Shown in pieces: positions 1-64,000 of a stretch of DNA of 64,000 bases. The stretch lies in NCBI GenBank assembly GCA_964414295.1, contig CAYPVU010000007.1, forward strand, positions 43,492-107,491. Reading direction: 5' to 3'. Each line of letters starts with the position of its first letter. Position 1 is the first letter of the stretch. The translations under genes were made by a program, and so were the position numbers. The notes beneath the pieces are model-generated. The model was not told the DNA's origin, did no database searches, and saw nothing but the letters and a program-made list of their open reading frames with translations. Source of the stretch: an uncultured Candidatus Saccharibacteria bacterium. Lineage in GTDB: Bacteria > Patescibacteriota > Dojkabacteria > J137.

Positions 1-331
1 CCATTTCTCCAATATCTACACTTCTAATAATTTGCTTATCACTCATCATTAGTTTCTGTTCAATTTCCGAAATTATGTCATCAACTACTTCTTCCGGAAT
101 ATGTCTTTTACTTGTAGCTTTAGATATCCCTCTTTTTAGTTTTTCCCTATCGAATTCCTGTACTCGACCATCTCTTTTTAATACATTTAATGTGACTGTC
201 TCTACTCTTTCGTAAGTAGTGAATCTCTTTTTACATTTTTCGCACTCTCTTCTTCTTCTTGTAGCATTATTATTGCTTTCTCTTTTATCAATAACTCTGG
301 TACAGTTGGCTTTACAATATGGACAAATCAT
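1..331 (-). CDS. nrdR: Transcriptional repressor NrdR, N-terminal part (gene runs off window start)
   Basis: Reverse-complement translation starts at ATG 329-331: MICPYCKANCTRVIDKRESNNNATRRRRECEKCKKRFTTYERVE... This matches the NrdR zinc ribbon (CPxC..TKVIDSR..RRRR.C..C..RFTT.E) followed by an ATP-cone start. No stop before position 1, so it is absent from the ORF track. Confidence 0.85.
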   Translation of the reverse strand, partial: MICPYCKANCTRVIDKRESNNNATRRRRECEKCKKRFTTYERVETVTLNVLKRDGRVQEFDREKLKRGISKATSKRHIPEEVVDDIISEIEQKLMMSDKQIIRSVDIGEM

Positions 332-546
332 TATTTTTAATAAACACAATTAATTGTATGTAGATACCAATCTACCCCCAAACAGTTGTGGTGTCAAATG
401 GTAAAGTGTTACACGAAAGAGTTTAAGAAGGCAGTAGTTTTCACAAAAAGTTTGAAGGAAAATCTCTTATTATAGGGTACTATTTTCTTCTAGAATTTAC
501 AAAATATTTTTAAAAGCAAAGTAAAAAGTTAATAAATCATACTACC

Positions 547-999
547 CTATAGCGTTAAAGTGTTGAGTATTCTGCTCTCATCTAAGTCGTTTTCCATTTT
601 GCCTTGTTCCTGCATTATTGCTATTAATTCATTTATATCCATCCAAATAAGTTCACTATCTGCATCTCTATCATTACTATTTCTTTGTGTTTGCTCTGCA
701 ATTTGGCATAAAAAGTAAAGAGTAGTTTTATTTACTAATTCATTGTTGTCAACAGGAAAATTAGATTGAATCGATCCAATATATTTAGTAGGGATAACTT
801 TGTAGCCTGTTTCTTCTTCTACTCTATTTAAAGTTTCTTCTAAGGTTTTATTGTTCGAGTGAGTCTTCTTTGGCAAAAAGTATTTATTACCAATTCTTTC
901 TAGTTTGTGGACTAAAACTTTATTTTCCTCATTTAAAATCACAGCTCCTACAGATAGGTGATTTTTATTATTGTTAGACCAAGCAAATAGGTTTTCCAT
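547..999 (-). CDS. Nudix hydrolase
   Basis: Nudix box-like segment GAVILNEENKVLVHKLERIGNKYFLPKKTHSNNKTLEETLNRVEEETG (G..E..REVxEEtG pattern). Confidence 0.6.
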   Translation of the reverse strand: MENLFAWSNNNKNHLSVGAVILNEENKVLVHKLERIGNKYFLPKKTHSNNKTLEETLNRVEEETGYKVIPTKYIGSIQSNFPVDNNELVNKTTLYFLCQIAEQTQRNSNDRDADSELIWMDINELIAIMQEQGKMENDLDESRILNTLTL

Positions 1000-1069
1000 A
1001 ATTAAATTGGTAATGTATTTACTATATTATATGTTAAATTATATATAATACTACAAAACAATCATAATT

Positions 1070-2533
1070 ATGGATTCTCAACTTAAGTGGTTTCATGCAA
1101 TAGGTGCTTGCGGCAAAGCTACAGCTAATGTTGCTAAAATGTTTAAAACAATGGGGTGGTTTGTAACTGGTACAGATGTTCAGTTTATACCGCCTGCAAG
1201 CAATATTTTAATTGAGGAAGGTATTCCAACCGAAATTGGCTACCATTATTCTCATTTAACTAAAGAATTTTGGGAAGCAAAGTTAGGTAAAATTTTAAAT
1301 ATACCTAAGTATCCTACTTTAGGATTAATAGTAGAATCTTCATCTTCAAAAAATAAAGAGTATTTATTTGCTAAAAAACAAGGTATTGATATTAGACCTT
1401 TTTCTCAAGTATTAAGAGATTACTTAGTTAAACCAGAAAGTATAGTAGTAACTGGAACTGCAGGAAAAACTACAACTACAGCCTTAATTACCTTTATGTT
1501 AAAAGAATTAGGTTTAGATCCTAGCTATATGATTGGTGCTGATGTAATAGATTTTAAGGATTCATTACAAAATACAGAGTCAAACTATTCTGTATTAGAA
1601 GGCGATGAATATTACTCAAAAGAATTATCAACTGGAGCAAAGTTTTTACAATACAAACCAAAGTATGGAGTTATTACAAAGATAAGCTGGGAACATGTAG
1701 ATGTTTATCCAACTGAAGAAGAGTATGTTAATGAATTTAAGAAGTTTGTAGAACTTATCCCAAATAATGGAGTTCTTATTGCAAAGGCAGGTGATAAAAA
1801 TATTGATAAAGTCTTAGAAAACTATAGAGGTTCATTAATAAGATATGGATTTGTAGAATCTATTAGTGATATTTCTAAAAATGATAATAGTTTTTACATA
1901 ACTTTATCTGAATCAAAAAAGAATTATATTATTATAGATTCTAAGGGTAATGAAATTGTAAATGGTACTACAAAACTTTTGGGAGAATATAATTTAGAAA
2001 ATATTTTATCTGCTTATATTATTTATAGTCAGATATTAAATAAAACTGATCTAAACAAATTTGTAGAAATTATTTTAAAGTTTAACGGTGCTAAAAAAAG
2101 ACTAGAAAAGTTATATGAGAGTAATAATCTTGTTGTAATAGATGATTTTGGTGTTGCTCCAGAAAGAGCAAAGAATTCTTTAAAAACATTAAAAGAATAT
2201 TATCCAAACTATAGGATAACAGCAGTATTTGAACCTAATTCTGGAAGTCGACCTTTAGATAACCAAATCTTTAATAAAATATACAATCATGCTTTTGATG
2301 ATGCGTATAATGTATTAATTCCAACATTAAGCGATACTCCAGATTTAATTCAAACAAATGGATTTATTAGTAATCTAAAAGAACTAGGTGTAAATTCCGC
2401 TTATATCCCTACCGATGATTTAATAGAAGAACTAAAAAAATATACAGATGGTACCAAAACATTAATAGTCTTTTTTAGTGCATATAGACTTACCCAAATT
2501 GCACATGACTTTGTAGCAGAAATATCAGTTTAA
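1070..2533 (+). CDS. Mur ligase family protein (MurC/Mpl-like)
   Basis: N-terminal IGACGKATANVAKMFKTMGWFVTGTD matches the MurC/Mpl Rossmann domain. Mur ligase P-loop VVTGTAGKTTTTALI is present, and the EGDEYY.. region resembles the Mpl/MurC central domain. Confidence 0.7.
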   Translation: MDSQLKWFHAIGACGKATANVAKMFKTMGWFVTGTDVQFIPPASNILIEEGIPTEIGYHYSHLTKEFWEAKLGKILNIPKYPTLGLIVESSSSKNKEYLFAKKQGIDIRPFSQVLRDYLVKPESIVVTGTAGKTTTTALITFMLKELGLDPSYMIGADVIDFKDSLQNTESNYSVLEGDEYYSKELSTGAKFLQYKPKYGVITKISWEHVDVYPTEEEYVNEFKKFVELIPNNGVLIAKAGDKNIDKVLENYRGSLIRYGFVESISDISKNDNSFYITLSESKKNYIIIDSKGNEIVNGTTKLLGEYNLENILSAYIIYSQILNKTDLNKFVEIILKFNGAKKRLEKLYESNNLVVIDDFGVAPERAKNSLKTLKEYYPNYRITAVFEPNSGSRPLDNQIFNKIYNHAFDDAYNVLIPTLSDTPDLIQTNGFISNLKELGVNSAYIPTDDLIEELKKYTDGTKTLIVFFSAYRLTQIAHDFVAEISV

Positions 2534-2536
2534 ATT

Positions 2537-3454
2537 ATGCAGTCAGCAAAAACAATATTATTAAACAATACACTTGTAGGGGAAGTTAATCCTCAGCCTC
2601 AAAAAAGAAGAGCTAAGGTAGAGTTTCAGGCATATGCATATAAATTAGCTAATGACTTAAATGATCTTGCACATTTGCAGATTTATTTAAAATTAGCAAA
2701 GACTATTGAAAGACCTTTAATGGAGCAAGCCTATAGTTTTGTTGCAGATTCGTCTTCTTCAGAAAAAGGAAAGTTATTTTTATGGAAACTAAAAAAAATT
2801 CGCGAGCAAATTGATAGGGAAAGAAATAAAAAAAACTTTAAATATGATTATGTAATTCAAAGACAAAAAGAATTTAAAAAAATCTTTGCGAATGAAATTA
2901 TTTTAAAGCAGGATTCAGAAATTACAGATTTAATTGTAGAGAATTTAAAAAAGTATTTAATGCCGAACAAGAAAATTCTTGTTTTAGGAAATACATCTAG
3001 AAGAATTTTTAAAGCTGTTGAAAACTCTAAACCTAAAGCAACTGTAGTAGAGTTATCTCCTGAGATTAATAAAATAAATAATTCTAAAAAAGCAAAAGTT
3101 ATTAATAAGGATTTTCTTAAAAATATTTATAAGGATAACTACTTTGATGTAATTTTAATTAATAACTTTTGGAGCCAAATTCCTACAGAATCAGAAATAG
3201 GTTTTTTAAAAGAAATTAAAAGAGTCGCTAAAAAAAATTCTCTTATTTTAGTTTTATGCAAATGCAATAGTAAGTGCGATGAACAATGGAAAGAATTTGA
3301 ATATAGAAAAAAGATTTACTTAGTCTATACTAAAACCTTTACACAAGAAAGCTTAGACGAACAGTTAGGGAAATTTGAATTAAAAATGGATAAACAGTAC
3401 TTAGATGGTGGCTATTGTTTAAATGTATATTTAAATACTCAAGAAAAAGTATGA
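2537..3454 (+). CDS. Hypothetical protein, C-terminal half resembles class-I SAM methyltransferase fold (degenerate G-loop)
   Basis: ILVLGNTSRR / VVELSPE / DVILINNFW / LKEIKRVAKKNSLILV are in motif I / post-I / IV / later-strand order. Weak. Confidence 0.35.
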   Translation: MQSAKTILLNNTLVGEVNPQPQKRRAKVEFQAYAYKLANDLNDLAHLQIYLKLAKTIERPLMEQAYSFVADSSSSEKGKLFLWKLKKIREQIDRERNKKNFKYDYVIQRQKEFKKIFANEIILKQDSEITDLIVENLKKYLMPNKKILVLGNTSRRIFKAVENSKPKATVVELSPEINKINNSKKAKVINKDFLKNIYKDNYFDVILINNFWSQIPTESEIGFLKEIKRVAKKNSLILVLCKCNSKCDEQWKEFEYRKKIYLVYTKTFTQESLDEQLGKFELKMDKQYLDGGYCLNVYLNTQEKV

Positions 3455-3488
3455 CCCGATTACATTAGAAGTAATTCGGGTCTTTGTC
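3453..3488 (+). terminator. Hairpin terminator after 2537..3454
   Basis: gacccgattac-attagaa-gtaattcgggtc stem-loop directly after the stop, followed by a T-containing tract (ctttgtcc). Moderate T-tail. Confidence 0.45.
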
Positions 3489-3493
3489 CTTGA

Positions 3494-3832
3494 TTATTGA
3501 TTGGCTTGAATATGATTCATTAGCCCTTGAAAACGGCTGAAGTCTCTGGGATCCACTTTCGAGTACGCATTTTGCGCTCTCTCTGCTTGCTCCAAAGCCT
3601 CTGCAACCTTTTCGGCGGGTATAGCATTAACCTGTTGGACAATCTTTGCCCATAGCTGCTGCTTTTCCCACGATTCCATACCAAATGACTTGATCTCGAA
3701 AATTATCTTTGCAATCTGCTCGCGATTGAGGCGAATGCTCAGGTTCGAGACTTCTACAGCCGGGATCGTGGATTTCTTTGACCGTTTAGCAAAGCTAAAA
3801 AGTCTAAAGAAAGCTTTGATAACTTTAATCAT
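3494..3832 (-). CDS. Hypothetical helical protein encoded in a GC-rich insert
   Basis: 112-aa ORF whose codon composition is far more GC-rich than its neighbours. No recognisable motif. Confidence 0.35.
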   Translation of the reverse strand: MIKVIKAFFRLFSFAKRSKKSTIPAVEVSNLSIRLNREQIAKIIFEIKSFGMESWEKQQLWAKIVQQVNAIPAEKVAEALEQAERAQNAYSKVDPRDFSRFQGLMNHIQANQ

Positions 3833-3946
3833 GAATCACCTCTGCTTGTTCAAGTACATATATATTATATACCAGCTATATAAAAGTATCAATATGGATA
3901 AGGAAACTAAAAGGAGGACACTTCTGCCCTCCTCTGCATGTTGGGA

Positions 3947-4195
3947 CTACGCTGCTTCGGAAACCCGAGACATTACGTAGTCGAGGTTTAAGATATTGCA
4001 CTCCAACCGCTTCAAGAGCCAGTTGGGAGCAATCTGCCGGGGGACGCACAGTCCACCCGCCAGAACCCACGACGTTTGAGTTGGTAGCGCTAGCAATACG
4101 AAGAAAGGGAACTGTGTTGCAATCGCAACACCTGCTACCGCCAATACTGGCAGTAGGTACCAAATCATCGTTAACGCAATGCGTAAAATCTTCAT
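3947..4195 (-). CDS. Small hydrophobic (2-TM) peptide in GC-rich insert
   Basis: 82 aa with two hydrophobic stretches (LLPVLAVAGVAIATQFPFFVLLAL, WVLAGGLCV). GC-rich. May be a spurious ORF over a structured RNA. Confidence 0.25.
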   Translation of the reverse strand: MKILRIALTMIWYLLPVLAVAGVAIATQFPFFVLLALPTQTSWVLAGGLCVPRQIAPNWLLKRLECNILNLDYVMSRVSEAA

Positions 4196-4293
4196 ACGTA
4201 CTCCTAACCTCTGGATGTCTTATTATATCATTAGTATATAGATGTTGGCTACCCTAAACTTTAATGTATAATATGTAAAATCTTATTAATCTT

Positions 4294-4956
4294 ATGAATA
4301 TAAAAATAGAAGAATCTTGGAATCAAGTTTTAAAAGAAGAGTTTAATAAACCTTACTTTCAGCAATTAATAAACTTTGTAAAAGAAGAATATGCTACCAA
4401 AACAATATTCCCTCCAGGACCTTTAATTTTTAGAGCTTTTAATGAATGCCCTTTTGATAAATTAAAAGTAGTAATTTTAGGACAAGATCCTTACCATACT
4501 CCAGGGGTGGCTAATGGATTAGCTTTTTCTGCTAACCCAGATAATAGGATCCCTCCTTCTTTATTAAATATTTATAAAGAAATTAAGAATGATTTAGGAA
4601 ATCCTATTCCTGATAATCCAGATTTAACTAAATGGGCACAGCAAGGTGTTTTATTACTTAATGCTACTCTCACAGTTAGAAAAGGAGAAGCTGGATCTCA
4701 TCAAAAAAAAGGATGGGAAGAATTTACAGATAATGTTATTAAAATAATTTCAGATAAAAAAGAAAATCTAGTTTTTATTTTGTGGGGAGCCTATGCTCAA
4801 AAAAAGGAAATCTTAATTGATAATACAAAACATTTTATAATTAAATCACCCCATCCTTCCCCGTTTAGTGCAGACCGCGGTTTTTTTGGAAGTAAGCCCT
4901 TCAGCAAAACCAATGCCTACTTAGAAGAAAAAGGTTTGACACCAATTAATTGGTAG
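4294..4956 (+). CDS. ung: Uracil-DNA glycosylase (family 1)
   Basis: GQDPYH water-activating motif, LLLNATLTV, and the C-terminal HPSPFS leucine-loop motif. Length 220 aa. Confidence 0.9.
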   Translation: MNIKIEESWNQVLKEEFNKPYFQQLINFVKEEYATKTIFPPGPLIFRAFNECPFDKLKVVILGQDPYHTPGVANGLAFSANPDNRIPPSLLNIYKEIKNDLGNPIPDNPDLTKWAQQGVLLLNATLTVRKGEAGSHQKKGWEEFTDNVIKIISDKKENLVFILWGAYAQKKEILIDNTKHFIIKSPHPSPFSADRGFFGSKPFSKTNAYLEEKGLTPINW

Positions 4957-5358
4957 CCTAAACTCAATTTATACCTAAGCAAAGAATTTTTCTGGATATA
5001 GCTAATAGATCACCTTACATACTTCCAGGTGCTCATAGTGTTGAGCAATATCAATTACCCGCTATAAAAAACTCTGAATTAATGAGTATGCCAGGGATGC
5101 TTAATGAAGGTGTACTAATATTGCCATCTGAGGGTGTAACTAATTATGAATTACCTACCTCTGAACAATTTGAGGAAGAAATGCAGTTAGGTACCATTCC
5201 TAGTCCATTTAGAAACACAGTTTAGTAATGGATTTGTAATTTTAAGTTCTACAGGAACAGATATTCATCATATAGTAAAAAGATCTTATGTTAAATCTGA
5301 TAGGCGTGTAGCAAGAGAACTTCTGCCTTTTAACGGGGCTGTAAAAGCAACTTACGAT

Positions 5359-5832
5359 ATGCTTACCGATCCTAAACAGGAAGTTGTAAATAGATATGGA
5401 GGGATGGGAAATATGTTGATTAATTTAATACCCTTAGACTACTCTTTTCATCATAGATTTATTGAAGAGCGTCCATACAATCATGAGGTAAGAATAAGAT
5501 TGGATGGTGATGAATATGCTGTTACTCTGCCTGAACTGTTAATGAGTTTTAATATATTTAATTTAAGATTTAGACTTAATCCTTTGGTGGATTATATTTA
5601 TAAAGGTAAGGCAAAATGTCAAAGAGATATTGATGGTGGTGAGGAAACTAAAGTTGTTTTGGCTCAAAGACATAATATTAATGCATGGAATCAAATGGAA
5701 ATTGAACTCCCTAGAATTGAAGTAGTTGCAGAAGAGATACAAGAAGATCATCCTCATTTATATAGAATCTGGGAATCTGCTGTAGGTTTAAGAAGCAAAT
5801 ATTTTCCAAGAATTCCTGTTGTAGAGCATTAA
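5359..5832 (+). CDS. Hypothetical protein
   Basis: 157-aa ORF. The frame is open upstream to 5191, so a non-ATG start is possible. No motif. Confidence 0.4.
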   Translation: MLTDPKQEVVNRYGGMGNMLINLIPLDYSFHHRFIEERPYNHEVRIRLDGDEYAVTLPELLMSFNIFNLRFRLNPLVDYIYKGKAKCQRDIDGGEETKVVLAQRHNINAWNQMEIELPRIEVVAEEIQEDHPHLYRIWESAVGLRSKYFPRIPVVEH

Positions 5833-6774
5833 CTACTTTGTACTTTCTATTCTAACCCAGGTTTTAACAAAATCTTTTTTTACTACTTTTCTATCCCAAT
5901 ATATTTTAAGCCAAAGCCATAATCTTATTGGATACAAAAGAAAAGACCAGAATATTTCTTTTAAGTTTTTTGCATATTTAATTGGGAACCAGAAATATTC
6001 AAGTTCTCTAAAAAATGATCTTGTTTTAGTAGAAGGTTTTACTACGTTGTATTGCCAAAGCTGAATATAGCCTCCAGTTGATCTAGCCTTTTGCTTAAAA
6101 TAATCACTTAAGTTTGTAGGGTATTTTACATAAGCTAATGCTTTTGGTGCATAACTAATTTTGCCTCCATTATTAAATACTACATAAGAGATATAAGCAT
6201 CGTCTACTAGGCAGTCATCAGGAAATCTTATATCTGTTTTTCTAACTGCATAAATATAACCACTTACAGGAAAGAATTCTCTCTTTTTAACAAACTTTAA
6301 ACCCATACCTGCAGGTTCGGATGTTAAATCAACAGTTCTTTTATGATGAGCTGCATCACTTAATAAGTGACCAAAATACCCCATCATTGAATTTCTTGAA
6401 TCAGCAGATTTGGGTCTGCCAGTTACTAACATTGTTGTAGGATCTTCAAACGGTTTTAAAAGTTCTTCTACTGCTTTTTCGCCAAAGTAAACATCTCCAT
6501 CTGTAAGTATTAAAATATCTCCTTTTGCTTTATCCATTAGCAGATTTAGAGCTACTGGCTTTCCCTTGCCCGGATCTCTTATAAAGCTAAATTTAGCTTC
6601 TAAATCTAAAACTGCAATTTGTCCCATTGCAGCATTGTAGGTTTCGTTATCAGGGCAGGCTAGTAAAATTTCAAAGTCGCTAGGAATTCCAGAATATACT
6701 GAGTTTGCTATACATTCTATGCACTTAGCTATACTCTTTTCTTCTTTGTAAGCTGTTATTAAAACTGAAATCAT
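5833..6774 (-). CDS. Glycosyltransferase family 2
   Basis: N-terminal ISVLITAYKEE (GT2 Rossmann start), DGD (DxD-like) in ILILTDGDVY, and C-terminal hydrophobic helices. Confidence 0.65.
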   Translation of the reverse strand: MISVLITAYKEEKSIAKCIECIANSVYSGIPSDFEILLACPDNETYNAAMGQIAVLDLEAKFSFIRDPGKGKPVALNLLMDKAKGDILILTDGDVYFGEKAVEELLKPFEDPTTMLVTGRPKSADSRNSMMGYFGHLLSDAAHHKRTVDLTSEPAGMGLKFVKKREFFPVSGYIYAVRKTDIRFPDDCLVDDAYISYVVFNNGGKISYAPKALAYVKYPTNLSDYFKQKARSTGGYIQLWQYNVVKPSTKTRSFFRELEYFWFPIKYAKNLKEIFWSFLLYPIRLWLWLKIYWDRKVVKKDFVKTWVRIESTK

Positions 6775-7011
6775 ATGGTTATACTAATTGTTTTAATTAT
6801 AGCTATATATTGTTATTTTGAATAACTGTTTCTATTACTTTATACTTTTTTGGAGCCAAAAAGTATACAAAAAAGCTTTGGGGACAAAAATGATGTTGAA
6901 AGTTTTTATTTGTTAGTCAACCCATTTTTCTCCCCAAACCCCTTTATCAACATTGGCTTGAAAGTTTTACTTTTGTGAGAATAGATATATAAAGATTGCT
7001 ATAATTAGTAT

Positions 7012-8004
7012 ATGAATTATCAAATACCATTAAAATACTCACAAAACTTTCTAAAGGATGTAGGATTGATTAATACCCTTATATCTATTTCTGACCTTAA
7101 TAAGAATGATACTGTCTTAGATATTGGTTCAGGTCATGGAATTATTGCTAAAGAACTGGCAAAGAAAGTAAAAAAGGTAATAGCTATTGAAAAAGATAAA
7201 GAACTATTCGAAATATCTAAAAAGAATCTGCAGTCAATTTCTAACGTAGAAGTTAGGAATCAAGACTTTTTAAACTCAAAGCTGCCAAAAGAAGAGTATA
7301 AAGTTTTTGCAAATATACCGTTTAGCATTACTTCAGAAATTACAAAAAAGCTTTTTGAAGATGAAAATCCACCAATAAGTGCATATTTATTTATGCAAAA
7401 AGAAGCTGCAACTAGATTCCTAGGGTACCCATTAGTTAAGGAATCTTTGCTCTCTTTACTATATAAACCTTTTTATACAGTGAAAATTGTTTATAACTTT
7501 AGGCGTGAAGATTTTAATCCTGTTCCATCTAAAGATGTGTGTTTAATTGAATTTAAAACTAAATCAAAGCCAGAAGTTTATGCAAATGCTTATCCCTTAT
7601 ACAGGGACTTTGTAACTTATGCATTAAATCGATGGAAGCCAAATATTAAATTAGCTTTAAAGGGACTATTCTCTAATTTGCAATTAAAAATACTATCTAA
7701 GAACCTAAATTTTGATTTAGAATCCAAACCTACAGAAATTGAATACGAAACCTGGTTAGCATTATTTAGAGAATTTAATAAGATTGTACCTAGATATAAA
7801 CAAAAACAAGTAATGGGGAGTTTTGCAAAGTTAAGTTTTAATCAGCTTAATATGAGAAGAATTAATAAGAATAATTTAGAAAATGCATTAGAACAAAGAA
7901 AGTTAAATCCCGAAAAGCCAAATGCTTGGAGAGGAAATTACAAAAATAAAAATGACAAATCTTCAAATAAACGATATTACATGGAAAAGAACAGAAGAAG
8001 ATAA
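7012..8004 (+). CDS. rRNA adenine N6-methyltransferase, Erm/KsgA family (Erm-like motifs)
   Basis: YSQNFL, VLDIGSGHG, IEKDKEL, and NQDFLNSKLPKEEYKVFANIPFSITSEI, which parallels ErmC [29 protein letters not shown]. The C-terminal Lys-rich tail may be over-read into the overlapping next ORF. Confidence 0.8.
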   Translation: MNYQIPLKYSQNFLKDVGLINTLISISDLNKNDTVLDIGSGHGIIAKELAKKVKKVIAIEKDKELFEISKKNLQSISNVEVRNQDFLNSKLPKEEYKVFANIPFSITSEITKKLFEDENPPISAYLFMQKEAATRFLGYPLVKESLLSLLYKPFYTVKIVYNFRREDFNPVPSKDVCLIEFKTKSKPEVYANAYPLYRDFVTYALNRWKPNIKLALKGLFSNLQLKILSKNLNFDLESKPTEIEYETWLALFREFNKIVPRYKQKQVMGSFAKLSFNQLNMRRINKNNLENALEQRKLNPEKPNAWRGNYKNKNDKSSNKRYYMEKNRRR

Positions 8005-8839
8005 GTTTTTTCCTGTTTTAAAACTCTGGAATAGAGAAACAAAAGAATTTTCTCCCCTACCATTAAATAATTATTTATTTAATTTTAAACTTAGTACTGA
8101 TAAGTTTTGTACAGGCTATACAAAGGATGGCCAATACGTAGAGTGCAGATTTAATAATAAAGTAGATAAAAGCTTTAGCGGTCAATGTCCATATTGCGAA
8201 AGAATCCAGGGATTTAAATCTACATTTATTATGGGTGATTTAAGTCACGAAAGATCGGAAGAAATATTATCTCAGGAATACTATATTTATTTAGGATATT
8301 TTGAACCTGGTATTTTAAAAGTAGGAACTGCAAATACTAAAAGAAGTAGTTTAAGATTAATTGAACAAGACTGCTTAGTATATTGTTATATTGCAAAAGG
8401 AATTGGTTATCAAGTACAAAAGCTTGAACATTTGATCTCAAAAAAATTTGGAATTACTGAAAATGTAAAATCAAACCATAAATTCAAATACTTAGGTATA
8501 AAACCCAATCAAAAACACGCAGAAGAACAGTTTGAATCTGCTTTTAGCAGAATTAAAAATGAATACCTAAATACCGAATACTCTTCTCTATTTTTGGAAA
8601 ATATAAAAGTAAAAAGTCTATTAGAAAAAAATGAATTATTTTTTCCAGGTAAGTATAAAAAATTTGAAGATACAAACTTGTATGGTAATTTTAAAGGATT
8701 AAGGGGACGATATCTATTTTTAGAAAATGAAAGTAATACAGCAGCCTTTGATATTAACTATTTTATAGGAAGAGATATAGAAGATTATTTAGATAAATAC
8801 AGTTATAACTTTTTAGAAGAACAATTAAGTTTAATATGA
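7922..8839 (+). CDS. Hypothetical protein (CxxC-containing)
   Basis: 305-aa ORF. The start more likely lies at an internal Met (about 7952) given the 83-nt overlap with the upstream gene. CPYCER motif. Confidence 0.4.
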   Translation: MLGEEITKIKMTNLQINDITWKRTEEDKFFPVLKLWNRETKEFSPLPLNNYLFNFKLSTDKFCTGYTKDGQYVECRFNNKVDKSFSGQCPYCERIQGFKSTFIMGDLSHERSEEILSQEYYIYLGYFEPGILKVGTANTKRSSLRLIEQDCLVYCYIAKGIGYQVQKLEHLISKKFGITENVKSNHKFKYLGIKPNQKHAEEQFESAFSRIKNEYLNTEYSSLFLENIKVKSLLEKNELFFPGKYKKFEDTNLYGNFKGLRGRYLFLENESNTAAFDINYFIGRDIEDYLDKYSYNFLEEQLSLI

Positions 8840-9600
8840 TTTATAAGTTAGATTTTATAAAAGGAATAAGAAAGTATGTAAAAGACGAATTATACTTTTA
8901 CTATAAGGATAGGTTTAAGATTCTAAAAGAAACTCAAAAAGATTTGTTAATAGATACTGATATTTTAGATATTGATGAATTTAGGGCTTTAAAAACTGTA
9001 TTACATGTTGCTTTAATTGAAGATGAAAAAGTTAAAGTTGAAAGAAATTTGTATAAAAAAGAATGGAGAAAGTTTTTAGTACCAGCTGGAATTAATCCTA
9101 CTTTAGCTTTTGTTTTGTGTAAGCTTGCTAATCTAAATGAAGACGATATATTAATGGATCCATTTTGTGGTGGAGGTACAATTCCGATAACTGCCATTTT
9201 AGACTTTAATGTAAAAAAGGTTTTAGCAAGTGATATTTCTTCTAAAGCAATTGATTATACTAAAAAGAATTTTTTAGGGGCAGGCATAAAAAAAGATAAG
9301 TATTCTATTTTTATAAGTGACTTAAAAAGGTTAAGAGTACAAAAGGAATATTTAAGTAAAATTGTTACTAATATGCCTTTTGGAATAAGAGAAGGTAAAC
9401 ATAAAAGTAATGTAGATTTGTATAAACATTTTATAGGGTTTAGTTATTCTGCATTAAAAAAAGATGGGTTACTAGTTGCATTTACTACTGAAAAAAAACT
9501 TATATTAGAAAATATAAAAGATAAGTTTGAATTAATAGAAGAAGTTAGTATTGCTCAGGGCGGACTTTATCCTTCTGCATTTGTCTTAAAAAAAGTATAA
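8836..9600 (+). CDS. Putative RNA (guanine-N2/adenine-N6) methyltransferase, UPF0020-like
   Basis: DPFCGGGTIP (motif I) and NMPFG (NPPY-like motif IV). ATGA start/stop overlap with the upstream gene. Confidence 0.6.
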   Translation: MIYKLDFIKGIRKYVKDELYFYYKDRFKILKETQKDLLIDTDILDIDEFRALKTVLHVALIEDEKVKVERNLYKKEWRKFLVPAGINPTLAFVLCKLANLNEDDILMDPFCGGGTIPITAILDFNVKKVLASDISSKAIDYTKKNFLGAGIKKDKYSIFISDLKRLRVQKEYLSKIVTNMPFGIREGKHKSNVDLYKHFIGFSYSALKKDGLLVAFTTEKKLILENIKDKFELIEEVSIAQGGLYPSAFVLKKV

Positions 9601-9640
9601 ATATCTTGGTGTATAATCTATAAATAATCACTTAGACTAA

Positions 9641-10336
9641 ATGAACAAGATTCATAACTTTCAATCAGAATTAATTAAAAAGGTTCAATTAACAGAATCT
9701 ATATATTTGCTTGACTATACTATTCCCGATACTTTTGTTTTTACTCCAGGTCAATTTGTTGGCGCAAGAGTAATTCCTACACACACAAGAGCCTACTCAG
9801 TTGCAGATATAAATAATAATGTAATGACACTATTAGTAGATGTAAAACCCCAGGGGATTGCATCGAAATACTTTGAAAAGGTACAGGTAGGTGAGTCAAC
9901 AAATTTATTAGGTCCTTACGGAATCTATAAAGTAAAAGATACAGATTTGCCAAAAGTATTTGTTTCTACAGGTACAGGAATTGCACCTTTTGTAGCTATG
10001 ATAAAAGACTTAAGAAAAAATAAACCTAATATCCCCGTTTATAATTTCTTTGGAATAAAGGTTATGGAACATGATATTGCTTTGCCCTTTTTTAAGGATC
10101 TACTGGCTAATAACTTTAAATTTATTAATTGTGTATCTAGACAAGAAATTGAAAATTTAAATGCAGTTAATAACCAAGAAATAAAAAAAGGAAGAGTTAC
10201 AGAAGTTATTCCTACATATAACTTTGATTGGATTAATACTGAATTTTACGTGTGTGGTGGGCCAGAAATGGTTACTAGTACAGCTATTCTTTTAAAAGAA
10301 CTAGGTGCAGATAAAATTTATATAGAAAAGTATTAA
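9641..10336 (+). CDS. Ferredoxin-NADP reductase-like FAD/NAD(P)-binding oxidoreductase
   Basis: RAYS (RxYS FAD-binding motif) and GTGIAPF (NAD(P)-binding motif). Confidence 0.6.
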   Translation: MNKIHNFQSELIKKVQLTESIYLLDYTIPDTFVFTPGQFVGARVIPTHTRAYSVADINNNVMTLLVDVKPQGIASKYFEKVQVGESTNLLGPYGIYKVKDTDLPKVFVSTGTGIAPFVAMIKDLRKNKPNIPVYNFFGIKVMEHDIALPFFKDLLANNFKFINCVSRQEIENLNAVNNQEIKKGRVTEVIPTYNFDWINTEFYVCGGPEMVTSTAILLKELGADKIYIEKY

Positions 10337-10337
10337 T

Positions 10338-10643
10338 ATGATTTTTACTATCAACTTTTTAAACCTTAAAATCAATTCAGAAAATTATTCTAATTTCCAT
10401 TCTAAGGTAGTTGAATTTTGTGAAGATTGTTTAGTGCACGATTGTAATACAGAAGAAGGGTTTACAATTCAGTTAAAGTCTAGAGATTTTAATAATAAAG
10501 GAAGGGTTGAGTTAAAGGCATCTTATAATCAATCTAATTCAGTAGTTGTAGAAATTGAAAAAGAATTTCAAACCCAATGGTCACTAAGTAAAATGGAAGA
10601 ATTAGTAAAATTTCTACAAGATTATGACAAATCTTTTAAATAA
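10338..10643 (+). CDS. Hypothetical protein
   Basis: 101-aa ORF, co-directional and tightly spaced. Confidence 0.35.
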   Translation: MIFTINFLNLKINSENYSNFHSKVVEFCEDCLVHDCNTEEGFTIQLKSRDFNNKGRVELKASYNQSNSVVVEIEKEFQTQWSLSKMEELVKFLQDYDKSFK

Positions 10644-11583
10644 TCTTTCTAATACTTACGGTTTAGAATTTACCCAAATAATTAGTCATTCAGAAAAAGG
10701 CTATAGAAATAAAAATCTTATCCTAAAAACAGAGAGCCACAACTATAATCTAGTTATTTATAAGCGAGAAGAAAGTATTTTAAGAACAATCAAAAATACA
10801 AATCATTTTTATGAATATTTAAATTCTAATAATATACCTACAAGAAAAGTTATTAGAACTAAGAATAAAAAAGATATTATTGTTTTAAAATCTAATAACT
10901 TAAATTACTATGCTTCTTTATATTCTTACATAGAAGGAAATACTCTTCCGTGGGAAGGATGGAATAAATCCCACTTAAAAACTATAGGCTATACCCTTGC
11001 TTTAATTCATTCTTTTAAAACTCCAGAAAAGTTAACCTATTTGAATAATGTTATAGATATAGAAATTGAACATTTAAATATAATGCAGACTTACTTTTCT
11101 AATAAAGATGTATCTAGGGCATTAAGTACTAAATTAAAACTTTTAGTAAATAAGGATTATTTAGAAAGTTTCTACTCTACTTTTACTACATTAAGATCTA
11201 AAAAAAGTGTAAGTCTTTTACATATGGACTTAGTTAGGGGAAATGTAATTTGGAATAATAAAAACTTAGCAGGAATTATAGATGGTGAAAAAGTATGTAA
11301 TGGACTACCTATTTTTGAAGTTGCAAGAACATTTTCTTTTTTATTAGTTGACTGTAAATACAAATCTGCAAAAGAAGTTTTTAAATACTTTTTAGTAAAA
11401 GGGTATTTAAAAGAAAGAAAGTTATTTAACGGTGAGTTTTTGCAAACCTTAGTAGATTTTTATTTGATTTATGATTTTTATAAGTTCTTAAAACACAGCC
11501 CGTACGAGTCTTTAGAAAAAAATGAGCATTTTTTGAGAACAAGATTTATACTATTGAAAAGAAAAATTCTAATTACTCAATGA
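10624..11583 (+). CDS. Aminoglycoside/choline-kinase-like phosphotransferase (APH fold)
   Basis: Catalytic loop LHMDLVRGNVIW (HxDxxxxN) and IIDGEKV (DFG-like). Confidence 0.55.
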   Translation: MTNLLNNLSNTYGLEFTQIISHSEKGYRNKNLILKTESHNYNLVIYKREESILRTIKNTNHFYEYLNSNNIPTRKVIRTKNKKDIIVLKSNNLNYYASLYSYIEGNTLPWEGWNKSHLKTIGYTLALIHSFKTPEKLTYLNNVIDIEIEHLNIMQTYFSNKDVSRALSTKLKLLVNKDYLESFYSTFTTLRSKKSVSLLHMDLVRGNVIWNNKNLAGIIDGEKVCNGLPIFEVARTFSFLLVDCKYKSAKEVFKYFLVKGYLKERKLFNGEFLQTLVDFYLIYDFYKFLKHSPYESLEKNEHFLRTRFILLKRKILITQ

Positions 11584-12296
11584 ACCACCTAGAAAGAATA
11601 AAAAAATTAAAGGTTTTATTTGATGACGGACAAATTCCAACCTTAGCTGTTCACGAAGTCCATCCTGATTTACCTAAGAACGATAGAATAAATTATATCT
11701 ACTTTACTCTACCTGTTAGTATTAACTTTCAAAGAAGTTCACCAGCAATGTGGCAGGCTGCTTTTGCAACCTATAATGATCCAGAAACTAATTATTTATT
11801 TTATCCAGAAGAAGTTGTAAAAAGAACCAGAGAAGAAGTAATGAGAGATTTAACTAAACACAAACTTGGACTTCAAAAAAATAAACATACTGATATTTGG
11901 ATAGCATTATCGACTACCCTATTTAATGAATATAGTTCTGATCCTAGAGAAATTATAAAAAAAGGAAGAGGTTGTGCAGTTCAAGTTAAAAATATTCTAA
12001 TAAATAATAAAAAGAAATTTCCTTATTTGAACGGACTTAAATTATCTAATTATTGGCTGTATATCTTATCTAAATATACAGACGTAAAATTGCGTAATTC
12101 TCATAAGATCTCAATAATTCCTGATACTCATGTAATTCAATCAACAATTAAATTAGGTCTTTCACCGGATAATGTAACATCAGCACAAGTAGAACAGATC
12201 TGGGAAAGTTTATTAAAAGAAAGTGGAATTTCACCTGTAGAAATGCATCCTGTGTTATGGAATTGGAGTAGAAACAATTTTTTACCTAGCGTTTAA
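11580..12296 (+). CDS. Hypothetical protein, possible HhH-GPD (endonuclease III-like) fold
   Basis: FPYLNGLKLSNYWLYIL...IIPDTHVIQSTIKLGL resembles an HhH followed by the VDTHVxRV..RLGL segment of EndoIII/AlkA-type glycosylases. Weak. Confidence 0.3.
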   Translation: MNHLERIKKLKVLFDDGQIPTLAVHEVHPDLPKNDRINYIYFTLPVSINFQRSSPAMWQAAFATYNDPETNYLFYPEEVVKRTREEVMRDLTKHKLGLQKNKHTDIWIALSTTLFNEYSSDPREIIKKGRGCAVQVKNILINNKKKFPYLNGLKLSNYWLYILSKYTDVKLRNSHKISIIPDTHVIQSTIKLGLSPDNVTSAQVEQIWESLLKESGISPVEMHPVLWNWSRNNFLPSV

Positions 12297-12313
12297 TATT
12301 TTAAAATCTATTT

Positions 12314-12868
12314 ATGAAAGCATGGAAGAAAAGATTAGTTGATCAAAGTGATTTAATGACACTTCAAGAAAAACTAAAAGAAAAAGGAAAAAAGGTAGTC
12401 TTTACTGCAGGGTCCTGGGATTTACTTCATGTAGGTCAAACAAGATATTTAGAAGAGGCAAAAAGCTATGGTGATGTTTTAGTTGTTGGTGTTAGCAGCA
12501 ATGCTGCAATTAGAAAGGTAAAAGGACCAAATAAACCGATTCTAGATGAAATGATTAGAGCAGAAATGCTTACTTATTTAAGATCTGTTGATTTTGTAAC
12601 TATTTTACCTGAACCAAGTTGTCAGCCTACTTTAGGTTTATTAAGACCAGATGTATATGTAACAGTAAAAGAAGATTGGACAGAAAATTATAAAGAATCT
12701 AAAGAATATAAAACTGTAGTTAAATATGGAGGGGAAGTAATAATTGTAGATAGACAGTCTACTACTTTATCTACAACTAAAATTGTTCAAAGAGCCATTG
12801 GCGGACACTTAGGCGAAATCTTTAAAGACTTTATTGAATTAAGAAAAGATCCTTTAAAAGAAAAATAA
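12314..12868 (+). CDS. Cytidylyltransferase-like nucleotidyltransferase
   Basis: VVFTAGSWDLLHVGQTRYL (HxGH-like nucleotidyltransferase motif, as in RfaE domain II / GCT-type). Confidence 0.6.
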   Translation: MKAWKKRLVDQSDLMTLQEKLKEKGKKVVFTAGSWDLLHVGQTRYLEEAKSYGDVLVVGVSSNAAIRKVKGPNKPILDEMIRAEMLTYLRSVDFVTILPEPSCQPTLGLLRPDVYVTVKEDWTENYKESKEYKTVVKYGGEVIIVDRQSTTLSTTKIVQRAIGGHLGEIFKDFIELRKDPLKEK

Positions 12869-12891
12869 TTAAGGTCTTAAATCACTATCAG

Positions 12892-14235
12892 TTATAAAGT
12901 CTGTAATTTGAGATTTTCTAAAAATGGCCATGGAGTTTCTTGCATATGCCAGTAATCGCTATCTAAAAAGTAAAGATTTCTATGGTCATTTAAATAGTAT
13001 TTAAGAACCAGGTAGTCGAATGGGGATTCAACTACTACCCTACGTGATGATTCTGCACCTGCTCTTAATTCTTCTATATTATTAAATACTTTATTAGAAT
13101 TTACCCAATTTAATTGAGTTAATAATAGTAAGTAAATTGCTGCACTTGTAATTATAAATTTAAGATCTTGTCTGCTTACATAAATACCAATCCATACTAT
13201 AAATACTACAGATAAGAATATTAAATATCTTGGTAAAAAGATATTAATACCAAATAAACTTACGATTGTTACTGCAACAATATTAAATAAAAGCAATTTA
13301 GAAATTCCTTTTACAACTTTATTCTTCTCATCAAACCCTTTTAAAATAAATATAATTACCAGTACTAACAATACAATGAATACGGGAGTTAGGTTTTCTA
13401 TAAAATTAAATTTAAATACCGGTTGTTTAGAAATGGCTTGGTTGTCTAACCCAAATATAAATGAGTATAAAACTTCTCCAATTTCTAATGGCTGTGCATC
13501 TGATAACCAGGAAGTATGAGTTATATTTTTAGGAAAGATTCTATAATCTCCATTACTAATCATTCCTTTAAATAATATAAGAGCTAAGATTGCTACCATT
13601 GCAATCCACATTAACTTTTCTAGTTTAGGAAATAACCTGAGTACAAAAAATACACCAAAACTTAAAATTAAAGGAATACTTAAGTAGTGTGTAAATATCA
13701 TTAAAATACTTACAACTGCTAAATATTTAAAGTATCTTAAATTAATTAGTGATTTTACATCTTTAAATTTAGTACTGTATATTTTTAAAAATAAAACAAC
13801 AGCTACTAAAACTTCTAAAGCCAGCATAATATAAGATCTTGCTTCTAAAGAATACAAAATAAAAAATGGGCTTAACGAAAATATTCCAGATGTTATTAAT
13901 GCTGCTTTTGTACCAATTAATCTTTTTATTAAATAATAAGAAGCAATAATTAACCCTACTCCAAATATAAAAGAAAACCCCTTAAGTGCAAGTTCGGTAT
14001 TCCCCCAGATTGCAGTCCATAACTTTAATAAAAGATAATAAAGTGGTGGATGTACTCTATCTTGTGCAATGATAGAAAAGATTCCATTTAAATCTTCTCT
14101 TACCATAATTCCGCTAAATGCCTCGTCGTACCATAACGAAGAATTGTTTAACACATTTAATCTAGAAATTATTCCTAAAACTAGAATAGGCAGAAAGCTT
14201 ATTAGTCCTATATTCTTAAGAATTTTTTGGTACAT
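12892..14235 (-). CDS. GT-C family membrane glycosyltransferase (PMT/ArnT-like)
   Basis: About 11 predicted TM helices. WYDEAFSG (DE motif in the first periplasmic loop of GT39/GT83 enzymes). Confidence 0.6.
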   Translation of the reverse strand: MYQKILKNIGLISFLPILVLGIISRLNVLNNSSLWYDEAFSGIMVREDLNGIFSIIAQDRVHPPLYYLLLKLWTAIWGNTELALKGFSFIFGVGLIIASYYLIKRLIGTKAALITSGIFSLSPFFILYSLEARSYIMLALEVLVAVVLFLKIYSTKFKDVKSLINLRYFKYLAVVSILMIFTHYLSIPLILSFGVFFVLRLFPKLEKLMWIAMVAILALILFKGMISNGDYRIFPKNITHTSWLSDAQPLEIGEVLYSFIFGLDNQAISKQPVFKFNFIENLTPVFIVLLVLVIIFILKGFDEKNKVVKGISKLLLFNIVAVTIVSLFGINIFLPRYLIFLSVVFIVWIGIYVSRQDLKFIITSAAIYLLLLTQLNWVNSNKVFNNIEELRAGAESSRRVVVESPFDYLVLKYYLNDHRNLYFLDSDYWHMQETPWPFLENLKLQTL

Positions 14236-14308
14236 TTTGAATAGTTGATATATATTGTAAGAGTTACGTATTAATTTTACTAAGTTTATTCTAAATTAAA
14301 CATATCCT

Positions 14309-15280
14309 ATGTCACTTTCACAGGAGGAAATGAAGAACGCCCGAACTTCAGGCAATTACGATCACATTTGGCAGAACACTGGTAAATGCGTATTTTGCGA
14401 CTTAAAAGATAAATATATTATTCATAAAGAAAATGGAATTGCTTTAACTGTAAACTTATTCCCCTATATTGATGGACAATTAATGGCTATTCCTTTAAGA
14501 CACGTAGCAAGTCCTAAAGAACTTACTCAAAGTGAATGGGAAACAATGCGTAAATTTGCTTACCTTGCTAGAAAAATGATAAAGGACATACATAAAATAA
14601 AAGGAATGTGGACTTTAATGCGGGAAGGTGGTGTAGATGCGCAAATGTCTGTGAGTGATCATTTACATATGCAGTTTATTCCTTTTGATAAAGCAGATCT
14701 ATGTACATGGAATTATAGAGAATTAAAACATACTCCAATAGAAAATGCCGATCTATATTTAAAAAACATTAAAGAGTTTATTAAGGACTATAGTAAATTT
14801 GATAATAAATATTTAAATCTTAATAGTGTTCCTGTTGTATTAGACTTAATGATAATTAACCAAGATAAAAAAGTTTGTTTCCAAGAAAGAAAAGATGAAT
14901 ATAAATTTGATCCTGACATCTTAACTTTGCCCGGCGGACATGTTGATAACTATTCAATAGATTTAAAACAATCACTAGCCAGAGAAGTAAAAGAAGAAAT
15001 TTGTTATGACTTAAATGTTGAGGAAATAACTTTAGTTGATTCTAGATTAAGTAGTTTAAACTGGCCAATTGATTTTAAAAATGTAGATCAGAGAATTAGT
15101 CAGCCAAAAACGTTTTTGTGGAATACATATTTATTAACTAACTTTAATAAAGAAGATAGTTTAATTCCTGATGATGACTGCAAAGAAATTTTATGGCTTT
15201 CTGAATCTGATATTACAAAAGCTACAAATATTTCTAAAGAACTTAAACAAATAGTTTTACAAACACTAAAAGCATTATGA
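14309..15280 (+). CDS. HIT-domain / Nudix-domain fusion protein
   Basis: N-terminal half has the histidine triad HLHMQFIP. C-terminal half has the Nudix box LPGGHVDNYSIDLKQSLAREVKEEICYD. Confidence 0.65.
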   Translation: MSLSQEEMKNARTSGNYDHIWQNTGKCVFCDLKDKYIIHKENGIALTVNLFPYIDGQLMAIPLRHVASPKELTQSEWETMRKFAYLARKMIKDIHKIKGMWTLMREGGVDAQMSVSDHLHMQFIPFDKADLCTWNYRELKHTPIENADLYLKNIKEFIKDYSKFDNKYLNLNSVPVVLDLMIINQDKKVCFQERKDEYKFDPDILTLPGGHVDNYSIDLKQSLAREVKEEICYDLNVEEITLVDSRLSSLNWPIDFKNVDQRISQPKTFLWNTYLLTNFNKEDSLIPDDDCKEILWLSESDITKATNISKELKQIVLQTLKAL

Positions 15281-16230
15281 GAATTGATTGGAACGAAATT
15301 GTATTTAAAGATAAATCAGAACTTAAGGCAAAAAACTATATTTTTATAGTTGGATTTAGAGAAATATCTTCTAAAAGACTTTTAGAATTGGTAAAAACGT
15401 ACTTACCTAAATCCAATTTGTTAATAGGGGCCTTAAGAGAAGACTACATAGAGGGCTTTGAAGAACAACCACAATTTAAGACAATGTCTAAAAGTAAATT
15501 AAATAAGTTTGTTGAAAAACTTAATAGTTCTAAATTACAAAATTCTTTAGATTTAATTGAATACTTTCAAAGAGATACTGCAGCTATTATAAGCAAATTA
15601 AAACCATCTCAAGTTATTTTAGTAAATGGCTCGTGGTCTAAAACTTTTCACTTAAGACCGGAGTTTTTTGAATTAGTTAAAAATAATATTAAATATAAAT
15701 TTGTGTCTCCATTCAGTACAGAAGAAGAAGCTAAGGAATATGCAATTAATATGGAGTCAACAATTAATAATCTTATTGAATTAGATTTTAAAAAAGAATT
15801 TACGGATAAAGAGTTAATGCAGCTTGTTAAGTCAGTTTCAAAAAAATCATTTGATTGGACTTATCAAATAGGTGCATTACTTGTAAACAATAATAAAGTA
15901 GTTCTTTCTACTTACAATAAGACTCTTCCCTATAGTACTTATGCAATGCATTTTGGATCTAATAGAGAAAAGGAATTTAGTCCGCCTGGAGATCTTAACA
16001 ACTACGATACTATACATGCAGAAGCAAACCTAATAGTAGAAGCCGGCAAAAAGAATATAGATTTAAGTAATACTTCAATCTATATAAATCTGCTCCCCTG
16101 CCCTACTTGTGCAAAGTTAATAGCAGAAAGCAATATTAAAGAAATTGTATATTCAGAAGATCATAGTGAAGGTTACGCTGTAAAGTTATTAGAGAGTATG
16201 GGTAAATTGGTTAGAAGAGTCGTTTTATAA
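15277..16230 (+). CDS. CMP/dCMP deaminase-domain protein with ~180-aa N-terminal extension
   Basis: HAEANLI (zinc-binding H(A/C)E) and PCPTCAKLI (PCxxC) in the C-terminal third. ATGA overlap with the upstream gene. Confidence 0.65.
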   Translation: MRIDWNEIVFKDKSELKAKNYIFIVGFREISSKRLLELVKTYLPKSNLLIGALREDYIEGFEEQPQFKTMSKSKLNKFVEKLNSSKLQNSLDLIEYFQRDTAAIISKLKPSQVILVNGSWSKTFHLRPEFFELVKNNIKYKFVSPFSTEEEAKEYAINMESTINNLIELDFKKEFTDKELMQLVKSVSKKSFDWTYQIGALLVNNNKVVLSTYNKTLPYSTYAMHFGSNREKEFSPPGDLNNYDTIHAEANLIVEAGKKNIDLSNTSIYINLLPCPTCAKLIAESNIKEIVYSEDHSEGYAVKLLESMGKLVRRVVL

Positions 16231-16314
16231 ACTTACACTCCCCTTACTGCACTCTACTTATACTAAAAAGTTAAACCTGCTATACTTTTACTAATATCTT
16301 TAAAAATTCTTCTA

Positions 16315-17133
16315 ATGAAAGGTAAAAATTTTTTATTGGTTTTTACAATACTAGCTGCATGTTTAACTATTAGTATTCTTCTTGTTGCAGTTACATTGCT
16401 TGCAACAAATACTATTAATCAGAATAAACAAATTGAAGAATTAAAGACTCAAATAGATTCAATGAACTTATCTCAAGGTACTTCAATGCCTACAGAAATA
16501 GAAGAAGATACTTGGTCAGTTACTACAAAATCAGATATAGAGGAAACAGCAAGTTATTCTGTAAGTATTTTATATCCTAACTTTTCTCATCCTCAACATA
16601 TGGATATAGCTTCAGATTTAAATAATTATGTATCTCAATCTATTCTACAGTATAAAAAAGATACAATGTTTACAGACACAATTAGCAGTTCTAAATCTAC
16701 ATTAGATTTAGATTATGATATTAAATTTTTAAATGATAACTTAGTAAGCTTATTAATATCAGGTAGCCAATACAGTGGAGGAGCTCATCCAAGCGGAGTT
16801 TATATTTCTATAAATTATGATTTAAAAAATAATCAACCTTTAGAGTTGCAAGATTTATTTAATCCTGCATCTGGTTATTTAAATTCTCTTTCTATTAATA
16901 CAAAAGCAGCTTTATTAGAAAAATTTGGTACAGATGCAGATGAAAGCTTTATTGAAGGTGGAACATCTGCAGAAGTTAATAACTTTAAAATATTTAATAT
17001 CTCTGATGGCAGGTTAATTATTACATTCCCTGAATATCAGGTAGCTCCTTATGCAGTAGGTTCTCAGCAAGTAGAATTAAATTTAGATGATTATAGTTCT
17101 ATGTTTAGATCTGAATTCTCAGCTCTATTGTAA
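16315..17133 (+). CDS. Membrane-anchored DUF3298/DUF4163-like protein
   Basis: N-terminal TM helix. The SGSQYSGGAHPSGVYISINYDL segment is typical of the DUF3298 (RsiV-like) fold. Confidence 0.5.
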   Translation: MKGKNFLLVFTILAACLTISILLVAVTLLATNTINQNKQIEELKTQIDSMNLSQGTSMPTEIEEDTWSVTTKSDIEETASYSVSILYPNFSHPQHMDIASDLNNYVSQSILQYKKDTMFTDTISSSKSTLDLDYDIKFLNDNLVSLLISGSQYSGGAHPSGVYISINYDLKNNQPLELQDLFNPASGYLNSLSINTKAALLEKFGTDADESFIEGGTSAEVNNFKIFNISDGRLIITFPEYQVAPYAVGSQQVELNLDDYSSMFRSEFSALL

Positions 17134-17138
17134 TGATT

Positions 17139-17168
17139 AAGCGGCGGGCTAAAGCCCGCCGCTTTTAA
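17139..17168. terminator. Bidirectional rho-independent terminator between convergent genes
   Basis: gcggcgggc-taaa-gcccgccgc perfect 9-bp GC stem followed by ttttaatt on the plus strand. Lies between the + gene ending at 17133 and the - gene ending at 17169. Confidence 0.75.
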
Positions 17169-18686
17169 TTAATGTGTATTTCTTTGGAATTCCCCAGAAG
17201 TTGAAATTAAATTAAGTGGTGAAGGATTTATATTTTGCATTTCCGTTACATCTTTTGCTCCTCTAAATACTAAAGATAAAATTGCATCTTCAATTAGTAG
17301 ATGTAAATTATAGGTTAAAGTTGGTCTTACATGTTTTATATAGCTCATTGCAGCTTTTGTAACTTCTCCTTCTACAAAGGATGGAATATCAAAAGGTAAT
17401 AGTTTCCCATCTAAGTATTTTGTTCTGGCAGATGCTTCTCCACCGTAAGGTTTAAACATCTTTCCATTACTATCTACGCAGTATAGTATTCCACCAGGAG
17501 ATTCAATTGTCCCTCCACTAACTATTCTGCTTACACTTATTCCACTAGCTCCCAATAATAAAGATACAGCAATATGATCACTTGCTCCGCCTTCAGCAAT
17601 TACAGGTATATTTATTTCTCCTCTTAATGCAAATACAAGTTCCGGCCAATCTATTGCTGAACCACTTCTTACCCCGGTAATGCATCTTCCTCCGCCTCCT
17701 ATTCCTACAAATAATCCATCTGCTCCTGCTGCTTCTAAATCTTTTGCCTGTTTTACATCTACAACTTGTCCTGCCCATATTTCTACACTATCACCTAATT
17801 CTTTTCTTAATACTTTTACAGTTTCTAGTGCTTCTGTACCAGGTTCAGGTGAATATACTCTAAAGCTTCTTACGCCTGCGTCATAAAGTGCCTGAGCTCT
17901 AACCATTACCTTTTTAGGATTTGTTTCTAATGTTCCACAAACATTTCTTTTCCACATTTCTAATATCTCTTCTTTATCTTCTCTATTTTGTAATATTTCT
18001 TCTGCCATTTGATCTAGCCATACAAAAACTTCTTTTGCTAAATCAGTTTGTCTTTCTAAAGAAGAAGTTAAACCGTTTCTTGGGACACCCGCTAAACAGT
18101 GACTTGCAGCCATTGTTGCAATTGCTGGTGCACTATTCCAAACATCTGGAGATGCAGAACTTACAAAAATGCTTCTAGCTTGTCTGCCTAATTTTACAAA
18201 TGGACCGCTAGCATATCTTTCTTTTCTACTTATTCTTTGATTCTGTGAGCCTTCAATTGAAGATCCTAAATCTCCTACAGATAATGCAATCCCATTTTTT
18301 AATGCATAATCAATTGCATTTGATTTTACTTTTTTAGGTGCTTCAAAATTTCTTTTATTAACTTCTTTTAAATAATGCATTCTTAATGGATGATTAAACA
18401 TTTCTAAAAAGAATCTTCGCATTCTTAATGTTTCTATTAATTGTTCTTGCGGAAGTAAACTTAACGATTTTATATCTAAATAATCAAATGGAGTTTGAAG
18501 TAATCCTTGACTTGGATATACATATTTTGCTTCTTTACTTAATGCATACCATTTCTCTAAATAATTATGATGATTTTTTTCGTGTTCTTCTAATGCTTTT
18601 TTTATTCTTTGAGAACCAGATTCTGGATTCATTAATTCTTCATAATCTTCACGCAGTTTATCTAATGAAATACTTTTTTTAGCCAT
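17169..18686 (-). CDS. IMP dehydrogenase/GMP reductase family protein
   Basis: GIGGGGRCITGV (catalytic Cys loop, cf. GIGPGSICTTR), IAEGGASDH (cf. IADGGI..GD), and AGADGLFVG. Position of the Cys loop near residue 330 of 505 as in full-length IMPDH. Confidence 0.65.
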   Translation of the reverse strand: MAKKSISLDKLREDYEELMNPESGSQRIKKALEEHEKNHHNYLEKWYALSKEAKYVYPSQGLLQTPFDYLDIKSLSLLPQEQLIETLRMRRFFLEMFNHPLRMHYLKEVNKRNFEAPKKVKSNAIDYALKNGIALSVGDLGSSIEGSQNQRISRKERYASGPFVKLGRQARSIFVSSASPDVWNSAPAIATMAASHCLAGVPRNGLTSSLERQTDLAKEVFVWLDQMAEEILQNREDKEEILEMWKRNVCGTLETNPKKVMVRAQALYDAGVRSFRVYSPEPGTEALETVKVLRKELGDSVEIWAGQVVDVKQAKDLEAAGADGLFVGIGGGGRCITGVRSGSAIDWPELVFALRGEINIPVIAEGGASDHIAVSLLLGASGISVSRIVSGGTIESPGGILYCVDSNGKMFKPYGGEASARTKYLDGKLLPFDIPSFVEGEVTKAAMSYIKHVRPTLTYNLHLLIEDAILSLVFRGAKDVTEMQNINPSPLNLISTSGEFQRNTH

Positions 18687-18826
18687 ACAAAAAGGTTAAA
18701 AAATAATAGCTCTTAATTGAGGAAAAAATAATAAATGGAGATGATTTAATCTTTTATTCATTATGCATTCTTATAATATAGGACAAAACAATTCTAGTCT
18801 AGTTTAGTACGGGATTTTTTATTGTT

Positions 18827-20452
18827 TTGTGTTTGGAATTTTGTAGTGTAAAATATTTAGATTTTAAAATAAATATGTCCACTTCTGATTGGCCTTTATA
18901 CTACAAGAATAAAGTTCATGTTGCTAATACAAAAAGCAATGTTGGAATTCTTACCCTCTGGACTCCAATGCAGGCAATTCTACCTAATTTAAATCAGAAA
19001 ATGTTTAGTGTAGGCGGTCAATTATATTCAAAAAGAGGTTTAAATTTTGTAATAAGAAATATTCTAGCTAATCCTATTATAGATACTTTAATTATTTGCG
19101 GAAGCAATAGAAGTGAAAGTGCCGAAAGTGTAATGAACTTTTTAGATAAAGGAATTGATGGTGATTATAATGTAATTGGAGTAGAAAAATCTCCAATTGA
19201 TAAGGAAATACCTTTAGAAGTAATTAACGAAATAAGATCTAGAATTAAATACATTAACCTAGTAAATAATTCTTCGTTTAAAGCAGTGCAGGAAGAATTA
19301 AATAAATTAAATCCTAAAGAAGAAAATGAACCTTGGGCAGAAAGTAGAATCTTTCCTGATCCAGAACCAGTAACTGCAGATAAATTTCCATCAGAAAAAA
19401 CTATTTATACAATTAGAGGAGCTTATATAAAAGAGGTATGGCCACAGGTCTTAAAAAATATAATGAAGTTTGGAAGTAAAAAAGGAATGATTAAAGTAGG
19501 AGAAGTAAAAGAATTAGTTAATGTTGTAACAGTTATAGAAGAAGAAGATCCTAATAATCCTGATATTCCGGATTGGTTTAACTTTAATAAGGATGATTTA
19601 AAACTTTACTACAAAGGTTTTTTTGAAAAAGAAGCTATTGATGAAGATTACGGTTACGGTGCAAGAATGTTTTCTCATCCTTTAGGAGTTCCTAACCCAA
19701 AATATAAATCACCTAACAATACAAAAAAAGCAGAAAAGTTTAATCAAGAAATTGCTGTACAAAATTCCTTTATAACTTTAAATCAAATAGAAGAAGTTTA
19801 TTTAAAGTTAAAGAATTATAAATACGATAGAGGTGCTGTAGTTTCAATCTGGAATCCATGGGTAGATAACATTGCAGAAGGTTGGATGAGTGATAAAGAA
19901 AAAAGCAAATCGGGTAATGTTCCTTGTATGACTCAGCTGCAGTTTGCATATAGAGAACATAAATTAATGCTTACTGCATACTTTAGAAGTAATGATATGT
20001 ACGATGCTTGGCCAAGGAATGCATTTGCATTAAGAAAACTTCAATATGATTTAGCAAAAAAGCTAGATATGAAAGTCGGTCATCTTACAATAATTTCTTC
20101 TTTAGCCCAAATTTATGATGGCAATTGGGAATCCGCTACTAAATTATTAAGTAAATATAAGAATATTACTTTTTGCAGACCTGATCCAAGAGGTACTGTA
20201 ATAATAGAACTTGATGGGGAGGATTTAGTTGTAAAGCATATGGATACAAGTGGAAATAATACTTTGCAAGAGTTTAGGACAAGTGGTAAGCAGCCCAAAG
20301 CAGCACAAATAATGAGCGATATTTTGCTAGAGAATTTAATTTTTGCAGAAATGCCTCATGCAATGGATATTGCAAGAGAACTACAAAAAGCAGAACTTGC
20401 AATTAAACATGGCTTTACTTTTGTTCAAGATAAGGAGCTAGTAATTAAGTAA
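18827..20452 (+). CDS. Thymidylate synthase (ThyA) family protein with ~190-aa N-terminal and ~100-aa C-terminal extensions
   Basis: AVVSIWNPW...NVPCMTQLQFAY (nucleophile Cys, cf. APCHAFFQFYV), YFRSNDMYDAWPRNAFALR (cf. [20 protein letters not shown]; the Asn is retained, so dUMP-type specificity), and GHLTIISSLAQIY (cf. GDFVWTGGDTHLY). Confidence 0.7.
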   Translation: MCLEFCSVKYLDFKINMSTSDWPLYYKNKVHVANTKSNVGILTLWTPMQAILPNLNQKMFSVGGQLYSKRGLNFVIRNILANPIIDTLIICGSNRSESAESVMNFLDKGIDGDYNVIGVEKSPIDKEIPLEVINEIRSRIKYINLVNNSSFKAVQEELNKLNPKEENEPWAESRIFPDPEPVTADKFPSEKTIYTIRGAYIKEVWPQVLKNIMKFGSKKGMIKVGEVKELVNVVTVIEEEDPNNPDIPDWFNFNKDDLKLYYKGFFEKEAIDEDYGYGARMFSHPLGVPNPKYKSPNNTKKAEKFNQEIAVQNSFITLNQIEEVYLKLKNYKYDRGAVVSIWNPWVDNIAEGWMSDKEKSKSGNVPCMTQLQFAYREHKLMLTAYFRSNDMYDAWPRNAFALRKLQYDLAKKLDMKVGHLTIISSLAQIYDGNWESATKLLSKYKNITFCRPDPRGTVIIELDGEDLVVKHMDTSGNNTLQEFRTSGKQPKAAQIMSDILLENLIFAEMPHAMDIARELQKAELAIKHGFTFVQDKELVIK

Positions 20453-20458
20453 TTCCTA

Positions 20459-20821
20459 ATGAAAGAAAATCTAACTTCATTATCAAATATTGATAATATA
20501 GAACTTCGCGAGTTTATTCCTAAACTGCTTATTGCTTTTAATGACTCAAAAGGTAAAAATAATATTCTTGCAGATATATTAATTGAACGGGGATTAGTAG
20601 GATATTTCTTAAGATATTGCAATGATTGTCACTTAATCAATTATTTATGTCAGGCTTTATACTCAAGGCATAGATGTGATGACTTCTTTATTGCTAGAGT
20701 TGGAGATGATTCCTCTATAGATGATCCGGAAATATTAAAGATGGTAAAAGAAGCCCTGAGTCAAACTCAGGGCAGATTAATTGGTAGATATTTTAGTATA
20801 TCTATTGATGACGAATTTTAA
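20459..20821 (+). CDS. Hypothetical protein
   Basis: 120-aa ORF. Confidence 0.35.
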   Translation: MKENLTSLSNIDNIELREFIPKLLIAFNDSKGKNNILADILIERGLVGYFLRYCNDCHLINYLCQALYSRHRCDDFFIARVGDDSSIDDPEILKMVKEALSQTQGRLIGRYFSISIDDEF

Positions 20822-21390
20822 ACTTGTTCTGTAATTACAAGTTCTAACCCCATTTTATCTAACTCTTTTGACATTTTTTCCATTAATCTTGGATTTCTAA
20901 ACTCATCGTTTAACTGTATATTCCCTATTCCTAACTCGCCAGCAGCAAGTAAAGTCTTTGCAATTAAAATACTGTAAAGTCCTTCCATAAAGCTTGCAAA
21001 AATATCAGAATTTCTATTTTTATTTAATTCAGCTCTTATACTCTCCTCTATTTTTAAATCAGAATATTCATCTGGATTTAAAGCTTTTAATGATTCTAGA
21101 TATGGTTTTAAAGTTTCTAAGAGTCTAAACTCTATTGTTTCTGTATCAATATTAGGTAAGTCTGTTGCTAATGTTTCATCAGCTTCTCTAGCGATATTTA
21201 ATAGGTCTTCAAAATTCTCCTGACTATGTTCTGCTTGAGTATTCACTAGTTCTAAATCCTTAGCGGCGTGCATAATTGAATCTAGCATATTCTCACTCTC
21301 AAGAGTCATTTGTCGGCTTTCCCCTTCTGCAGGGTAGTAAACAATTGTAGGTATATTATTTTTTATTTTTAATTCGACGTATGGATTCAT
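20818..21390 (-). CDS. Hypothetical acidic protein
   Basis: 190-aa ORF, convergent with the upstream gene. Confidence 0.4.
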   Translation of the reverse strand: MNPYVELKIKNNIPTIVYYPAEGESRQMTLESENMLDSIMHAAKDLELVNTQAEHSQENFEDLLNIAREADETLATDLPNIDTETIEFRLLETLKPYLESLKALNPDEYSDLKIEESIRAELNKNRNSDIFASFMEGLYSILIAKTLLAAGELGIGNIQLNDEFRNPRLMEKMSKELDKMGLELVITEQV

Positions 21391-21565
21391 AGTAATTGAT
21401 TAATAATTCCAACCTTAATTATACCAGATTTGTCTAGCAGGCCATTAGATTGGATTTTGTAATGACTATCAGAACCTGTTTATAGTATAATCTTGCGAAC
21501 AACCGTGTTAGATAAGAATTGTTCGCAATACAGGATTTTATCTGTAAGAGATTCCTTTTATAATT

Positions 21566-23296
21566 TTATGCTAAAGCATAAATTGATATAATCTTGTACA
21601 AGTTAATGGAGAGGTACCCAAGTGGCTCAAGGGGAGGGTTTGCTAAACCCTTAGGTCGGAGTAATCCGGCGCGCAGGTTCGAATCCTGTTCTCTCCGAAT
21701 TTCAGTACGAACAGCTTCTACAAGCTCGGATTGCATTGTTTTCTCAATGGTTATCAGCGGTTCGAAAATATTTTCTGCTACATTTGCATTTTCAAGCACT
21801 TTCGAACTTTCGTTCGTAATATCTACCACTTTCTTTAGAACCTTAAAAGGTTCCGTATATTTGTACTGCATTTTGCCGTTGTAGAGGGTTATATCTCCAA
21901 AGATGTATTTCATTAAGCCGCTTATATCCTCTGGGTCGAGAATATCGTAAATCTCGTCAGCATATTGGGCAACGAAATAAACTAACGTTCCAACCTGATA
22001 ATACTTATTGCTGTCTTTGTTTAATTTCTGAATCTGTTCTTCAATCTTTTCTTTTTCATCCTCTAATTGCTTATTCTTGACTTTGTAAATATCAAGGCTT
22101 ATAAGTTCATCCAGTTTGTCATCATAGAGTCGTGATTGCTTTTCGATTATTTGCTGTAACTCATCACTTAGGGAATCAACGGATATTTTTAAATACTGTT
22201 CTTGCTCTTTATTATCTTCCTTCAATGCTTTTTTAATCCATTCCTTTACTCTTGGCGATTGTACTTTCAAAGCTTTGAGAGCATTTGTTATAACTTCGTC
22301 ACAATCATCTTCACGACCACATTTATTTTGACTACATTCACGATGATGATTACATCTACCATAAATATGACCTTTCTTTTCAAACCAAGAGATTGAACCT
22401 TGGCATTCTTCACATCTGACTAAACCTTTAAGCATATAGAAGTGTTTACTATATTTTGCATCGGGTTTTCTGGATAATGCTTGTTGAACTCTAGTAAATA
22501 ATTCTTTACTAATAATTGGTTCATGTTTACCGTTCGTATAAACTTTCCCGTTCCATTGGAAAGCACCATAGTAAAAAGGATTGCGTAGAATTTCGTGCAT
22601 ACGGCTCTTCACTATCTTTCGACCTTGTTTATTTCGCATACCATCTGCATTCATCCTTTCGGTTAGTGTTTCAAGTGAGTAATTACCAGTTACAAATAAC
22701 TCAAAAGACTTTTTAATAAATTTTGCAGCATCTCCATCAACAACATGAATTTTACGTTTAGTACCCATTCCTTCTACAGATTTGTATCCAAGTGGAGCCG
22801 AGCCAGGATACCAACCTTGTTCAATCTTTTCGGTTTTACCTTTTCTAACTTCTTCTGATAGATTGTCAGCATAGTTTTTAGCCATTGCGACACGTATATC
22901 CCAATTTAATTTATCCTGAGACTTCGAATGTTTATGAAGTTCAAGAGAATCTTTTACGCAATGTAATTCTCGTCCTTCATCTGCTTCTAACCAGTTATAA
23001 ATATCGACACTAGAGTGTATTGAACGAGTTACTCTATCTACCTTTTCGAATACTAAAACGTCAATAGCTTCTTCTACTGCCAATTTAAGTATCTTATTAA
23101 ACTCTTTTCGTTCGTCTTTCTTGCTAGCTGATTCTGAGATAGTAAACACATGTTTTATATCCAGATTCTTTCTTTGAGCGTGTTCTGTAAGTAGTTTTAC
23201 TTGTGAAGGCAATGAGTATCCTTCAACCTCTTGGTCTTTTGAACTAACTCTAGCTACTACTATGCAACTTTTATTTGTGTTACTTTTTGTATTCAT
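21566..23296 (-). CDS. Large serine recombinase (resolvase/invertase-type catalytic domain + recombinase + zinc-ribbon domains)
   Basis: N-terminus CIVVARVSSKDQEVEGYSLPSQ (catalytic Ser motif). Central recombinase region, cysteine-rich CxxC..C..C segment, coiled-coil C-terminus. Its last ~45 codons are read antisense through the tRNA-Ser gene. Confidence 0.85.
   Translation of the reverse strand: MNTKSNTNKSCIVVARVSSKDQEVEGYSLPSQVKLLTEHAQRKNLDIKHVFTISESASKKDERKEFNKILKLAVEEAIDVLVFEKVDRVTRSIHSSVDIYNWLEADEGRELHCVKDSLELHKHSKSQDKLNWDIRVAMAKNYADNLSEEVRKGKTEKIEQGWYPGSAPLGYKSVEGMGTKRKIHVVDGDAAKFIKKSFELFVTGNYSLETLTERMNADGMRNKQGRKIVKSRMHEILRNPFYYGAFQWNGKVYTNGKHEPIISKELFTRVQQALSRKPDAKYSKHFYMLKGLVRCEECQGSISWFEKKGHIYGRCNHHRECSQNKCGREDDCDEVITNALKALKVQSPRVKEWIKKALKEDNKEQEQYLKISVDSLSDELQQIIEKQSRLYDDKLDELISLDIYKVKNKQLEDEKEKIEEQIQKLNKDSNKYYQVGTLVYFVAQYADEIYDILDPEDISGLMKYIFGDITLYNGKMQYKYTEPFKVLKKVVDITNESSKVLENANVAENIFEPLITIEKTMQSELVEAVRTEIRREQDSNLRAGLLRPKGLANPPLEPLGYLSINLYKIISIYALA
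21608..21697 (+). tRNA. tRNA-Ser (anticodon GCU), type II with long variable arm
   Basis: Cloverleaf read by eye: acceptor GGAGAGG/TCTCTCC, 3-bp D-stem, anticodon stem AGGGT/ACCCT with loop TTGCTAA (GCU), long variable arm, T-arm GCAGG-TTCGAAT-CCTGT, discriminator G. 90 nt, no encoded CCA. Confidence 0.85.
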
Positions 23297-23317
23297 TTTT
23301 ATGAATTAACAATTAAA

Positions 23318-23647
23318 TTATAATATTTTTTGTTCTAACATTCCTTTGAATTTTTGGCTTTTATAGACAAGGTTATTGCAAGTTCGACATGCCACAACGC
23401 CAGTCAAAGGATGTTTATATAGTTTTCCAATTCGTTTATTGCAGCGAGGGCAAGTAAACCAGAATCGTAATCCATATCTAGTCTTTGAGGTTGTTAGCTT
23501 TACTTCTAATCCTTCGACATTGATTTGCGACTTTATAAATGATTCCTTTGCCTGTAAATAGAATTGCTTAACTAAATCATTGATGTTGATTTGCTCAGCC
23601 GTTTCTACTAAAAAACTTCCTGAATCAATTGGCTTTATTGTTTTCAT
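23318..23647 (-). CDS. Small zinc-ribbon protein
   Basis: CPRCNKR...CRTCNN pair of CxxC motifs. 109 aa. Confidence 0.4.
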   Translation of the reverse strand: MKTIKPIDSGSFLVETAEQININDLVKQFYLQAKESFIKSQINVEGLEVKLTTSKTRYGLRFWFTCPRCNKRIGKLYKHPLTGVVACRTCNNLVYKSQKFKGMLEQKIL

Positions 23648-24239
23648 CTTGTGGTGTTGTTATTGAATTAAACTGCTGATTTTGCCCAACTATTGCTGTC
23701 TCAGCTTTTAGAGTGACCTTTAGTGACGGTGATTTAAGTTGCTGTAACGTTGTTAAAGCTGTTAGATATTGTCTGTTAGCTTTATCTATCTCTTTACTCA
23801 AGAAATTGTAGTAGTTGGTGTGGTCTGAACTTATTTTGACCGAATCGCCTGACATACAGTGCATTAACCTTCGTGAAAGTCCTAGAGACCTACAAAAAGC
23901 ATTTACAATAATTTCTACCAGTGACTTTTCTTGAATAGTTTTGCAGTTATGTTCTTTAATTAAGTCTTGCGTCATTTTGATAGCCATAGGAGCCATGTGG
24001 TCACCAACTGATTCTGCAAGGTTAAAATGCTTATCGAACTCGTAAACATGCCCAAAGATGTTTAGTACATCTTGTTCAACTCTGCTTAGCTTATCGGCAT
24101 CTTGCTCTTTGTTTTTTGCATAATCTAGTATTCGTAAGACTTTTCTAGTTATATATTCTGGTTCAAGATTATGATTACCTATACTTTCCAGTGCTGTTTT
24201 GATTCTATCGTCTAATGAAGTACTAATTTGTTTATCCAT
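23625..24239 (-). CDS. Hypothetical protein
   Basis: 204-aa ORF inside the island's minus-strand block. Confidence 0.35.
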   Translation of the reverse strand: MDKQISTSLDDRIKTALESIGNHNLEPEYITRKVLRILDYAKNKEQDADKLSRVEQDVLNIFGHVYEFDKHFNLAESVGDHMAPMAIKMTQDLIKEHNCKTIQEKSLVEIIVNAFCRSLGLSRRLMHCMSGDSVKISSDHTNYYNFLSKEIDKANRQYLTALTTLQQLKSPSLKVTLKAETAIVGQNQQFNSITTPQDENNKAN

Positions 24240-24248
24240 AAATGATTA

Positions 24249-25526
24249 TTAAGAAATAAATTTATCTAATTGCGAATCTAAATTTTTTACCCTCCCAGAC
24301 TGTTCACTATTGTTTCGTTCTAATCTTGTAGGGGTATAGCGTAAAATTCGCTTATCATTTCTATCTTGCTCAAGTTCCAAAAGCCCTGCTGTTTCTAGCA
24401 TTGGCAATATTTGCAGCCTTAGTTTGTTTTCCTCGAGTAGTTGACTTGTTTCCTCGTAATATCTCCTTCTAATGTCTTCTCGCTTAATACCGAATCGTGA
24501 AGTCTCTTTATGGCTTACATTCATTCGTATATATTCAGGAACTACAATATTCCAGTACAGGTTATAAATGTAGGGTGGAAGGTTGTATTCTTGTGGTTCG
24601 GAAAGTGAATCCCAGAGTCTATAGGCTTCACGCACATCTTCTTCTGTAGCCTCGATAGTGTTGCCGTATCTGTTTCTAAAAGGGAAATTAAGCAGACTGA
24701 TTACTTTGATTAGCGAAACAACTCTGCCAATGTCCCTCGTATGCCTTGGCTTAGGTGTTTTGCGTGTCTGCCAGAACAGTTCTACTATCAATTTCTTATG
24801 CTCGACTATATTTACATCGCTAACTCCCGATTCTTTTATGGCAATAATTCGCTCCATTAACTCACGACGCTTTGGATTTGAATTAAGTTGCTCAATGTAA
24901 TTATTAAAATCTGATTCTTTCTCGACTTTGGTGTATACAGACTCTCTAATCTTCTCACTATCAATTTCAGGCGATAAAAGCAGAAACCTTGTACCTTCCT
25001 GTTCGTCAATCTTCATGCCAGCACTACAGAAGATAACTGCTGGGTAGCCAATTAACTCAATTTCTTTCGTCTTCAACCCTGCTTTTTGTTTCTTGTCGGC
25101 AATTTGCACTCGTAGAACCTTCTCATCGTGGGAAAGTAGCGGTCTAAGTCTTTGCAGTAGTTCAGTGTGTGGCTGGTCTTGAAATATGATTATCTTATTG
25201 GATAAGTCGATAACAATGACATGCCTTGATTCGTCCCATTTACCAGTCCCATGAAAGAATGCCATGGGTGAACTGTAGGCAAGCGTCAGCACATCTTCTT
25301 TTGGAAAAAGTGTCGAAACTTCCATCGGAATAAACGACTTACCTGTAGACGAAGGTGCATTGAAGCTGATATTAAACTGAGAGTTTTCAGTGTAAATAGA
25401 GAGCATGCATAAGAACGCTACTAGCTTGTTCATGTTGTCCTTTTTGATTGTTAATTCGAGAATCTCGACTATCTCATTAAGGGTTATTGGTTCTAAAGAA
25501 GGTTTTTCGGTTGTTTGCATTTTCAT
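24249..25526 (-). CDS. P-loop NTPase, putative replication (primase/helicase-associated) protein of mobile element
   Basis: Walker A NAPSSTGKSF. Size and context (between the integrase and regulator genes) are typical of satellite/prophage replication modules. Confidence 0.4.
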   Translation of the reverse strand: MKMQTTEKPSLEPITLNEIVEILELTIKKDNMNKLVAFLCMLSIYTENSQFNISFNAPSSTGKSFIPMEVSTLFPKEDVLTLAYSSPMAFFHGTGKWDESRHVIVIDLSNKIIIFQDQPHTELLQRLRPLLSHDEKVLRVQIADKKQKAGLKTKEIELIGYPAVIFCSAGMKIDEQEGTRFLLLSPEIDSEKIRESVYTKVEKESDFNNYIEQLNSNPKRRELMERIIAIKESGVSDVNIVEHKKLIVELFWQTRKTPKPRHTRDIGRVVSLIKVISLLNFPFRNRYGNTIEATEEDVREAYRLWDSLSEPQEYNLPPYIYNLYWNIVVPEYIRMNVSHKETSRFGIKREDIRRRYYEETSQLLEENKLRLQILPMLETAGLLELEQDRNDKRILRYTPTRLERNNSEQSGRVKNLDSQLDKFIS

Positions 25527-25546
25527 ACGTAATAAAAACTAAGTTG

Positions 25547-25954
25547 TTATTTGATTCCTAGTGCTTCTTTTGAAGCAAATAATGGGAAGTCGCTTCTAAG
25601 GTAAAGTTTCGTACAATATTTCGAATCTCCTAAAATTGGGCATATGAATTGGAATTTGCCTTTCTCATCTTGTGTAATGGAAACCTCTTGCGAAACATGA
25701 ATGTTCTCGTCCCTTTCGGCAGACTCTAAGAAGTACCCAAAATGAAACTCTAAACTACCAAACCAGCCATTACTTCTCATTATGTGCAGGTCAAATATTT
25801 CATCGTTGCTAAGTTTGAGTTTAGGATGAAAGCAAAACTTCTCAGTTATTTCAAAGTCTTCATTGACAGCTAAACCCGCTTTAACTAAATCTTCTACGTC
25901 AACACTTAAAACAACCTCTGATTCCTTAATTGGTTGTAAACTTGGAACTTTCAT
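25547..25954 (-). CDS. Hypothetical protein
   Basis: 135-aa ORF. Confidence 0.3.
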   Translation of the reverse strand: MKVPSLQPIKESEVVLSVDVEDLVKAGLAVNEDFEITEKFCFHPKLKLSNDEIFDLHIMRSNGWFGSLEFHFGYFLESAERDENIHVSQEVSITQDEKGKFQFICPILGDSKYCTKLYLRSDFPLFASKEALGIK

Positions 25955-25983
25955 AAATAAATTTGTTAATAAATAAAATACTG

Positions 25984-26193
25984 TTAATCGTTTGTTTCGG
26001 ATTGCTCTTGCTTAGTATTTCGTTCAACAATCGCACTAAGTTTCCCTCGCTTTTTAGAAACCGCTTGTGTGAGTAGCGAGTACATGCCTTTGAGGCTTTC
26101 TCCAAACAGTTTTAGGTCACTGTCAGTTAGTTGAATCTGAAAGTCTTCCCAAAGAATTTGTTTTAGCTCGGCTAATAACTCATCACTTATCAT
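25984..26193 (-). CDS. Small hypothetical protein
   Basis: 69 aa. Overlaps the next small ORF in phage-like fashion. Confidence 0.25.
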   Translation of the reverse strand: MISDELLAELKQILWEDFQIQLTDSDLKLFGESLKGMYSLLTQAVSKKRGKLSAIVERNTKQEQSETND

Positions 26194-26425
26194 AGATTCG
26201 TCCTTTTATAATTCTTAATTGCTGATAAAATCGCTTAGGCTCAACTCTTAATTCGTCTTGCCAGAATTGTTGAACTAGTTGTTGTAATTCAGAGGAGTTA
26301 TCAAATGCAAATTCAACTCTACTATCATTAGACCTGTCTACGAATTTGATGGGGAAATACAAGCTGATAGTAATAGCCAAGGCTAAATCAGAAGTAGTGA
26401 ATAGGTTGGTTGGGTTCATTGTCAT
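26183..26425 (-). CDS. Small hypothetical protein
   Basis: 80 aa. Confidence 0.25.
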   Translation of the reverse strand: MTMNPTNLFTTSDLALAITISLYFPIKFVDRSNDSRVEFAFDNSSELQQLVQQFWQDELRVEPKRFYQQLRIIKGRIYDK

Positions 26426-26516
26426 AAAGTTAAAAACTTATATGACTTGATTTTACGAAGCAAGTCTTTCGCAAACCATTAGCGAAACGATGGGAAAGAT
26501 TGGGGGATTGATGGGA

Positions 26517-27119
26517 TTATGAAGTCTGAAACGATGTCACTTTGAAACCTTGACTACGAATAGAGACAATCATATTTCTTATTTGTTCTGCTATTTTCTT
26601 TGGAACACCACACCCAACTAAATCATTTACAAGTTCTGCTTTATATTGTTGTGTTGCTAAAGCGTCATCCAGTGGGGATAAATCTTTGTCTATTGACTCG
26701 ATAATATCTGAGTATTTAACCAGATTCTCTTTCTTCTTTAATAGAATTATTAGCATAGCAATCGAGCGATTCTTTATCTTGACGTTAGGGTAAACCACAC
26801 CTTCCCAGAACAAATTGCATTTATCTATATCGATTGTTAGCTTGCCACACTCAAGAATATTCGGAGGACTTTGTAATTCTCCCTCTACAACAAGTTTGGC
26901 TTTATCATCTTGTAATTTCCCGATAATGAATCTGTGGAATAATCCAAACTGTCTGTCTATCTCTTTTCTTGCTGGTATTTGCTCTCGTTTATCTAATACA
27001 TCTCCACTCAGAATGGTATTTACTTCGTTGCTGAGTTTGGAATTATCTTCGATAACTAGATTATCGGCTCCAATTTTCTGTAATCTTTCCTGATTATCTA
27101 TATCGTTATCAACAACCAT
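26517..27119 (-). CDS. Hypothetical protein (first gene of minus-strand block, divergent from XRE gene)
   Basis: 200-aa ORF facing a ~210-bp AT-rich divergent intergenic region. Confidence 0.35.
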   Translation of the reverse strand: MVVDNDIDNQERLQKIGADNLVIEDNSKLSNEVNTILSGDVLDKREQIPARKEIDRQFGLFHRFIIGKLQDDKAKLVVEGELQSPPNILECGKLTIDIDKCNLFWEGVVYPNVKIKNRSIAMLIILLKKKENLVKYSDIIESIDKDLSPLDDALATQQYKAELVNDLVGCGVPKKIAEQIRNMIVSIRSQGFKVTSFQTS

Positions 27120-27330
27120 AGTGATAAGGAAATGTTATAGAAAACTTCGAACCGCTTTTAATTAGAATATTAAACGAAACTTATTCTGATTACGAGCAGG
27201 CCGGATTACCTAAGAATGGTTACACTATTCAGATGGAGCATGACATTAAAAGACTTTATCAAATTAAAATAAAAGACTTTATAAACAGTAACAAATAAGT
27301 TACAATAATCATAACTTTAAACATTGAATT

Positions 27331-27561
27331 ATGAACGAAGAGCAAAAAATCGAAGCATTCTTAACTCACTTAGAAGATTTACTCGCAGAAAAAGGATGGA
27401 GTATCCCTACATTCGCTAAAAAAATGAAAGTTTCGAAAGTTACTGTTTATCGTTGGTTAGATGGTAAAGCAGTAATGAGTTTAGCACACTACTATAGAGC
27501 CTTAGAGGTTCTAGGATTGGAAGAAAGCTTAACTGTTAAAGAAAATAACGATGGAATTTAA
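27331..27561 (+). CDS. XRE/Cro-type helix-turn-helix transcriptional regulator
   Basis: IPTFAKKMKVSKVTVYRWLDGKAV helix-turn-helix. 76 aa. Divergently transcribed from the minus-strand block. Confidence 0.6.
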   Translation: MNEEQKIEAFLTHLEDLLAEKGWSIPTFAKKMKVSKVTVYRWLDGKAVMSLAHYYRALEVLGLEESLTVKENNDGI

Positions 27562-27916
27562 ACCTTCTAAAACCGTATTTATTGTTCAAATGATATTCGG
27601 TGTTTTAATGCTATGCCCTACTTTTGGATTATGGATTTTTGTGATGATTCCACAAATACTAAGCTATTTAAACCAATCATTACACGTTAATGAGAGTGGT
27701 TTAATTATGAGAACTGGAATATTGAATGTTACTACTCAGGATATTAAATACTCAAAGATAAATTCAATAACAGTAAGAAAAAGCCTTTTAGGTAGGTTCT
27801 TAAATTACGGAACTTTGGTAATATTTACAGGAAACGATCTAGGCGGAATTGCTTTTAAGAATCTTGATGAACCTTACAAGGTGAAATCTATACTAGACAA
27901 CAAAATCGCAGGGTAG
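27551..27916 (+). CDS. Membrane protein with bacterial PH (YdbT/DUF304-like) domain
   Basis: Two N-terminal TM helices, then ...ITVRKSLLGRFLNYGTLVIFTGND..., typical of bPH_2. Confidence 0.5.
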   Translation: MEFKPSKTVFIVQMIFGVLMLCPTFGLWIFVMIPQILSYLNQSLHVNESGLIMRTGILNVTTQDIKYSKINSITVRKSLLGRFLNYGTLVIFTGNDLGGIAFKNLDEPYKVKSILDNKIAG

Positions 27917-27977
27917 GAAAATGGTATTCCGCCGGCTTCATAACCCGGAGTAGATAGTTCGAATCTATCCCCTGCAA
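27907..27977 (+). tRNA. tRNA-Met/Ile2-like (anticodon CAU), 71 nt, island-encoded
   Basis: Acceptor CGCAGGG/CCCTGCA with a C1xA72 mismatch, D-arm GGAA-AATGGTA-TTCC, anticodon arm CCGGC-TTCATAA-CCCGG (U33, CAU, A37; C31xC39 mismatch), 4-nt variable, T-arm GATAG-TTCGAAT-CTATC. Short D-loop and variable loop. Confidence 0.45.
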
Positions 27978-27998
27978 GATATTTTTTATTAAGAATAT

Positions 27999-28235
27999 AT
28001 GTTCAACTTCTTTAAACCGAGATACATCGCATTTTTTAGTAAAGGTACTAATGATGAAGGCCAAAAAGTAGAAGTTGAAGTAACTCTTCCGGTTAATTCT
28101 TTCAGATTAGCAGAAGTTTTCACTGCAGATAAGTATTTTGTTGAATTATTAGCGCAACCGATAGGATGGGAAATTTCAAAAGAAACTTATATGAAGCTTC
28201 GAAAGTTCTTACATATTAAAAGTACAAGGCTATGA
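27999..28235 (+). CDS. Small hypothetical protein
   Basis: 78 aa. ATGA-type overlap with the next gene. Confidence 0.3.
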   Translation: MFNFFKPRYIAFFSKGTNDEGQKVEVEVTLPVNSFRLAEVFTADKYFVELLAQPIGWEISKETYMKLRKFLHIKSTRL

Positions 28236-29239
28236 AGATAGCTTTTTTAGGTAATTTCAGAGTAGATTATACTTCCGAAACACACTATTTAAAAACACTA
28301 CAAAGATTAGGCCATGAAGTTATTGCTATTCAAGAAGGAAGTGCAGAATTAGCAGTGAATAAAGAATCTTTTTTCAAGAATCTCGCAACTGTAGATATGT
28401 TCTTTTGGGTACATACTCACGGATGGAAAACAGAAGGACTTAGTAAAGTAATGCAGATAATTCGAACAAACAATATTCCGGTAGTTGGTTATCATTTAGA
28501 TTTATGGAAAGGTTTAAAACGAGAAAAAGACTTAGAAACCGATGATTATTGGAAATATCTAACCCACTTCTTTACCTGTGATAAATTATTCATTCCTGAT
28601 TTAGAAGAAAGAGGAATAAAGGCATATTTCTTACCTGCAGGAGTATTTCAAGATGAATGCTATTTAGGAGATTGGAAAGAATATTACAATTACGATGTTA
28701 TATTTGTAGGTTCGAAAACTTATCATCCGGAATGGCCATATAGAACGCAATTAATAAACTGGTTAGAAAAAAAATATGGAAAAAGATTTGCGCTTTTTGG
28801 AATGCAAGGTGTAAATAAAGCACAAATTAGAGGTAAGGAATTAAACAATTTATATGCTTCCGCAAAAATAGTAATTGGCGATACGCTATGTAAAGGATTT
28901 GATTATCCTTACTACCTTTCAGATAGAATTTTCGAAACAACCGGAAGAGGCGGTTTTATAATTCATCCTTATATCAAGGGGATTGAGAATTTGTTTAATT
29001 TAGGCCTTTATACTGCAGATGGGAAAGGTTTTAGAGCAGAAGGAAGAGAGCTAGTTACCTACAAGTTTAATAATTTTGATTATTTAGAATATTCGATTGA
29101 TTATTTTCTTAAACACGAGGATGAAAGGGAAATGATAAAACTAGCAGGCCATGAAAGAACTAAGAAAGATCACACCTACAAAAGCAGGATGTGGTTTATT
29201 ATAAATACTTTATTTCCTGATACAACGAACATTATATGA
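28232..29239 (+). CDS. Hypothetical protein (possibly glycosyltransferase-1/CgeB-like fold)
   Basis: The MKIAFLGNF... N-terminus resembles Rossmann-type GT1/CgeB starts. No firm motif. Confidence 0.3.
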   Translation: MKIAFLGNFRVDYTSETHYLKTLQRLGHEVIAIQEGSAELAVNKESFFKNLATVDMFFWVHTHGWKTEGLSKVMQIIRTNNIPVVGYHLDLWKGLKREKDLETDDYWKYLTHFFTCDKLFIPDLEERGIKAYFLPAGVFQDECYLGDWKEYYNYDVIFVGSKTYHPEWPYRTQLINWLEKKYGKRFALFGMQGVNKAQIRGKELNNLYASAKIVIGDTLCKGFDYPYYLSDRIFETTGRGGFIIHPYIKGIENLFNLGLYTADGKGFRAEGRELVTYKFNNFDYLEYSIDYFLKHEDEREMIKLAGHERTKKDHTYKSRMWFIINTLFPDTTNII

Positions 29240-29489
29240 AAATTGAAACGATTAAAGTAATTGAAAAAACAATAAGTGTACTATCTACAGTATGGTCAAG
29301 TGAAGATGTTTATAAACTACCACAGCAGCAGGAGACATCTTTAGAGCTATATTTGTTTCAGAATATTTGAAGAGTAAGAATACTGAATCATCACTAAAAG
29401 TAGCTTTGGAAACTGCGACCGAGTCAACAAGGTATAAAGGTGTTAACAATACAATTACTCAACTATTCCATCGAACTAAGAAATAACTT

Positions 29490-32400
29490 ATGGGAAAGTT
29501 AACCGAACATACTACTTCTGTATGGAATGAATCAAAAATAAAGGAAAGCAATGCTGGCTTAAAGGCGAAGTTTATTGCTTATCTGAAGCCCGATAAACTG
29601 GGCTGGAATATTTGGATAGTCAATGCCTTGATATTTGCCGTTATATTTTTCCTTACACACATTTTTCTATTCTTTCCATCACTCAAACCTTGTTCAATTT
29701 CTCCTTTTGAGGAAACAAATCACCTACAAAATCTGTTTACTCTACACGCAGCGGTGACTGCATTGATATTTCCAATGGTGTTTTTCATTGCCGAGAAGTT
29801 AAGGTCTACTGATAAGGATGAAGGACGTGTATTAATTCGAGAAAGCTCATTCTGGCATATTATCTTTTTTGGAACTGCACTATTTTTAAATTTAGTCATT
29901 GCTGGTGATGACATATGGCGAGTTGCTGCATACTTAGTGCATTTTCTATATATACTTCTGGTTCTTAATTCGATACGTTCGATAATAAACATACTCCTAA
30001 ATCCACTGGAAATGGATAAGCGCACTCAGCAACTCTATACCCAAAGGATGAATAGGTACAACAATGAACTTATATCATTGAGAATCGCTAACAATAATTT
30101 TGCAGGATACTTAAAACAAAATCCCTATACTGATTTCTCTTTTTTTAATGAGGATAAAGAGATTGTGTTTAAGTCCGAGAAATTTGGCACTATAACCGAT
30201 ATAAATATTAAAGCACTACACAAACTTATTAACAGGGTTATAAAACTATCTGCGCAAAAAGAAAAGTTATCTGATAGCAGTGCCGAATCTGAGACTCCAA
30301 AACCCGTTGAAGAGAAGCCAGCAAAACCTGAAATAAAGGTCAGTAGATTAATTGGTCATAAAGTAACGCAAGAGCATTCTAATCTGCTTACCATTAGGGG
30401 CATTAGCAATCAAGATGAGAAAGAAGTTAAGCAGCTTGTTCAGCAAGTATTTATTATCAATGAAACTAAGTCTTTTGATGAAGAGCTGGAAGTAGAGCTA
30501 GGTGCAATTAGAGATGATTTAATACAAAGTATTCGTTCTAATAGCCAATCAAAGATAAAAACAAAGCTTGACCAGATTGAGAAAGTTACATCGAGCTTTC
30601 TTAAAGCTCTTAACGCCATTAATTCTAATTACAGTGCGGAAGACGCAAACCAAGAACGAGGTAATTTGATTGAAAGATGGAACCAAATAGAATTTGTAAC
30701 AGATATTCTAGATGATGCTTTGCAAGAAAGTCTTTCTACAAATAACCAAAAGATTGTAAAAGAAATTATATATTTCCCTTTTAGGCTATCCCGTCTAGCC
30801 ATTAAATATAATGACCATTTGATATTTCAAACCTTTATTGGCTACATTGGTCGAGTCTACTTTCTAGGAAATAGCAGAGATATAGATAAGTCGGTTAAGG
30901 AATTTATCTTTGACAGGTCTTTCAGGCATCTATCTGAGTTTGCTAATTACGTTTTAGTGCCTGATGCAGAAAAGCAAGGTGGTGATGCTGACCTTTCAAA
31001 TTATTATTCATATTTCCAGTCCATAGCAAAAGTATTCGTAAACTTAATGAAGTCAGCTTACGATGCAAAAAATGAAAAACACTTTGCTAGATTTGCTACT
31101 GAGCTTAGCAAGATAGCGAAATATTTTGAAAGTCGCACATATAGGAATCACTATGATGATTCGGATACTGATATAGATTCTAAATTGAAACTTAAAAAGC
31201 ACATAGAGGAAAGCAAGCAAGATATATTTTTTGGTTTTGCATCATTTATATTGAGAGACTTCATGAGTTCCAAAGATGAAAAACTAAAGCCTTATATTCA
31301 GAAACTAGAATCGTTATTGCCTAATGATATTAAAGAATTTACAGAAATTTTTATACGGGTTCATAACTTTGATATGGGGGAAGTTTGGGGATGGGATTGG
31401 TGGCATGTTAGGGAAGACGAAGAGCATTTTTCAAAAATAGAAACACTCCCTAATCTTGAAAAGTTTTATGCTGTAAGAGGACTGGCATTAGTAGGGCACC
31501 TTGACCAAAACTACTTAGAGCGTATAGATATGCCTACAAGCAGAGACCTTTACTATTTGACAGAAGGAACGAGAGATTTATTGAATCTCTTAAATCACAT
31601 TAAGCAAAATCCAACGCAATATAGCTATCTAATAGCAGATATTACAGAAGAAAAAGTCAACAAGTTTATATCACTGCTGGATAAGGCAAAACAAAAACAA
31701 ATCGAGATTGATAAAAAAACAATAGTAGGCAGTTCATTAGATGAAGAAAAGGTTGCAGAGTTTATTAAAGATTTTAGAGATGGATATAACCGCCACACTG
31801 TACTAAGGTCAATATTCAAAGCGTATAGCAAAATTGAAGATAAGACGGATACTTACATAAAACAACCCGAAGCACGAGGAGTGAACCAAGTTGAAGATAA
31901 AGAAGCATTTATTAGGGACTGGCATGTACATTATGCAGAGTTAGGTGAACACTTTGGCAGTAACATGGCTTATTTTCAAAATCAGAAATTATTGAGTTTT
32001 GCCAAAGAAAAATCACATGCATTAACCATAGAGGAATTGCTCCAAACTGAAGAAGACCCTACTGACTTAATTGCAATACTTGCAGGTAGTAACTTATATG
32101 AGCTTAAAGAAATGTACGAAAATAATAAGTCAGTAAGACTATTCTCATCTTGGGAAGTTGCTTCCGATACAGCCGAATCCAAGTTACCAGTTCTAGGTGA
32201 ACATATTGATGGGTTTATTGAAATTAAGAACGTAAAGGTGCCAATAATTATTATTGATGGCGAAAGAGATAAACCTGAATTGATAGTAATTAAACCTTCA
32301 TCTCTGGGGAAAGCGATTCAATACAAACCGCTTGAAAGTGTTGACTCAGACAGTCTAATAGAGGGTATTTTTAGCCTTGAAATAATTGATATTGCAAAAG

Positions 32401-32573
32401 ATGAATCACTAATGAAAGAATTTCTAGAAAAGAAACCTGAATGGTTAAAGAAAGAAGCTGACCAAGAGAATTACTTGAAGCAAAAAGTCATTATCAAAAT
32501 ATTCGAAAAACTTGGTTACGAAGAATCTGGTGACGAAATAGTTTTTTTGATTGAACTTCCAAAGTTACAGTAG
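29490..32573 (+). CDS. Large (1027 aa) protein with N-terminal 4-TM membrane anchor and ~850-aa soluble domain, function unknown
   Basis: Hydrophobic helices within the first ~170 aa. The remainder is charged/helical with no recognised catalytic motifs. Confidence 0.45.
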   Translation: MGKLTEHTTSVWNESKIKESNAGLKAKFIAYLKPDKLGWNIWIVNALIFAVIFFLTHIFLFFPSLKPCSISPFEETNHLQNLFTLHAAVTALIFPMVFFIAEKLRSTDKDEGRVLIRESSFWHIIFFGTALFLNLVIAGDDIWRVAAYLVHFLYILLVLNSIRSIINILLNPLEMDKRTQQLYTQRMNRYNNELISLRIANNNFAGYLKQNPYTDFSFFNEDKEIVFKSEKFGTITDINIKALHKLINRVIKLSAQKEKLSDSSAESETPKPVEEKPAKPEIKVSRLIGHKVTQEHSNLLTIRGISNQDEKEVKQLVQQVFIINETKSFDEELEVELGAIRDDLIQSIRSNSQSKIKTKLDQIEKVTSSFLKALNAINSNYSAEDANQERGNLIERWNQIEFVTDILDDALQESLSTNNQKIVKEIIYFPFRLSRLAIKYNDHLIFQTFIGYIGRVYFLGNSRDIDKSVKEFIFDRSFRHLSEFANYVLVPDAEKQGGDADLSNYYSYFQSIAKVFVNLMKSAYDAKNEKHFARFATELSKIAKYFESRTYRNHYDDSDTDIDSKLKLKKHIEESKQDIFFGFASFILRDFMSSKDEKLKPYIQKLESLLPNDIKEFTEIFIRVHNFDMGEVWGWDWWHVREDEEHFSKIETLPNLEKFYAVRGLALVGHLDQNYLERIDMPTSRDLYYLTEGTRDLLNLLNHIKQNPTQYSYLIADITEEKVNKFISLLDKAKQKQIEIDKKTIVGSSLDEEKVAEFIKDFRDGYNRHTVLRSIFKAYSKIEDKTDTYIKQPEARGVNQVEDKEAFIRDWHVHYAELGEHFGSNMAYFQNQKLLSFAKEKSHALTIEELLQTEEDPTDLIAILAGSNLYELKEMYENNKSVRLFSSWEVASDTAESKLPVLGEHIDGFIEIKNVKVPIIIIDGERDKPELIVIKPSSLGKAIQYKPLESVDSDSLIEGIFSLEIIDIAKDESLMKEFLEKKPEWLKKEADQENYLKQKVIIKIFEKLGYEESGDEIVFLIELPKLQ

Positions 32574-32682
32574 CAATCTCATTTATAATTCTCATCAAAT
32601 TAAGTATAATTAACTCATAAGTTTTAGGAAGACCTAAACTCAGTGCTTGCATTGGGCATGGTTGAACTAAAATATACAAAAT

Positions 32683-32812
32683 CCACAACGACGATAATAG
32701 CGGCTTCCTAGCCAGCACTTCGTCGTTGTGGTCGAGAACTCCGAAAGGGTCTCGGGTACGTACGAAAGGAGGTATCGCTGGTGTGGGAAGCCACTTTTGC
32801 TTCCTGCTAACT
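32683..32812. other. GC-rich structured element (candidate ncRNA / structured leader)
   Basis: Perfect 11-bp inverted repeat ccacaacgacg(32683-32693)/cgtcgttgtgg(32721-32731), plus further hairpins (ccga-aagggtc-tcgg; ggaagc-cactttt-gcttcc). Local GC is far above the AT-rich background. Confidence 0.3.
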
Positions 32813-32853
32813 TTCCATATCAGCACTACATTATTTTAGTTATATTTACTGAT

Positions 32854-33810
32854 ATGAATGGTGACAACGACACTATTTCAAGGATTAAGCGTTTTCTAGG
32901 TGACAAAAGGAAATTAATGTTTACTTTGCCTCTAGGATGTTTAATATTACTTTGTTTCTGCTGTTTCTCAATCTTCTTACTAGGTTACTTCCTCCCGCCG
33001 ACACTTAAACTTGCTGCTGACGATAACGGTAAAGCTGTATTAGAGCCGAACTATACAATCTCACTTGAATGCTCTGGCATTACCCAACTCAAATTGAACG
33101 ACAAAGAACTATCTACGCAAGAACGAGATGCAATTTGTAGCAAGACTGGCTATAAAGCCGATTTAGTAAATGGTGATAATGCTTTTAACCTTGAAGGTAG
33201 TGATTTGAAAGGTCAGAAGGTAGAGTTAGCTTTTACAATCAAGTATGACGAAGCCGAACATGAAAGAATCCTTGCGCAGCAAGAACAAGATAGACTTGCT
33301 GAAGCTGAAAGACAAAAACAGCTCGAAGAGGAAAATAAGCGAAAGCAGGAAGAGGAAGCTAAACAAAAAGCTGAACAAGACGCAAAAGCTTTGAGTGAAT
33401 GGAAAAACAAATACTACCAATATAAATCCTCAAATATCGATGTTAACTTTGCCAAGTCCAGCGAAATGATTCAGGTATTAAGTAACGGCGTTGATTCTTA
33501 TCAGAGTAGAAATCAAGCAAAGAATTATAAGCAATACTTTGTAAGCCAATGTAAAGCTACCTTAGAAAATGACCTAAAACCGATACCATCTACAGTTAGT
33601 CAAGAAATCAAAGACCTAAACACATTCTACAGCGATTTTTGCCTGTACAACAACTCGTTAGCCAGCAAAGTTGTAAGCTACTTTGAGTCTACCTCAACAC
33701 AAGACCAGTACAACAATCTAGATATGATTACCTACTACATGGGCGAGGTTAACAATGCAAAACTCAATATGGAAGGCAAGATGTCAGCTATTGATTCTAA
33801 GTTAAAGTAA
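32854..33810 (+). CDS. Membrane-anchored coiled-coil protein
   Basis: The ORF track starts at 32728 but the first 42 codons cover the GC-rich structured element. The internal Met at 32854 precedes a TM helix (LGCLILLCFCCFSIFLLGYF) and a KQ/E-rich coiled coil. Confidence 0.4.
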   Translation: MNGDNDTISRIKRFLGDKRKLMFTLPLGCLILLCFCCFSIFLLGYFLPPTLKLAADDNGKAVLEPNYTISLECSGITQLKLNDKELSTQERDAICSKTGYKADLVNGDNAFNLEGSDLKGQKVELAFTIKYDEAEHERILAQQEQDRLAEAERQKQLEEENKRKQEEEAKQKAEQDAKALSEWKNKYYQYKSSNIDVNFAKSSEMIQVLSNGVDSYQSRNQAKNYKQYFVSQCKATLENDLKPIPSTVSQEIKDLNTFYSDFCLYNNSLASKVVSYFESTSTQDQYNNLDMITYYMGEVNNAKLNMEGKMSAIDSKLK

Positions 33811-33829
33811 GTTTTAATTAACAACAAAT

Positions 33830-34057
33830 ATGGATAAAAAATATGAAGTCAAAACAATAAAGTACAACAACGAGAGAGCAATGACGCAAGGCAAGAAGAA
33901 TATGATTAGCAAAGGTTGGGAGGTGGTAGAAACTGTAACAATAAATGGGAGATATGGCTGTTTCAATACAGCCTGTTTGGGTTGCTTATTCCTACCATTG
34001 GCACTGCTGGGTAAATCTAGTGATAGCTATCAGGTGACGTATAGAAAAGTGAAATAA
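33830..34057 (+). CDS. Small hypothetical protein
   Basis: 75 aa. Confidence 0.25.
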   Translation: MDKKYEVKTIKYNNERAMTQGKKNMISKGWEVVETVTINGRYGCFNTACLGCLFLPLALLGKSSDSYQVTYRKVK

Positions 34058-34119
34058 ACAAAGTACAAAATAGTTTACTTTGGAAGTATAATTGGTTAGA
34101 TATTTCTTACTTATTAAAT

Positions 34120-34596
34120 ATGAGTGCAGATAATCTGCTATCAGAAGGTTTGCAAAAAGGTTTTGGTGGTTCAACAAACATTGAAAAAACTTCCAGAGGT
34201 AGCTTTCAACTCACTTCAAGTCATTATGAAGGAGGTAGCGGAGTTTATCACGATGAATGGGTGACTGGCGGCGGACAAGAACTTGTAAGAACACAAGATG
34301 GTGAATCAATGACTAGAACTTATGTTGGTAATGTTATTGCGCCTGAAAAATTGGAAGAATTGGGTATAACAGAAAAAGATGTAATGACTGTACTTAAAAG
34401 AGTAATAACTGAACATGGTGACCAGATTAGATTAGGAGATGATTTCGAAATAACATTGGACGACTGGCTGTACACTTATAAAGTAACTTACAGGCGTGAA
34501 GACCCTTATATTATTAACGGAATTGAAGAAATCCTTTATAAAGACCAGTCAGTTTTTGTTCATACTTTTGGAATTAGCAAGGTAGTCGAAAGCTAA
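34120..34596 (+). CDS. Hypothetical protein
   Basis: 158 aa. Confidence 0.3.
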   Translation: MSADNLLSEGLQKGFGGSTNIEKTSRGSFQLTSSHYEGGSGVYHDEWVTGGGQELVRTQDGESMTRTYVGNVIAPEKLEELGITEKDVMTVLKRVITEHGDQIRLGDDFEITLDDWLYTYKVTYRREDPYIINGIEEILYKDQSVFVHTFGISKVVES

Positions 34597-34619
34597 TCTT
34601 ATTCATTATTAGTTAGCTC

Positions 34620-34988
34620 ATGTACCATGCAATCATAATTAACAAACAGTTTGTAGACAGCAATTATCCTAACACAAAAGATGTATTTGCGAAGAAAGTT
34701 GATGGAGATTGGGAGATTTTTGGAGTAAAAGTGGAAGATAGTGAACTGGATGACTTTATTGCAGAAGTCCAACAAAATATGAGGCCAAATCAAACTTGGT
34801 ATGCGCATGCCTACAACGATACTGAAATGCTTGTTATCTTCAAAGATAAAGTAATCAAAGTCACTCCTCACCAGTCAACTTGGACTCCAATCTTTGAGTA
34901 TGGGAAATCACTTGGTATTCCTGAAAAGCAATTAGATTTCTGGCCAAATAGATTTCAGGATGAGAAGCATTATTTTGAGGAGAAGTAG
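34620..34988 (+). CDS. Hypothetical protein
   Basis: 122 aa. Confidence 0.3.
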   Translation: MYHAIIINKQFVDSNYPNTKDVFAKKVDGDWEIFGVKVEDSELDDFIAEVQQNMRPNQTWYAHAYNDTEMLVIFKDKVIKVTPHQSTWTPIFEYGKSLGIPEKQLDFWPNRFQDEKHYFEEK

Positions 34989-35340
34989 TGAAGCGGGGTG
35001 GAGGGTAAATCTTAAATCTGAACATTCACTACAGAAAGTAGTTGAACTCCTTGCTGTATAAAAGATTCAGGGTATTTGATAATATTAACCCAGTTGGAAG
35101 TTCGAAAATCGTCCCAAGCTTCCCGCCATTTTGCTTCGGTTGCTACAAGACCCGTCTACCTCCCTCTATGTCCTTTAATGGTGTTGTAGATTGGTGATCC
35201 AGAATCGCTAGATTTGCAAAAAGCACTTTTTTACCTCAAAAGTCCTCTAAATCTAAATTTATGAAAGCCATTTGGTTCTAAGGTTTTTTGTTGTGTGTGT
35301 TGAGTTTATACAGTTGATATTTTCGGTTCGAATCTTGTCC

Positions 35341-36174
35341 TTATGATTGAATATTTGGAAATAATTTCTCATATTCATCTGTTGTCATAATATCGTTTAA
35401 AAACTGTTCGAGTTTGATCGTTCTCTTAACCTCTACTAGTCCTTCAGATAAACTTTTGTCTATATCTATACTTTGAAGATCATGATTCAATGTAGTCATA
35501 AAGATAGATACTAGGGCTACATCTTCCTTACTTGATATGTCCTTTAGATTTGAACTAGAAGAAAAAATGAAAAAAGTATCAAACTGCCTAATTCTTAATT
35601 GTGAGATTACTAGATCATGCTCATTAACTACTCCCACTTGAGCATTCAAGCTAGATACATATTGCCAAACATCACCAGGTACATCAATAGCCTGGCAAAC
35701 AAAAATATAACTATTATTTACCACAGGATCCCCATCTTTAATCGACTGTAAAATATCTTTGTCTATTTCAATATGTTTAGGTAAACTTGGGATCGCATCT
35801 CTTACAAGATTTAAGTGTGTCTTTAACAACCACCCAAGTGTTTTATTATTGAATGTTAATTTTAATGCCTGACCATCTTCACTATTCAATATTTCGTTGG
35901 CTAGTGTGCAACCTGCATCATCGAAACCATTAATACTTAATTTTGTATTGCAATCTTGGCAAACATCCTTAATAACACCCTCAAAGTTTTTTAACATCTT
36001 CCACTCACCACCCTTTTTGCCATGATGCATATTTTCGATTTTAGGTCCATATAAAACTTTTAGAACAGATGCTGAAACTAAATGTTCGGATGATAAATTT
36101 GAAGTCTTACCACAATAAATACATTTTTTAGCCATTTTTATAAAATTAGTGGGTAAATTAGTGTGAGAATACAC
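35341..36174 (-). CDS. HNH-endonuclease-like protein (N-terminal CxxC...EHLV motif) with unknown C-terminal domain
   Basis: CIYCGKTSNLSSEHLVSASVL resembles the HNH core (CxxC .. EH(I/V)xP). Last gene of the six-gene minus-strand operon. Confidence 0.4.
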   Translation of the reverse strand: MYSHTNLPTNFIKMAKKCIYCGKTSNLSSEHLVSASVLKVLYGPKIENMHHGKKGGEWKMLKNFEGVIKDVCQDCNTKLSINGFDDAGCTLANEILNSEDGQALKLTFNNKTLGWLLKTHLNLVRDAIPSLPKHIEIDKDILQSIKDGDPVVNNSYIFVCQAIDVPGDVWQYVSSLNAQVGVVNEHDLVISQLRIRQFDTFFIFSSSSNLKDISSKEDVALVSIFMTTLNHDLQSIDIDKSLSEGLVEVKRTIKLEQFLNDIMTTDEYEKLFPNIQS

Positions 36175-36206
36175 CTAGTTAACTAATTTTAGCAATATTA
36201 ATTCTG

Positions 36207-37550
36207 TCAGATAAAACTTAAACTTCTATTTATTAACTTAAATTTGGAATTAACACCCCCCAGTATTTTCAATCTTTCTTCTGGAGTACCGAATTGAAGT
36301 ATATGAAGTAAATATGATTGGAGCATCTGAGACTCAGATTCAGATAGATCTGACTGGTTTACATTACCATTTCTATGAGGAGTTAAGTTAATTGTCTCTT
36401 CACCTTGTTTATATATAATCCCTTTCAAATGATTTAGTCTTTTGACCTCTTCTTCAAACTCTTGCCATAAATATTTAATATTTAGCTTTAATTCAGGAAG
36501 CAGAACTATTAATTGTTTGATCAATTCTTCTTCAGTAATATATGGTTCCTTACAATCATAATCTTTAATTCTATTGCAGTGGTAATAGATGTGAGTATTA
36601 ATAACTCCTTTTTTTGTTCTTCTGTATTTAACTTCTGCTGTAACACTTCCACCACATCTCCCACATTTGCATATCTTTTTAAACGGGAATACTTGTTTAT
36701 TCCATTGTCTGGGAACAACTTCAAGTTGAATCTGAACCTTATCAAAAATATATTTGGAGATCAAGGGTTCATGAATTCCTTTATACCATTTCTTACCGTA
36801 TTGAAATTCTCCATAATAAAAAGGATTACTGAGAGCAACATAAATTCTACCTAAGCTTAATTTGTAACCTTTTTTTGTTTGAAAGTTTTGTTTGTCTAGC
36901 CACTTTTTAACCATTCTTCCTGAATATCCTTGGTTGGCAACTTTATAAAACATTTCTTTAATTACATGAGCTCGTTCTGGATCTAAATCAACTGAAGCTA
37001 TCCTATTTCCTTTCATTGTATTTAAGTAGCCAATTGGAGCCATTCCAGGCCGAATTCCGATACCACATTTATTCCTCAAGCCTCGCTTAACATTGATTCC
37101 TCTATTATCATTTTCAAGTTTTGCCTGAGAACACAGAATCATCAATAAGAACTTTTCATTTGGATTATTGCTGAAAGTTTGAGAATGAGTTTTAATAAAA
37201 AGTAACTTTCCTTGATCCATTAGATCTACAACTCGACCTAAATCTCCTGCATTTCTAGAAATTCTGTCTGGAGCCCAGGTGACTATAGCGTTATATTTCC
37301 CTTTAGAAATATTCTCAAGCATGTAATTGAATTGAGGTCTTTGACCAGTTTCTTTTGCAGAATGGCTTTCTGTAATTACTTCATGAATTTCAATCTTTTC
37401 TCTCTTTGCCAATTCCTTCATTTCCATTAATTGGCCATCAATACTCATTGCTTGTTTTTCATCTGATTCTGAGGATTTTCTGGCATAAAGGCAGTATTGT
37501 ATTTCTTGGTCTGTAGTTTTCATTACCAAGGACAGTACCGCCAACCTCAT
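36207..37550 (-). CDS. Large serine recombinase (second copy, different sequence from 21566..23296)
   Basis: YCLYARKSSESDEKQAMSIDGQ catalytic serine motif, recombinase domain, and a CxxC..C..C zinc ribbon (CKCGRCGGS). Confidence 0.85.
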   Translation of the reverse strand: MRLAVLSLVMKTTDQEIQYCLYARKSSESDEKQAMSIDGQLMEMKELAKREKIEIHEVITESHSAKETGQRPQFNYMLENISKGKYNAIVTWAPDRISRNAGDLGRVVDLMDQGKLLFIKTHSQTFSNNPNEKFLLMILCSQAKLENDNRGINVKRGLRNKCGIGIRPGMAPIGYLNTMKGNRIASVDLDPERAHVIKEMFYKVANQGYSGRMVKKWLDKQNFQTKKGYKLSLGRIYVALSNPFYYGEFQYGKKWYKGIHEPLISKYIFDKVQIQLEVVPRQWNKQVFPFKKICKCGRCGGSVTAEVKYRRTKKGVINTHIYYHCNRIKDYDCKEPYITEEELIKQLIVLLPELKLNIKYLWQEFEEEVKRLNHLKGIIYKQGEETINLTPHRNGNVNQSDLSESESQMLQSYLLHILQFGTPEERLKILGGVNSKFKLINRSLSFI

Positions 37551-37565
37551 TCAAAGTCCAGCAGA

Positions 37566-39110
37566 TTACCACCACCTTGGATCATCTCCATCCCAATAAG
37601 AAGGCCTGCTTCCATACCAACTTTGTCCCCCACCTCTGAGTAAAGCTGCTGCTTCTCCAGTAATGACTTGAACTCCAGGTCTGTCTTTTTCTGCAACTTT
37701 TAGTAATACCATAGTAAATGCATCGACCAAATCATCATGTTTTTCTACACCAAAATATATAAGTTGCTGTATTAAATCTTCAGCTCCATTTCTCGGAAAT
37801 AGAACTTGACCTAATCGAATAAATGGAGTGACAGAATTTAATCTTGATCTTTTATCTTGTCCATGAACTTTAAACCCTTTTGCATTCAGTCCTTTATTTT
37901 TTAATTGCTGAATTACCGATGCTTGATATCCTACCTCTTCAATATATACTTCAGGTCTTCTGCCATAATGTTGCTCACGGCCTTTTTCTTTCAATACCTC
38001 AATTGTTGTTGGAAACTCAACTCTTTTATTAAATGGATGCGGTAAAATGTAAACCTTCAATTTTTCAAGGTTCCCAAATACATGTGCCGTTACCATAGCA
38101 CTGTAGTCTGCAGAATCATTCATAGAAATAGCTAGATCAACTCCGATAATTGTATACTCGTAATCTTTAGTATTTTCAGGCAAGGTGTCATAATATTGTA
38201 TCCATTCTCGATAAACTAGCTGATCATCTTCAGGAATAATTTTAAGCATGTATTCTCTTTGCCATGCTTTATCATCTCCTATGATGTTTTTAAAATCATT
38301 AATGGCATCCATATCCTTAAATTTACTTAGCCAAAGTATGTTATTGTTGCTATCTACAATTGGATATTCTCGAAATATTGCATTCATATTTTCTTCAGTA
38401 ATTTTCTTCTTTAATCTCATAAGAAGAGAATCTTCGTGCAAAAGATTTCCAATCATTATTATTTTTGTAGTTTGATCACCAAGAGGAATAACTTCACCAG
38501 TTAACCATGAATATGTTTTATCTCTGCTTTCTTTTGTTTTAATAGTAGCTAGATCTTCAACATCATCACAGATTATTAAATCAGGTCTATGAGCTCCATG
38601 TCTAATACCTCGAATACTTTGCTCACTAGAAGCTGCAATAATTCTTGCATTAAATTTTGGAAGAACCAATGAGTATGAACCCCATTCATCAGATTCTTCT
38701 TCTAAAGCTCCTAAATCATTTCTTAAAACTTCATTACTTTCTAGCTCACGTTTTAAATTGGCAAAGTGAGTTCTAACTTGTTGTTGAGTTTGAGAAATTA
38801 TTACAACACATTTCTTTTGTTGCTTACCTAAAATTGCCCATAGAGGGTATGACATTGTCATGATTGTTGATTTAGCAGATCCTCTAAATGCAATGATTAC
38901 TGCCATCTTTATTTCATCATCTTCAGTTATTTTGAACATTTCTCTTTGAAAATCAGCTGTAGGGTAAGCAACATACTCACTAAAATATAGATGAAAAAAC
39001 CAATAATGACTTTCTCTTGTCAATTCTTTTCTAGCTCTTTTATCAACTAGAATCTTTTCAATTATTTCCATAGGCATCTCGAAATCTTTATTAATTTGTT
39101 TCTTGTTCAT
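37566..39110 (-). CDS. terL: Phage-type terminase large subunit (ATPase + RNaseH-like nuclease)
   Basis: Walker A AFRGSAKST, Walker B LIICDDVED, and C-terminal nuclease acidic residues (GVDLAISMNDSADYSAMV, KHDDLVDAFTM). Confidence 0.8.
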   Translation of the reverse strand: MNKKQINKDFEMPMEIIEKILVDKRARKELTRESHYWFFHLYFSEYVAYPTADFQREMFKITEDDEIKMAVIIAFRGSAKSTIMTMSYPLWAILGKQQKKCVVIISQTQQQVRTHFANLKRELESNEVLRNDLGALEEESDEWGSYSLVLPKFNARIIAASSEQSIRGIRHGAHRPDLIICDDVEDLATIKTKESRDKTYSWLTGEVIPLGDQTTKIIMIGNLLHEDSLLMRLKKKITEENMNAIFREYPIVDSNNNILWLSKFKDMDAINDFKNIIGDDKAWQREYMLKIIPEDDQLVYREWIQYYDTLPENTKDYEYTIIGVDLAISMNDSADYSAMVTAHVFGNLEKLKVYILPHPFNKRVEFPTTIEVLKEKGREQHYGRRPEVYIEEVGYQASVIQQLKNKGLNAKGFKVHGQDKRSRLNSVTPFIRLGQVLFPRNGAEDLIQQLIYFGVEKHDDLVDAFTMVLLKVAEKDRPGVQVITGEAAALLRGGGQSWYGSRPSYWDGDDPRWW

Positions 39111-39492
39111 CTTCTGAATTATTAACAGATAAATTAAACGCCATGCTCAACGATTTTCTAATCGTTTCTTTTTGTTCTTCAGTTAGCGGAAGATCAGCAC
39201 TTTTAGTAGTAACTTCTAACTTTGGAGAGTATTGCTTATGGTGATTTTTAAGCCAGAATATGATCCCTGTCATATTTCCATTTTTAATTGATGTTATTAA
39301 TTGGCTCTCAGCCATATCATTAACCAACTGAGAGCCCTCATTTAAAGCAAATTCCGCTTCTTCAGCAAATTTCTGATCTCTTTTCTTCCATCTATAGAAT
39401 GTCGCTCTGCCGATTCCAATCTTTTTACAAGCAACTTCAATGACTGGAGTTTTTCTTAGTTGTTCAACTAATTCTTTCTTTTTATTTTTCAT
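39091..39492 (-). CDS. Terminase small subunit-like HTH protein
   Basis: ACKKIGIGRATFYRWKK HTH. Size 133 aa. Immediately upstream of terL and overlapping it. Confidence 0.5.
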   Translation of the reverse strand: MKNKKKELVEQLRKTPVIEVACKKIGIGRATFYRWKKRDQKFAEEAEFALNEGSQLVNDMAESQLITSIKNGNMTGIIFWLKNHHKQYSPKLEVTTKSADLPLTEEQKETIRKSLSMAFNLSVNNSEDEQETN

Positions 39493-42287
39493 GATATTTT
39501 TACTCCTTTCTTACCAGTTAATTTTTCCCAACGATTCTTAATTACTTCTGCATAAACTGGTGATTTTTCCATTAAGTAACATCTTCTTTTCATTTTTGTT
39601 GATGCGATTAGTGTTGAACCGCTTCCTCCAAATGGTTCAATTATCAAATCATCCCTTTGGGTCAGAACTTTAATGTATGGAATTAGAATTTCGAGTGGCT
39701 TAGTTCCAAAAATAATTCCTTGACCAGAACTTTTTTCATCTGAAGCTTTATATTCAATAAAGTCAGTTGGCTGAATCTTTTTTCCTTTTTCATATCCTTC
39801 CCAGTGTGGTTTACCAGCAGTTGCATAGAGAGCAGATTCGTATTCATTTTGTAGAAGCTCATCTTCTGGTTCTAAGTTCAAAGTTTCTTTATTTTCAGTT
39901 GACCCAACCATAGCAATATCATGCTTCGAAAAGAATTTATATTTAGCTGCAAATCCTTGATTCCTATTTGGGAGATGCCAAACTAACATATTCTTAACTT
40001 TCCAGTATTTTTCCATTTCATTCCAAATTGTTCTAATGTTTTTCCAATTTTCATAAACGATAATATGAAAGTTGTCCTTCGAAATTTTAGATACATTCCC
40101 CATCCATAGCTCTGTAAAGTTATCCGGGAGCTCATCTAACTGATTCTCGTGTTGATAATTAATTGACCTAGAAATTAAATATTTTAAAGGCTTAGAATTA
40201 ATCCAATCAAAAATTAATATGGAATAAAATTTCAAGAGATTAATTTGCTTTTCATTTTTTGCAAGTTTAAGTATCTGATCTCTGCCTACCTCTTCTTCTT
40301 GCCAGTTATAGTATTTGTGCATAAATTTTAGCACTTCAAGAATTTCATTTGTTGTTGGGTTACTAGTGAGCTTAATAAGAGAGTTACTATCTAGTTTCAA
40401 GATTTGATTCTGATACTCTAGACTAATTGATGATGAAACCTTAAGTATATCCATTGGAACTTTATTTGAATTAGTTTCATTTTCAAGAACCTTAGCCGAG
40501 TCAGGGATTTCTGTTAGGAGTGTGTTTAAAAATACTGATCCGGTTCTTTCGATTGAGTGCAGAAGTGCGATATTTGAATAGTGATTTAAGATTTCTACTT
40601 CGTAATTGGTGTTACTTTTTCTAGTTAACTCATGGTCTCCTAGAGTTAAAAATATATTCTCATAAAACTTTTTCTGTCCATCTATAACTTGCGATTTTAC
40701 TTTCGGCGGTTTTTCTTTTGAGAAAAGATCTTCAAGTACACTTTTCTTATTCCAGTCTTTAGCATTCTTTTCTTTAACGACAAAGATGTTGCCTGAGAAT
40801 TCCTTACTAAGCCTACCAGCTCTACCAATAAGATTCAGGAAATCTACCTTTCTAAAGTTTGACATACCGATTTTCTCACTAAGTATGAATATATTTTTTG
40901 CTGGAAGATTCACTCCTTCTAATAATGTTGAAGTACAAAAAAGATAATCCAGATGACCGTTCCTAAATAAATTCTCTAGTTGGACTCTAATTCTCTGAGG
41001 TAGATCACCAAAATGAAATCCTATTCCTTTTTTAAGGCAATTTATTAAATAATATTCTTCATGAATAGTTTCTTTTATTAGCTTTATAAGTTGATTAACC
41101 TTTTCGTCATTCTTATCCAATAGTTGCTCCGAAAATTGAATAGCATAATCTCTTGTTTTATTTTTAGAATTACAATAAATTATACTTTTCCCAGTTCCAG
41201 AAATTGAAGTTATCCATTCAAATAAGCCTTTATCGTTATTCAAATGCATAGAACTTGTTTCAAATTCTCCAATAATTTTTAATTCTTGATCCTGGAGATC
41301 AAGGAAATATTTATTTTGTGATACTGGACTTTCAATAGTATAAAAAGATTCATCAGTGCTCTTATCAAAAAGTTTCAGGTAAATCTCAGGATTAGATATG
41401 TTTGGTGATGCAAAGTATAGTTTCATAGATTTCTTTTGCGCCTGCAAAATCGCATGATAATACAAAGGACTTCTTGTATCTTTTTCTGATATGACTTTAT
41501 GTGCTTCGTCAATAAACAAATATTCAATTGAAGGATTATTTTTGTCAGATATGTATGATATTAACCTCTCAGGAGTGAAAATAAATATGTAATTATTACC
41601 CTTATTTTTTATGTATTGTGGAATTTTCGGATGAACTAGTATTTCGAAATTATTAATCTCTTTAAAATTCTCCTTAAGCTTTAAAAGATTTTGATTGATT
41701 AGTGCACGTGTTGGCACTAGAATTGCAATATTATCCTTAATTTTTTCTTCAATAATTAAATATTTTATAAATGATTCAATAATAAATGACTTTCCTAATG
41801 ATGTTGGACCAGAGAAGCTAAAATGTTGATTTTTCTTTAGTAGTTCAAATATATTGTACTGGCTATCCGTAAATACAAGTTCTGAATTAGGAACAGCTTG
41901 AATTGAGCGTTTTATAGTTTCTTCATATTGATTTTCAGTAGGAATTTGAAATTCAGCATTACTTCTTGTCTTTTCAAAAAATTTAATAGCAGGGAAATTC
42001 CCAAGTTTAACTAATATTACTTTTAAGATGTTTTCTATAATTTGAGGAGATTTATGATACTCAAAAATAAGACTAACTATTTTATATGCTAAATTTCTTG
42101 CCATTTCATTTTGTGACGAAGATAATATGTCTGCAAACCTCAATAAGTGATAGAATTCTTTTTCAGATAGACCTTCATCAATTTCAGTACTCAGTATATT
42201 CTCATAGGATATATTCACCTCAAGTTTAGTTATAATTTTCGCAAGGTAGTTATCATTAAGTGCTTTTTTTGCTAACTGTTCTATCAT
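39489..42287 (-). CDS. SF2 DExH helicase fused to a C-terminal beta-class N4/N6 DNA-methyltransferase-like domain (catalytic DPPY motif not found)
   Basis: Helicase motifs: SGPTSLGKSF (I), ILVPTRAL (Ia), FIDEAHKV (II), TSTLLEGVNLPA (V), LIGRAGRL (VI). C-terminus: LVWHLPNRNQGFAAKYKFFSKHDIAMV and GTKPLEILIPYIKVLTQRDDLIIEPFGGSGSTLIAS match the PF01555-type segment ..TQKP..DPFxGSGTT. No D/N/SPPY motif upstream (VYENW occupies that position). Confidence 0.7.
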   Translation of the reverse strand: MIEQLAKKALNDNYLAKIITKLEVNISYENILSTEIDEGLSEKEFYHLLRFADILSSSQNEMARNLAYKIVSLIFEYHKSPQIIENILKVILVKLGNFPAIKFFEKTRSNAEFQIPTENQYEETIKRSIQAVPNSELVFTDSQYNIFELLKKNQHFSFSGPTSLGKSFIIESFIKYLIIEEKIKDNIAILVPTRALINQNLLKLKENFKEINNFEILVHPKIPQYIKNKGNNYIFIFTPERLISYISDKNNPSIEYLFIDEAHKVISEKDTRSPLYYHAILQAQKKSMKLYFASPNISNPEIYLKLFDKSTDESFYTIESPVSQNKYFLDLQDQELKIIGEFETSSMHLNNDKGLFEWITSISGTGKSIIYCNSKNKTRDYAIQFSEQLLDKNDEKVNQLIKLIKETIHEEYYLINCLKKGIGFHFGDLPQRIRVQLENLFRNGHLDYLFCTSTLLEGVNLPAKNIFILSEKIGMSNFRKVDFLNLIGRAGRLSKEFSGNIFVVKEKNAKDWNKKSVLEDLFSKEKPPKVKSQVIDGQKKFYENIFLTLGDHELTRKSNTNYEVEILNHYSNIALLHSIERTGSVFLNTLLTEIPDSAKVLENETNSNKVPMDILKVSSSISLEYQNQILKLDSNSLIKLTSNPTTNEILEVLKFMHKYYNWQEEEVGRDQILKLAKNEKQINLLKFYSILIFDWINSKPLKYLISRSINYQHENQLDELPDNFTELWMGNVSKISKDNFHIIVYENWKNIRTIWNEMEKYWKVKNMLVWHLPNRNQGFAAKYKFFSKHDIAMVGSTENKETLNLEPEDELLQNEYESALYATAGKPHWEGYEKGKKIQPTDFIEYKASDEKSSGQGIIFGTKPLEILIPYIKVLTQRDDLIIEPFGGSGSTLIASTKMKRRCYLMEKSPVYAEVIKNRWEKLTGKKGVKIS

Positions 42288-42288
42288 A

Positions 42289-43200
42289 TTAGGATGTTAT
42301 AGATTGAGTTATATCAGTTCTAGCTTTATCTAGTTCTGTAAAAGGTAAAATGTATAGATAAAAGCAATGGCCAGCTAAATCATGTTCACTAATCTTATTT
42401 GAAATATTTTTGAACTGACCTTCCACTTCTTTTCTTATTTTATTATTTATAGAATTTCTAAAATCATTATTTGACAATCTCTTTTCTTCGGGAGATAGCT
42501 CTATCTCATAACCTATAAATATCCCAAAAGCATCATCTACCTGGAAACTATTACTTTCTTTTGGATAAATCAAATCTTGAATGATTGAAATTTCCTCAGC
42601 TGTGAAAGATTCATTCTCTAGGTGGCTACTAATAAGGGCCTTCTCAAAATTAATCCCACTTTTTTCATCCCCTTTATTATTTACCTCATTTTTGAAATCT
42701 GATATAGATTTTAAGGCTTCACTTATGGCATTCGTAAGATCCTTTATTGTTTTGGACTCTCCAAATATGATTTGATAGTTACCATTTTCTAGTCTAAGAA
42801 AATGGATACCGTCTGAGCCATTTACATAAAATTTATTAGATGTCTTTAATTCTAGTTTAGATAATATTTTGGGAGCTTTAAGATGATTTTTTAAAAAACA
42901 ATAAAGCAAAAGCTCACCAAGTTCTCCTGTATTCATTTCCTTTATGAATCTTTCTCTAGCTCGCTTAGATAGAGTGGCCGGTTTCCCTTGTAGTTTTTCT
43001 CTTGTTTTTCCGGATAATGAAAAGTCTATTAAAGGTTCCAATAATCTTTCTTTAATAAGATCATAGTTAAATGAGTTGGCATTAATATTATGGACAAATA
43101 GACTTAGTTTAGTTTTAGGGTTTAGTGGATCTATTTCCCTACTATCTATTAAATTTACAAATGATTCTAAAAAATCATCATTCATATCTATATTTTTCAC
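42289..43200 (-). CDS. PD-(D/E)xK-like nuclease candidate (Hachiman HamA-like position)
   Basis: VNGSDGIHFLRLENGNYQIIFGESKT gives D-x18-ESK, compatible with the PD-(D/E)xK core. 303 aa. Abuts the helicase gene with a 1-nt spacer. Confidence 0.35.
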   Translation of the reverse strand: MKNIDMNDDFLESFVNLIDSREIDPLNPKTKLSLFVHNINANSFNYDLIKERLLEPLIDFSLSGKTREKLQGKPATLSKRARERFIKEMNTGELGELLLYCFLKNHLKAPKILSKLELKTSNKFYVNGSDGIHFLRLENGNYQIIFGESKTIKDLTNAISEALKSISDFKNEVNNKGDEKSGINFEKALISSHLENESFTAEEISIIQDLIYPKESNSFQVDDAFGIFIGYEIELSPEEKRLSNNDFRNSINNKIRKEVEGQFKNISNKISEHDLAGHCFYLYILPFTELDKARTDITQSITS

Positions 43201-43288
43201 TTATACCAAATAAAATTAGTTGAAATATTTTCATAATGAAATCTCATTCTGATTTTTGGTAGAATTATATCAAAATTATATATAAATT

Positions 43289-44914
43289 ATGCAATATCTT
43301 CAGAATCAACAATATTATGAAGATCGTTATGACTTATTAACTATCGAGCTTTGCCTAGATAAGATTGATTTCGTAAATAAGGTTGCAAAAGATTCTCTTG
43401 ATTCTCCTGATTTCAAAAATACTCCAATCGAAGAGGTTGATAAAGGATGGCGATATGTTCTGCATGAACAGCTTTTAAATACCGAATTACACAGATATAA
43501 GAATCGAGAAACTGAAATAAACAAATCAATAGAAGAAGCCAGACTCAGACAAGATAAGTATGATAATACTCCAGCTCCATCAGTTAAATGCACTACTTGC
43601 AGAAAATTAATGGATGTAACAATGAAGTCACTTGATTGGCATGATACGGATCCAAAGAAAATGCTATTTTTCTTTGAATGCCCTTCATGTAAGAAGCGTA
43701 AACATGTTTGGGAAGATGGAAAGGAATGGATCTATGAACCCGATCTTTGTCCAAAATGTAAGTCAGAAGTTAAGCAAAGTTATAAACGAAAAGGCGATAT
43801 AGTTACTACTATAATAAAATGTACTTCATGTAGTTATAAGAATGTAGAAGTTGATGACTATAAAAAAGATGAGGAAGAAAGATTGCTGAAAAAACAAAAA
43901 GAGAAAGATTTATTAGAAAAATATAGACCAGAGTTTTGTTTATCAAAAGAGAAAGGTGATGAGTTACTGGATGGATTTGAACAGCTCAAGTTTATGAATG
44001 AAGTATATGAATATGAACTTCAAAAATACCAAGATCCAGCTTTTGAAAAAACCTTTAATGTAAAAAAGCTAACCATTATTGAACTTGAAAAGCTACTTAA
44101 TAAAAAGTTAGTTAAATATAAGTTTAAAAAATTAATTTTAGATAAACCCGAAATTACTCGATTTGTCATAGTCCCATTCTCAGTTCAAGATAATGATACA
44201 AATAGAAACAACAAAGATAGTACTAAAGAATTAGAGAAAATAATTAAAGAAACTTTAGAGATAACAAACTGGAGACTTACACCAGATGGTACTTCGTATA
44301 GATTAGGATATATATCAGGAAGGTTAAAAGGCTATGAACGAGATGAAGACCTACATGAATTATTTGGTAAAAAGAATGAAGAACCTAAAACAGAATTAGA
44401 TCCTGAGAAACTTTCAAAGTATTCAAATACTGCTGAAATAGCAAGATTATTTGCTAAGGTAGAAATAACAGATAGGTTAAGAAAGAAGAGATTAGTAAAA
44501 GAACCTGAGGGTTTCTTTTTAGAAGATCGAGAATCTGGTTATTCATGTAATCTTTGCTCTAGAGGTCTTAAAGGCAGTGAATCATGGTGGAACTTAGACG
44601 GTATTCAATGCATAGACTGCAGAAGAAATGTAAAGGAAGGAATAATTCCTGCTGAAATTATTAAGAATCATGATCTTTGGATTGCAAATTGGCAATTTAA
44701 AAGTGAATTTCGATTACATTCTGCTACAGTTAGCAAAATGAAACGAAATGGTGAACTCGTCGGTCGAGAATTAAAAGATTTAGAAGGTAAGACTTACTTT
44801 ACTGTTTACATGGTTGAAGATAATAAAAAGTTCTTTAAGAAGCATAGAAAGACTTCAAGCAATAATAGAAAATGGGAGTTTGTTGATAAGGATGGAATTG
44901 AGATATTACTTTGA
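43289..44914 (+). CDS. Zinc-ribbon-rich hypothetical protein
   Basis: At least five CxxC pairs (CTTCRK, CPSCKK, CPKCKS, CTSCSYK, CNLCSR...CIDCRR). 541 aa. Divergent from the nuclease/helicase operon. Confidence 0.4.
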   Translation: MQYLQNQQYYEDRYDLLTIELCLDKIDFVNKVAKDSLDSPDFKNTPIEEVDKGWRYVLHEQLLNTELHRYKNRETEINKSIEEARLRQDKYDNTPAPSVKCTTCRKLMDVTMKSLDWHDTDPKKMLFFFECPSCKKRKHVWEDGKEWIYEPDLCPKCKSEVKQSYKRKGDIVTTIIKCTSCSYKNVEVDDYKKDEEERLLKKQKEKDLLEKYRPEFCLSKEKGDELLDGFEQLKFMNEVYEYELQKYQDPAFEKTFNVKKLTIIELEKLLNKKLVKYKFKKLILDKPEITRFVIVPFSVQDNDTNRNNKDSTKELEKIIKETLEITNWRLTPDGTSYRLGYISGRLKGYERDEDLHELFGKKNEEPKTELDPEKLSKYSNTAEIARLFAKVEITDRLRKKRLVKEPEGFFLEDRESGYSCNLCSRGLKGSESWWNLDGIQCIDCRRNVKEGIIPAEIIKNHDLWIANWQFKSEFRLHSATVSKMKRNGELVGRELKDLEGKTYFTVYMVEDNKKFFKKHRKTSSNNRKWEFVDKDGIEILL

Positions 44915-45007
44915 TTGATTCAAAATTTGTAATGTAATACAAAGCTACTGAATATCTATAGGTGATATAATCTTAAACATCTATTTCAGAACGAGCTTAA
45001 TTCTACT

Positions 45008-46057
45008 ATGGTGAATGTAAATTTTGATAGGGAGTACTATAAAAATTTAATAGCGAAACATGGGTATCAAGAGCTAAATATTTCTGCAATTGACTTCAAT
45101 CTTGGCAATATTAACAAAGATATACTTCAGAGAAAATGGTTATGCCATAGTAAAGGAAACATATTTGCTAAAGAACTTCTAAACACAAAATCAATTGTAA
45201 CAACTGGTATAGGAATAAGTGGTGCTCCACATATGGGCACTTTAGGACAAATTTTTAATTCTATATTCCTTCAAAATCACGGTATCAATACGCAATTTGT
45301 ATTGGGAGATTTAGATGCTTATAACGGTAAAAAGCTTTCATTATCTTACGTAAGAGAACTTTCAGAGCAGTATAAATCATTTATTACTAACTTAGGCTAC
45401 TCTACAACGAATGGAAATATATTAAGGAATCAGTTTGATGCAAATGAAGTTACTAGGACCATGTACCTAATTGCAAAGTTTATAGAAGATAAAGATTTTG
45501 ATAATGTAGAAGAAGATCTTCACAACTTTTATTCTGATAAAGGAAAAGTAGATAAGGATATGTCCTTTAGACGTAAGACTTCTCTTACTCTTATGACTGC
45601 AGATTTTATAGATCTTGTTATCAATCACAGTTTTACTAACGTGTTAGTTACATTAGGAGTAGATGAACATAGGTATGTTTTGTTTTCAGAAAAGATTCTC
45701 GAAAGAGTTATAGAATCCGGTGAAATATTACCGAGCGACAGTAATATAAATTTTGGAGCAATGTACACTCACATAATCAGAGGTTTTAATAACTATCCTA
45801 AAATGTCGAAATCATTCCCTGATTCTTCCATAAATATTGAAATGAATTCAGATGACATAAGAAATAGAATCTTGAATGAAAAAACAAACAAAATTCCAGA
45901 AGAAGACACTGTATATCAAATGATGTGTCTAGTAAGTAAATTTAATAGTGAGGACCTGTCTGAAAGATATATTGCATGCAAAGAAGATAAAGCATTATGG
46001 AAGAAATATAAAAGCGACTATTTAGAATACTTGATAGATATTTTTAAACTGTGGTGA
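45008..46057 (+). CDS. Class I aminoacyl-tRNA synthetase paralogue of archaeal-type TyrRS/TrpRS family
   Basis: Exact KMSKS motif (YPKMSKSFPDSS). GISGAPHMGTLG occupies the HIGH position. LQNHGINTQFVLGDLDAYNGKK parallels the M. jannaschii TyrRS segment [24 protein letters not shown]. Confidence 0.6.
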   Translation: MVNVNFDREYYKNLIAKHGYQELNISAIDFNLGNINKDILQRKWLCHSKGNIFAKELLNTKSIVTTGIGISGAPHMGTLGQIFNSIFLQNHGINTQFVLGDLDAYNGKKLSLSYVRELSEQYKSFITNLGYSTTNGNILRNQFDANEVTRTMYLIAKFIEDKDFDNVEEDLHNFYSDKGKVDKDMSFRRKTSLTLMTADFIDLVINHSFTNVLVTLGVDEHRYVLFSEKILERVIESGEILPSDSNINFGAMYTHIIRGFNNYPKMSKSFPDSSINIEMNSDDIRNRILNEKTNKIPEEDTVYQMMCLVSKFNSEDLSERYIACKEDKALWKKYKSDYLEYLIDIFKLW

Positions 46058-46058
46058 A

Positions 46059-55314: not shown

Positions 55315-56865
55315 TTATATATCTACACTTACTGGCATATTTATCTTGCAAATATCAGGTCTCCATCTAGGAAGATTTTCTGCTGACCATTGAGTCATTC
55401 CACCCTTTACCGTATATGCATCAATGCCTTTGTTTCTCAATATAGATGTTGCGAGTTTTGATGTATTTCCCCTATAGCAAATTGTAATAACTTTCTTATC
55501 TTTTAATTCGGGTAAATACTTTTCTGTATTATTTTCTAAATCTAGATATTCGATATTCATAGCATTAGGGATATGAAAATGTTCAAAATCTTCTTTGTTC
55601 CTTGTATCTACTATTACTACATCGTCTTTAGATTTTGCTGTTCCATTTTGTAAGAGCTGTTTCCAAACTTTTTTTGAGTTGTCGTTGAAAGAACTGCTAA
55701 ATGCTTCGTCTACGTTAATCTCATATTCAGAAACATCACTAAATTGCATCTTTTTATTTACCTGTATCTCGTTATTTAACAATTCAACATTTTCAATACT
55801 TGGGAATAAATCTTCGTCTAAATACTCAAAATATTCATTTAGGTAAGGAAATGGACTATCACATGCAATGAATACACAAACTATTTCACCATCTTGATTC
55901 CTTAAATTCTCTAATTTATCTTTTTCCTTTACTTTAGATAGATAGTTGAGTAATCCTCTCAACGCAAATCCAGAACTAGGTCCGACTAACAAACCATATC
56001 TACATAGATTTAAACTTGTCTTGTAAGAATCAATAGTCCCTACTTCTTCAACTTCGTCTACAATATTTTCCCAATCGAATGCAATTTCTCTTAAAAGATT
56101 TTTTGTTCTTGGCCCAGGCACCGGATTATTAGACAATCTAGCAACACCAATATTTTTAATATCTTTCTTTTTACTTTTCAAATATTTTCCAGCTCCAACC
56201 ATAGTACCTGTTGTACCAAGGCCTGCACAAAATACCGAGATATTACCTTGAGTTTGTTCCCAAATTTGTTTAGCAGTCCATTTTTCGTGAGCTTTTGGAT
56301 TATCGAAGTTATTGTATTGACCTGCATTTAACCATCTATTTTCATCTGCCCATACTTTCGCCTTATATATTCCACTTGATTTATCTGAGGGATCTGGACA
56401 GATTGGTTCTTTATTTACAATAATTTCTGTTCCAAATAGCCTAAGCATTTTAAGTTTTCCTGCGGATACTTCATTTGAAACAACCGCTTTTGTATGCTTA
56501 ATTCCTAAGAGTCTTCCGATAATTGCTAATGAAAATACTGTATTCCCAGAAGAGTTTTCTATAACTGTATCAATATTATCTAGATCTCCCCGTTCTTTTG
56601 CTTCCATTAACATATTGTAAGAAGGCAAGGATTTAACATTGTTTAAAGGCAATGTATTCATTAATTTTGCATAAATTCTTACGCCATCTTTTCTAAATGG
56701 ATTTAGATCATTCGAAAGCTCTACCATTGGAATAGGTGGGTTATTATCTGGATTTAAAAAATCCAACATTGCATTGTCACCAGAAAAAACATTAAGATTA
56801 TTCATACTTCTTAACAAATTCATCAAAATTAAAATCAATATCAATTTGATTAGATAAATCTCCAA
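55315..56865 (-). CDS. PLP-dependent cysteine synthase-like (CysK/CysM/CBS fold) enzyme fused to C-terminal rhodanese domain
   Basis: NPFRKDGVRIYAKLMN..AKERG, ENSSGNTVFSLA and LKMLRLFGTEIIV parallel CysK. C-terminal CYRGNTSKLA is a rhodanese active-site Cys loop. Confidence 0.65.
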   Translation of the reverse strand: MEIYLIKLILILILMNLLRSMNNLNVFSGDNAMLDFLNPDNNPPIPMVELSNDLNPFRKDGVRIYAKLMNTLPLNNVKSLPSYNMLMEAKERGDLDNIDTVIENSSGNTVFSLAIIGRLLGIKHTKAVVSNEVSAGKLKMLRLFGTEIIVNKEPICPDPSDKSSGIYKAKVWADENRWLNAGQYNNFDNPKAHEKWTAKQIWEQTQGNISVFCAGLGTTGTMVGAGKYLKSKKKDIKNIGVARLSNNPVPGPRTKNLLREIAFDWENIVDEVEEVGTIDSYKTSLNLCRYGLLVGPSSGFALRGLLNYLSKVKEKDKLENLRNQDGEIVCVFIACDSPFPYLNEYFEYLDEDLFPSIENVELLNNEIQVNKKMQFSDVSEYEINVDEAFSSSFNDNSKKVWKQLLQNGTAKSKDDVVIVDTRNKEDFEHFHIPNAMNIEYLDLENNTEKYLPELKDKKVITICYRGNTSKLATSILRNKGIDAYTVKGGMTQWSAENLPRWRPDICKINMPVSVDI

Positions 56866-57772
56866 ATCTATCTTTAATATGTCCTTGTGCTATATATTTC
56901 TTATGAAGCTTATATAATTTTTCTAATCTTTCATTGTAAGAAATATCAATACATGAAAGCTTTTTGTAAACATTAGAGAAAACAGCTTTATTCTGTTCTT
57001 CTAATTTATTAATATCTAATTCACTCTCACCTTGTTCCACCTCTCGAATATGGTCAGAATTATATAAATATCCAAGAAGTTTTGTTTTATCAATATTCTT
57101 TTCAACAAATTCCTTATCTTTGTCAGAATTAATTTTATTTCCTACGACAAATACTTCATTCCAAATACCTGCTTCTTCCGATAAAACTTTATATTGTTCA
57201 TATACTTCTAGAGATTTTTTAGTTGGTTCAACTACTAAAACAATCATGTCGAATTGTGCATGGAGTGTTCCTGCGAAAGCATCCACACCTGCAACCATAT
57301 CTACAATCACAGTAGAAGCTTTATCAATTGTATGAGAAAGCATGCTTTCTAAAACTGCTAAGTTATTGTGATAACAACTAGCTCCAATGCTGTCTGTATG
57401 ATATGAACCTACAATAGAAAGTAATAAATTGCTACGTCTTTGAGAATAGTTCTTTATAATATAGTTGTCGTAATCCTTTACTACAATAAAGTTTGACTTC
57501 TCTGTTGGTGGAGTGGATTTCTTAAAATGAGAAACTTCTTTAATTTTATTACTTTCTCCCATTAAGAATTTCTTAATATCTTTTTCGGAATCAGGATCAG
57601 AAATATGTTTTAAATTTTCAACCTTTAACCCTAATTGTTCAGCTAGGTGCATATTTAGATCTGCATCTATAGCCCAAACATTTTGATTATCTTGGTTTAA
57701 TGAATATTGTGTAAATAGAGAGGTAAAGGTTGTTTTACCACTACCACCTTTACCAACAAAAGCAATTCGCAT
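56798..57772 (-). CDS. ParA/MinD/Mrp-superfamily P-loop ATPase
   Basis: Deviant Walker A MRIAFVGKGGSGKTT at the N-terminus. 68-nt overlap with the downstream CysK-like gene. Confidence 0.6.
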   Translation of the reverse strand: MRIAFVGKGGSGKTTFTSLFTQYSLNQDNQNVWAIDADLNMHLAEQLGLKVENLKHISDPDSEKDIKKFLMGESNKIKEVSHFKKSTPPTEKSNFIVVKDYDNYIIKNYSQRRSNLLLSIVGSYHTDSIGASCYHNNLAVLESMLSHTIDKASTVIVDMVAGVDAFAGTLHAQFDMIVLVVEPTKKSLEVYEQYKVLSEEAGIWNEVFVVGNKINSDKDKEFVEKNIDKTKLLGYLYNSDHIREVEQGESELDINKLEEQNKAVFSNVYKKLSCIDISYNERLEKLYKLHKKYIAQGHIKDRFGDLSNQIDIDFNFDEFVKKYE

Positions 57773-57793
57773 AATTAGAGATTAAAAAATATA

Positions 57794-58147
57794 TTATTTA
57801 CAATCGGTACACTTACCTTTTAAGTTAAGTTCAAACTCTTCAAATTCAACATTCTTAGGAAGAATTTTTTTTATATCTTGTATTGAAATATCTACAGGTA
57901 ATATCTTTTCGCAGTTATTACAAATGAAATGTTGATGAAAATCATTTTCCTTATTAAGTTCGTAGCTAGAAACTCCTTTTTTTATATTTACCTCTCTTAA
58001 AACTCCTTCTGAAGTTAGTAGGGATAGATTTCTATAGACAGTAGCTCTATCTAAATCCTTTAGTTTTTCGCAGACTTCATTAGCGGTAAGAAGATCCCCG
58101 TTCTTGAAAACTTCAATTATTTGATTTCTTTTTTTGCTATTTCTCAT
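57794..58147 (-). CDS. Fur-family metal-responsive transcriptional regulator
   Basis: Winged-helix N-terminus, HQHFICNNCEKILPVD (HxHFxCxxC) and C-terminal CTDC. Confidence 0.75.
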   Translation of the reverse strand: MRNSKKRNQIIEVFKNGDLLTANEVCEKLKDLDRATVYRNLSLLTSEGVLREVNIKKGVSSYELNKENDFHQHFICNNCEKILPVDISIQDIKKILPKNVEFEEFELNLKGKCTDCK

Positions 58148-58476
58148 GAATATTCAATAATGCGAATTAGTTGCAAGAATGATAGTGCAAACAAGTCGCA
58201 TTTGTCAAGAATGTTTTAGGAAGTTTTGAGACTCTAAATTTGATACTCCCTTTTTAGGTGTCTCAAATGTCTCATTTGTTATAGTTAACATGAATATTTT
58301 GGCGGATTGATTCTGGGCGTGGTGGAATGGTAGACACGGTTGTTTATCAAACAATTGGATGTAAATCTGTAAGGGTTCGAGTCCCTTCGCCAAAGTATTC
58401 ATTGGTTCCAGACCCGTGTGTCCCGCTAAGTGTTTAATGAACTTTTAGCGGAGAGATTCTTATTAACTTTCTAAAA

Positions 58477-58505
58477 AGAGCAGGCTCCAAACTGCTCTTT
58501 TTTTA
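58477..58505 (+). terminator. Rho-independent terminator
   Basis: agagcag-gctccaaa-ctgctct stem-loop followed by a 7-T run. Confidence 0.7.
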
Positions 58506-58529
58506 TGGATTCTTTGCTAGAATATTTTT

Positions 58530-58910
58530 ATGGATAAAAATACACAATTTACTAATATAGATGAATATATAAGAATACAACCAGAAGATATTCAAGCTAA
58601 GTTAAAGCAATTACGTGAATTAATTAAAGAATTAGCACCAGAATCTGTAGAAGCTATTAGCTATCAAATGCCTACATTTAAATTAAATGGCAAAAATCTT
58701 GTTCATTTTGCAGCATTTAAAAATCATATAGGATTTTACCCCTTCCCATCAGGAATAGAGGCGTTCAAAGAAGAAACAAAAGACTTTGTTACTTCTACAG
58801 GAACAATTCAATTTCCTTTAGATAAACCTCTGCCATTATCCTTAATAAAAAAGATAGTTCAATTTAGAGTTAAGGAGAATCAGGAAAGTTATTCTTCATA
58901 CAAAAAGTAA
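58530..58910 (+). CDS. DUF1801 (YdhG-like) family protein
   Basis: AISYQMPTFKLNGKNLVHFAAFKNHIGFYP is characteristic of the DUF1801 fold. Confidence 0.55.
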   Translation: MDKNTQFTNIDEYIRIQPEDIQAKLKQLRELIKELAPESVEAISYQMPTFKLNGKNLVHFAAFKNHIGFYPFPSGIEAFKEETKDFVTSTGTIQFPLDKPLPLSLIKKIVQFRVKENQESYSSYKK

Positions 58911-59020
58911 ATTCACAAAATATTTGACACTTTTACAAAGTATTTATTGTTAATTTACTTAACTTTTACAAAATGTTCATAGAATAAAATATTAATTTAT
59001 TTTATTAAAAAGGAATATCT

Positions 59021-62000
59021 ATGCTCAAAAATATACTCCGTAGAGGGAGTAATCTTTTTGCAGTTTTATTAATACTGCTTGCTCCCCTCTCTATCAACTT
59101 CGAAAAAGTCTTTGCTGTAGATGGTTTAGAATATGTAACCTTAAGCTCCTTTAATGGGAAACCTGGAAACACAATACAAGTGTGGGGAGGAGGATATACA
59201 CCTAATAAATATGTAATTATTTATACTAGTGAGTCTAATAGCGTATTAGCTGAAACTAACGCTGCAGGTGATTTTGGTCCTGTAAATCTTACTATTCCAG
59301 TTAATACTCCCCAGGGTAATTTAACTATTACTTCTGCAATTAATGATGGTTCTTTGTCAGAAAAAGCTACTAATAGTTATTATGTAGAACCTTTTACACC
59401 TAGTATAACTGTAGATTCAAGTTCTAATTTACCATTTAGCAATGTAACCGTAAGTGGTACTGGCTTTAGCAGCGGAGAAGAAGTTGAACTTAAACTAGCA
59501 ACGGCTACATCTACTGTAACTGCTGATTCTAGCGGTGAGTTCGAGAATGCAAATATTGTTATACCTAATGTAGCTTCCGGTTTGTATAACTTAGTAGCTA
59601 CAGGAATTAGTTCTAATTCTTCTACACTAAGCTATTTTTATATTGGAGGTTTTTATCCTAATATATATCCTTCTTCTTACTATATATTGCCGGATGAAAC
59701 ATTAAGCTTTGGAGGATCTGGATATGCAAATGGAGAAGAAATTAAAGTATATGAGGATTTAAATCCAACAGTATTAGCTACATTTAATGCAGATTCTAAT
59801 GGATCATTCGAAAATGCAGGAGGTTTTGTAATTCCATTTAGTTATGCTGGAAGTCAAAAAACATTTAAATTGGTTGGAACAAATAGTGGCGGATCAAGTA
59901 CAGTAAATGTAACAATCGGACAATTTAATCCTAATGTATACCCATCTGCTTACTACATCACTCCAGGTCAAAATTTATCTTTTGGAGGATCTGGATATGC
60001 AAAAAATGAAATGGTTACAGTATTTGAAGGAGAAACTTCTAATGTACTAAGTACAATTGAAGCAGATGAATATGGCGCATTCGAAAGTGCTGGTGCATTT
60101 GAGATCCCTTTTGAATGGGGTGGAACTAATAAGAGCTTTAGATTAGTCGGCCAAAATAGTAATGCTCAAGCTACTGCCTCAATTGGAATTGGACAATTTT
60201 ATCCTAATGCTTCTCCATCTGAATATTACATAATGCCTGGAAAAAAGATTAACTTTACAGGTAATGGATTCGCTCCTGGAGAAACAGTAGACGTTCTTGA
60301 AGGTTTATCTACAACTCCATTAGTTAGTTTTGTAACAGATGAAAACGGTAACTTTGAAAATGCAGGTGAAGTTACAGTACCGTTTAATGAAGCAGGAGAA
60401 ACAAAAGTATTTAAATTATTTGGAAGAACAAGTAAAGGACAAGTGGAAGTTTCCTTTACTGTAGGACAACTTTATCCTCAAATTAGTCCTTCAACTTATT
60501 ACTTAAAACCAGGACAAATATTTACAGTTTCTGGTTTTGGATTTGCAGAAGGCGAAACTGTTAGCTTAAAAGTAGGAGATCTTACTCCTGTTATGAATGA
60601 ATTAGACGGAGAGGGTAACATTATCTTCACGGATTTAGAATTACCTTTTGATAATTCAGAAACTATAGATTTAGTTGCTACAGGCGATTTAAGTGGCGCA
60701 CAAGCTATAGTGACATTAACAGTAGCTAAGTATTACCCATATGTTGGTGCTACAAACTATTATGTAATGCCTGGTACTGAAATTGGCTTTACTGGTGAGG
60801 GATTTGCACCAAACGAAGATGTTACTGTACAGTTAGGGCTTAATACTATTTTAACTTTAACAACAGATGAAAATGGTTCAATAGAAACCAATTCATATGT
60901 TGTACCTTTTGGCTCTACTGAATCTTTAACATTCTTATTAACAGGACAAAAGAGTAAAGCAGCTAATACTGTTACTATTGGTATTGGTAGTTTTTACCCT
61001 TGGGTAGTATCAAGTAATTACTACACACAACCTGGTACAGTTGTAACAATTAGTGGAGGCGGATTTGCTGCTAACGAAGATGTAACTGTAGTTGCAGGCA
61101 GCTTTACAACTACTGCTCAAACTGATATGGATGGTAACTTAGAGGAAGTGGAAGTTATGTTACCTTTTGGACATAGCTCTTCTAGTTTGGACATTGTCTT
61201 GACTGGGCAAGAAAGTATGGCAAATGGAACTACAACAGTTACCCTTGCTCCATTTAATCTACAGATTACACCTAGTACTTATTATGATCAGCCGGGAAGT
61301 CAAATAGACTTTACAGGAAGTGGATTTGTTGCTGACGAAAGCATTTCGGTTAAAGTAAACGATTCTGCATTAACTTCTGTAAATGCTAATTCATTAGGTG
61401 AGTTTGAATTAACTGGAGTTACTCTACCATTTGGTACATCTGCTGTTTACACATTTACAGGCAGTGTGAGTGGTGCAGTTGGTACTGTAGAAATTGGATT
61501 AGCTAGCTTTTATGCAGGAGTTGAACTAAGCAGTTATTACGCTGTAGGCGGAACTCCAGTAACAATTTCTGGTTCCGGATTTTATGCTGGCGAAAATGTT
61601 GCTATAACATTTGGGGGTACTTCCCTTGGTAATGTTACAGCTACAAACAGCGGATCTTTTTCATTAAACACTAATGTTCCCTACTCTACTCCAGGTAGTA
61701 AAGCAGTAATTGCAACTGGCTCTATGAGTGGAGCTTCTGCAGAAACTACATTTACTCAAGCAGAGGTTTACACATCTGTTGAGCTGGGTAATTATGCTGG
61801 AGGTCCAGGTTCTACAATTACCTTTATTGGATCAGGCTTTTTAGCAAATGAACCAATTGAAATACTTACAGATAGAACTGGTTCTACTGTTGTACATACA
61901 TTTAATGCATCAGCAGATGGTTCATTTAATAATTCATCATTTGTAATTCCTAATGATTTTACTGAAGGTGAATTAACATTAACTATTAAAGGAACTTACA

Positions 62001-62041
62001 GTATGACTACTAGTCAGATTGTATTTTATGTAACTCCTTAA
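59021..62041 (+). CDS. Secreted/cell-surface protein with ~11 tandem Ig-like repeats
   Basis: N-terminal signal peptide (AVLLILLAPLSINFEKVFA). The repeated unit ...GQFYPNxxPSxYYxxPGxxxxFxGxGFAxxExVxV... of about 90 aa recurs to the C-terminus. Confidence 0.6.
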   Translation: MLKNILRRGSNLFAVLLILLAPLSINFEKVFAVDGLEYVTLSSFNGKPGNTIQVWGGGYTPNKYVIIYTSESNSVLAETNAAGDFGPVNLTIPVNTPQGNLTITSAINDGSLSEKATNSYYVEPFTPSITVDSSSNLPFSNVTVSGTGFSSGEEVELKLATATSTVTADSSGEFENANIVIPNVASGLYNLVATGISSNSSTLSYFYIGGFYPNIYPSSYYILPDETLSFGGSGYANGEEIKVYEDLNPTVLATFNADSNGSFENAGGFVIPFSYAGSQKTFKLVGTNSGGSSTVNVTIGQFNPNVYPSAYYITPGQNLSFGGSGYAKNEMVTVFEGETSNVLSTIEADEYGAFESAGAFEIPFEWGGTNKSFRLVGQNSNAQATASIGIGQFYPNASPSEYYIMPGKKINFTGNGFAPGETVDVLEGLSTTPLVSFVTDENGNFENAGEVTVPFNEAGETKVFKLFGRTSKGQVEVSFTVGQLYPQISPSTYYLKPGQIFTVSGFGFAEGETVSLKVGDLTPVMNELDGEGNIIFTDLELPFDNSETIDLVATGDLSGAQAIVTLTVAKYYPYVGATNYYVMPGTEIGFTGEGFAPNEDVTVQLGLNTILTLTTDENGSIETNSYVVPFGSTESLTFLLTGQKSKAANTVTIGIGSFYPWVVSSNYYTQPGTVVTISGGGFAANEDVTVVAGSFTTTAQTDMDGNLEEVEVMLPFGHSSSSLDIVLTGQESMANGTTTVTLAPFNLQITPSTYYDQPGSQIDFTGSGFVADESISVKVNDSALTSVNANSLGEFELTGVTLPFGTSAVYTFTGSVSGAVGTVEIGLASFYAGVELSSYYAVGGTPVTISGSGFYAGENVAITFGGTSLGNVTATNSGSFSLNTNVPYSTPGSKAVIATGSMSGASAETTFTQAEVYTSVELGNYAGGPGSTITFIGSGFLANEPIEILTDRTGSTVVHTFNASADGSFNNSSFVIPNDFTEGELTLTIKGTYSMTTSQIVFYVTP
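59390..62020 (+). repeat. Degenerate tandem repeats (~270-bp period) inside surface-protein CDS
   Basis: Protein-level periodicity of ~90 aa with the conserved Y-P..S.YY..PG...F.G.GFA..E motif in each unit. Nucleotide copies have diverged. Confidence 0.55.
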
Positions 62042-62062
62042 TAATTAATTAAACTGCTATTT

Positions 62063-62089
62063 AAGGGCGCCTAAAGGCGCCCTTTTTTA
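62063..62089 (+). terminator. Rho-independent terminator
   Basis: aagggcgcc-taaa-ggcgccctt perfect stem followed by tttttt. Confidence 0.8.
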
Positions 62090-62158
62090 TAGCAATAATT
62101 GATTTAGTTTTCACTTACTTAATACATATTCTTTACACTATTTATCTATATTAATTAT

Positions 62159-62698
62159 ATGGATGATAAAGAAATTTATAAAAAACTAAGAAGGCCATTT
62201 GATCTTAAGTTTATTAATTGGAAGATTAATAATTACAATACTGCTAAAACTAAAGCAATGATAACCTTTTACTTAGATGCTAGGGCAGTTCAGCATCGAT
62301 TAAATCAGGTGTTAGGAGTTGATGGATGGAGTTTTTCGTTTTCTGAGATTTCTAAAGATAATGGAGTTCATGGAAAGTTAACTGTGTACTTTAAATCCAG
62401 TAATCCTGATCCTAAACATAGGGAGGATTGTATTTTAAACGAAGTAACAAGAGAAGATGTGGGTTATGCAAGTACTACAGAAAAAAGTGAGTGGTATAAA
62501 GATGCAGTTTCGGATGCTTTAAAAAGATGTGCAGTCCATTTTGGAGTAGGACATTTTTTATATGCTCTCCCCTATTTATGGATTGATTTAAAAACTCCTG
62601 GTCAAAAATATTTAGATGATGACCAAAATGACTTCATAAGAAATTGGTTAGAAGACCAAATTAAAAGAATGACTTCTCCTAAAGAATTAAAATCATAA
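62159..62698 (+). CDS. Rad52/Sak-family single-strand annealing protein
   Basis: VLGVDGWSFSF (cf. Rad52 FGYNGWAHSI), and REDVGYASTTEKSEWYKDAVSDALKRCAVHFGVGHFLY (cf. Rad52 [31 protein letters not shown]). Confidence 0.65.
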   Translation: MDDKEIYKKLRRPFDLKFINWKINNYNTAKTKAMITFYLDARAVQHRLNQVLGVDGWSFSFSEISKDNGVHGKLTVYFKSSNPDPKHREDCILNEVTREDVGYASTTEKSEWYKDAVSDALKRCAVHFGVGHFLYALPYLWIDLKTPGQKYLDDDQNDFIRNWLEDQIKRMTSPKELKS

Positions 62699-62717
62699 CT
62701 TTCTATAAGTTCCTTTA

Positions 62718-64000
62718 TTATCTAGCAATTGTCATATTTACACTCTTTTCTGATATTACAGCTCCATTCAATTCTTTTGCTGTAAATTTAATTACATACG
62801 GTCCATTATTTTTCCACCACCAACCGCTTACATCTACTAATGCTTCTTTATTACTTCCATTATTATTCATTTGATTTAATTGACCTCCGTCTACACTCCA
62901 ATACATATTATAAGTATTTACTGCTCTACCTTCTATGGTAGTTCTAAATGTATTTAGTCCATTATTTACACTTTCTATTGATTGTAGAATCTTTATCTCA
63001 CTAGAAGGTTGAGGTTGAGGATCCGGCTGTGGATTTGGGTTAACTACTGGCTGATTATTAACAGTAAACTTTTTTACGTCTCCATTCCAATAAAGATTAC
63101 CCCATGTATTATTAAATATACCAGCTCTTATAGTGTATTCTCCTGTATTTGGAGTATTAAAATTTAGATTGTAAGTCTTTGCAGTATTAGCAGCTAAACT
63201 TTGACCTTCATAAAACTGCTGCAATACTTTTTGATTACTGCTGTTATATACTTCTATATCAATAATTACATTATTTAGGTTCGTGTTAGAAGTAAAGTTT
63301 GTAGAAATATTTATTGCCTGATTAACTAATGGATTATTAGATACACTAGATTGAATTGTGTAAGATGTATTTACAGGCGGTTGAGGCTTCGGATTCACTA
63401 CAGGCTGATTAACTACAGTAAAATCTTTTACTTGTCCTTCCCATTTATATAATACTGACCAATTATTATTGAATAATCCTGCTTTAATTGTATAGTTTCC
63501 TAATGCATTAGGTGTAAAGTTAGTTTTAAAATTATTATCAGTATTTGCATTTAAGTTTTGATTTTCATAAAACTTCTGAAACACTCGCTGATTATTGGAG
63601 TTGTAAATTTCAATATCAACAATTGAATTACTTACTGCAGTATTAGGTTTTATATTTATATTAACTTCAGCAGATTGATTAATTACAGGCTGGGATGGAT
63701 TTATAGATCCGGTTATGGCGATTGTAGAAGGGGGCTGAGGATTTGGATTAGGCTGCGGAGCATTATCACCAAACCACTTTTTTAATACTTCTTCTGCTAA
63801 TTTATTTTGTGGAGTATATGCAGTATTCCACCCTCCTGCATTAGGATTAGATTCCCATTCCCACAAATGTATCCCCTTTACATAATCTTTAGTATTCCAA
63901 AACTCTAAAAGACCGTCATATAGATTGGCTTGTAGTTCTTGCGATATTGTATTTTGATAATTGTAATCCCAAGGGATTTGATTTGCTCCAATTAGACTTC
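62718..64000 (-). CDS. Secreted multi-domain protein, partial (N-terminus beyond window end): putative glycoside-hydrolase-like N-domain, Pro-rich linkers, two tandem beta-domains, C-terminal domain
   Basis: The reading frame stays open upstream of the first Met (63866) to the window edge (..GIHLWEWESNPNAGGW..). PQPNPNPQPP linkers. Two similar ~130-aa units (..DIEIYNSNNQRVFQKFYENQ.. / ..DIEVYNSSNQKVLQQFYEGQ..). Confidence 0.5.
   Translation of the reverse strand, partial: SLIGANQIPWDYNYQNTISQELQANLYDGLLEFWNTKDYVKGIHLWEWESNPNAGGWNTAYTPQNKLAEEVLKKWFGDNAPQPNPNPQPPSTIAITGSINPSQPVINQSAEVNINIKPNTAVSNSIVDIEIYNSNNQRVFQKFYENQNLNANTDNNFKTNFTPNALGNYTIKAGLFNNNWSVLYKWEGQVKDFTVVNQPVVNPKPQPPVNTSYTIQSSVSNNPLVNQAINISTNFTSNTNLNNVIIDIEVYNSSNQKVLQQFYEGQSLAANTAKTYNLNFNTPNTGEYTIRAGIFNNTWGNLYWNGDVKKFTVNNQPVVNPNPQPDPQPQPSSEIKILQSIESVNNGLNTFRTTIEGRAVNTYNMYWSVDGGQLNQMNNNGSNKEALVDVSGWWWKNNGPYVIKFTAKELNGAVISEKSVNMTIAR
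63000..63690 (-). repeat. Internal ~390-bp tandem duplication within CDS
   Basis: The two protein repeat units above map to adjacent DNA segments of similar sequence (e.g. repeated ..ttcataaaactgctgcaa.. / ..ttcataaaacttctgaaa.. blocks). Confidence 0.4.

Follow-up and report, generated by a model that had tools for sequence, protein, structure and literature searches.

A terminase without a capsid raises a simple question: what does a DNA-packaging motor do in a locus that encodes nothing to package into? Such a case is found in the window (the whole 64-kb stretch of DNA analyzed here), in which a first-pass annotation made from the sequence alone had noticed a TerS/TerL pair within an island devoid of virion genes. 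Two readings had been proposed, namely, hijacking of a helper phage's packaging or a non-packaging role of the terminase.

The terminase genes

Two genes on the minus strand form the pair:

37566..39110, minus strand: TerL, large terminase subunit, 514 aa (phrog_38, Pfam Terminase_6C, AF2 model with Foldseek)
39091..39492, minus strand: TerS-like HTH protein, 133 aa (PHROG TerS families, AF2 HTH, position before TerL)

The TerL ORF begins and ends exactly where the first-pass annotation had placed it, and all of the motifs listed there are present: AFRGSAKST is the Walker A motif (G77-S-A-K80-S-T), LIICDDVED is the Walker B motif (D182-D183-V-E185), and the acidic nuclease residues are D325, D459/D460, and D463. 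The protein matches the PHROG family phrog_38, "terminase large subunit" (E = 1e-80), and its C-terminal RNaseH-like nuclease is recognized by Pfam Terminase_6C (25.0 bits, cut-off 22.6). Foldseek with the AF2 model (pLDDT 77.5) returned only large terminases as top PDB matches, the closest folds being those of PhiV-1 (3e-18), D6E, T4 gp17, HK97, and T7. The ATPase part of the model fits the ATPase domains of T4 gp17 and P74-26, and the nuclease part fits the terminase nuclease domains of G20c, RB49, and HCMV. The architecture is thus that of an ASCE ATPase followed by an RNaseH-like nuclease and, at the C terminus, a 51-aa tail whose last residues are DDPRWW. All 143 element-type TerLs, i.e., those of the island family described below, keep K80, D182, D183, R167, D325, D460, and D463, and E185 is present in 142 of them. 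Between the window TerL and those of two relatives (L001 and L002), dN/dS is 0.05 to 0.065 (0.04 to 0.07 for TerS and TerL together). The window TerL ORF is intact, and the protein is predicted to be a functional terminase.

The overlapping HTH gene, previously described as small-subunit-like, was also found at precise coordinates, with its 3' end overlapping the start of TerL by 20 nt. Its product matches three PHROG TerS families (7e-10, 2.5e-8, and 2e-5), and hhalign pairs it with a phage TerS-like family at a probability of 81%. Pfam HTH_Tnp_1_2 (phBC6A51 type) scores 25.9 bits, below the cut-off of 27.9. The AF2 model shows a confident N-terminal HTH (helices at residues 18 to 38, pLDDT 83 to 92), and Foldseek found no significant fold match for it, the best being 2AO9 (E = 0.74). 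The protein has 1168 homologues (69 to 95% identity among the best 120), and a homologue lies immediately upstream of TerL in 139 of the 143 element-type loci. With these modest scores, the assignment as TerS is weaker than that of TerL, yet consistent.

Absence of virion genes

The island had been said to lack genes for portal, capsid, protease, and tail, and our searches bear this out. Pfam and PHROGs gave zero structural matches among the 19 main ORFs of at least 109 aa between 21566 and 44914. Custom HMMs for portal, protease, capsid, and tail, built on proteins of the nearest real phages, found nothing either across the entire 64-kb window in six-frame translation or in the 80 genome loci of relatives (±10 kb). 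Structural genes hidden among the island's hypothetical ORFs, an eventuality raised in the first-pass annotation, were looked for and none was detected. Nor is TerL closest to ordinary prophage terminases: the roughly 140 closest relatives examined all lack structural neighbors. At the level of sequence, the absence of structural genes from the window holds.

Three other ORFs of the window are poor capsid or portal candidates: a 425-aa ORF contains a P-loop, and ORFs of 1027 and 360 aa look membrane-like by eye (hydrophobic stretches).

Two tandem elements at a tRNA-Ser gene

The region to the right of TerL is organized as follows:

21607..21698, plus strand: tRNA-Ser(gct) (ARAGORN)
21698..35122, no strand: element B, an integrative element of 13.4 kb that encodes its own serine recombinase, LSR2 (junction contigs)
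35123..35160, no strand: right (recombinase-side) end of the terminase element (empty-site contigs)
35341..36174, minus strand: 277-aa ORF between LSR1 and the tRNA end, no family assigned
36207..37550, minus strand: LSR1, large serine recombinase, 447 aa, integrase of the terminase element (Pfam, phrog_95)

The single 23-kb island of the first-pass annotation did not stand; it is a composite of two tandem elements. The 99.96%-identical contigs L161 and L163 carry the terminase element without element B, and their empty site joins position 21697 to position 35123, the junctions of element B having a 3-nt CCG overlap in common. Element B, located between tRNA-Ser and the terminase element, is strain-polymorphic and not part of the latter, and the idea of one 23-kb island was rejected because these near-identical strains lack it.

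Element B is inserted at the 3' end of tRNA-Ser. Where a strain lacks element B, the right end of the terminase element directly adjoins this 3' end, which is probably its attachment site too. This right end carries CAAGACCCGTC at 35146-35156, and 13 of 19 element ends have a GACC motif 17 to 23 nt past the end of the tRNA, versus a control mean of 0.84. LSR1 has the Resolvase, Recombinase, and Zn_ribbon_recom domains of Pfam, all above cut-off, and matches the integrase family phrog_95 (2e-57). The 277-aa ORF gave no family in Pfam, PHROG, or PADLOC, a faint HNH_5 match aside. It is missing from L001 and L002 and present in the strain contigs L161 to L163; since it varies among relatives, it is probably cargo.

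Several searches for further landmarks were negative. Direct and inverted repeats sought over 21500-45100 as att sites gave chance-level matches only, as expected for serine recombinases, and no further copy of the right-end motif in inverted orientation was found that would place the left end (attL). In the search for empty sites, a 30-nt pattern from the tRNA-Ser attachment region had no match in metagenomes; a 22-nt pattern retrieved generic tRNA 3' ends of unrelated organisms, with no TerL and two serine recombinases in 120 loci. A promoter and terminator scan yielded fewer sites than shuffled controls.

A rearranged copy with a Hachiman cassette

To the left of TerS, the window departs from its relatives:

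39489..40142, minus strand: methylase remnant (ParB_N/N6_N4 DNA methyltransferase), C-terminal 216 aa (alignment to the L001 methylase)
40143..42287, minus strand: HamB helicase portion of the fused ORF, Hachiman (PADLOC, Pfam)
42289..43200, minus strand: HamA, Hachiman, cargo (Pfam HamA 3e-56; PADLOC HamA 1e-107)
43289..44914, plus strand: c7, Zn-ribbon protein, 541 aa, divergent from the terminase operon (clusters c7/c15)

The gene upstream of TerS, whose identity the first-pass annotation had missed, encodes HamB fused to a methylase remnant. DNA homology to relatives covers 36224-40137 only, and the break against all of them falls at 40127-40137. The remnant is the C terminus of a 932-aa HamB fusion ORF, of which residues 716 to 931 align with residues 226 to 441 of the L001 methylase at 89% identity; the ParB_N domain and the DPPY motif (at about residue 195 in L001) are gone. 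The adjacent genes for HamA (DUF1837) and the HamB helicase identify a Hachiman system. HamB matches its PADLOC model at 6e-246, over positions 3 to 754 of 845, and has the Pfam domains DEAD, ResIII, and Helicase_C; because the protein stops ~90 positions short of the end of the model and is fused to the methylase remnant, its activity is uncertain. As judged from these alignments, the Hachiman cassette took the place of the regulatory genes on the left and of the methylase's N-terminal half, giving the in-frame HamB::MTase fusion. The window copy is therefore rearranged and may be impaired, although the recombinase and both terminase genes are intact; since the methylase catalytic motif and the usual regulators are lost, it may no longer be mobile.

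In sister strains, the place of Hachiman is taken by DUF2779, a Shango-like system, and a c17 gene. The c7 gene is kept in these strains beside the other cargo, homology there starting at 43272, and it recurs left of the terminase module in at least 18 related loci. Pfam on 16 c7 members gave zinc-ribbon matches only, and whether c7 belongs to the terminase element is uncertain.

A family of terminase islands in Patescibacteria

Relatives of TerL form at least 3796 protein clusters (53 to 100% identity among the best 120) and occur in at least 556 species-representative genomes, from Saccharibacteria and Dojka-, Berkel-, Woese-, Levyi-, Peri-, and Paceibacterota, among others. The order MTase-TerS-TerL-(cargo)-LSR, without portal or capsid, is common to the maps of 80 loci from genomes and about 60 from IMG/VR. 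On the left, an optional divergent gene for a LexA/CI-like repressor or a Zn-ribbon protein precedes a ParB_N-N6/N4 methylase, sometimes followed by a second methylase, and then come TerS and TerL. On the right, 0 to 7 kb of variable cargo leads to a large serine recombinase and often to a tRNA 3' end, most often that of a tRNA-Ser. The cargo includes restriction-modification (type I RM among them), PLD-helicase/methylase, and copper resistance genes. A homologue of LSR1 lies downstream of TerL in 103 of the 143 element-type loci. Where at least 2.5 kb of sequence extends beyond the recombinase (38 loci), a tRNA gene is found within 2.5 kb in 16, with its 3' end toward the recombinase in every one; the same orientation holds for 22 of 22 first-downstream tRNAs.

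The elements range from ~8 to more than 15 kb, and a single MAG or contig may hold several copies with differing flanks. No conserved or recognizable replication gene was found in them; the genes directly upstream of the methylase, considered as a hidden replication module, had no Pfam match and did not form one family by hhalign. The sole possibly circular contig (L015, 17.3 kb) has a 44-bp terminal repeat. It was not counted as an excised form, and Pfam on its other ORFs was uninformative.

The first-pass annotation had treated the terminase pair as an oddity of one island. The pair is indeed real and intact, but it forms the invariant center of a family of elements that spans the phylum. 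We show, by comparison of gene content, that a family of predicted integrative mobile islands in Patescibacteria (CPR) is built around a conserved TerS/TerL core. The family is apparently undescribed: we found no published description of this capsid-less terminase element, and a paper on Patescibacteria defense names terminase only as a T4 escape locus.

Related phages of CPR bacteria

An intact Caudoviricetes prophage would have portal, HK97-fold capsid, and tail genes; these were not found in the window and occur only in a distant clade of phages. The phage-type TerLs of this clade, which are portal-linked, have 37 to 44% identity to the window TerL and form a separate group that contains no element-type TerL. 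Intact relatives sharing TerL, which the first-pass annotation had suggested seeking, thus exist as phage and prophage genomes, but only at this distance. Their gene order runs from replication genes through ParB-MTase, MTase, TerS, TerL, portal (with MuF), protease, and capsid to the tape measure gene, and the portal family includes prophages in CPR chromosomes, e.g., Campbellbacteria CP064977.1 (L174). Judging from these genomes, intact phages related to the terminase element do infect CPR bacteria.

The MTase-TerS-TerL block of the island is homologous to the start of the late region in temperate CPR siphophages, in equal order. These siphophages and prophages (IMG/VR L153; L174) thus resemble the island in methylase, TerL, gene order, and host phylum. 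They differ by their replication genes, a full head-tail module with an HK97-type capsid, and short TerL tails, whereas the island TerL leads directly to cargo and the serine recombinase. Among cultured phages, the nearest TerLs are those of the Mu-like FP_Mushu, BalMu-1, and Mannheimia 3927AP2 (25 to 27% identity over ~85 to 90%). They have the same two-domain ATPase and nuclease architecture, but their sequences are very distant, and every one of them lies beside portal and head genes.

The two TerL groups also differ at the C terminus. The tail has a median length of 42 aa in element-type and 23 aa in phage-type TerLs, and F, W, or Y occurs within the last three residues in 104 of 143 element-type TerLs versus 3 of 17 phage-type TerLs. 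Several elements contain two TerL paralogues with differing tails. We infer that this tail pattern is what adaptation to foreign portals would give.

Comparison with known satellites and islands

PICIs use the TerL of their helper, carry a primase/replicase module, and integrate by a tyrosine integrase. The terminase island resembles PICIs and SaPIs (satellite families as in PMC10085698) in being a small, site-specific island, often with a phage-type repressor, that carries accessory or defense cargo and no virion genes. Both also encode a TerS, the subunit that turns packaging toward island DNA. It differs from them by its own TerL and ParB-methylase, the lack of a recognizable replication module, a large serine recombinase, and CPR hosts. 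The cf-PICIs are a described satellite family with both TerS and TerL. They are reported (bioRxiv 10.1101/2022.09.08.507074) to make all of the proteins for small capsids of their own, relying on the helper for tails alone. In contrast, the terminase island lacks capsid, portal, protease, and head-tail connector genes and has only TerS and TerL. The remark that such a pair without a capsid module is unusual for satellites is thus well founded, since the island differs from the described families.

The ~10-kb elements phiRv1 and phiRv2 of Mycobacterium tuberculosis encode a large serine recombinase and a partial phage late region that includes the terminase. They retain capsid, prohead protease, and primase genes, and they integrate in a repeated element, not in a tRNA gene. 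The Pseudomonas AH14a/AH14b helper-satellite pair was considered as a precedent and rejected, as AH14b encodes no terminase.

Possible roles of the island terminase

We consider it about an even proposition that the terminase element is a phage-satellite-like island that supplies its own complete terminase and borrows the capsids of CPR phages. Helper packaging hijack, the first of the two roles originally proposed, has become the best-supported reading on circumstantial evidence, and a non-packaging role stays beside it. The portal-linked CPR siphophages and prophages are plausible as both ancestors and helpers of the elements. The trigger could be a related CPR phage growing in the cell or an SOS-type derepression. 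TerS would then bind a putative pac site on the island DNA, and TerL would cut this DNA and dock onto the portal of a helper procapsid. The island DNA would be pumped in by headful and delivered in helper virions to a new cell, where the serine recombinase would insert it at a tRNA 3' end. Such packaging would divert helper capsids and, with the defense cargo, could benefit the host.

Element sizes far below a ~40-kb headful argue against a satellite. In addition, because no replication gene is conserved, the formation of packageable concatemers lacks an explanation under satellite-like packaging, and the compatibility of TerL with the portal is an assumption, given only ~40% identity to the candidate helpers and differing C-terminal tails. 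Tentatively, and at somewhat less than an even chance, the islands may be the first phage satellites of CPR bacteria and a new type of satellite. This type would combine TerS, TerL, and ParB-methylase without capsid or replication genes, have a large serine recombinase often at tRNA 3' ends, and bring defense and metal-resistance cargo phylum-wide among ultra-small epibiotic bacteria, with members in the thousands, the variable, mostly aromatic-ended TerL tail serving as the adaptor to helper portals.

The terminase could alternatively belong to a defense module that only interferes, with TerS/TerL sabotaging phages, the methylase marking self, and no island transfer in virions. Procapsid portals would be occupied, or phage or host DNA cut or mispackaged, and the island would spread by other routes. 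The neighboring defense genes fit this idea (Hachiman here, the Shango-like system in sister strains, type I RM and PLD-helicase/methylase elsewhere), a methylase beside an ATP-dependent nuclease resembles the logic of restriction-modification, and the small size and missing replication genes speak against efficient packaging. We nevertheless regard it as unlikely. No PADLOC model matches TerS or TerL, and the full phage gene order and all motor residues, including those for ATPase coupling, are kept, which is more than a nuclease effector requires. The integrase that constantly accompanies the module, with a tRNA 3' end beyond where one is near, marks a self-mobile element. In known satellites, moreover, interference and transfer are coupled.

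The non-packaging role would make the terminase a site-specific, ATP-dependent nuclease or translocase for the replication, excision, or resolution of the island or for the release of linear DNA, which naturally competent CPR cells might take up. This would agree with the lack of capsid genes nearby, and some route of maintenance or transfer is needed where no replication gene is conserved; the element-type C-terminal tail, absent from the phage clade, could bind a partner other than a portal. Still, excision and integration are already explained by the serine recombinase, the phage order MTase-TerS-TerL is kept intact, and we know of no precedent for a TerS/TerL pair acting outside capsid packaging, which makes this role, in our estimate, rather improbable.

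That the locus is part of a domesticated, dispersed system resembling a gene transfer agent, with head and tail genes elsewhere in the genome, would account for the very strong conservation of the terminase throughout the phylum. It is a very remote prospect in view of the mobile-island hallmarks (integrase, many tRNA 3' ends, variable cargo, multiple copies, differing flanks). Indeed, no structural gene occurs in 64 kb of a ~1-Mb-class genome or within ±10 kb in 80 loci. Furthermore, the portal family is far smaller (574 members versus at least 3796 TerL relatives), and the portals examined sit in complete prophages.

Simple decay of a prophage, with TerS/TerL left after the loss of structural genes and no present function, suits a block that is clearly phage-derived and a window copy that is rearranged with a truncated methylase, but it was rejected as highly improbable at the family level, because random independent decay would not yield an identical layout in about 140 loci of many CPR lineages, with ORFs intact, catalytic residues unchanged, a dN/dS of ~0.05, and element-type TerLs that form one group apart from phage TerLs.

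Implications

Much of bacterial diversity belongs to the CPR, but very few CPR phages have been characterized and few defense systems identified in these bacteria (PMC12366544), and a 2025 preprint states that the existence of satellites for CPR or DPANN viruses is unknown (10.1101/2025.02.15.638363). If the islands are satellites, parasitism in the smallest known cells would gain a further level. The islands would then represent a new form of helper hijack, in which the whole motor is brought instead of the specificity subunit alone, and could be a main vehicle for CPR defense genes (Hachiman, Shango-like, restriction-modification, and PLD-helicase). Their serine recombinases, many by tRNA 3' ends, offer a pool of candidate integrases whose attachment sites may be definable. 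Finally, portal-less islands account for at least 57 of the top 80 IMG/VR matches to TerL; since TerL is a common viral hallmark, TerL-based counts of CPR "prophages" and viruses are probably inflated.

Composition of the terminase island

We show that the terminase island is a conserved, portal-less, tRNA-associated element whose terminase has intact catalytic residues, and that its nearest real-phage relatives are phages of the Patescibacteria (CPR). The TerS/TerL pair proposed in the first-pass annotation, at 37566-39492, corresponds exactly to a helix-turn-helix (HTH) gene plus TerL, overlapping by 20 nt within a tight gene run.

Genes of the terminase locus
42289-43200, minus: HamA
39489-42287, minus: helicase/methylase ORF, 932 aa
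39091-39492, minus: HTH protein (TerS-like), 133 aa
37566-39110, minus: TerL, 514 aa
36207-37550, minus: large serine recombinase, 447 aa
35341-36174, minus: ORF without known function, 277 aa

The product of 37566-39110 is securely a TerL. It matches PHROG phrog_38 at 1e-80 and exceeds the Pfam Terminase_6C threshold, and the best PDB matches for both domains of its AlphaFold model (pLDDT 77.5) are all large terminases. Calling the 133-aa HTH protein a TerS is reasonable, though softer than the TerL call: scores against PHROG TerS families go down to 7e-10, the Pfam phBC6A51-type HTH match is slightly below cut-off, and in the model the N-terminal HTH is confident, but the fold resemblance to 2AO9, a protein of prophage phBC6A51, is not significant.

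No structural gene emerged from Pfam and PHROGs searches of the 19 main ORFs (109 aa or longer) at 21566-44914. Profiles of portal, protease, capsid and tail, made from the proteins that the nearest real phages encode, matched nothing in the six-frame translation of the whole window. The earlier remark that virion structural genes are lacking is thus borne out by all three sets. What had been described as a single 23-kb island is instead two elements, since contigs of other samples (L161/L163) are 99.96% identical to the window yet miss 21698-35122, and both junctions of this segment have in common a 3-nt CCG overlap at the extreme 3' end of tRNA-Ser(gct).

Elements of the composite island
21698-35122: element B, integrative, 13.4 kb, distinct from the terminase element and encoding its own serine recombinase (LSR2); missing from L161/L163
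about 35123 to at least 43272: terminase element proper

Element B contains a tRNA-Met (27906-27978). Two of its products, of 1027 and 360 aa, resemble membrane proteins; others are a P-loop protein of 425 aa, a glycosyltransferase, a bPH_2 protein and a small HTH. The LSR2 ORF (21566-23296, minus) spans the attachment junction; since its last ~44 codons are antisense to the tRNA-Ser gene (21607-21698, plus), excised element B must encode a different LSR2 C terminus from the integrated one. Two ARAGORN calls in the window are odd: an 85-nt "tRNA-Asp" with anticodon ATC (58312-58396) and a tRNA-Tyr (50856-50941) overlapping the 3' end of ORF 49981-50901.

Integration next to tRNA genes

The terminase island is an integrative element. 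Among the 38 related loci with at least 2.5 kb past the recombinase, 16 have a tRNA within that distance (Ser 11, Asp 2, Gln 2, Tyr 1), its 3' end toward the recombinase in 16/16, as in 22/22 first-downstream tRNAs; this arrangement is also that of the window. On the element side, 13/19 cases show a GACC motif at a distance of 17-23 nt from the tRNA end (control of 2000 trials: mean 0.84, maximum 5). Several MAGs or contigs carry two copies of the element. The left end of the terminase element was searched for and not found. A tRNA T-arm-like fragment, GGTTCGAATCTTGTCC, comparable to GGTTCGAATCCTGTTC of tRNA-Ser, adjoins the stop of the 277-aa ORF at ~35325-35340, ~200 nt from the element end, and may be a relic attachment site.

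A conserved family under selection

The protein database contains at least 3796 TerL relatives (the best 120 at 53-100% identity), and TerL is encoded in at least 556 species-representative genomes from many Patescibacteria lineages; TerS, with 1168 relatives, is even more conserved. The nearest cultured-phage TerLs, from Mu-like phages, are only about 26% identical to the window's. For 80 loci from genomes and 80 from IMG/VR, ORFs were called and clustered; about 140 of these loci have one collinear layout in common: ParB_N-N6/N4 methylase (often with a second methylase beside it), TerS, TerL, 0-7 kb of variable cargo, and a large serine recombinase. Among the 143 element-type TerLs (those of the portal-less family) in our alignment, 139 have a TerS homologue directly upstream and 103 a recombinase downstream, contig ends cutting many of the remaining loci. 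Among the cargo are copper-resistance genes, type I restriction-modification, an HTH/OB-fold pair, and a PLD-SNF2 helicase accompanied by an Eco57I-like methylase; 26 loci have a divergent LexA/S24-type repressor at the left side.

All 143 element-type TerLs retain K80 in Walker A, D182/D183 in Walker B, R167, and D325, D460 and D463 in the nuclease. Against the two closest relatives, and with dS near saturation, TerS and TerL have a dN/dS of 0.04-0.07 and the recombinase one of 0.07-0.11. Strong selection acts on the terminase, and these invariant residues and low dN/dS values exclude a family of dead remnants; that the island is a relic is very improbable.

Directly after TerL or the recombinase, two genes recur, one for a small Xre-type HTH and one for a ~185-aa protein with a tRNA_anti-like OB-fold (L018, L022, L031, L037, L044, L064, L020, L024-L026, L054 and others). 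The 17,334-bp Falkowbacteria contig L015 has a 44-bp terminal direct repeat and may be circular; it encodes two methylases, TerS, TerL, two large serine recombinases and 11 mostly uncharacterised genes, including one for an Ntox44 toxin-domain protein. At least 57 of the best 80 IMG/VR matches (L081-L143) are portal-less family islands rather than viruses, apparently classed as viral owing to TerL.

Relation to CPR phages and possible function

Where IMG/VR loci have a TerL of 37-44% identity, the genome is of an ordinary siphovirus type, ordered as Sak4/RepO replication genes, ParB-methylase, second methylase, TerS, TerL, portal-MuF fusion, protease, HK97-type capsid, tail genes and tape measure. 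In a neighbour-joining TerL tree (n=164), 17 portal-linked (phage-type) and three other phage sequences form one clade with zero element-type members. The phage portal family has 574 matches, including prophages within CPR chromosomes (e.g., Campbellbacteria CP064977.1). The terminase module thus derives from CPR phages or has a common origin with them, and these phages are candidate helpers.

Past D463, the median tail is 42 aa in element-type versus 23 aa in phage-type TerLs, and F/W/Y occurs among the last three residues in 104/143 versus 3/17. The element-type tail is variable, with a terminal F or W in 63/143 (the window copy, with its tail at 37566-37718, ends ...RWW), whereas the tail of related phage TerLs is short and often ends ...PEVxGLI. 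About ten elements carry tandem, full-length TerL paralogues (L016, L042, L060, L074, L091-L094, L097, L140); their tails differ between copies where inspected (L091-L094, L097), and the catalytic residues are complete in every such paralogue included in the alignment.

The chances seem to us about even that the island is a satellite that would bring its own TerS and TerL and use procapsids supplied by a helper, packaging thereby spreading the island and at the same time interfering with the helper. Its weak points are that the island has no replication module and is small relative to a headful. A defence acting through interference only is unlikely, a DNA-processing role other than packaging slightly more so, and a gene-transfer-agent-like system highly improbable.

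PICIs, which are described satellites, encode TerS only, whereas the island adds TerL. In cf-PICIs, according to their description, TerS and TerL are encoded together with capsid genes (bioRxiv 10.1101/2022.09.08.507074), which the island lacks. Whether CPR or DPANN viruses have satellites is not known, according to a 2025 preprint (10.1101/2025.02.15.638363). Since, moreover, no description of such an element was found in the openly searchable full-text literature, the island appears to be new relative to described satellites.

Rearrangement of the window copy

DNA homology of the window to all relatives is restricted to 36224-40137. The ORF at 39489-42287 (minus) is a fusion: residues 1-761 are HamB, a C-terminally truncated Hachiman helicase, in frame with the C-terminal 216 aa of the methylase (residues 716-931 share 89% identity with L001 methylase residues 226-441). 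The ParB_N domain and DPPY motif are missing, and the AdoMet motif FGGSGST is retained. Three other samples contain the same fusion. In sister strains, whose shared flank is 96.4% identical, this place beside the Zn-ribbon gene c7 is taken by other genes: DUF2779, TerB_C/ATPase/helicase (Shango-like), a 170-aa gene, and a gene 92% identical to that preceding the methylase in L002. A Hachiman cassette has thus taken the place of the left part of the element, creating the HamB::methylase fusion. Left of the position matching 43272, the sister-strain loci L164 and L166 carry DUF2779 and a TerB_C protein, a BrxC/BrxD-like ATPase and a helicase (Shango-like) instead of Hachiman; the stretch from the Zn-ribbon gene to the methylase is therefore a place where defence systems are exchanged.

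The c7 gene (43289-44914, plus) encodes a two-module Zn-ribbon protein, whose N-terminal ~360-aa and C-terminal ~190-aa modules are each encoded elsewhere by a gene of their own. In distant CPR lineages c7 again stands left of the terminase module, mostly in divergent transcription (L035, L044, L049, L051, L054, L076, L100, L118, L121, L127 and others), and could be a regulator or end gene of the terminase element.

What the first reader, a model, noticed from the sequence alone, without database searches (positions are those of the whole stretch)
39489..43200. Hachiman-like gene pair whose helicase carries a degenerate beta-class DNA methyltransferase domain
Upstream gene: D-x18-ESK, compatible with PD-(D/E)xK. 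Downstream gene: full SF2 helicase motif set (GKS, PTRAL, DEAH, GRAGR). The order small nuclease then DExH helicase matches Hachiman (HamA/HamB), as far as I recall that architecture.

Unusually, the C-terminal ~250 aa reproduce the PF01555-type MTase segments (..LVWHLPN..G..KY.FFSKHD.. and ..TKPLEIL......DDLIIEPFGGSGST..). The SAM-binding motif I is intact, but there is no D/N/SPPY catalytic motif; VYENW sits in its place.

This could be a SAM- or DNA-binding pseudo-methylase used as a sensor/regulator module on a defence helicase. Alternatively it is a split type ISP-like RM derivative that has lost methylation.
Basis: partly seen in the sequence, partly recalled or inferred. Interest (0 to 1): 0.75.

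Follow-up and report, generated by a model that had tools for sequence, protein, structure and literature searches.

The report
Hachiman helicase fused to methylase remnant
A known two-gene anti-phage system (Hachiman) sits in a small mobile island of an uncultured Patescibacteria genome. A one-off DNA rearrangement there welded the front 84% of its helicase gene, in frame, onto the back half of the neighbouring phage-type DNA methylase gene, so this is a genomic accident rather than a new kind of defence protein.

Summary
The gene pair is real. hamA (42289-43200, -) is an intact DUF1837/HamA nuclease gene. The 932-aa ORF (39489-42287, -) begins as a clear HamB helicase.

The "methylase domain" is truncated, not degenerate. 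HamB homology stops at residue 718, so a conserved C-terminal module of about 137 aa is missing. From residue 719 the ORF is the last 214 aa of a ParB_N-PF01555 methyltransferase, a gene that normally heads a methylase/TerS/TerL/serine-recombinase module common in Patescibacteria.

So VYENW is not a decayed motif IV. Motif IV and the ParB domain, 225 aa in all, were simply deleted.

The two parents meet at one shared GAT codon (40136-40134). The closest intact element (BroJett037) aligns without gaps from 40137 onward.

No other protein combines both parts in 5.8 billion proteins, 1.84 billion cluster representatives or 185,579 species genomes. The only copies are near-identical ones from two sequencing runs and one NCBI contig, so this is not an assembly artefact.

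Best reading: a recent microhomology-mediated in-frame chimera, with a dead methylase and a probably impaired Hachiman. A functional sensor fusion is not excluded but has no support. Interest is low.

The parts
42289..43200 (-). hamA: intact DUF1837/HamA PD-(D/E)xK effector nuclease gene, 303 aa from a GTG start (298 aa from the ATG used in the Logan gene calls)
   Evidence: PF08878 E=3e-56 over the full profile, and PADLOC HamA1 E=1e-107. D130...E148-S-K150 is present. It is 71-75% identical to the HamA of the closest full-length systems.
40134..42287 (-). hamB-derived 5' part of the chimeric ORF (codons 1-718). It holds the N-terminal HamA-binding helical domain, the RecA1/RecA2 helicase core and most of the C-terminal helical region. 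The last ~137 aa of HamB are missing.
   Evidence: PADLOC HamB1 E=6e-246, covering profile positions 3-754 of 845. It is up to 69% identical to 845-860 aa HamBs, and those alignments end near residue 718. Motifs I, Ia, II and VI are present. AF2 pLDDT is mostly 80-95 up to about residue 660 and 57-83 from there to 712.
40128..40139 (-). Recombination junction, reading TTA GAT | GAG CTC (L717 D718 | E719 L720). The GAT codon (40136-40134) is shared by both parents.
   Evidence: Three-way DNA comparison with the closest hamB (L012) and the closest intact methylase (L014). Ungapped DNA homology to L014 starts at window 40137. AF2 pLDDT is below 50 at residues 713-720.
39489..40133 (-). Methylase-derived 3' part of the chimeric ORF (codons 719-932 plus stop). 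It is the C-terminal 214 aa of a ParB_N-PF01555 DNA methyltransferase, with the FGGSGST AdoMet motif. It lacks the ParB_N domain, the strand predicted at DMCFTD (motif IV region) and DPPY.
   Evidence: PF01555 profile positions 20-220 of 221, against 2-220 in the intact L014 protein. It is 95% aa identical to L014 and 73-87% to many Patescibacteria methylases. It aligns to residues 226-442 of a 444-aa intact protein. AF2 pLDDT is 26-75.
39091..39492 (-). Terminase small subunit-like gene (133 aa). Its start overlaps the chimeric ORF's stop (ATGA), as in intact elements.
   Evidence: PHROG 309/4102 terminase small subunit, E=7e-10. It is 94% identical to L014 TerS. The same 4-nt overlap occurs in L014, at 8702-8705.
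37566..39110 (-). Terminase large subunit gene (514 aa)
   Evidence: PHROG 38, E=1e-80. Terminase_6C. It is 80% identical to L014 TerL and has distant matches to phage TerL proteins.
36207..37550 (-). Large serine recombinase (447 aa) of the island
   Evidence: PHROG 95 integrase, E=2e-57. Resolvase/Recombinase/Zn_ribbon_recom annotations appear in the Logan gene calls. It is 84% identical to the L014 homologue.
43289..44914 (+). 541-aa zinc-ribbon-rich protein of unknown function, transcribed divergently from hamA. It probably belongs to the same island.
   Evidence: It has no Pfam or PHROG family. Homologues lie directly downstream of hamB in L003-L005, and homologues occur in 15 of 80 genome loci, in several cases divergently just upstream of the ParB-methylase gene.
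35341..36174 (-). 277-aa Cys-rich protein of unknown function at the tRNA-Ser-proximal end of the island
   Evidence: It is present in all three assemblies. It has no family match. It is not homologous to the 277-aa gene of L003.

Best explanation
The 932-aa ORF is an accidental, evolutionarily recent in-frame chimera.

Setting. In an ~9.8 kb integrative island next to tRNA-Ser, a type I Hachiman cassette (hamA-hamB) lay upstream of, and co-oriented with, the island's ParB_N-PF01555 methylase / TerS / TerL / serine-recombinase operon.

Event. An illegitimate recombination at a shared GAT codon (3-4 nt of microhomology) removed three things: the last ~137 codons of hamB, whatever lay between the genes, and the first 225 codons of the methylase gene. 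That joined HamB residues 1-718 to methylase residues 226-end.

Shown. Both parents are truncated at the junction. The methylase half lacks the ParB domain, the strand predicted at DMCFTD and DPPY, so it cannot methylate DNA. HamB lacks a C-terminal module that is strongly conserved in the family. The architecture exists only in this one lineage.

Inferred.
- HamA, and the HamB N-terminal domain that binds HamA in solved complexes, are intact. The nuclease is therefore probably still sequestered, which makes the fusion tolerable.
- DNA sensing and ratcheting by the truncated helicase, and hence Hachiman defence, are probably impaired.
- The methylase tail is a passenger. Keeping the frame preserves the native ATGA coupling to TerS, which could explain why an in-frame deletion survived.
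For: 1. Hachiman identity. HamA PF08878 E=3e-56, and PADLOC HamB1 E=6e-246 covering only profile positions 3-754 of 845.
2. Extent of HamB homology. The top 119 other HamB homologues (44-69% identical) are nearly all 845-868 aa, carry no PF01555, and cover only ~77% of the query. Their alignments end at query residue ~712-720.
3. The lost segment is conserved. In 118 homologues the block at P0002 residues 751-810 has mean column identity 0.72-0.79, and 30 columns are >=90% conserved. It matches residues 722-850 of the solved 853-aa HamB-class chain 9wh1_B at E=7e-32.
4. Methylase half. The 11 intact relatives aligned have DMCFTDPPY about 45 aa upstream of LPDNFTELW, and also IIVYENWKN. The remnant aligns to residues 226-442 of 444. 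Pfam coverage is 20-220 here against 2-220 in the intact L014 protein.
5. Junction. The window reads AATCAGTTA-GAT-GAGCTCCCGGATAAC. The closest hamB (L012) matches up to GAT, and L014's methylase matches from (A)GAT onward. L014 then aligns without gaps for 2470 nt at 82% through TerS and TerL, and on into the recombinase.
6. Singleton. Only self-copies combine both parts in 5.8e9 proteins. None of the best 150 among 1.84e9 representatives does. None of the 80 best loci from 185,579 species genomes does.
7. Real sequence. The identical junction occurs in two Logan assemblies from different runs (SRR12997672, SRR8581213) and in an NCBI contig.
8. The missing halves are not elsewhere in the 64 kb window.
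9. Related element L003 carries full-length hamAB beside an intact ParB-methylase-TerS-TerL. So these modules do neighbour each other as separate genes.
10. AF2 gives the HamB part high confidence, the junction below 50 and the methylase tail 26-75. The same region of an intact relative, modelled with the same methylase alignment, reaches 70-87 in its AdoMet lobe. This is weak evidence.
Against: - The remnant shows no decay. It is 95% aa identical to L014 although synonymous sites are near saturation (dN 0.026, dS 1.16, dN/dS 0.02). Only 4 window-branch against 2 L014-branch amino-acid changes can be assigned. That fits a very recent event, but it fits continued purifying selection on the tail equally well.
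- The fusion is in frame, the ORF is open for 2.8 kb, and the FGGSGST AdoMet motif is intact.
- The break falls at the end of a loop predicted with low confidence in the intact methylase, where a split could be structurally tolerated.
- The exact ancestor (hamAB co-oriented with an intact methylase) was not found. In L003 and L013 the cassette is divergent from the methylase.
- No experiment bears on whether the truncated HamB still works.
Confidence: 0.74

Rival explanations
1. Functional neo-fusion. The methylase C-terminal half (target-recognition region plus AdoMet-binding lobe) has been co-opted as a new C-terminal sensor or regulatory domain of HamB. It replaces the ancestral C-terminal module and couples Hachiman activation to AdoMet level, DNA modification state or the terminase machinery.
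For: - The ORF is in frame and intact, and the FGGSGST motif is retained.
- The remnant is 95% identical in amino acids to a presumably functional orthologue, with dN/dS of 0.02.
- The breakpoint lies at the end of a low-confidence loop of the methylase. Other lineages also split the gene there.
- The fusion is present in two sequencing runs.
Against: - It is confined to one near-clonal lineage (>=99.96% nt identity). Nothing else in 5.8e9 proteins, 1.84e9 representatives or 185,579 genomes has it.
- It removes a conserved HamB module.
- It removes the methylase's DMCFTD strand with DPPY. AF2 confidence for the tail is low.
- The low dN/dS is what a recent event would also give.
- The microhomology junction and the perfect collinearity with the neighbouring operon look like a deletion, not a domain acquisition.
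Confidence: 0.08
2. Hachiman is still a working defence system and the methylase remnant is an inert C-terminal tail. On this view the lost HamB C-terminal module is dispensable, or its role is fortuitously covered.
For: - HamA is intact, and so are the HamB N-terminal domain and all helicase motifs.
- In solved HamAB complexes, HamA binds the N-terminal helical domain of HamB, not the C-terminus (PMC12278908 and PMC11914072).
- The HamB part folds confidently in AF2.
Against: - The deleted block is among the better conserved parts of the family (30 columns >=90% conserved in 118 homologues).
- It is present in the top 119 other HamB hits (nearly all 845-868 aa) and in the solved 853-aa structure.
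- The C-terminal helical region is described as part of the nucleic-acid-binding cleft that moves during ratcheting (PMC12278908).
Confidence: 0.15
3. Assembly chimera. The junction is an artefact of metagenome assembly joining two unrelated contigs.
For: The source is a metagenome-derived genome, and the junction has short microhomology, which assemblers can mis-join.
Against: - The same junction occurs in three assemblies from at least two runs made with different assemblers. L002 differs from the window by 1 nt in 15.8 kb, and L001 by a few homopolymer indels.
- 3-4 nt of microhomology is far below any assembler k-mer.
- Flanking synteny is continuous on both sides.
Confidence: 0.02
4. A type ISP-like or type IIG-like single-chain restriction-modification enzyme that has lost methylation.
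For: It combines an SF2 helicase and a methylase-like region in one polypeptide, next to a PD-(D/E)xK nuclease gene.
Against: - The helicase scores 817 bits against HamB1, with 20 further HamB models matching before the only RM-type model listed (MTase_II, 75 bits, for the tail).
- The nuclease is a separate HamA.
- The methylase half is beta-class PF01555. It is orthologous (95% aa) and syntenic with the ParB-methylase of the terminase module, not a gamma-class RM methylase.
Confidence: 0.01

Closest known systems
Type I Hachiman (HamA DUF1837 nuclease + HamB Ski2-like helicase), for example E. coli ECOR31 HamAB (PDB 8VX9; PMC12278908) and the 853-aa HamB-class chain 9wh1_B
   Same: - Same gene order, with hamA directly followed by hamB.
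- HamA matches its full-length profile and carries D...ExK.
- HamB has the N-terminal helical domain and the complete SF2 motif set.
- It is up to 69% identical to full-length HamBs from metagenomes.
   Different: - HamB ends at the equivalent of residue ~718 of ~855. It lacks the conserved C-terminal module (NW..FLEYG...ELQN.G..RH) and carries 214 foreign residues instead.
- It is transcriptionally and translationally joined to a terminase operon.
ParB_N-PF01555 (beta-class N4/N6) DNA methyltransferases encoded just upstream of terminase small-subunit genes (PHROG 498/67). The closest is the 442-aa protein of Patescibacteria bacterium BroJett037 (BOLA01000001.1, locus L014).
   Same: - The C-terminal 214 aa are 95% identical to L014.
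- Same downstream genes: TerS 94%, TerL 80%, recombinase 84%.
- Same ATGA overlap with TerS.
   Different: It lacks the first 225 aa, that is ParB_N, the linker, the strand predicted at DMCFTD and motif IV DPPY. It cannot be an active methylase on its own.
Type ISP restriction-modification enzymes (LlaGI/LlaBIII: Mrr nuclease, SF2 helicase-like motor, gamma-class methylase and TRD in one chain). Their properties are stated from general knowledge.
   Same: A superficial resemblance only: a helicase followed by methylase-like sequence in one polypeptide, associated with a PD-(D/E)xK nuclease.
   Different: - The motor family is different (HamB/Ski2-like).
- The nuclease is a separate protein.
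- The methylase class is different (beta) and the domain is truncated.
- There is no evidence of common descent.
Gene fusions and pseudogene remnants created by microhomology-mediated deletion between neighbouring genes in mobile elements (a general phenomenon)
   Same: - Both parents are truncated exactly at the junction.
- There are 3-4 nt of shared sequence.
- Collinearity with the intact neighbour operon is retained.
- The arrangement occurs in a single lineage.
   Different: This one happens to be in frame and joins a defence helicase to a methylase half, which gives a misleadingly 'designed' look.

Membership tests
Hachiman (HamAB) defence system | HamA with a DUF1837 domain and a D...E-x-K nuclease motif | tested here: met
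   PF08878 E=3e-56 over profile positions 3-230 of 230, and PADLOC HamA1 E=1e-107. D130, E148 and K150 are present.
Hachiman (HamAB) defence system | HamB is an SF2/Ski2-like helicase with intact ATPase motifs and the family-specific N-terminal helical (HamA-binding) domain | tested here: met
   PADLOC HamB1 E=6e-246, with the match starting at residue 1. GPTSLGKS, PTRAL, DEAH and GRAGR are present. AF2 pLDDT is 80-95 for this part.
Hachiman (HamAB) defence system | Full-length HamB, including the conserved C-terminal helical module | tested here: not met
   The profile is covered only to position 754 of 845. Alignments to 845-860 aa homologues stop near residue 718. The missing block has 30 columns >=90% conserved and is present in 9wh1_B.
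Hachiman (HamAB) defence system | hamA and hamB are adjacent and co-oriented in one operon | tested here: met
   The hamA stop codon ends at 42289 and the hamB ATG is at 42287, on the same strand.
Hachiman (HamAB) defence system | Protects against phage through DNA-damage-triggered release of the HamA nuclease | not testable with these tools
   This needs plaque and nuclease assays. The mechanism is known only from E. coli systems (PMC12278908, PMC11914072).
Beta-class N4/N6 DNA methyltransferase (PF01555) | AdoMet-binding motif I (FxGxG) | tested here: met
   EPFGGSGST at residue 884, conserved in all relatives.
Beta-class N4/N6 DNA methyltransferase (PF01555) | Catalytic motif IV, (D/N/S)PP(Y/F) | tested here: not met
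   No such motif occurs in the ORF. Of 87 related loci where the aligned position could be read, 82 read TDPPY. That position lies in the deleted 225 aa.
Beta-class N4/N6 DNA methyltransferase (PF01555) | Complete catalytic domain, from motif IV through motif III | tested here: not met
   Pfam profile positions 20-220 only, against 2-220 in the intact orthologue. The strand predicted at DMCFTD in the intact model is absent.
Type ISP / single-chain helicase-methylase RM enzymes | Nuclease, motor, gamma-class methylase and TRD all in one polypeptide, with an active methylase | tested here: not met
   The nuclease is a separate HamA. The motor is HamB. The methylase part is a beta-class fragment orthologous to the terminase-linked ParB-methylase.

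The most novel reading that the evidence does not exclude
The chimera is a functional new Hachiman variant. The AdoMet-binding and target-recognition half of a phage-type methylase has replaced HamB's ancestral C-terminal module. It would act as a sensor of AdoMet depletion or DNA modification state, or as a tether to the island's packaging machinery, and so gate release of the HamA nuclease.
Probability: 0.07. Interest if true: 0.6.

Novelty: new member of a known kind. Interest (0 to 1): 0.2.

Why it matters
As a defence protein it matters little. It is a Hachiman system damaged by a rearrangement, not a new architecture.

It is useful as a caution. An in-frame fusion with an 'inactivated' catalytic motif can look like a designed pseudo-enzyme sensor. 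Three checks separate the two readings:
- whether both parents are truncated at the junction;
- whether the fusion recurs in diverged lineages;
- whether the 'domain' is collinear with the neighbouring operon.

Two side observations may deserve more attention than the finding itself:
- A small capsid-less methylase/TerS/TerL/serine-recombinase module is very widespread in Patescibacteria and has defence cargo next to it.
- Its methylase gene is repeatedly split in the same loop.

Tried and rejected
- Motif IV degenerated in place (VYENW = ex-DPPY). Rejected, because intact relatives have both motifs.
- Missing halves relocated nearby. tblastn with full ParB-methylases and with HamB C-termini found nothing else in the window.
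- The ~205-aa methylase 'proteins' in other genomes (P0144, P0179, P0221) as naturally short, DPPY-less paralogues that might show a stand-alone function for this half. They turned out to be gene calls downstream of a frameshift (L007), a TAA (L008) or a TGA (L011) inside otherwise full-length ParB-methylase genes.
- The direct ancestor (hamAB co-oriented with an intact methylase) among the closest HamB contigs. In L003 and L013 the cassette is next to PF01555 methylases but divergent. L005 and L012 are uninformative.
- The 277-aa genes of the window and of L003 as homologues, which would have suggested circular permutation of the element. They are not homologous.
- att repeats of the tRNA-Ser 3' end at the island borders. 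Only a weak 17-nt similarity at 35325-35341 was seen, and no match within 3 mismatches.
- Promoter and terminator scan of 35000-45100. Nothing above the shuffled expectation.
- Literature. No paper in the held library describes a HamB-methylase fusion or this Patescibacteria module.
- AF2 of the chimera against an intact methylase. It gives only weak evidence, because the alignments are shallow and the intact control also scored a modest mean pLDDT of 64.

Full report
**What is there**

Two abutting minus-strand genes occupy window 39489-43200.

The upstream 303-aa protein is a complete HamA:
- PF08878 at E=3e-56 over the whole profile, and PADLOC HamA1 at E=1e-107.
- It carries D130-x17-E148-S-K150.

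It scores 817 bits (E=6e-246) against PADLOC HamB1.

Its C-terminus matches PF01555 (E=8e-16, residues 713-917). It contains LVWHLPN, FFSKHD, TKPLEIL and EPFGGSGST. No D/N/SPPY occurs anywhere in the ORF. So the raw observation holds, and it rests on HMM scores far beyond chance.

**Both halves are cut**

The two profile matches are incomplete in complementary ways:
- HamB covers profile positions 3-754 of 845.
- PF01555 covers positions 20-220 of 221.

Among 5.8 billion proteins, the top 119 other HamB homologues (44-69% identical) are nearly all 845-868 aa long. They have no PF01555 and cover only about 77% of the query. In the alignment with the seven closest, similarity stops abruptly after ...SRSINYQHENQLD. 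The exhaustive HMMER search shows the same end point, at query residue 712-720, for most of the full-length HamB representatives.

The lost stretch corresponds to P0002 residues 719-855, and it is not a dispensable tail:
- In 118 homologues, the block at 751-810 has mean column identity 0.72-0.79. That is comparable to the helicase-motif regions. Thirty columns are at least 90% conserved.
- A profile of this stretch matches residues 722-850 of the solved 853-aa HamB-class chain 9wh1_B at E=7e-32.

**Where the methylase half comes from**

The last ~218 aa are 73-87% identical to hundreds of PF01555 methylases from Patescibacteria (CPR) metagenomes. Many of these carry an N-terminal ParB_N domain and are ~375-445 aa long.

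In the alignment, every intact relative reads ...EKADMCFTDPPYILDYL...GFGAKRNRRYLETDVLPDNFTELWM...HIIVYENWKN.... Two conclusions follow:
- 'VYENW' is a normal conserved segment about 55 residues downstream of motif IV. It is not a decayed DPPY.
- The window protein picks up the methylase sequence only at LPDNFTELWM.

Against a 444-aa intact protein (L003), the remnant aligns to residues 226-442. The ParB_N domain, the linker, the strand predicted at DMCFTD and DPPY are therefore simply absent. Across the related loci the aligned motif reads TDPPY in 82 cases, TDEPY in 3, and TDSPY and CDPPY in one each.

**The junction**

A scan of 185,579 species-representative genomes returned 80 loci. All of them match only residues ~716-932.

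The best is L014, from Patescibacteria bacterium BroJett037 (BOLA01000001.1). It has:
- an intact 442-aa ParB_N-PF01555 gene, with Pfam profile coverage 2-220;
- then TerS (94% aa identity to the window), TerL (80%) and a large serine recombinase (84%).

At the DNA level, L014 aligns without a single gap from window 40137 through 2470 nt at 82% identity, and then on into the recombinase.

The three-way comparison reads:
- Window: AAT CAG TTA GAT GAG CTC CCG GAT AAC.
- Closest hamB (L012): AAT CAA GTG GAT CTT TAT.
- L014 methylase: GAA ACA GAT GAA CTT CCT GAT AAC.

The parents therefore cross over at one shared GAT codon (D718, window 40136-40134). That is 3-4 nt of microhomology, the signature of illegitimate recombination. 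The chimera keeps the methylase gene's native 4-nt ATGA overlap with TerS.

**Real sequence, but a singleton**

The identical junction is present in three assemblies:
- L001 (Logan assembly of SRR12997672), 99.96% identical to the window. Its only differences in this stretch are two substitutions and three 1-nt indels in homopolymer runs.
- L002 (Logan assembly of SRR8581213), with 1 mismatch in 15.8 kb.
- An NCBI 114-kb contig.

It is therefore not an assembly artefact.

No other protein combines the two parts. This holds for the 5.8e9-protein collection, for the best 150 of 1.84e9 representatives, where every hit covers either residues 1-~720 or ~716-931, and for the genome scan. The missing halves are not elsewhere in the window.

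**Genomic setting**

The genes lie in an ~9.8 kb island between tRNA-Ser and a trpS-like host gene. Read along the minus strand, the order is:
1. p541, divergent from the rest
2. hamA
3. hamB'::'methylase
4. TerS
5. TerL
6. serine recombinase
7. p277

The methylase/TerS/TerL/recombinase module is common in Patescibacteria:
- TerS lies adjacent in 74 of 80 loci.
- TerL lies adjacent in 36 of the 64 loci with enough flanking sequence.
- The recombinase lies within 8 kb in 35 of 50.

The module has no capsid genes in L014 or in the window.

Defence genes often sit beside it. In L003, full-length hamAB plus a Shedu-like gene lie next to an intact ParB-methylase-TerS-TerL, but in divergent orientation. 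So Hachiman and this methylase are neighbours as separate genes in a relative. The exact co-oriented ancestor was not found.

**How it most likely works**

Shown: the tail cannot methylate DNA, because it has no motif IV, no ParB domain and an incomplete Rossmann-type domain. HamB lacks a conserved module.

From the literature on solved HamAB complexes:
- HamA binds the N-terminal helical domain of HamB.
- The C-terminal helical region contributes to the nucleic-acid cleft and moves during ratcheting (PMC12278908; PMC11914072).

Inferred:
- HamA is probably still held by the intact N-terminal domain, so the fusion is not toxic.
- DNA sensing and release are probably impaired.
- An in-frame deletion may have been the survivable kind, because it preserves translational coupling into TerS and TerL.

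AF2 gives pLDDT of mostly 80-95 for the HamB part up to about residue 660 and 57-83 from there to 712. It gives below 50 at residues 713-720 and 26-75 for the tail. An intact relative, modelled with the same methylase alignment, reaches 70-87 in the AdoMet lobe. In that model the DPPY-to-LPDNF loop has pLDDT below 50. This is only weak support, because both alignments are shallow.

**What keeps the rival alive**

Against L014, the tail has dN=0.026, dS=1.16 and dN/dS=0.02. Only 4 amino-acid changes can be assigned to the window branch, against 2 to the L014 branch.

There is therefore no sign of decay. A very recent event would give that result, and so would continued constraint. With only near-clonal copies available, the two cannot be separated. 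I put the functional neo-fusion at under 10%.

**Comparison and novelty**

This is a member of type I Hachiman that fails one family feature, the complete HamB C-terminus. It is joined to a fragment of a terminase-linked ParB-PF01555 methylase.

It is not related to type ISP RM enzymes. No paper in the held library describes such a fusion.

It is a new member of a known kind that carries a rearrangement scar. Interest is low, about 0.2.

Noticed in passing
window 21698-35122: A 13.4-kb segment is present in the window but absent from the otherwise 99.96%-identical Logan contig L001. The L001 junction is 21697|35123, with a 3-nt overlap, and contig L002 ends exactly at 35123. The segment starts with its own 576-aa large serine recombinase (21566-23296, -) right beside tRNA-Ser (21607-21698), and it carries tRNA-Met (27906-27978). 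It looks like a second, polymorphic integrative element inserted in tandem with the Hachiman/terminase island.
   Followed up: partly
L014-L093 (80 Patescibacteria genome loci), L003, L006, L007; window 36207-40133: A compact module (ParB_N-PF01555 methylase, TerS, TerL, large serine recombinase) is found across many Patescibacteria classes. No capsid or portal genes were seen where the neighbours were checked (L014 and the window). The methylase C-half is 72-96% aa identical across loci. TerS is adjacent in 74/80, TerL in 36/64 and the recombinase in 35/50. Defence-type cargo sits beside it: Hachiman plus Shedu in L003, AbiEii in L008, SIR2 plus DUF87 in L007, and SNF2 plus TerB_N in L014. 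It may be a satellite-like or domesticated packaging element. I found no description of it in the held literature.
   Followed up: partly
L008/L009/L010/L048 (TAA at codon 229), L011 and L085 (TGA at W238), L007 (frameshift in an A-run at 7896-7915): In several independent lineages the ParB-methylase gene is interrupted in the ~45-residue loop between DPPY and the conserved Met239. This leaves a ParB+DPPY ORF followed by a ~205-aa ORF. The TAA codon is the very codon after the fusion junction in the window. The pattern could be simple pseudogenisation, or a tolerated two-chain (split) methylase.
   Followed up: partly
window 43289-44914 (+): A 541-aa protein with several CxxC zinc-ribbon-like pairs has no Pfam or PHROG family. 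Homologues lie directly downstream of hamB in L003-L005. Homologues also occur in 15 of 80 loci, in several cases divergently just upstream of the ParB-methylase. It may be a regular island component or a Hachiman-associated gene.
   Followed up: partly
window 58312-58396 (+): ARAGORN reports an 85-nt tRNA-Asp with anticodon ATC. That is an unusual anticodon and length, so it may be a miscall or an atypical tRNA.
   Followed up: no
L093 (CAZBLW010000002.1) 4715-6028 and 10419-11744: Two full-length copies of the ParB-methylase, each followed by a TerS-like gene, lie within 6 kb of each other in one contig, with a serine recombinase between them. These are tandem elements.
   Followed up: no
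window 40131-40136: The junction codons GAG CTC form a SacI site (GAGCTC). L014 reads GAACTT at the same place, so this is most likely coincidence. It is noted only because it sits exactly at the fusion point.
   Followed up: no
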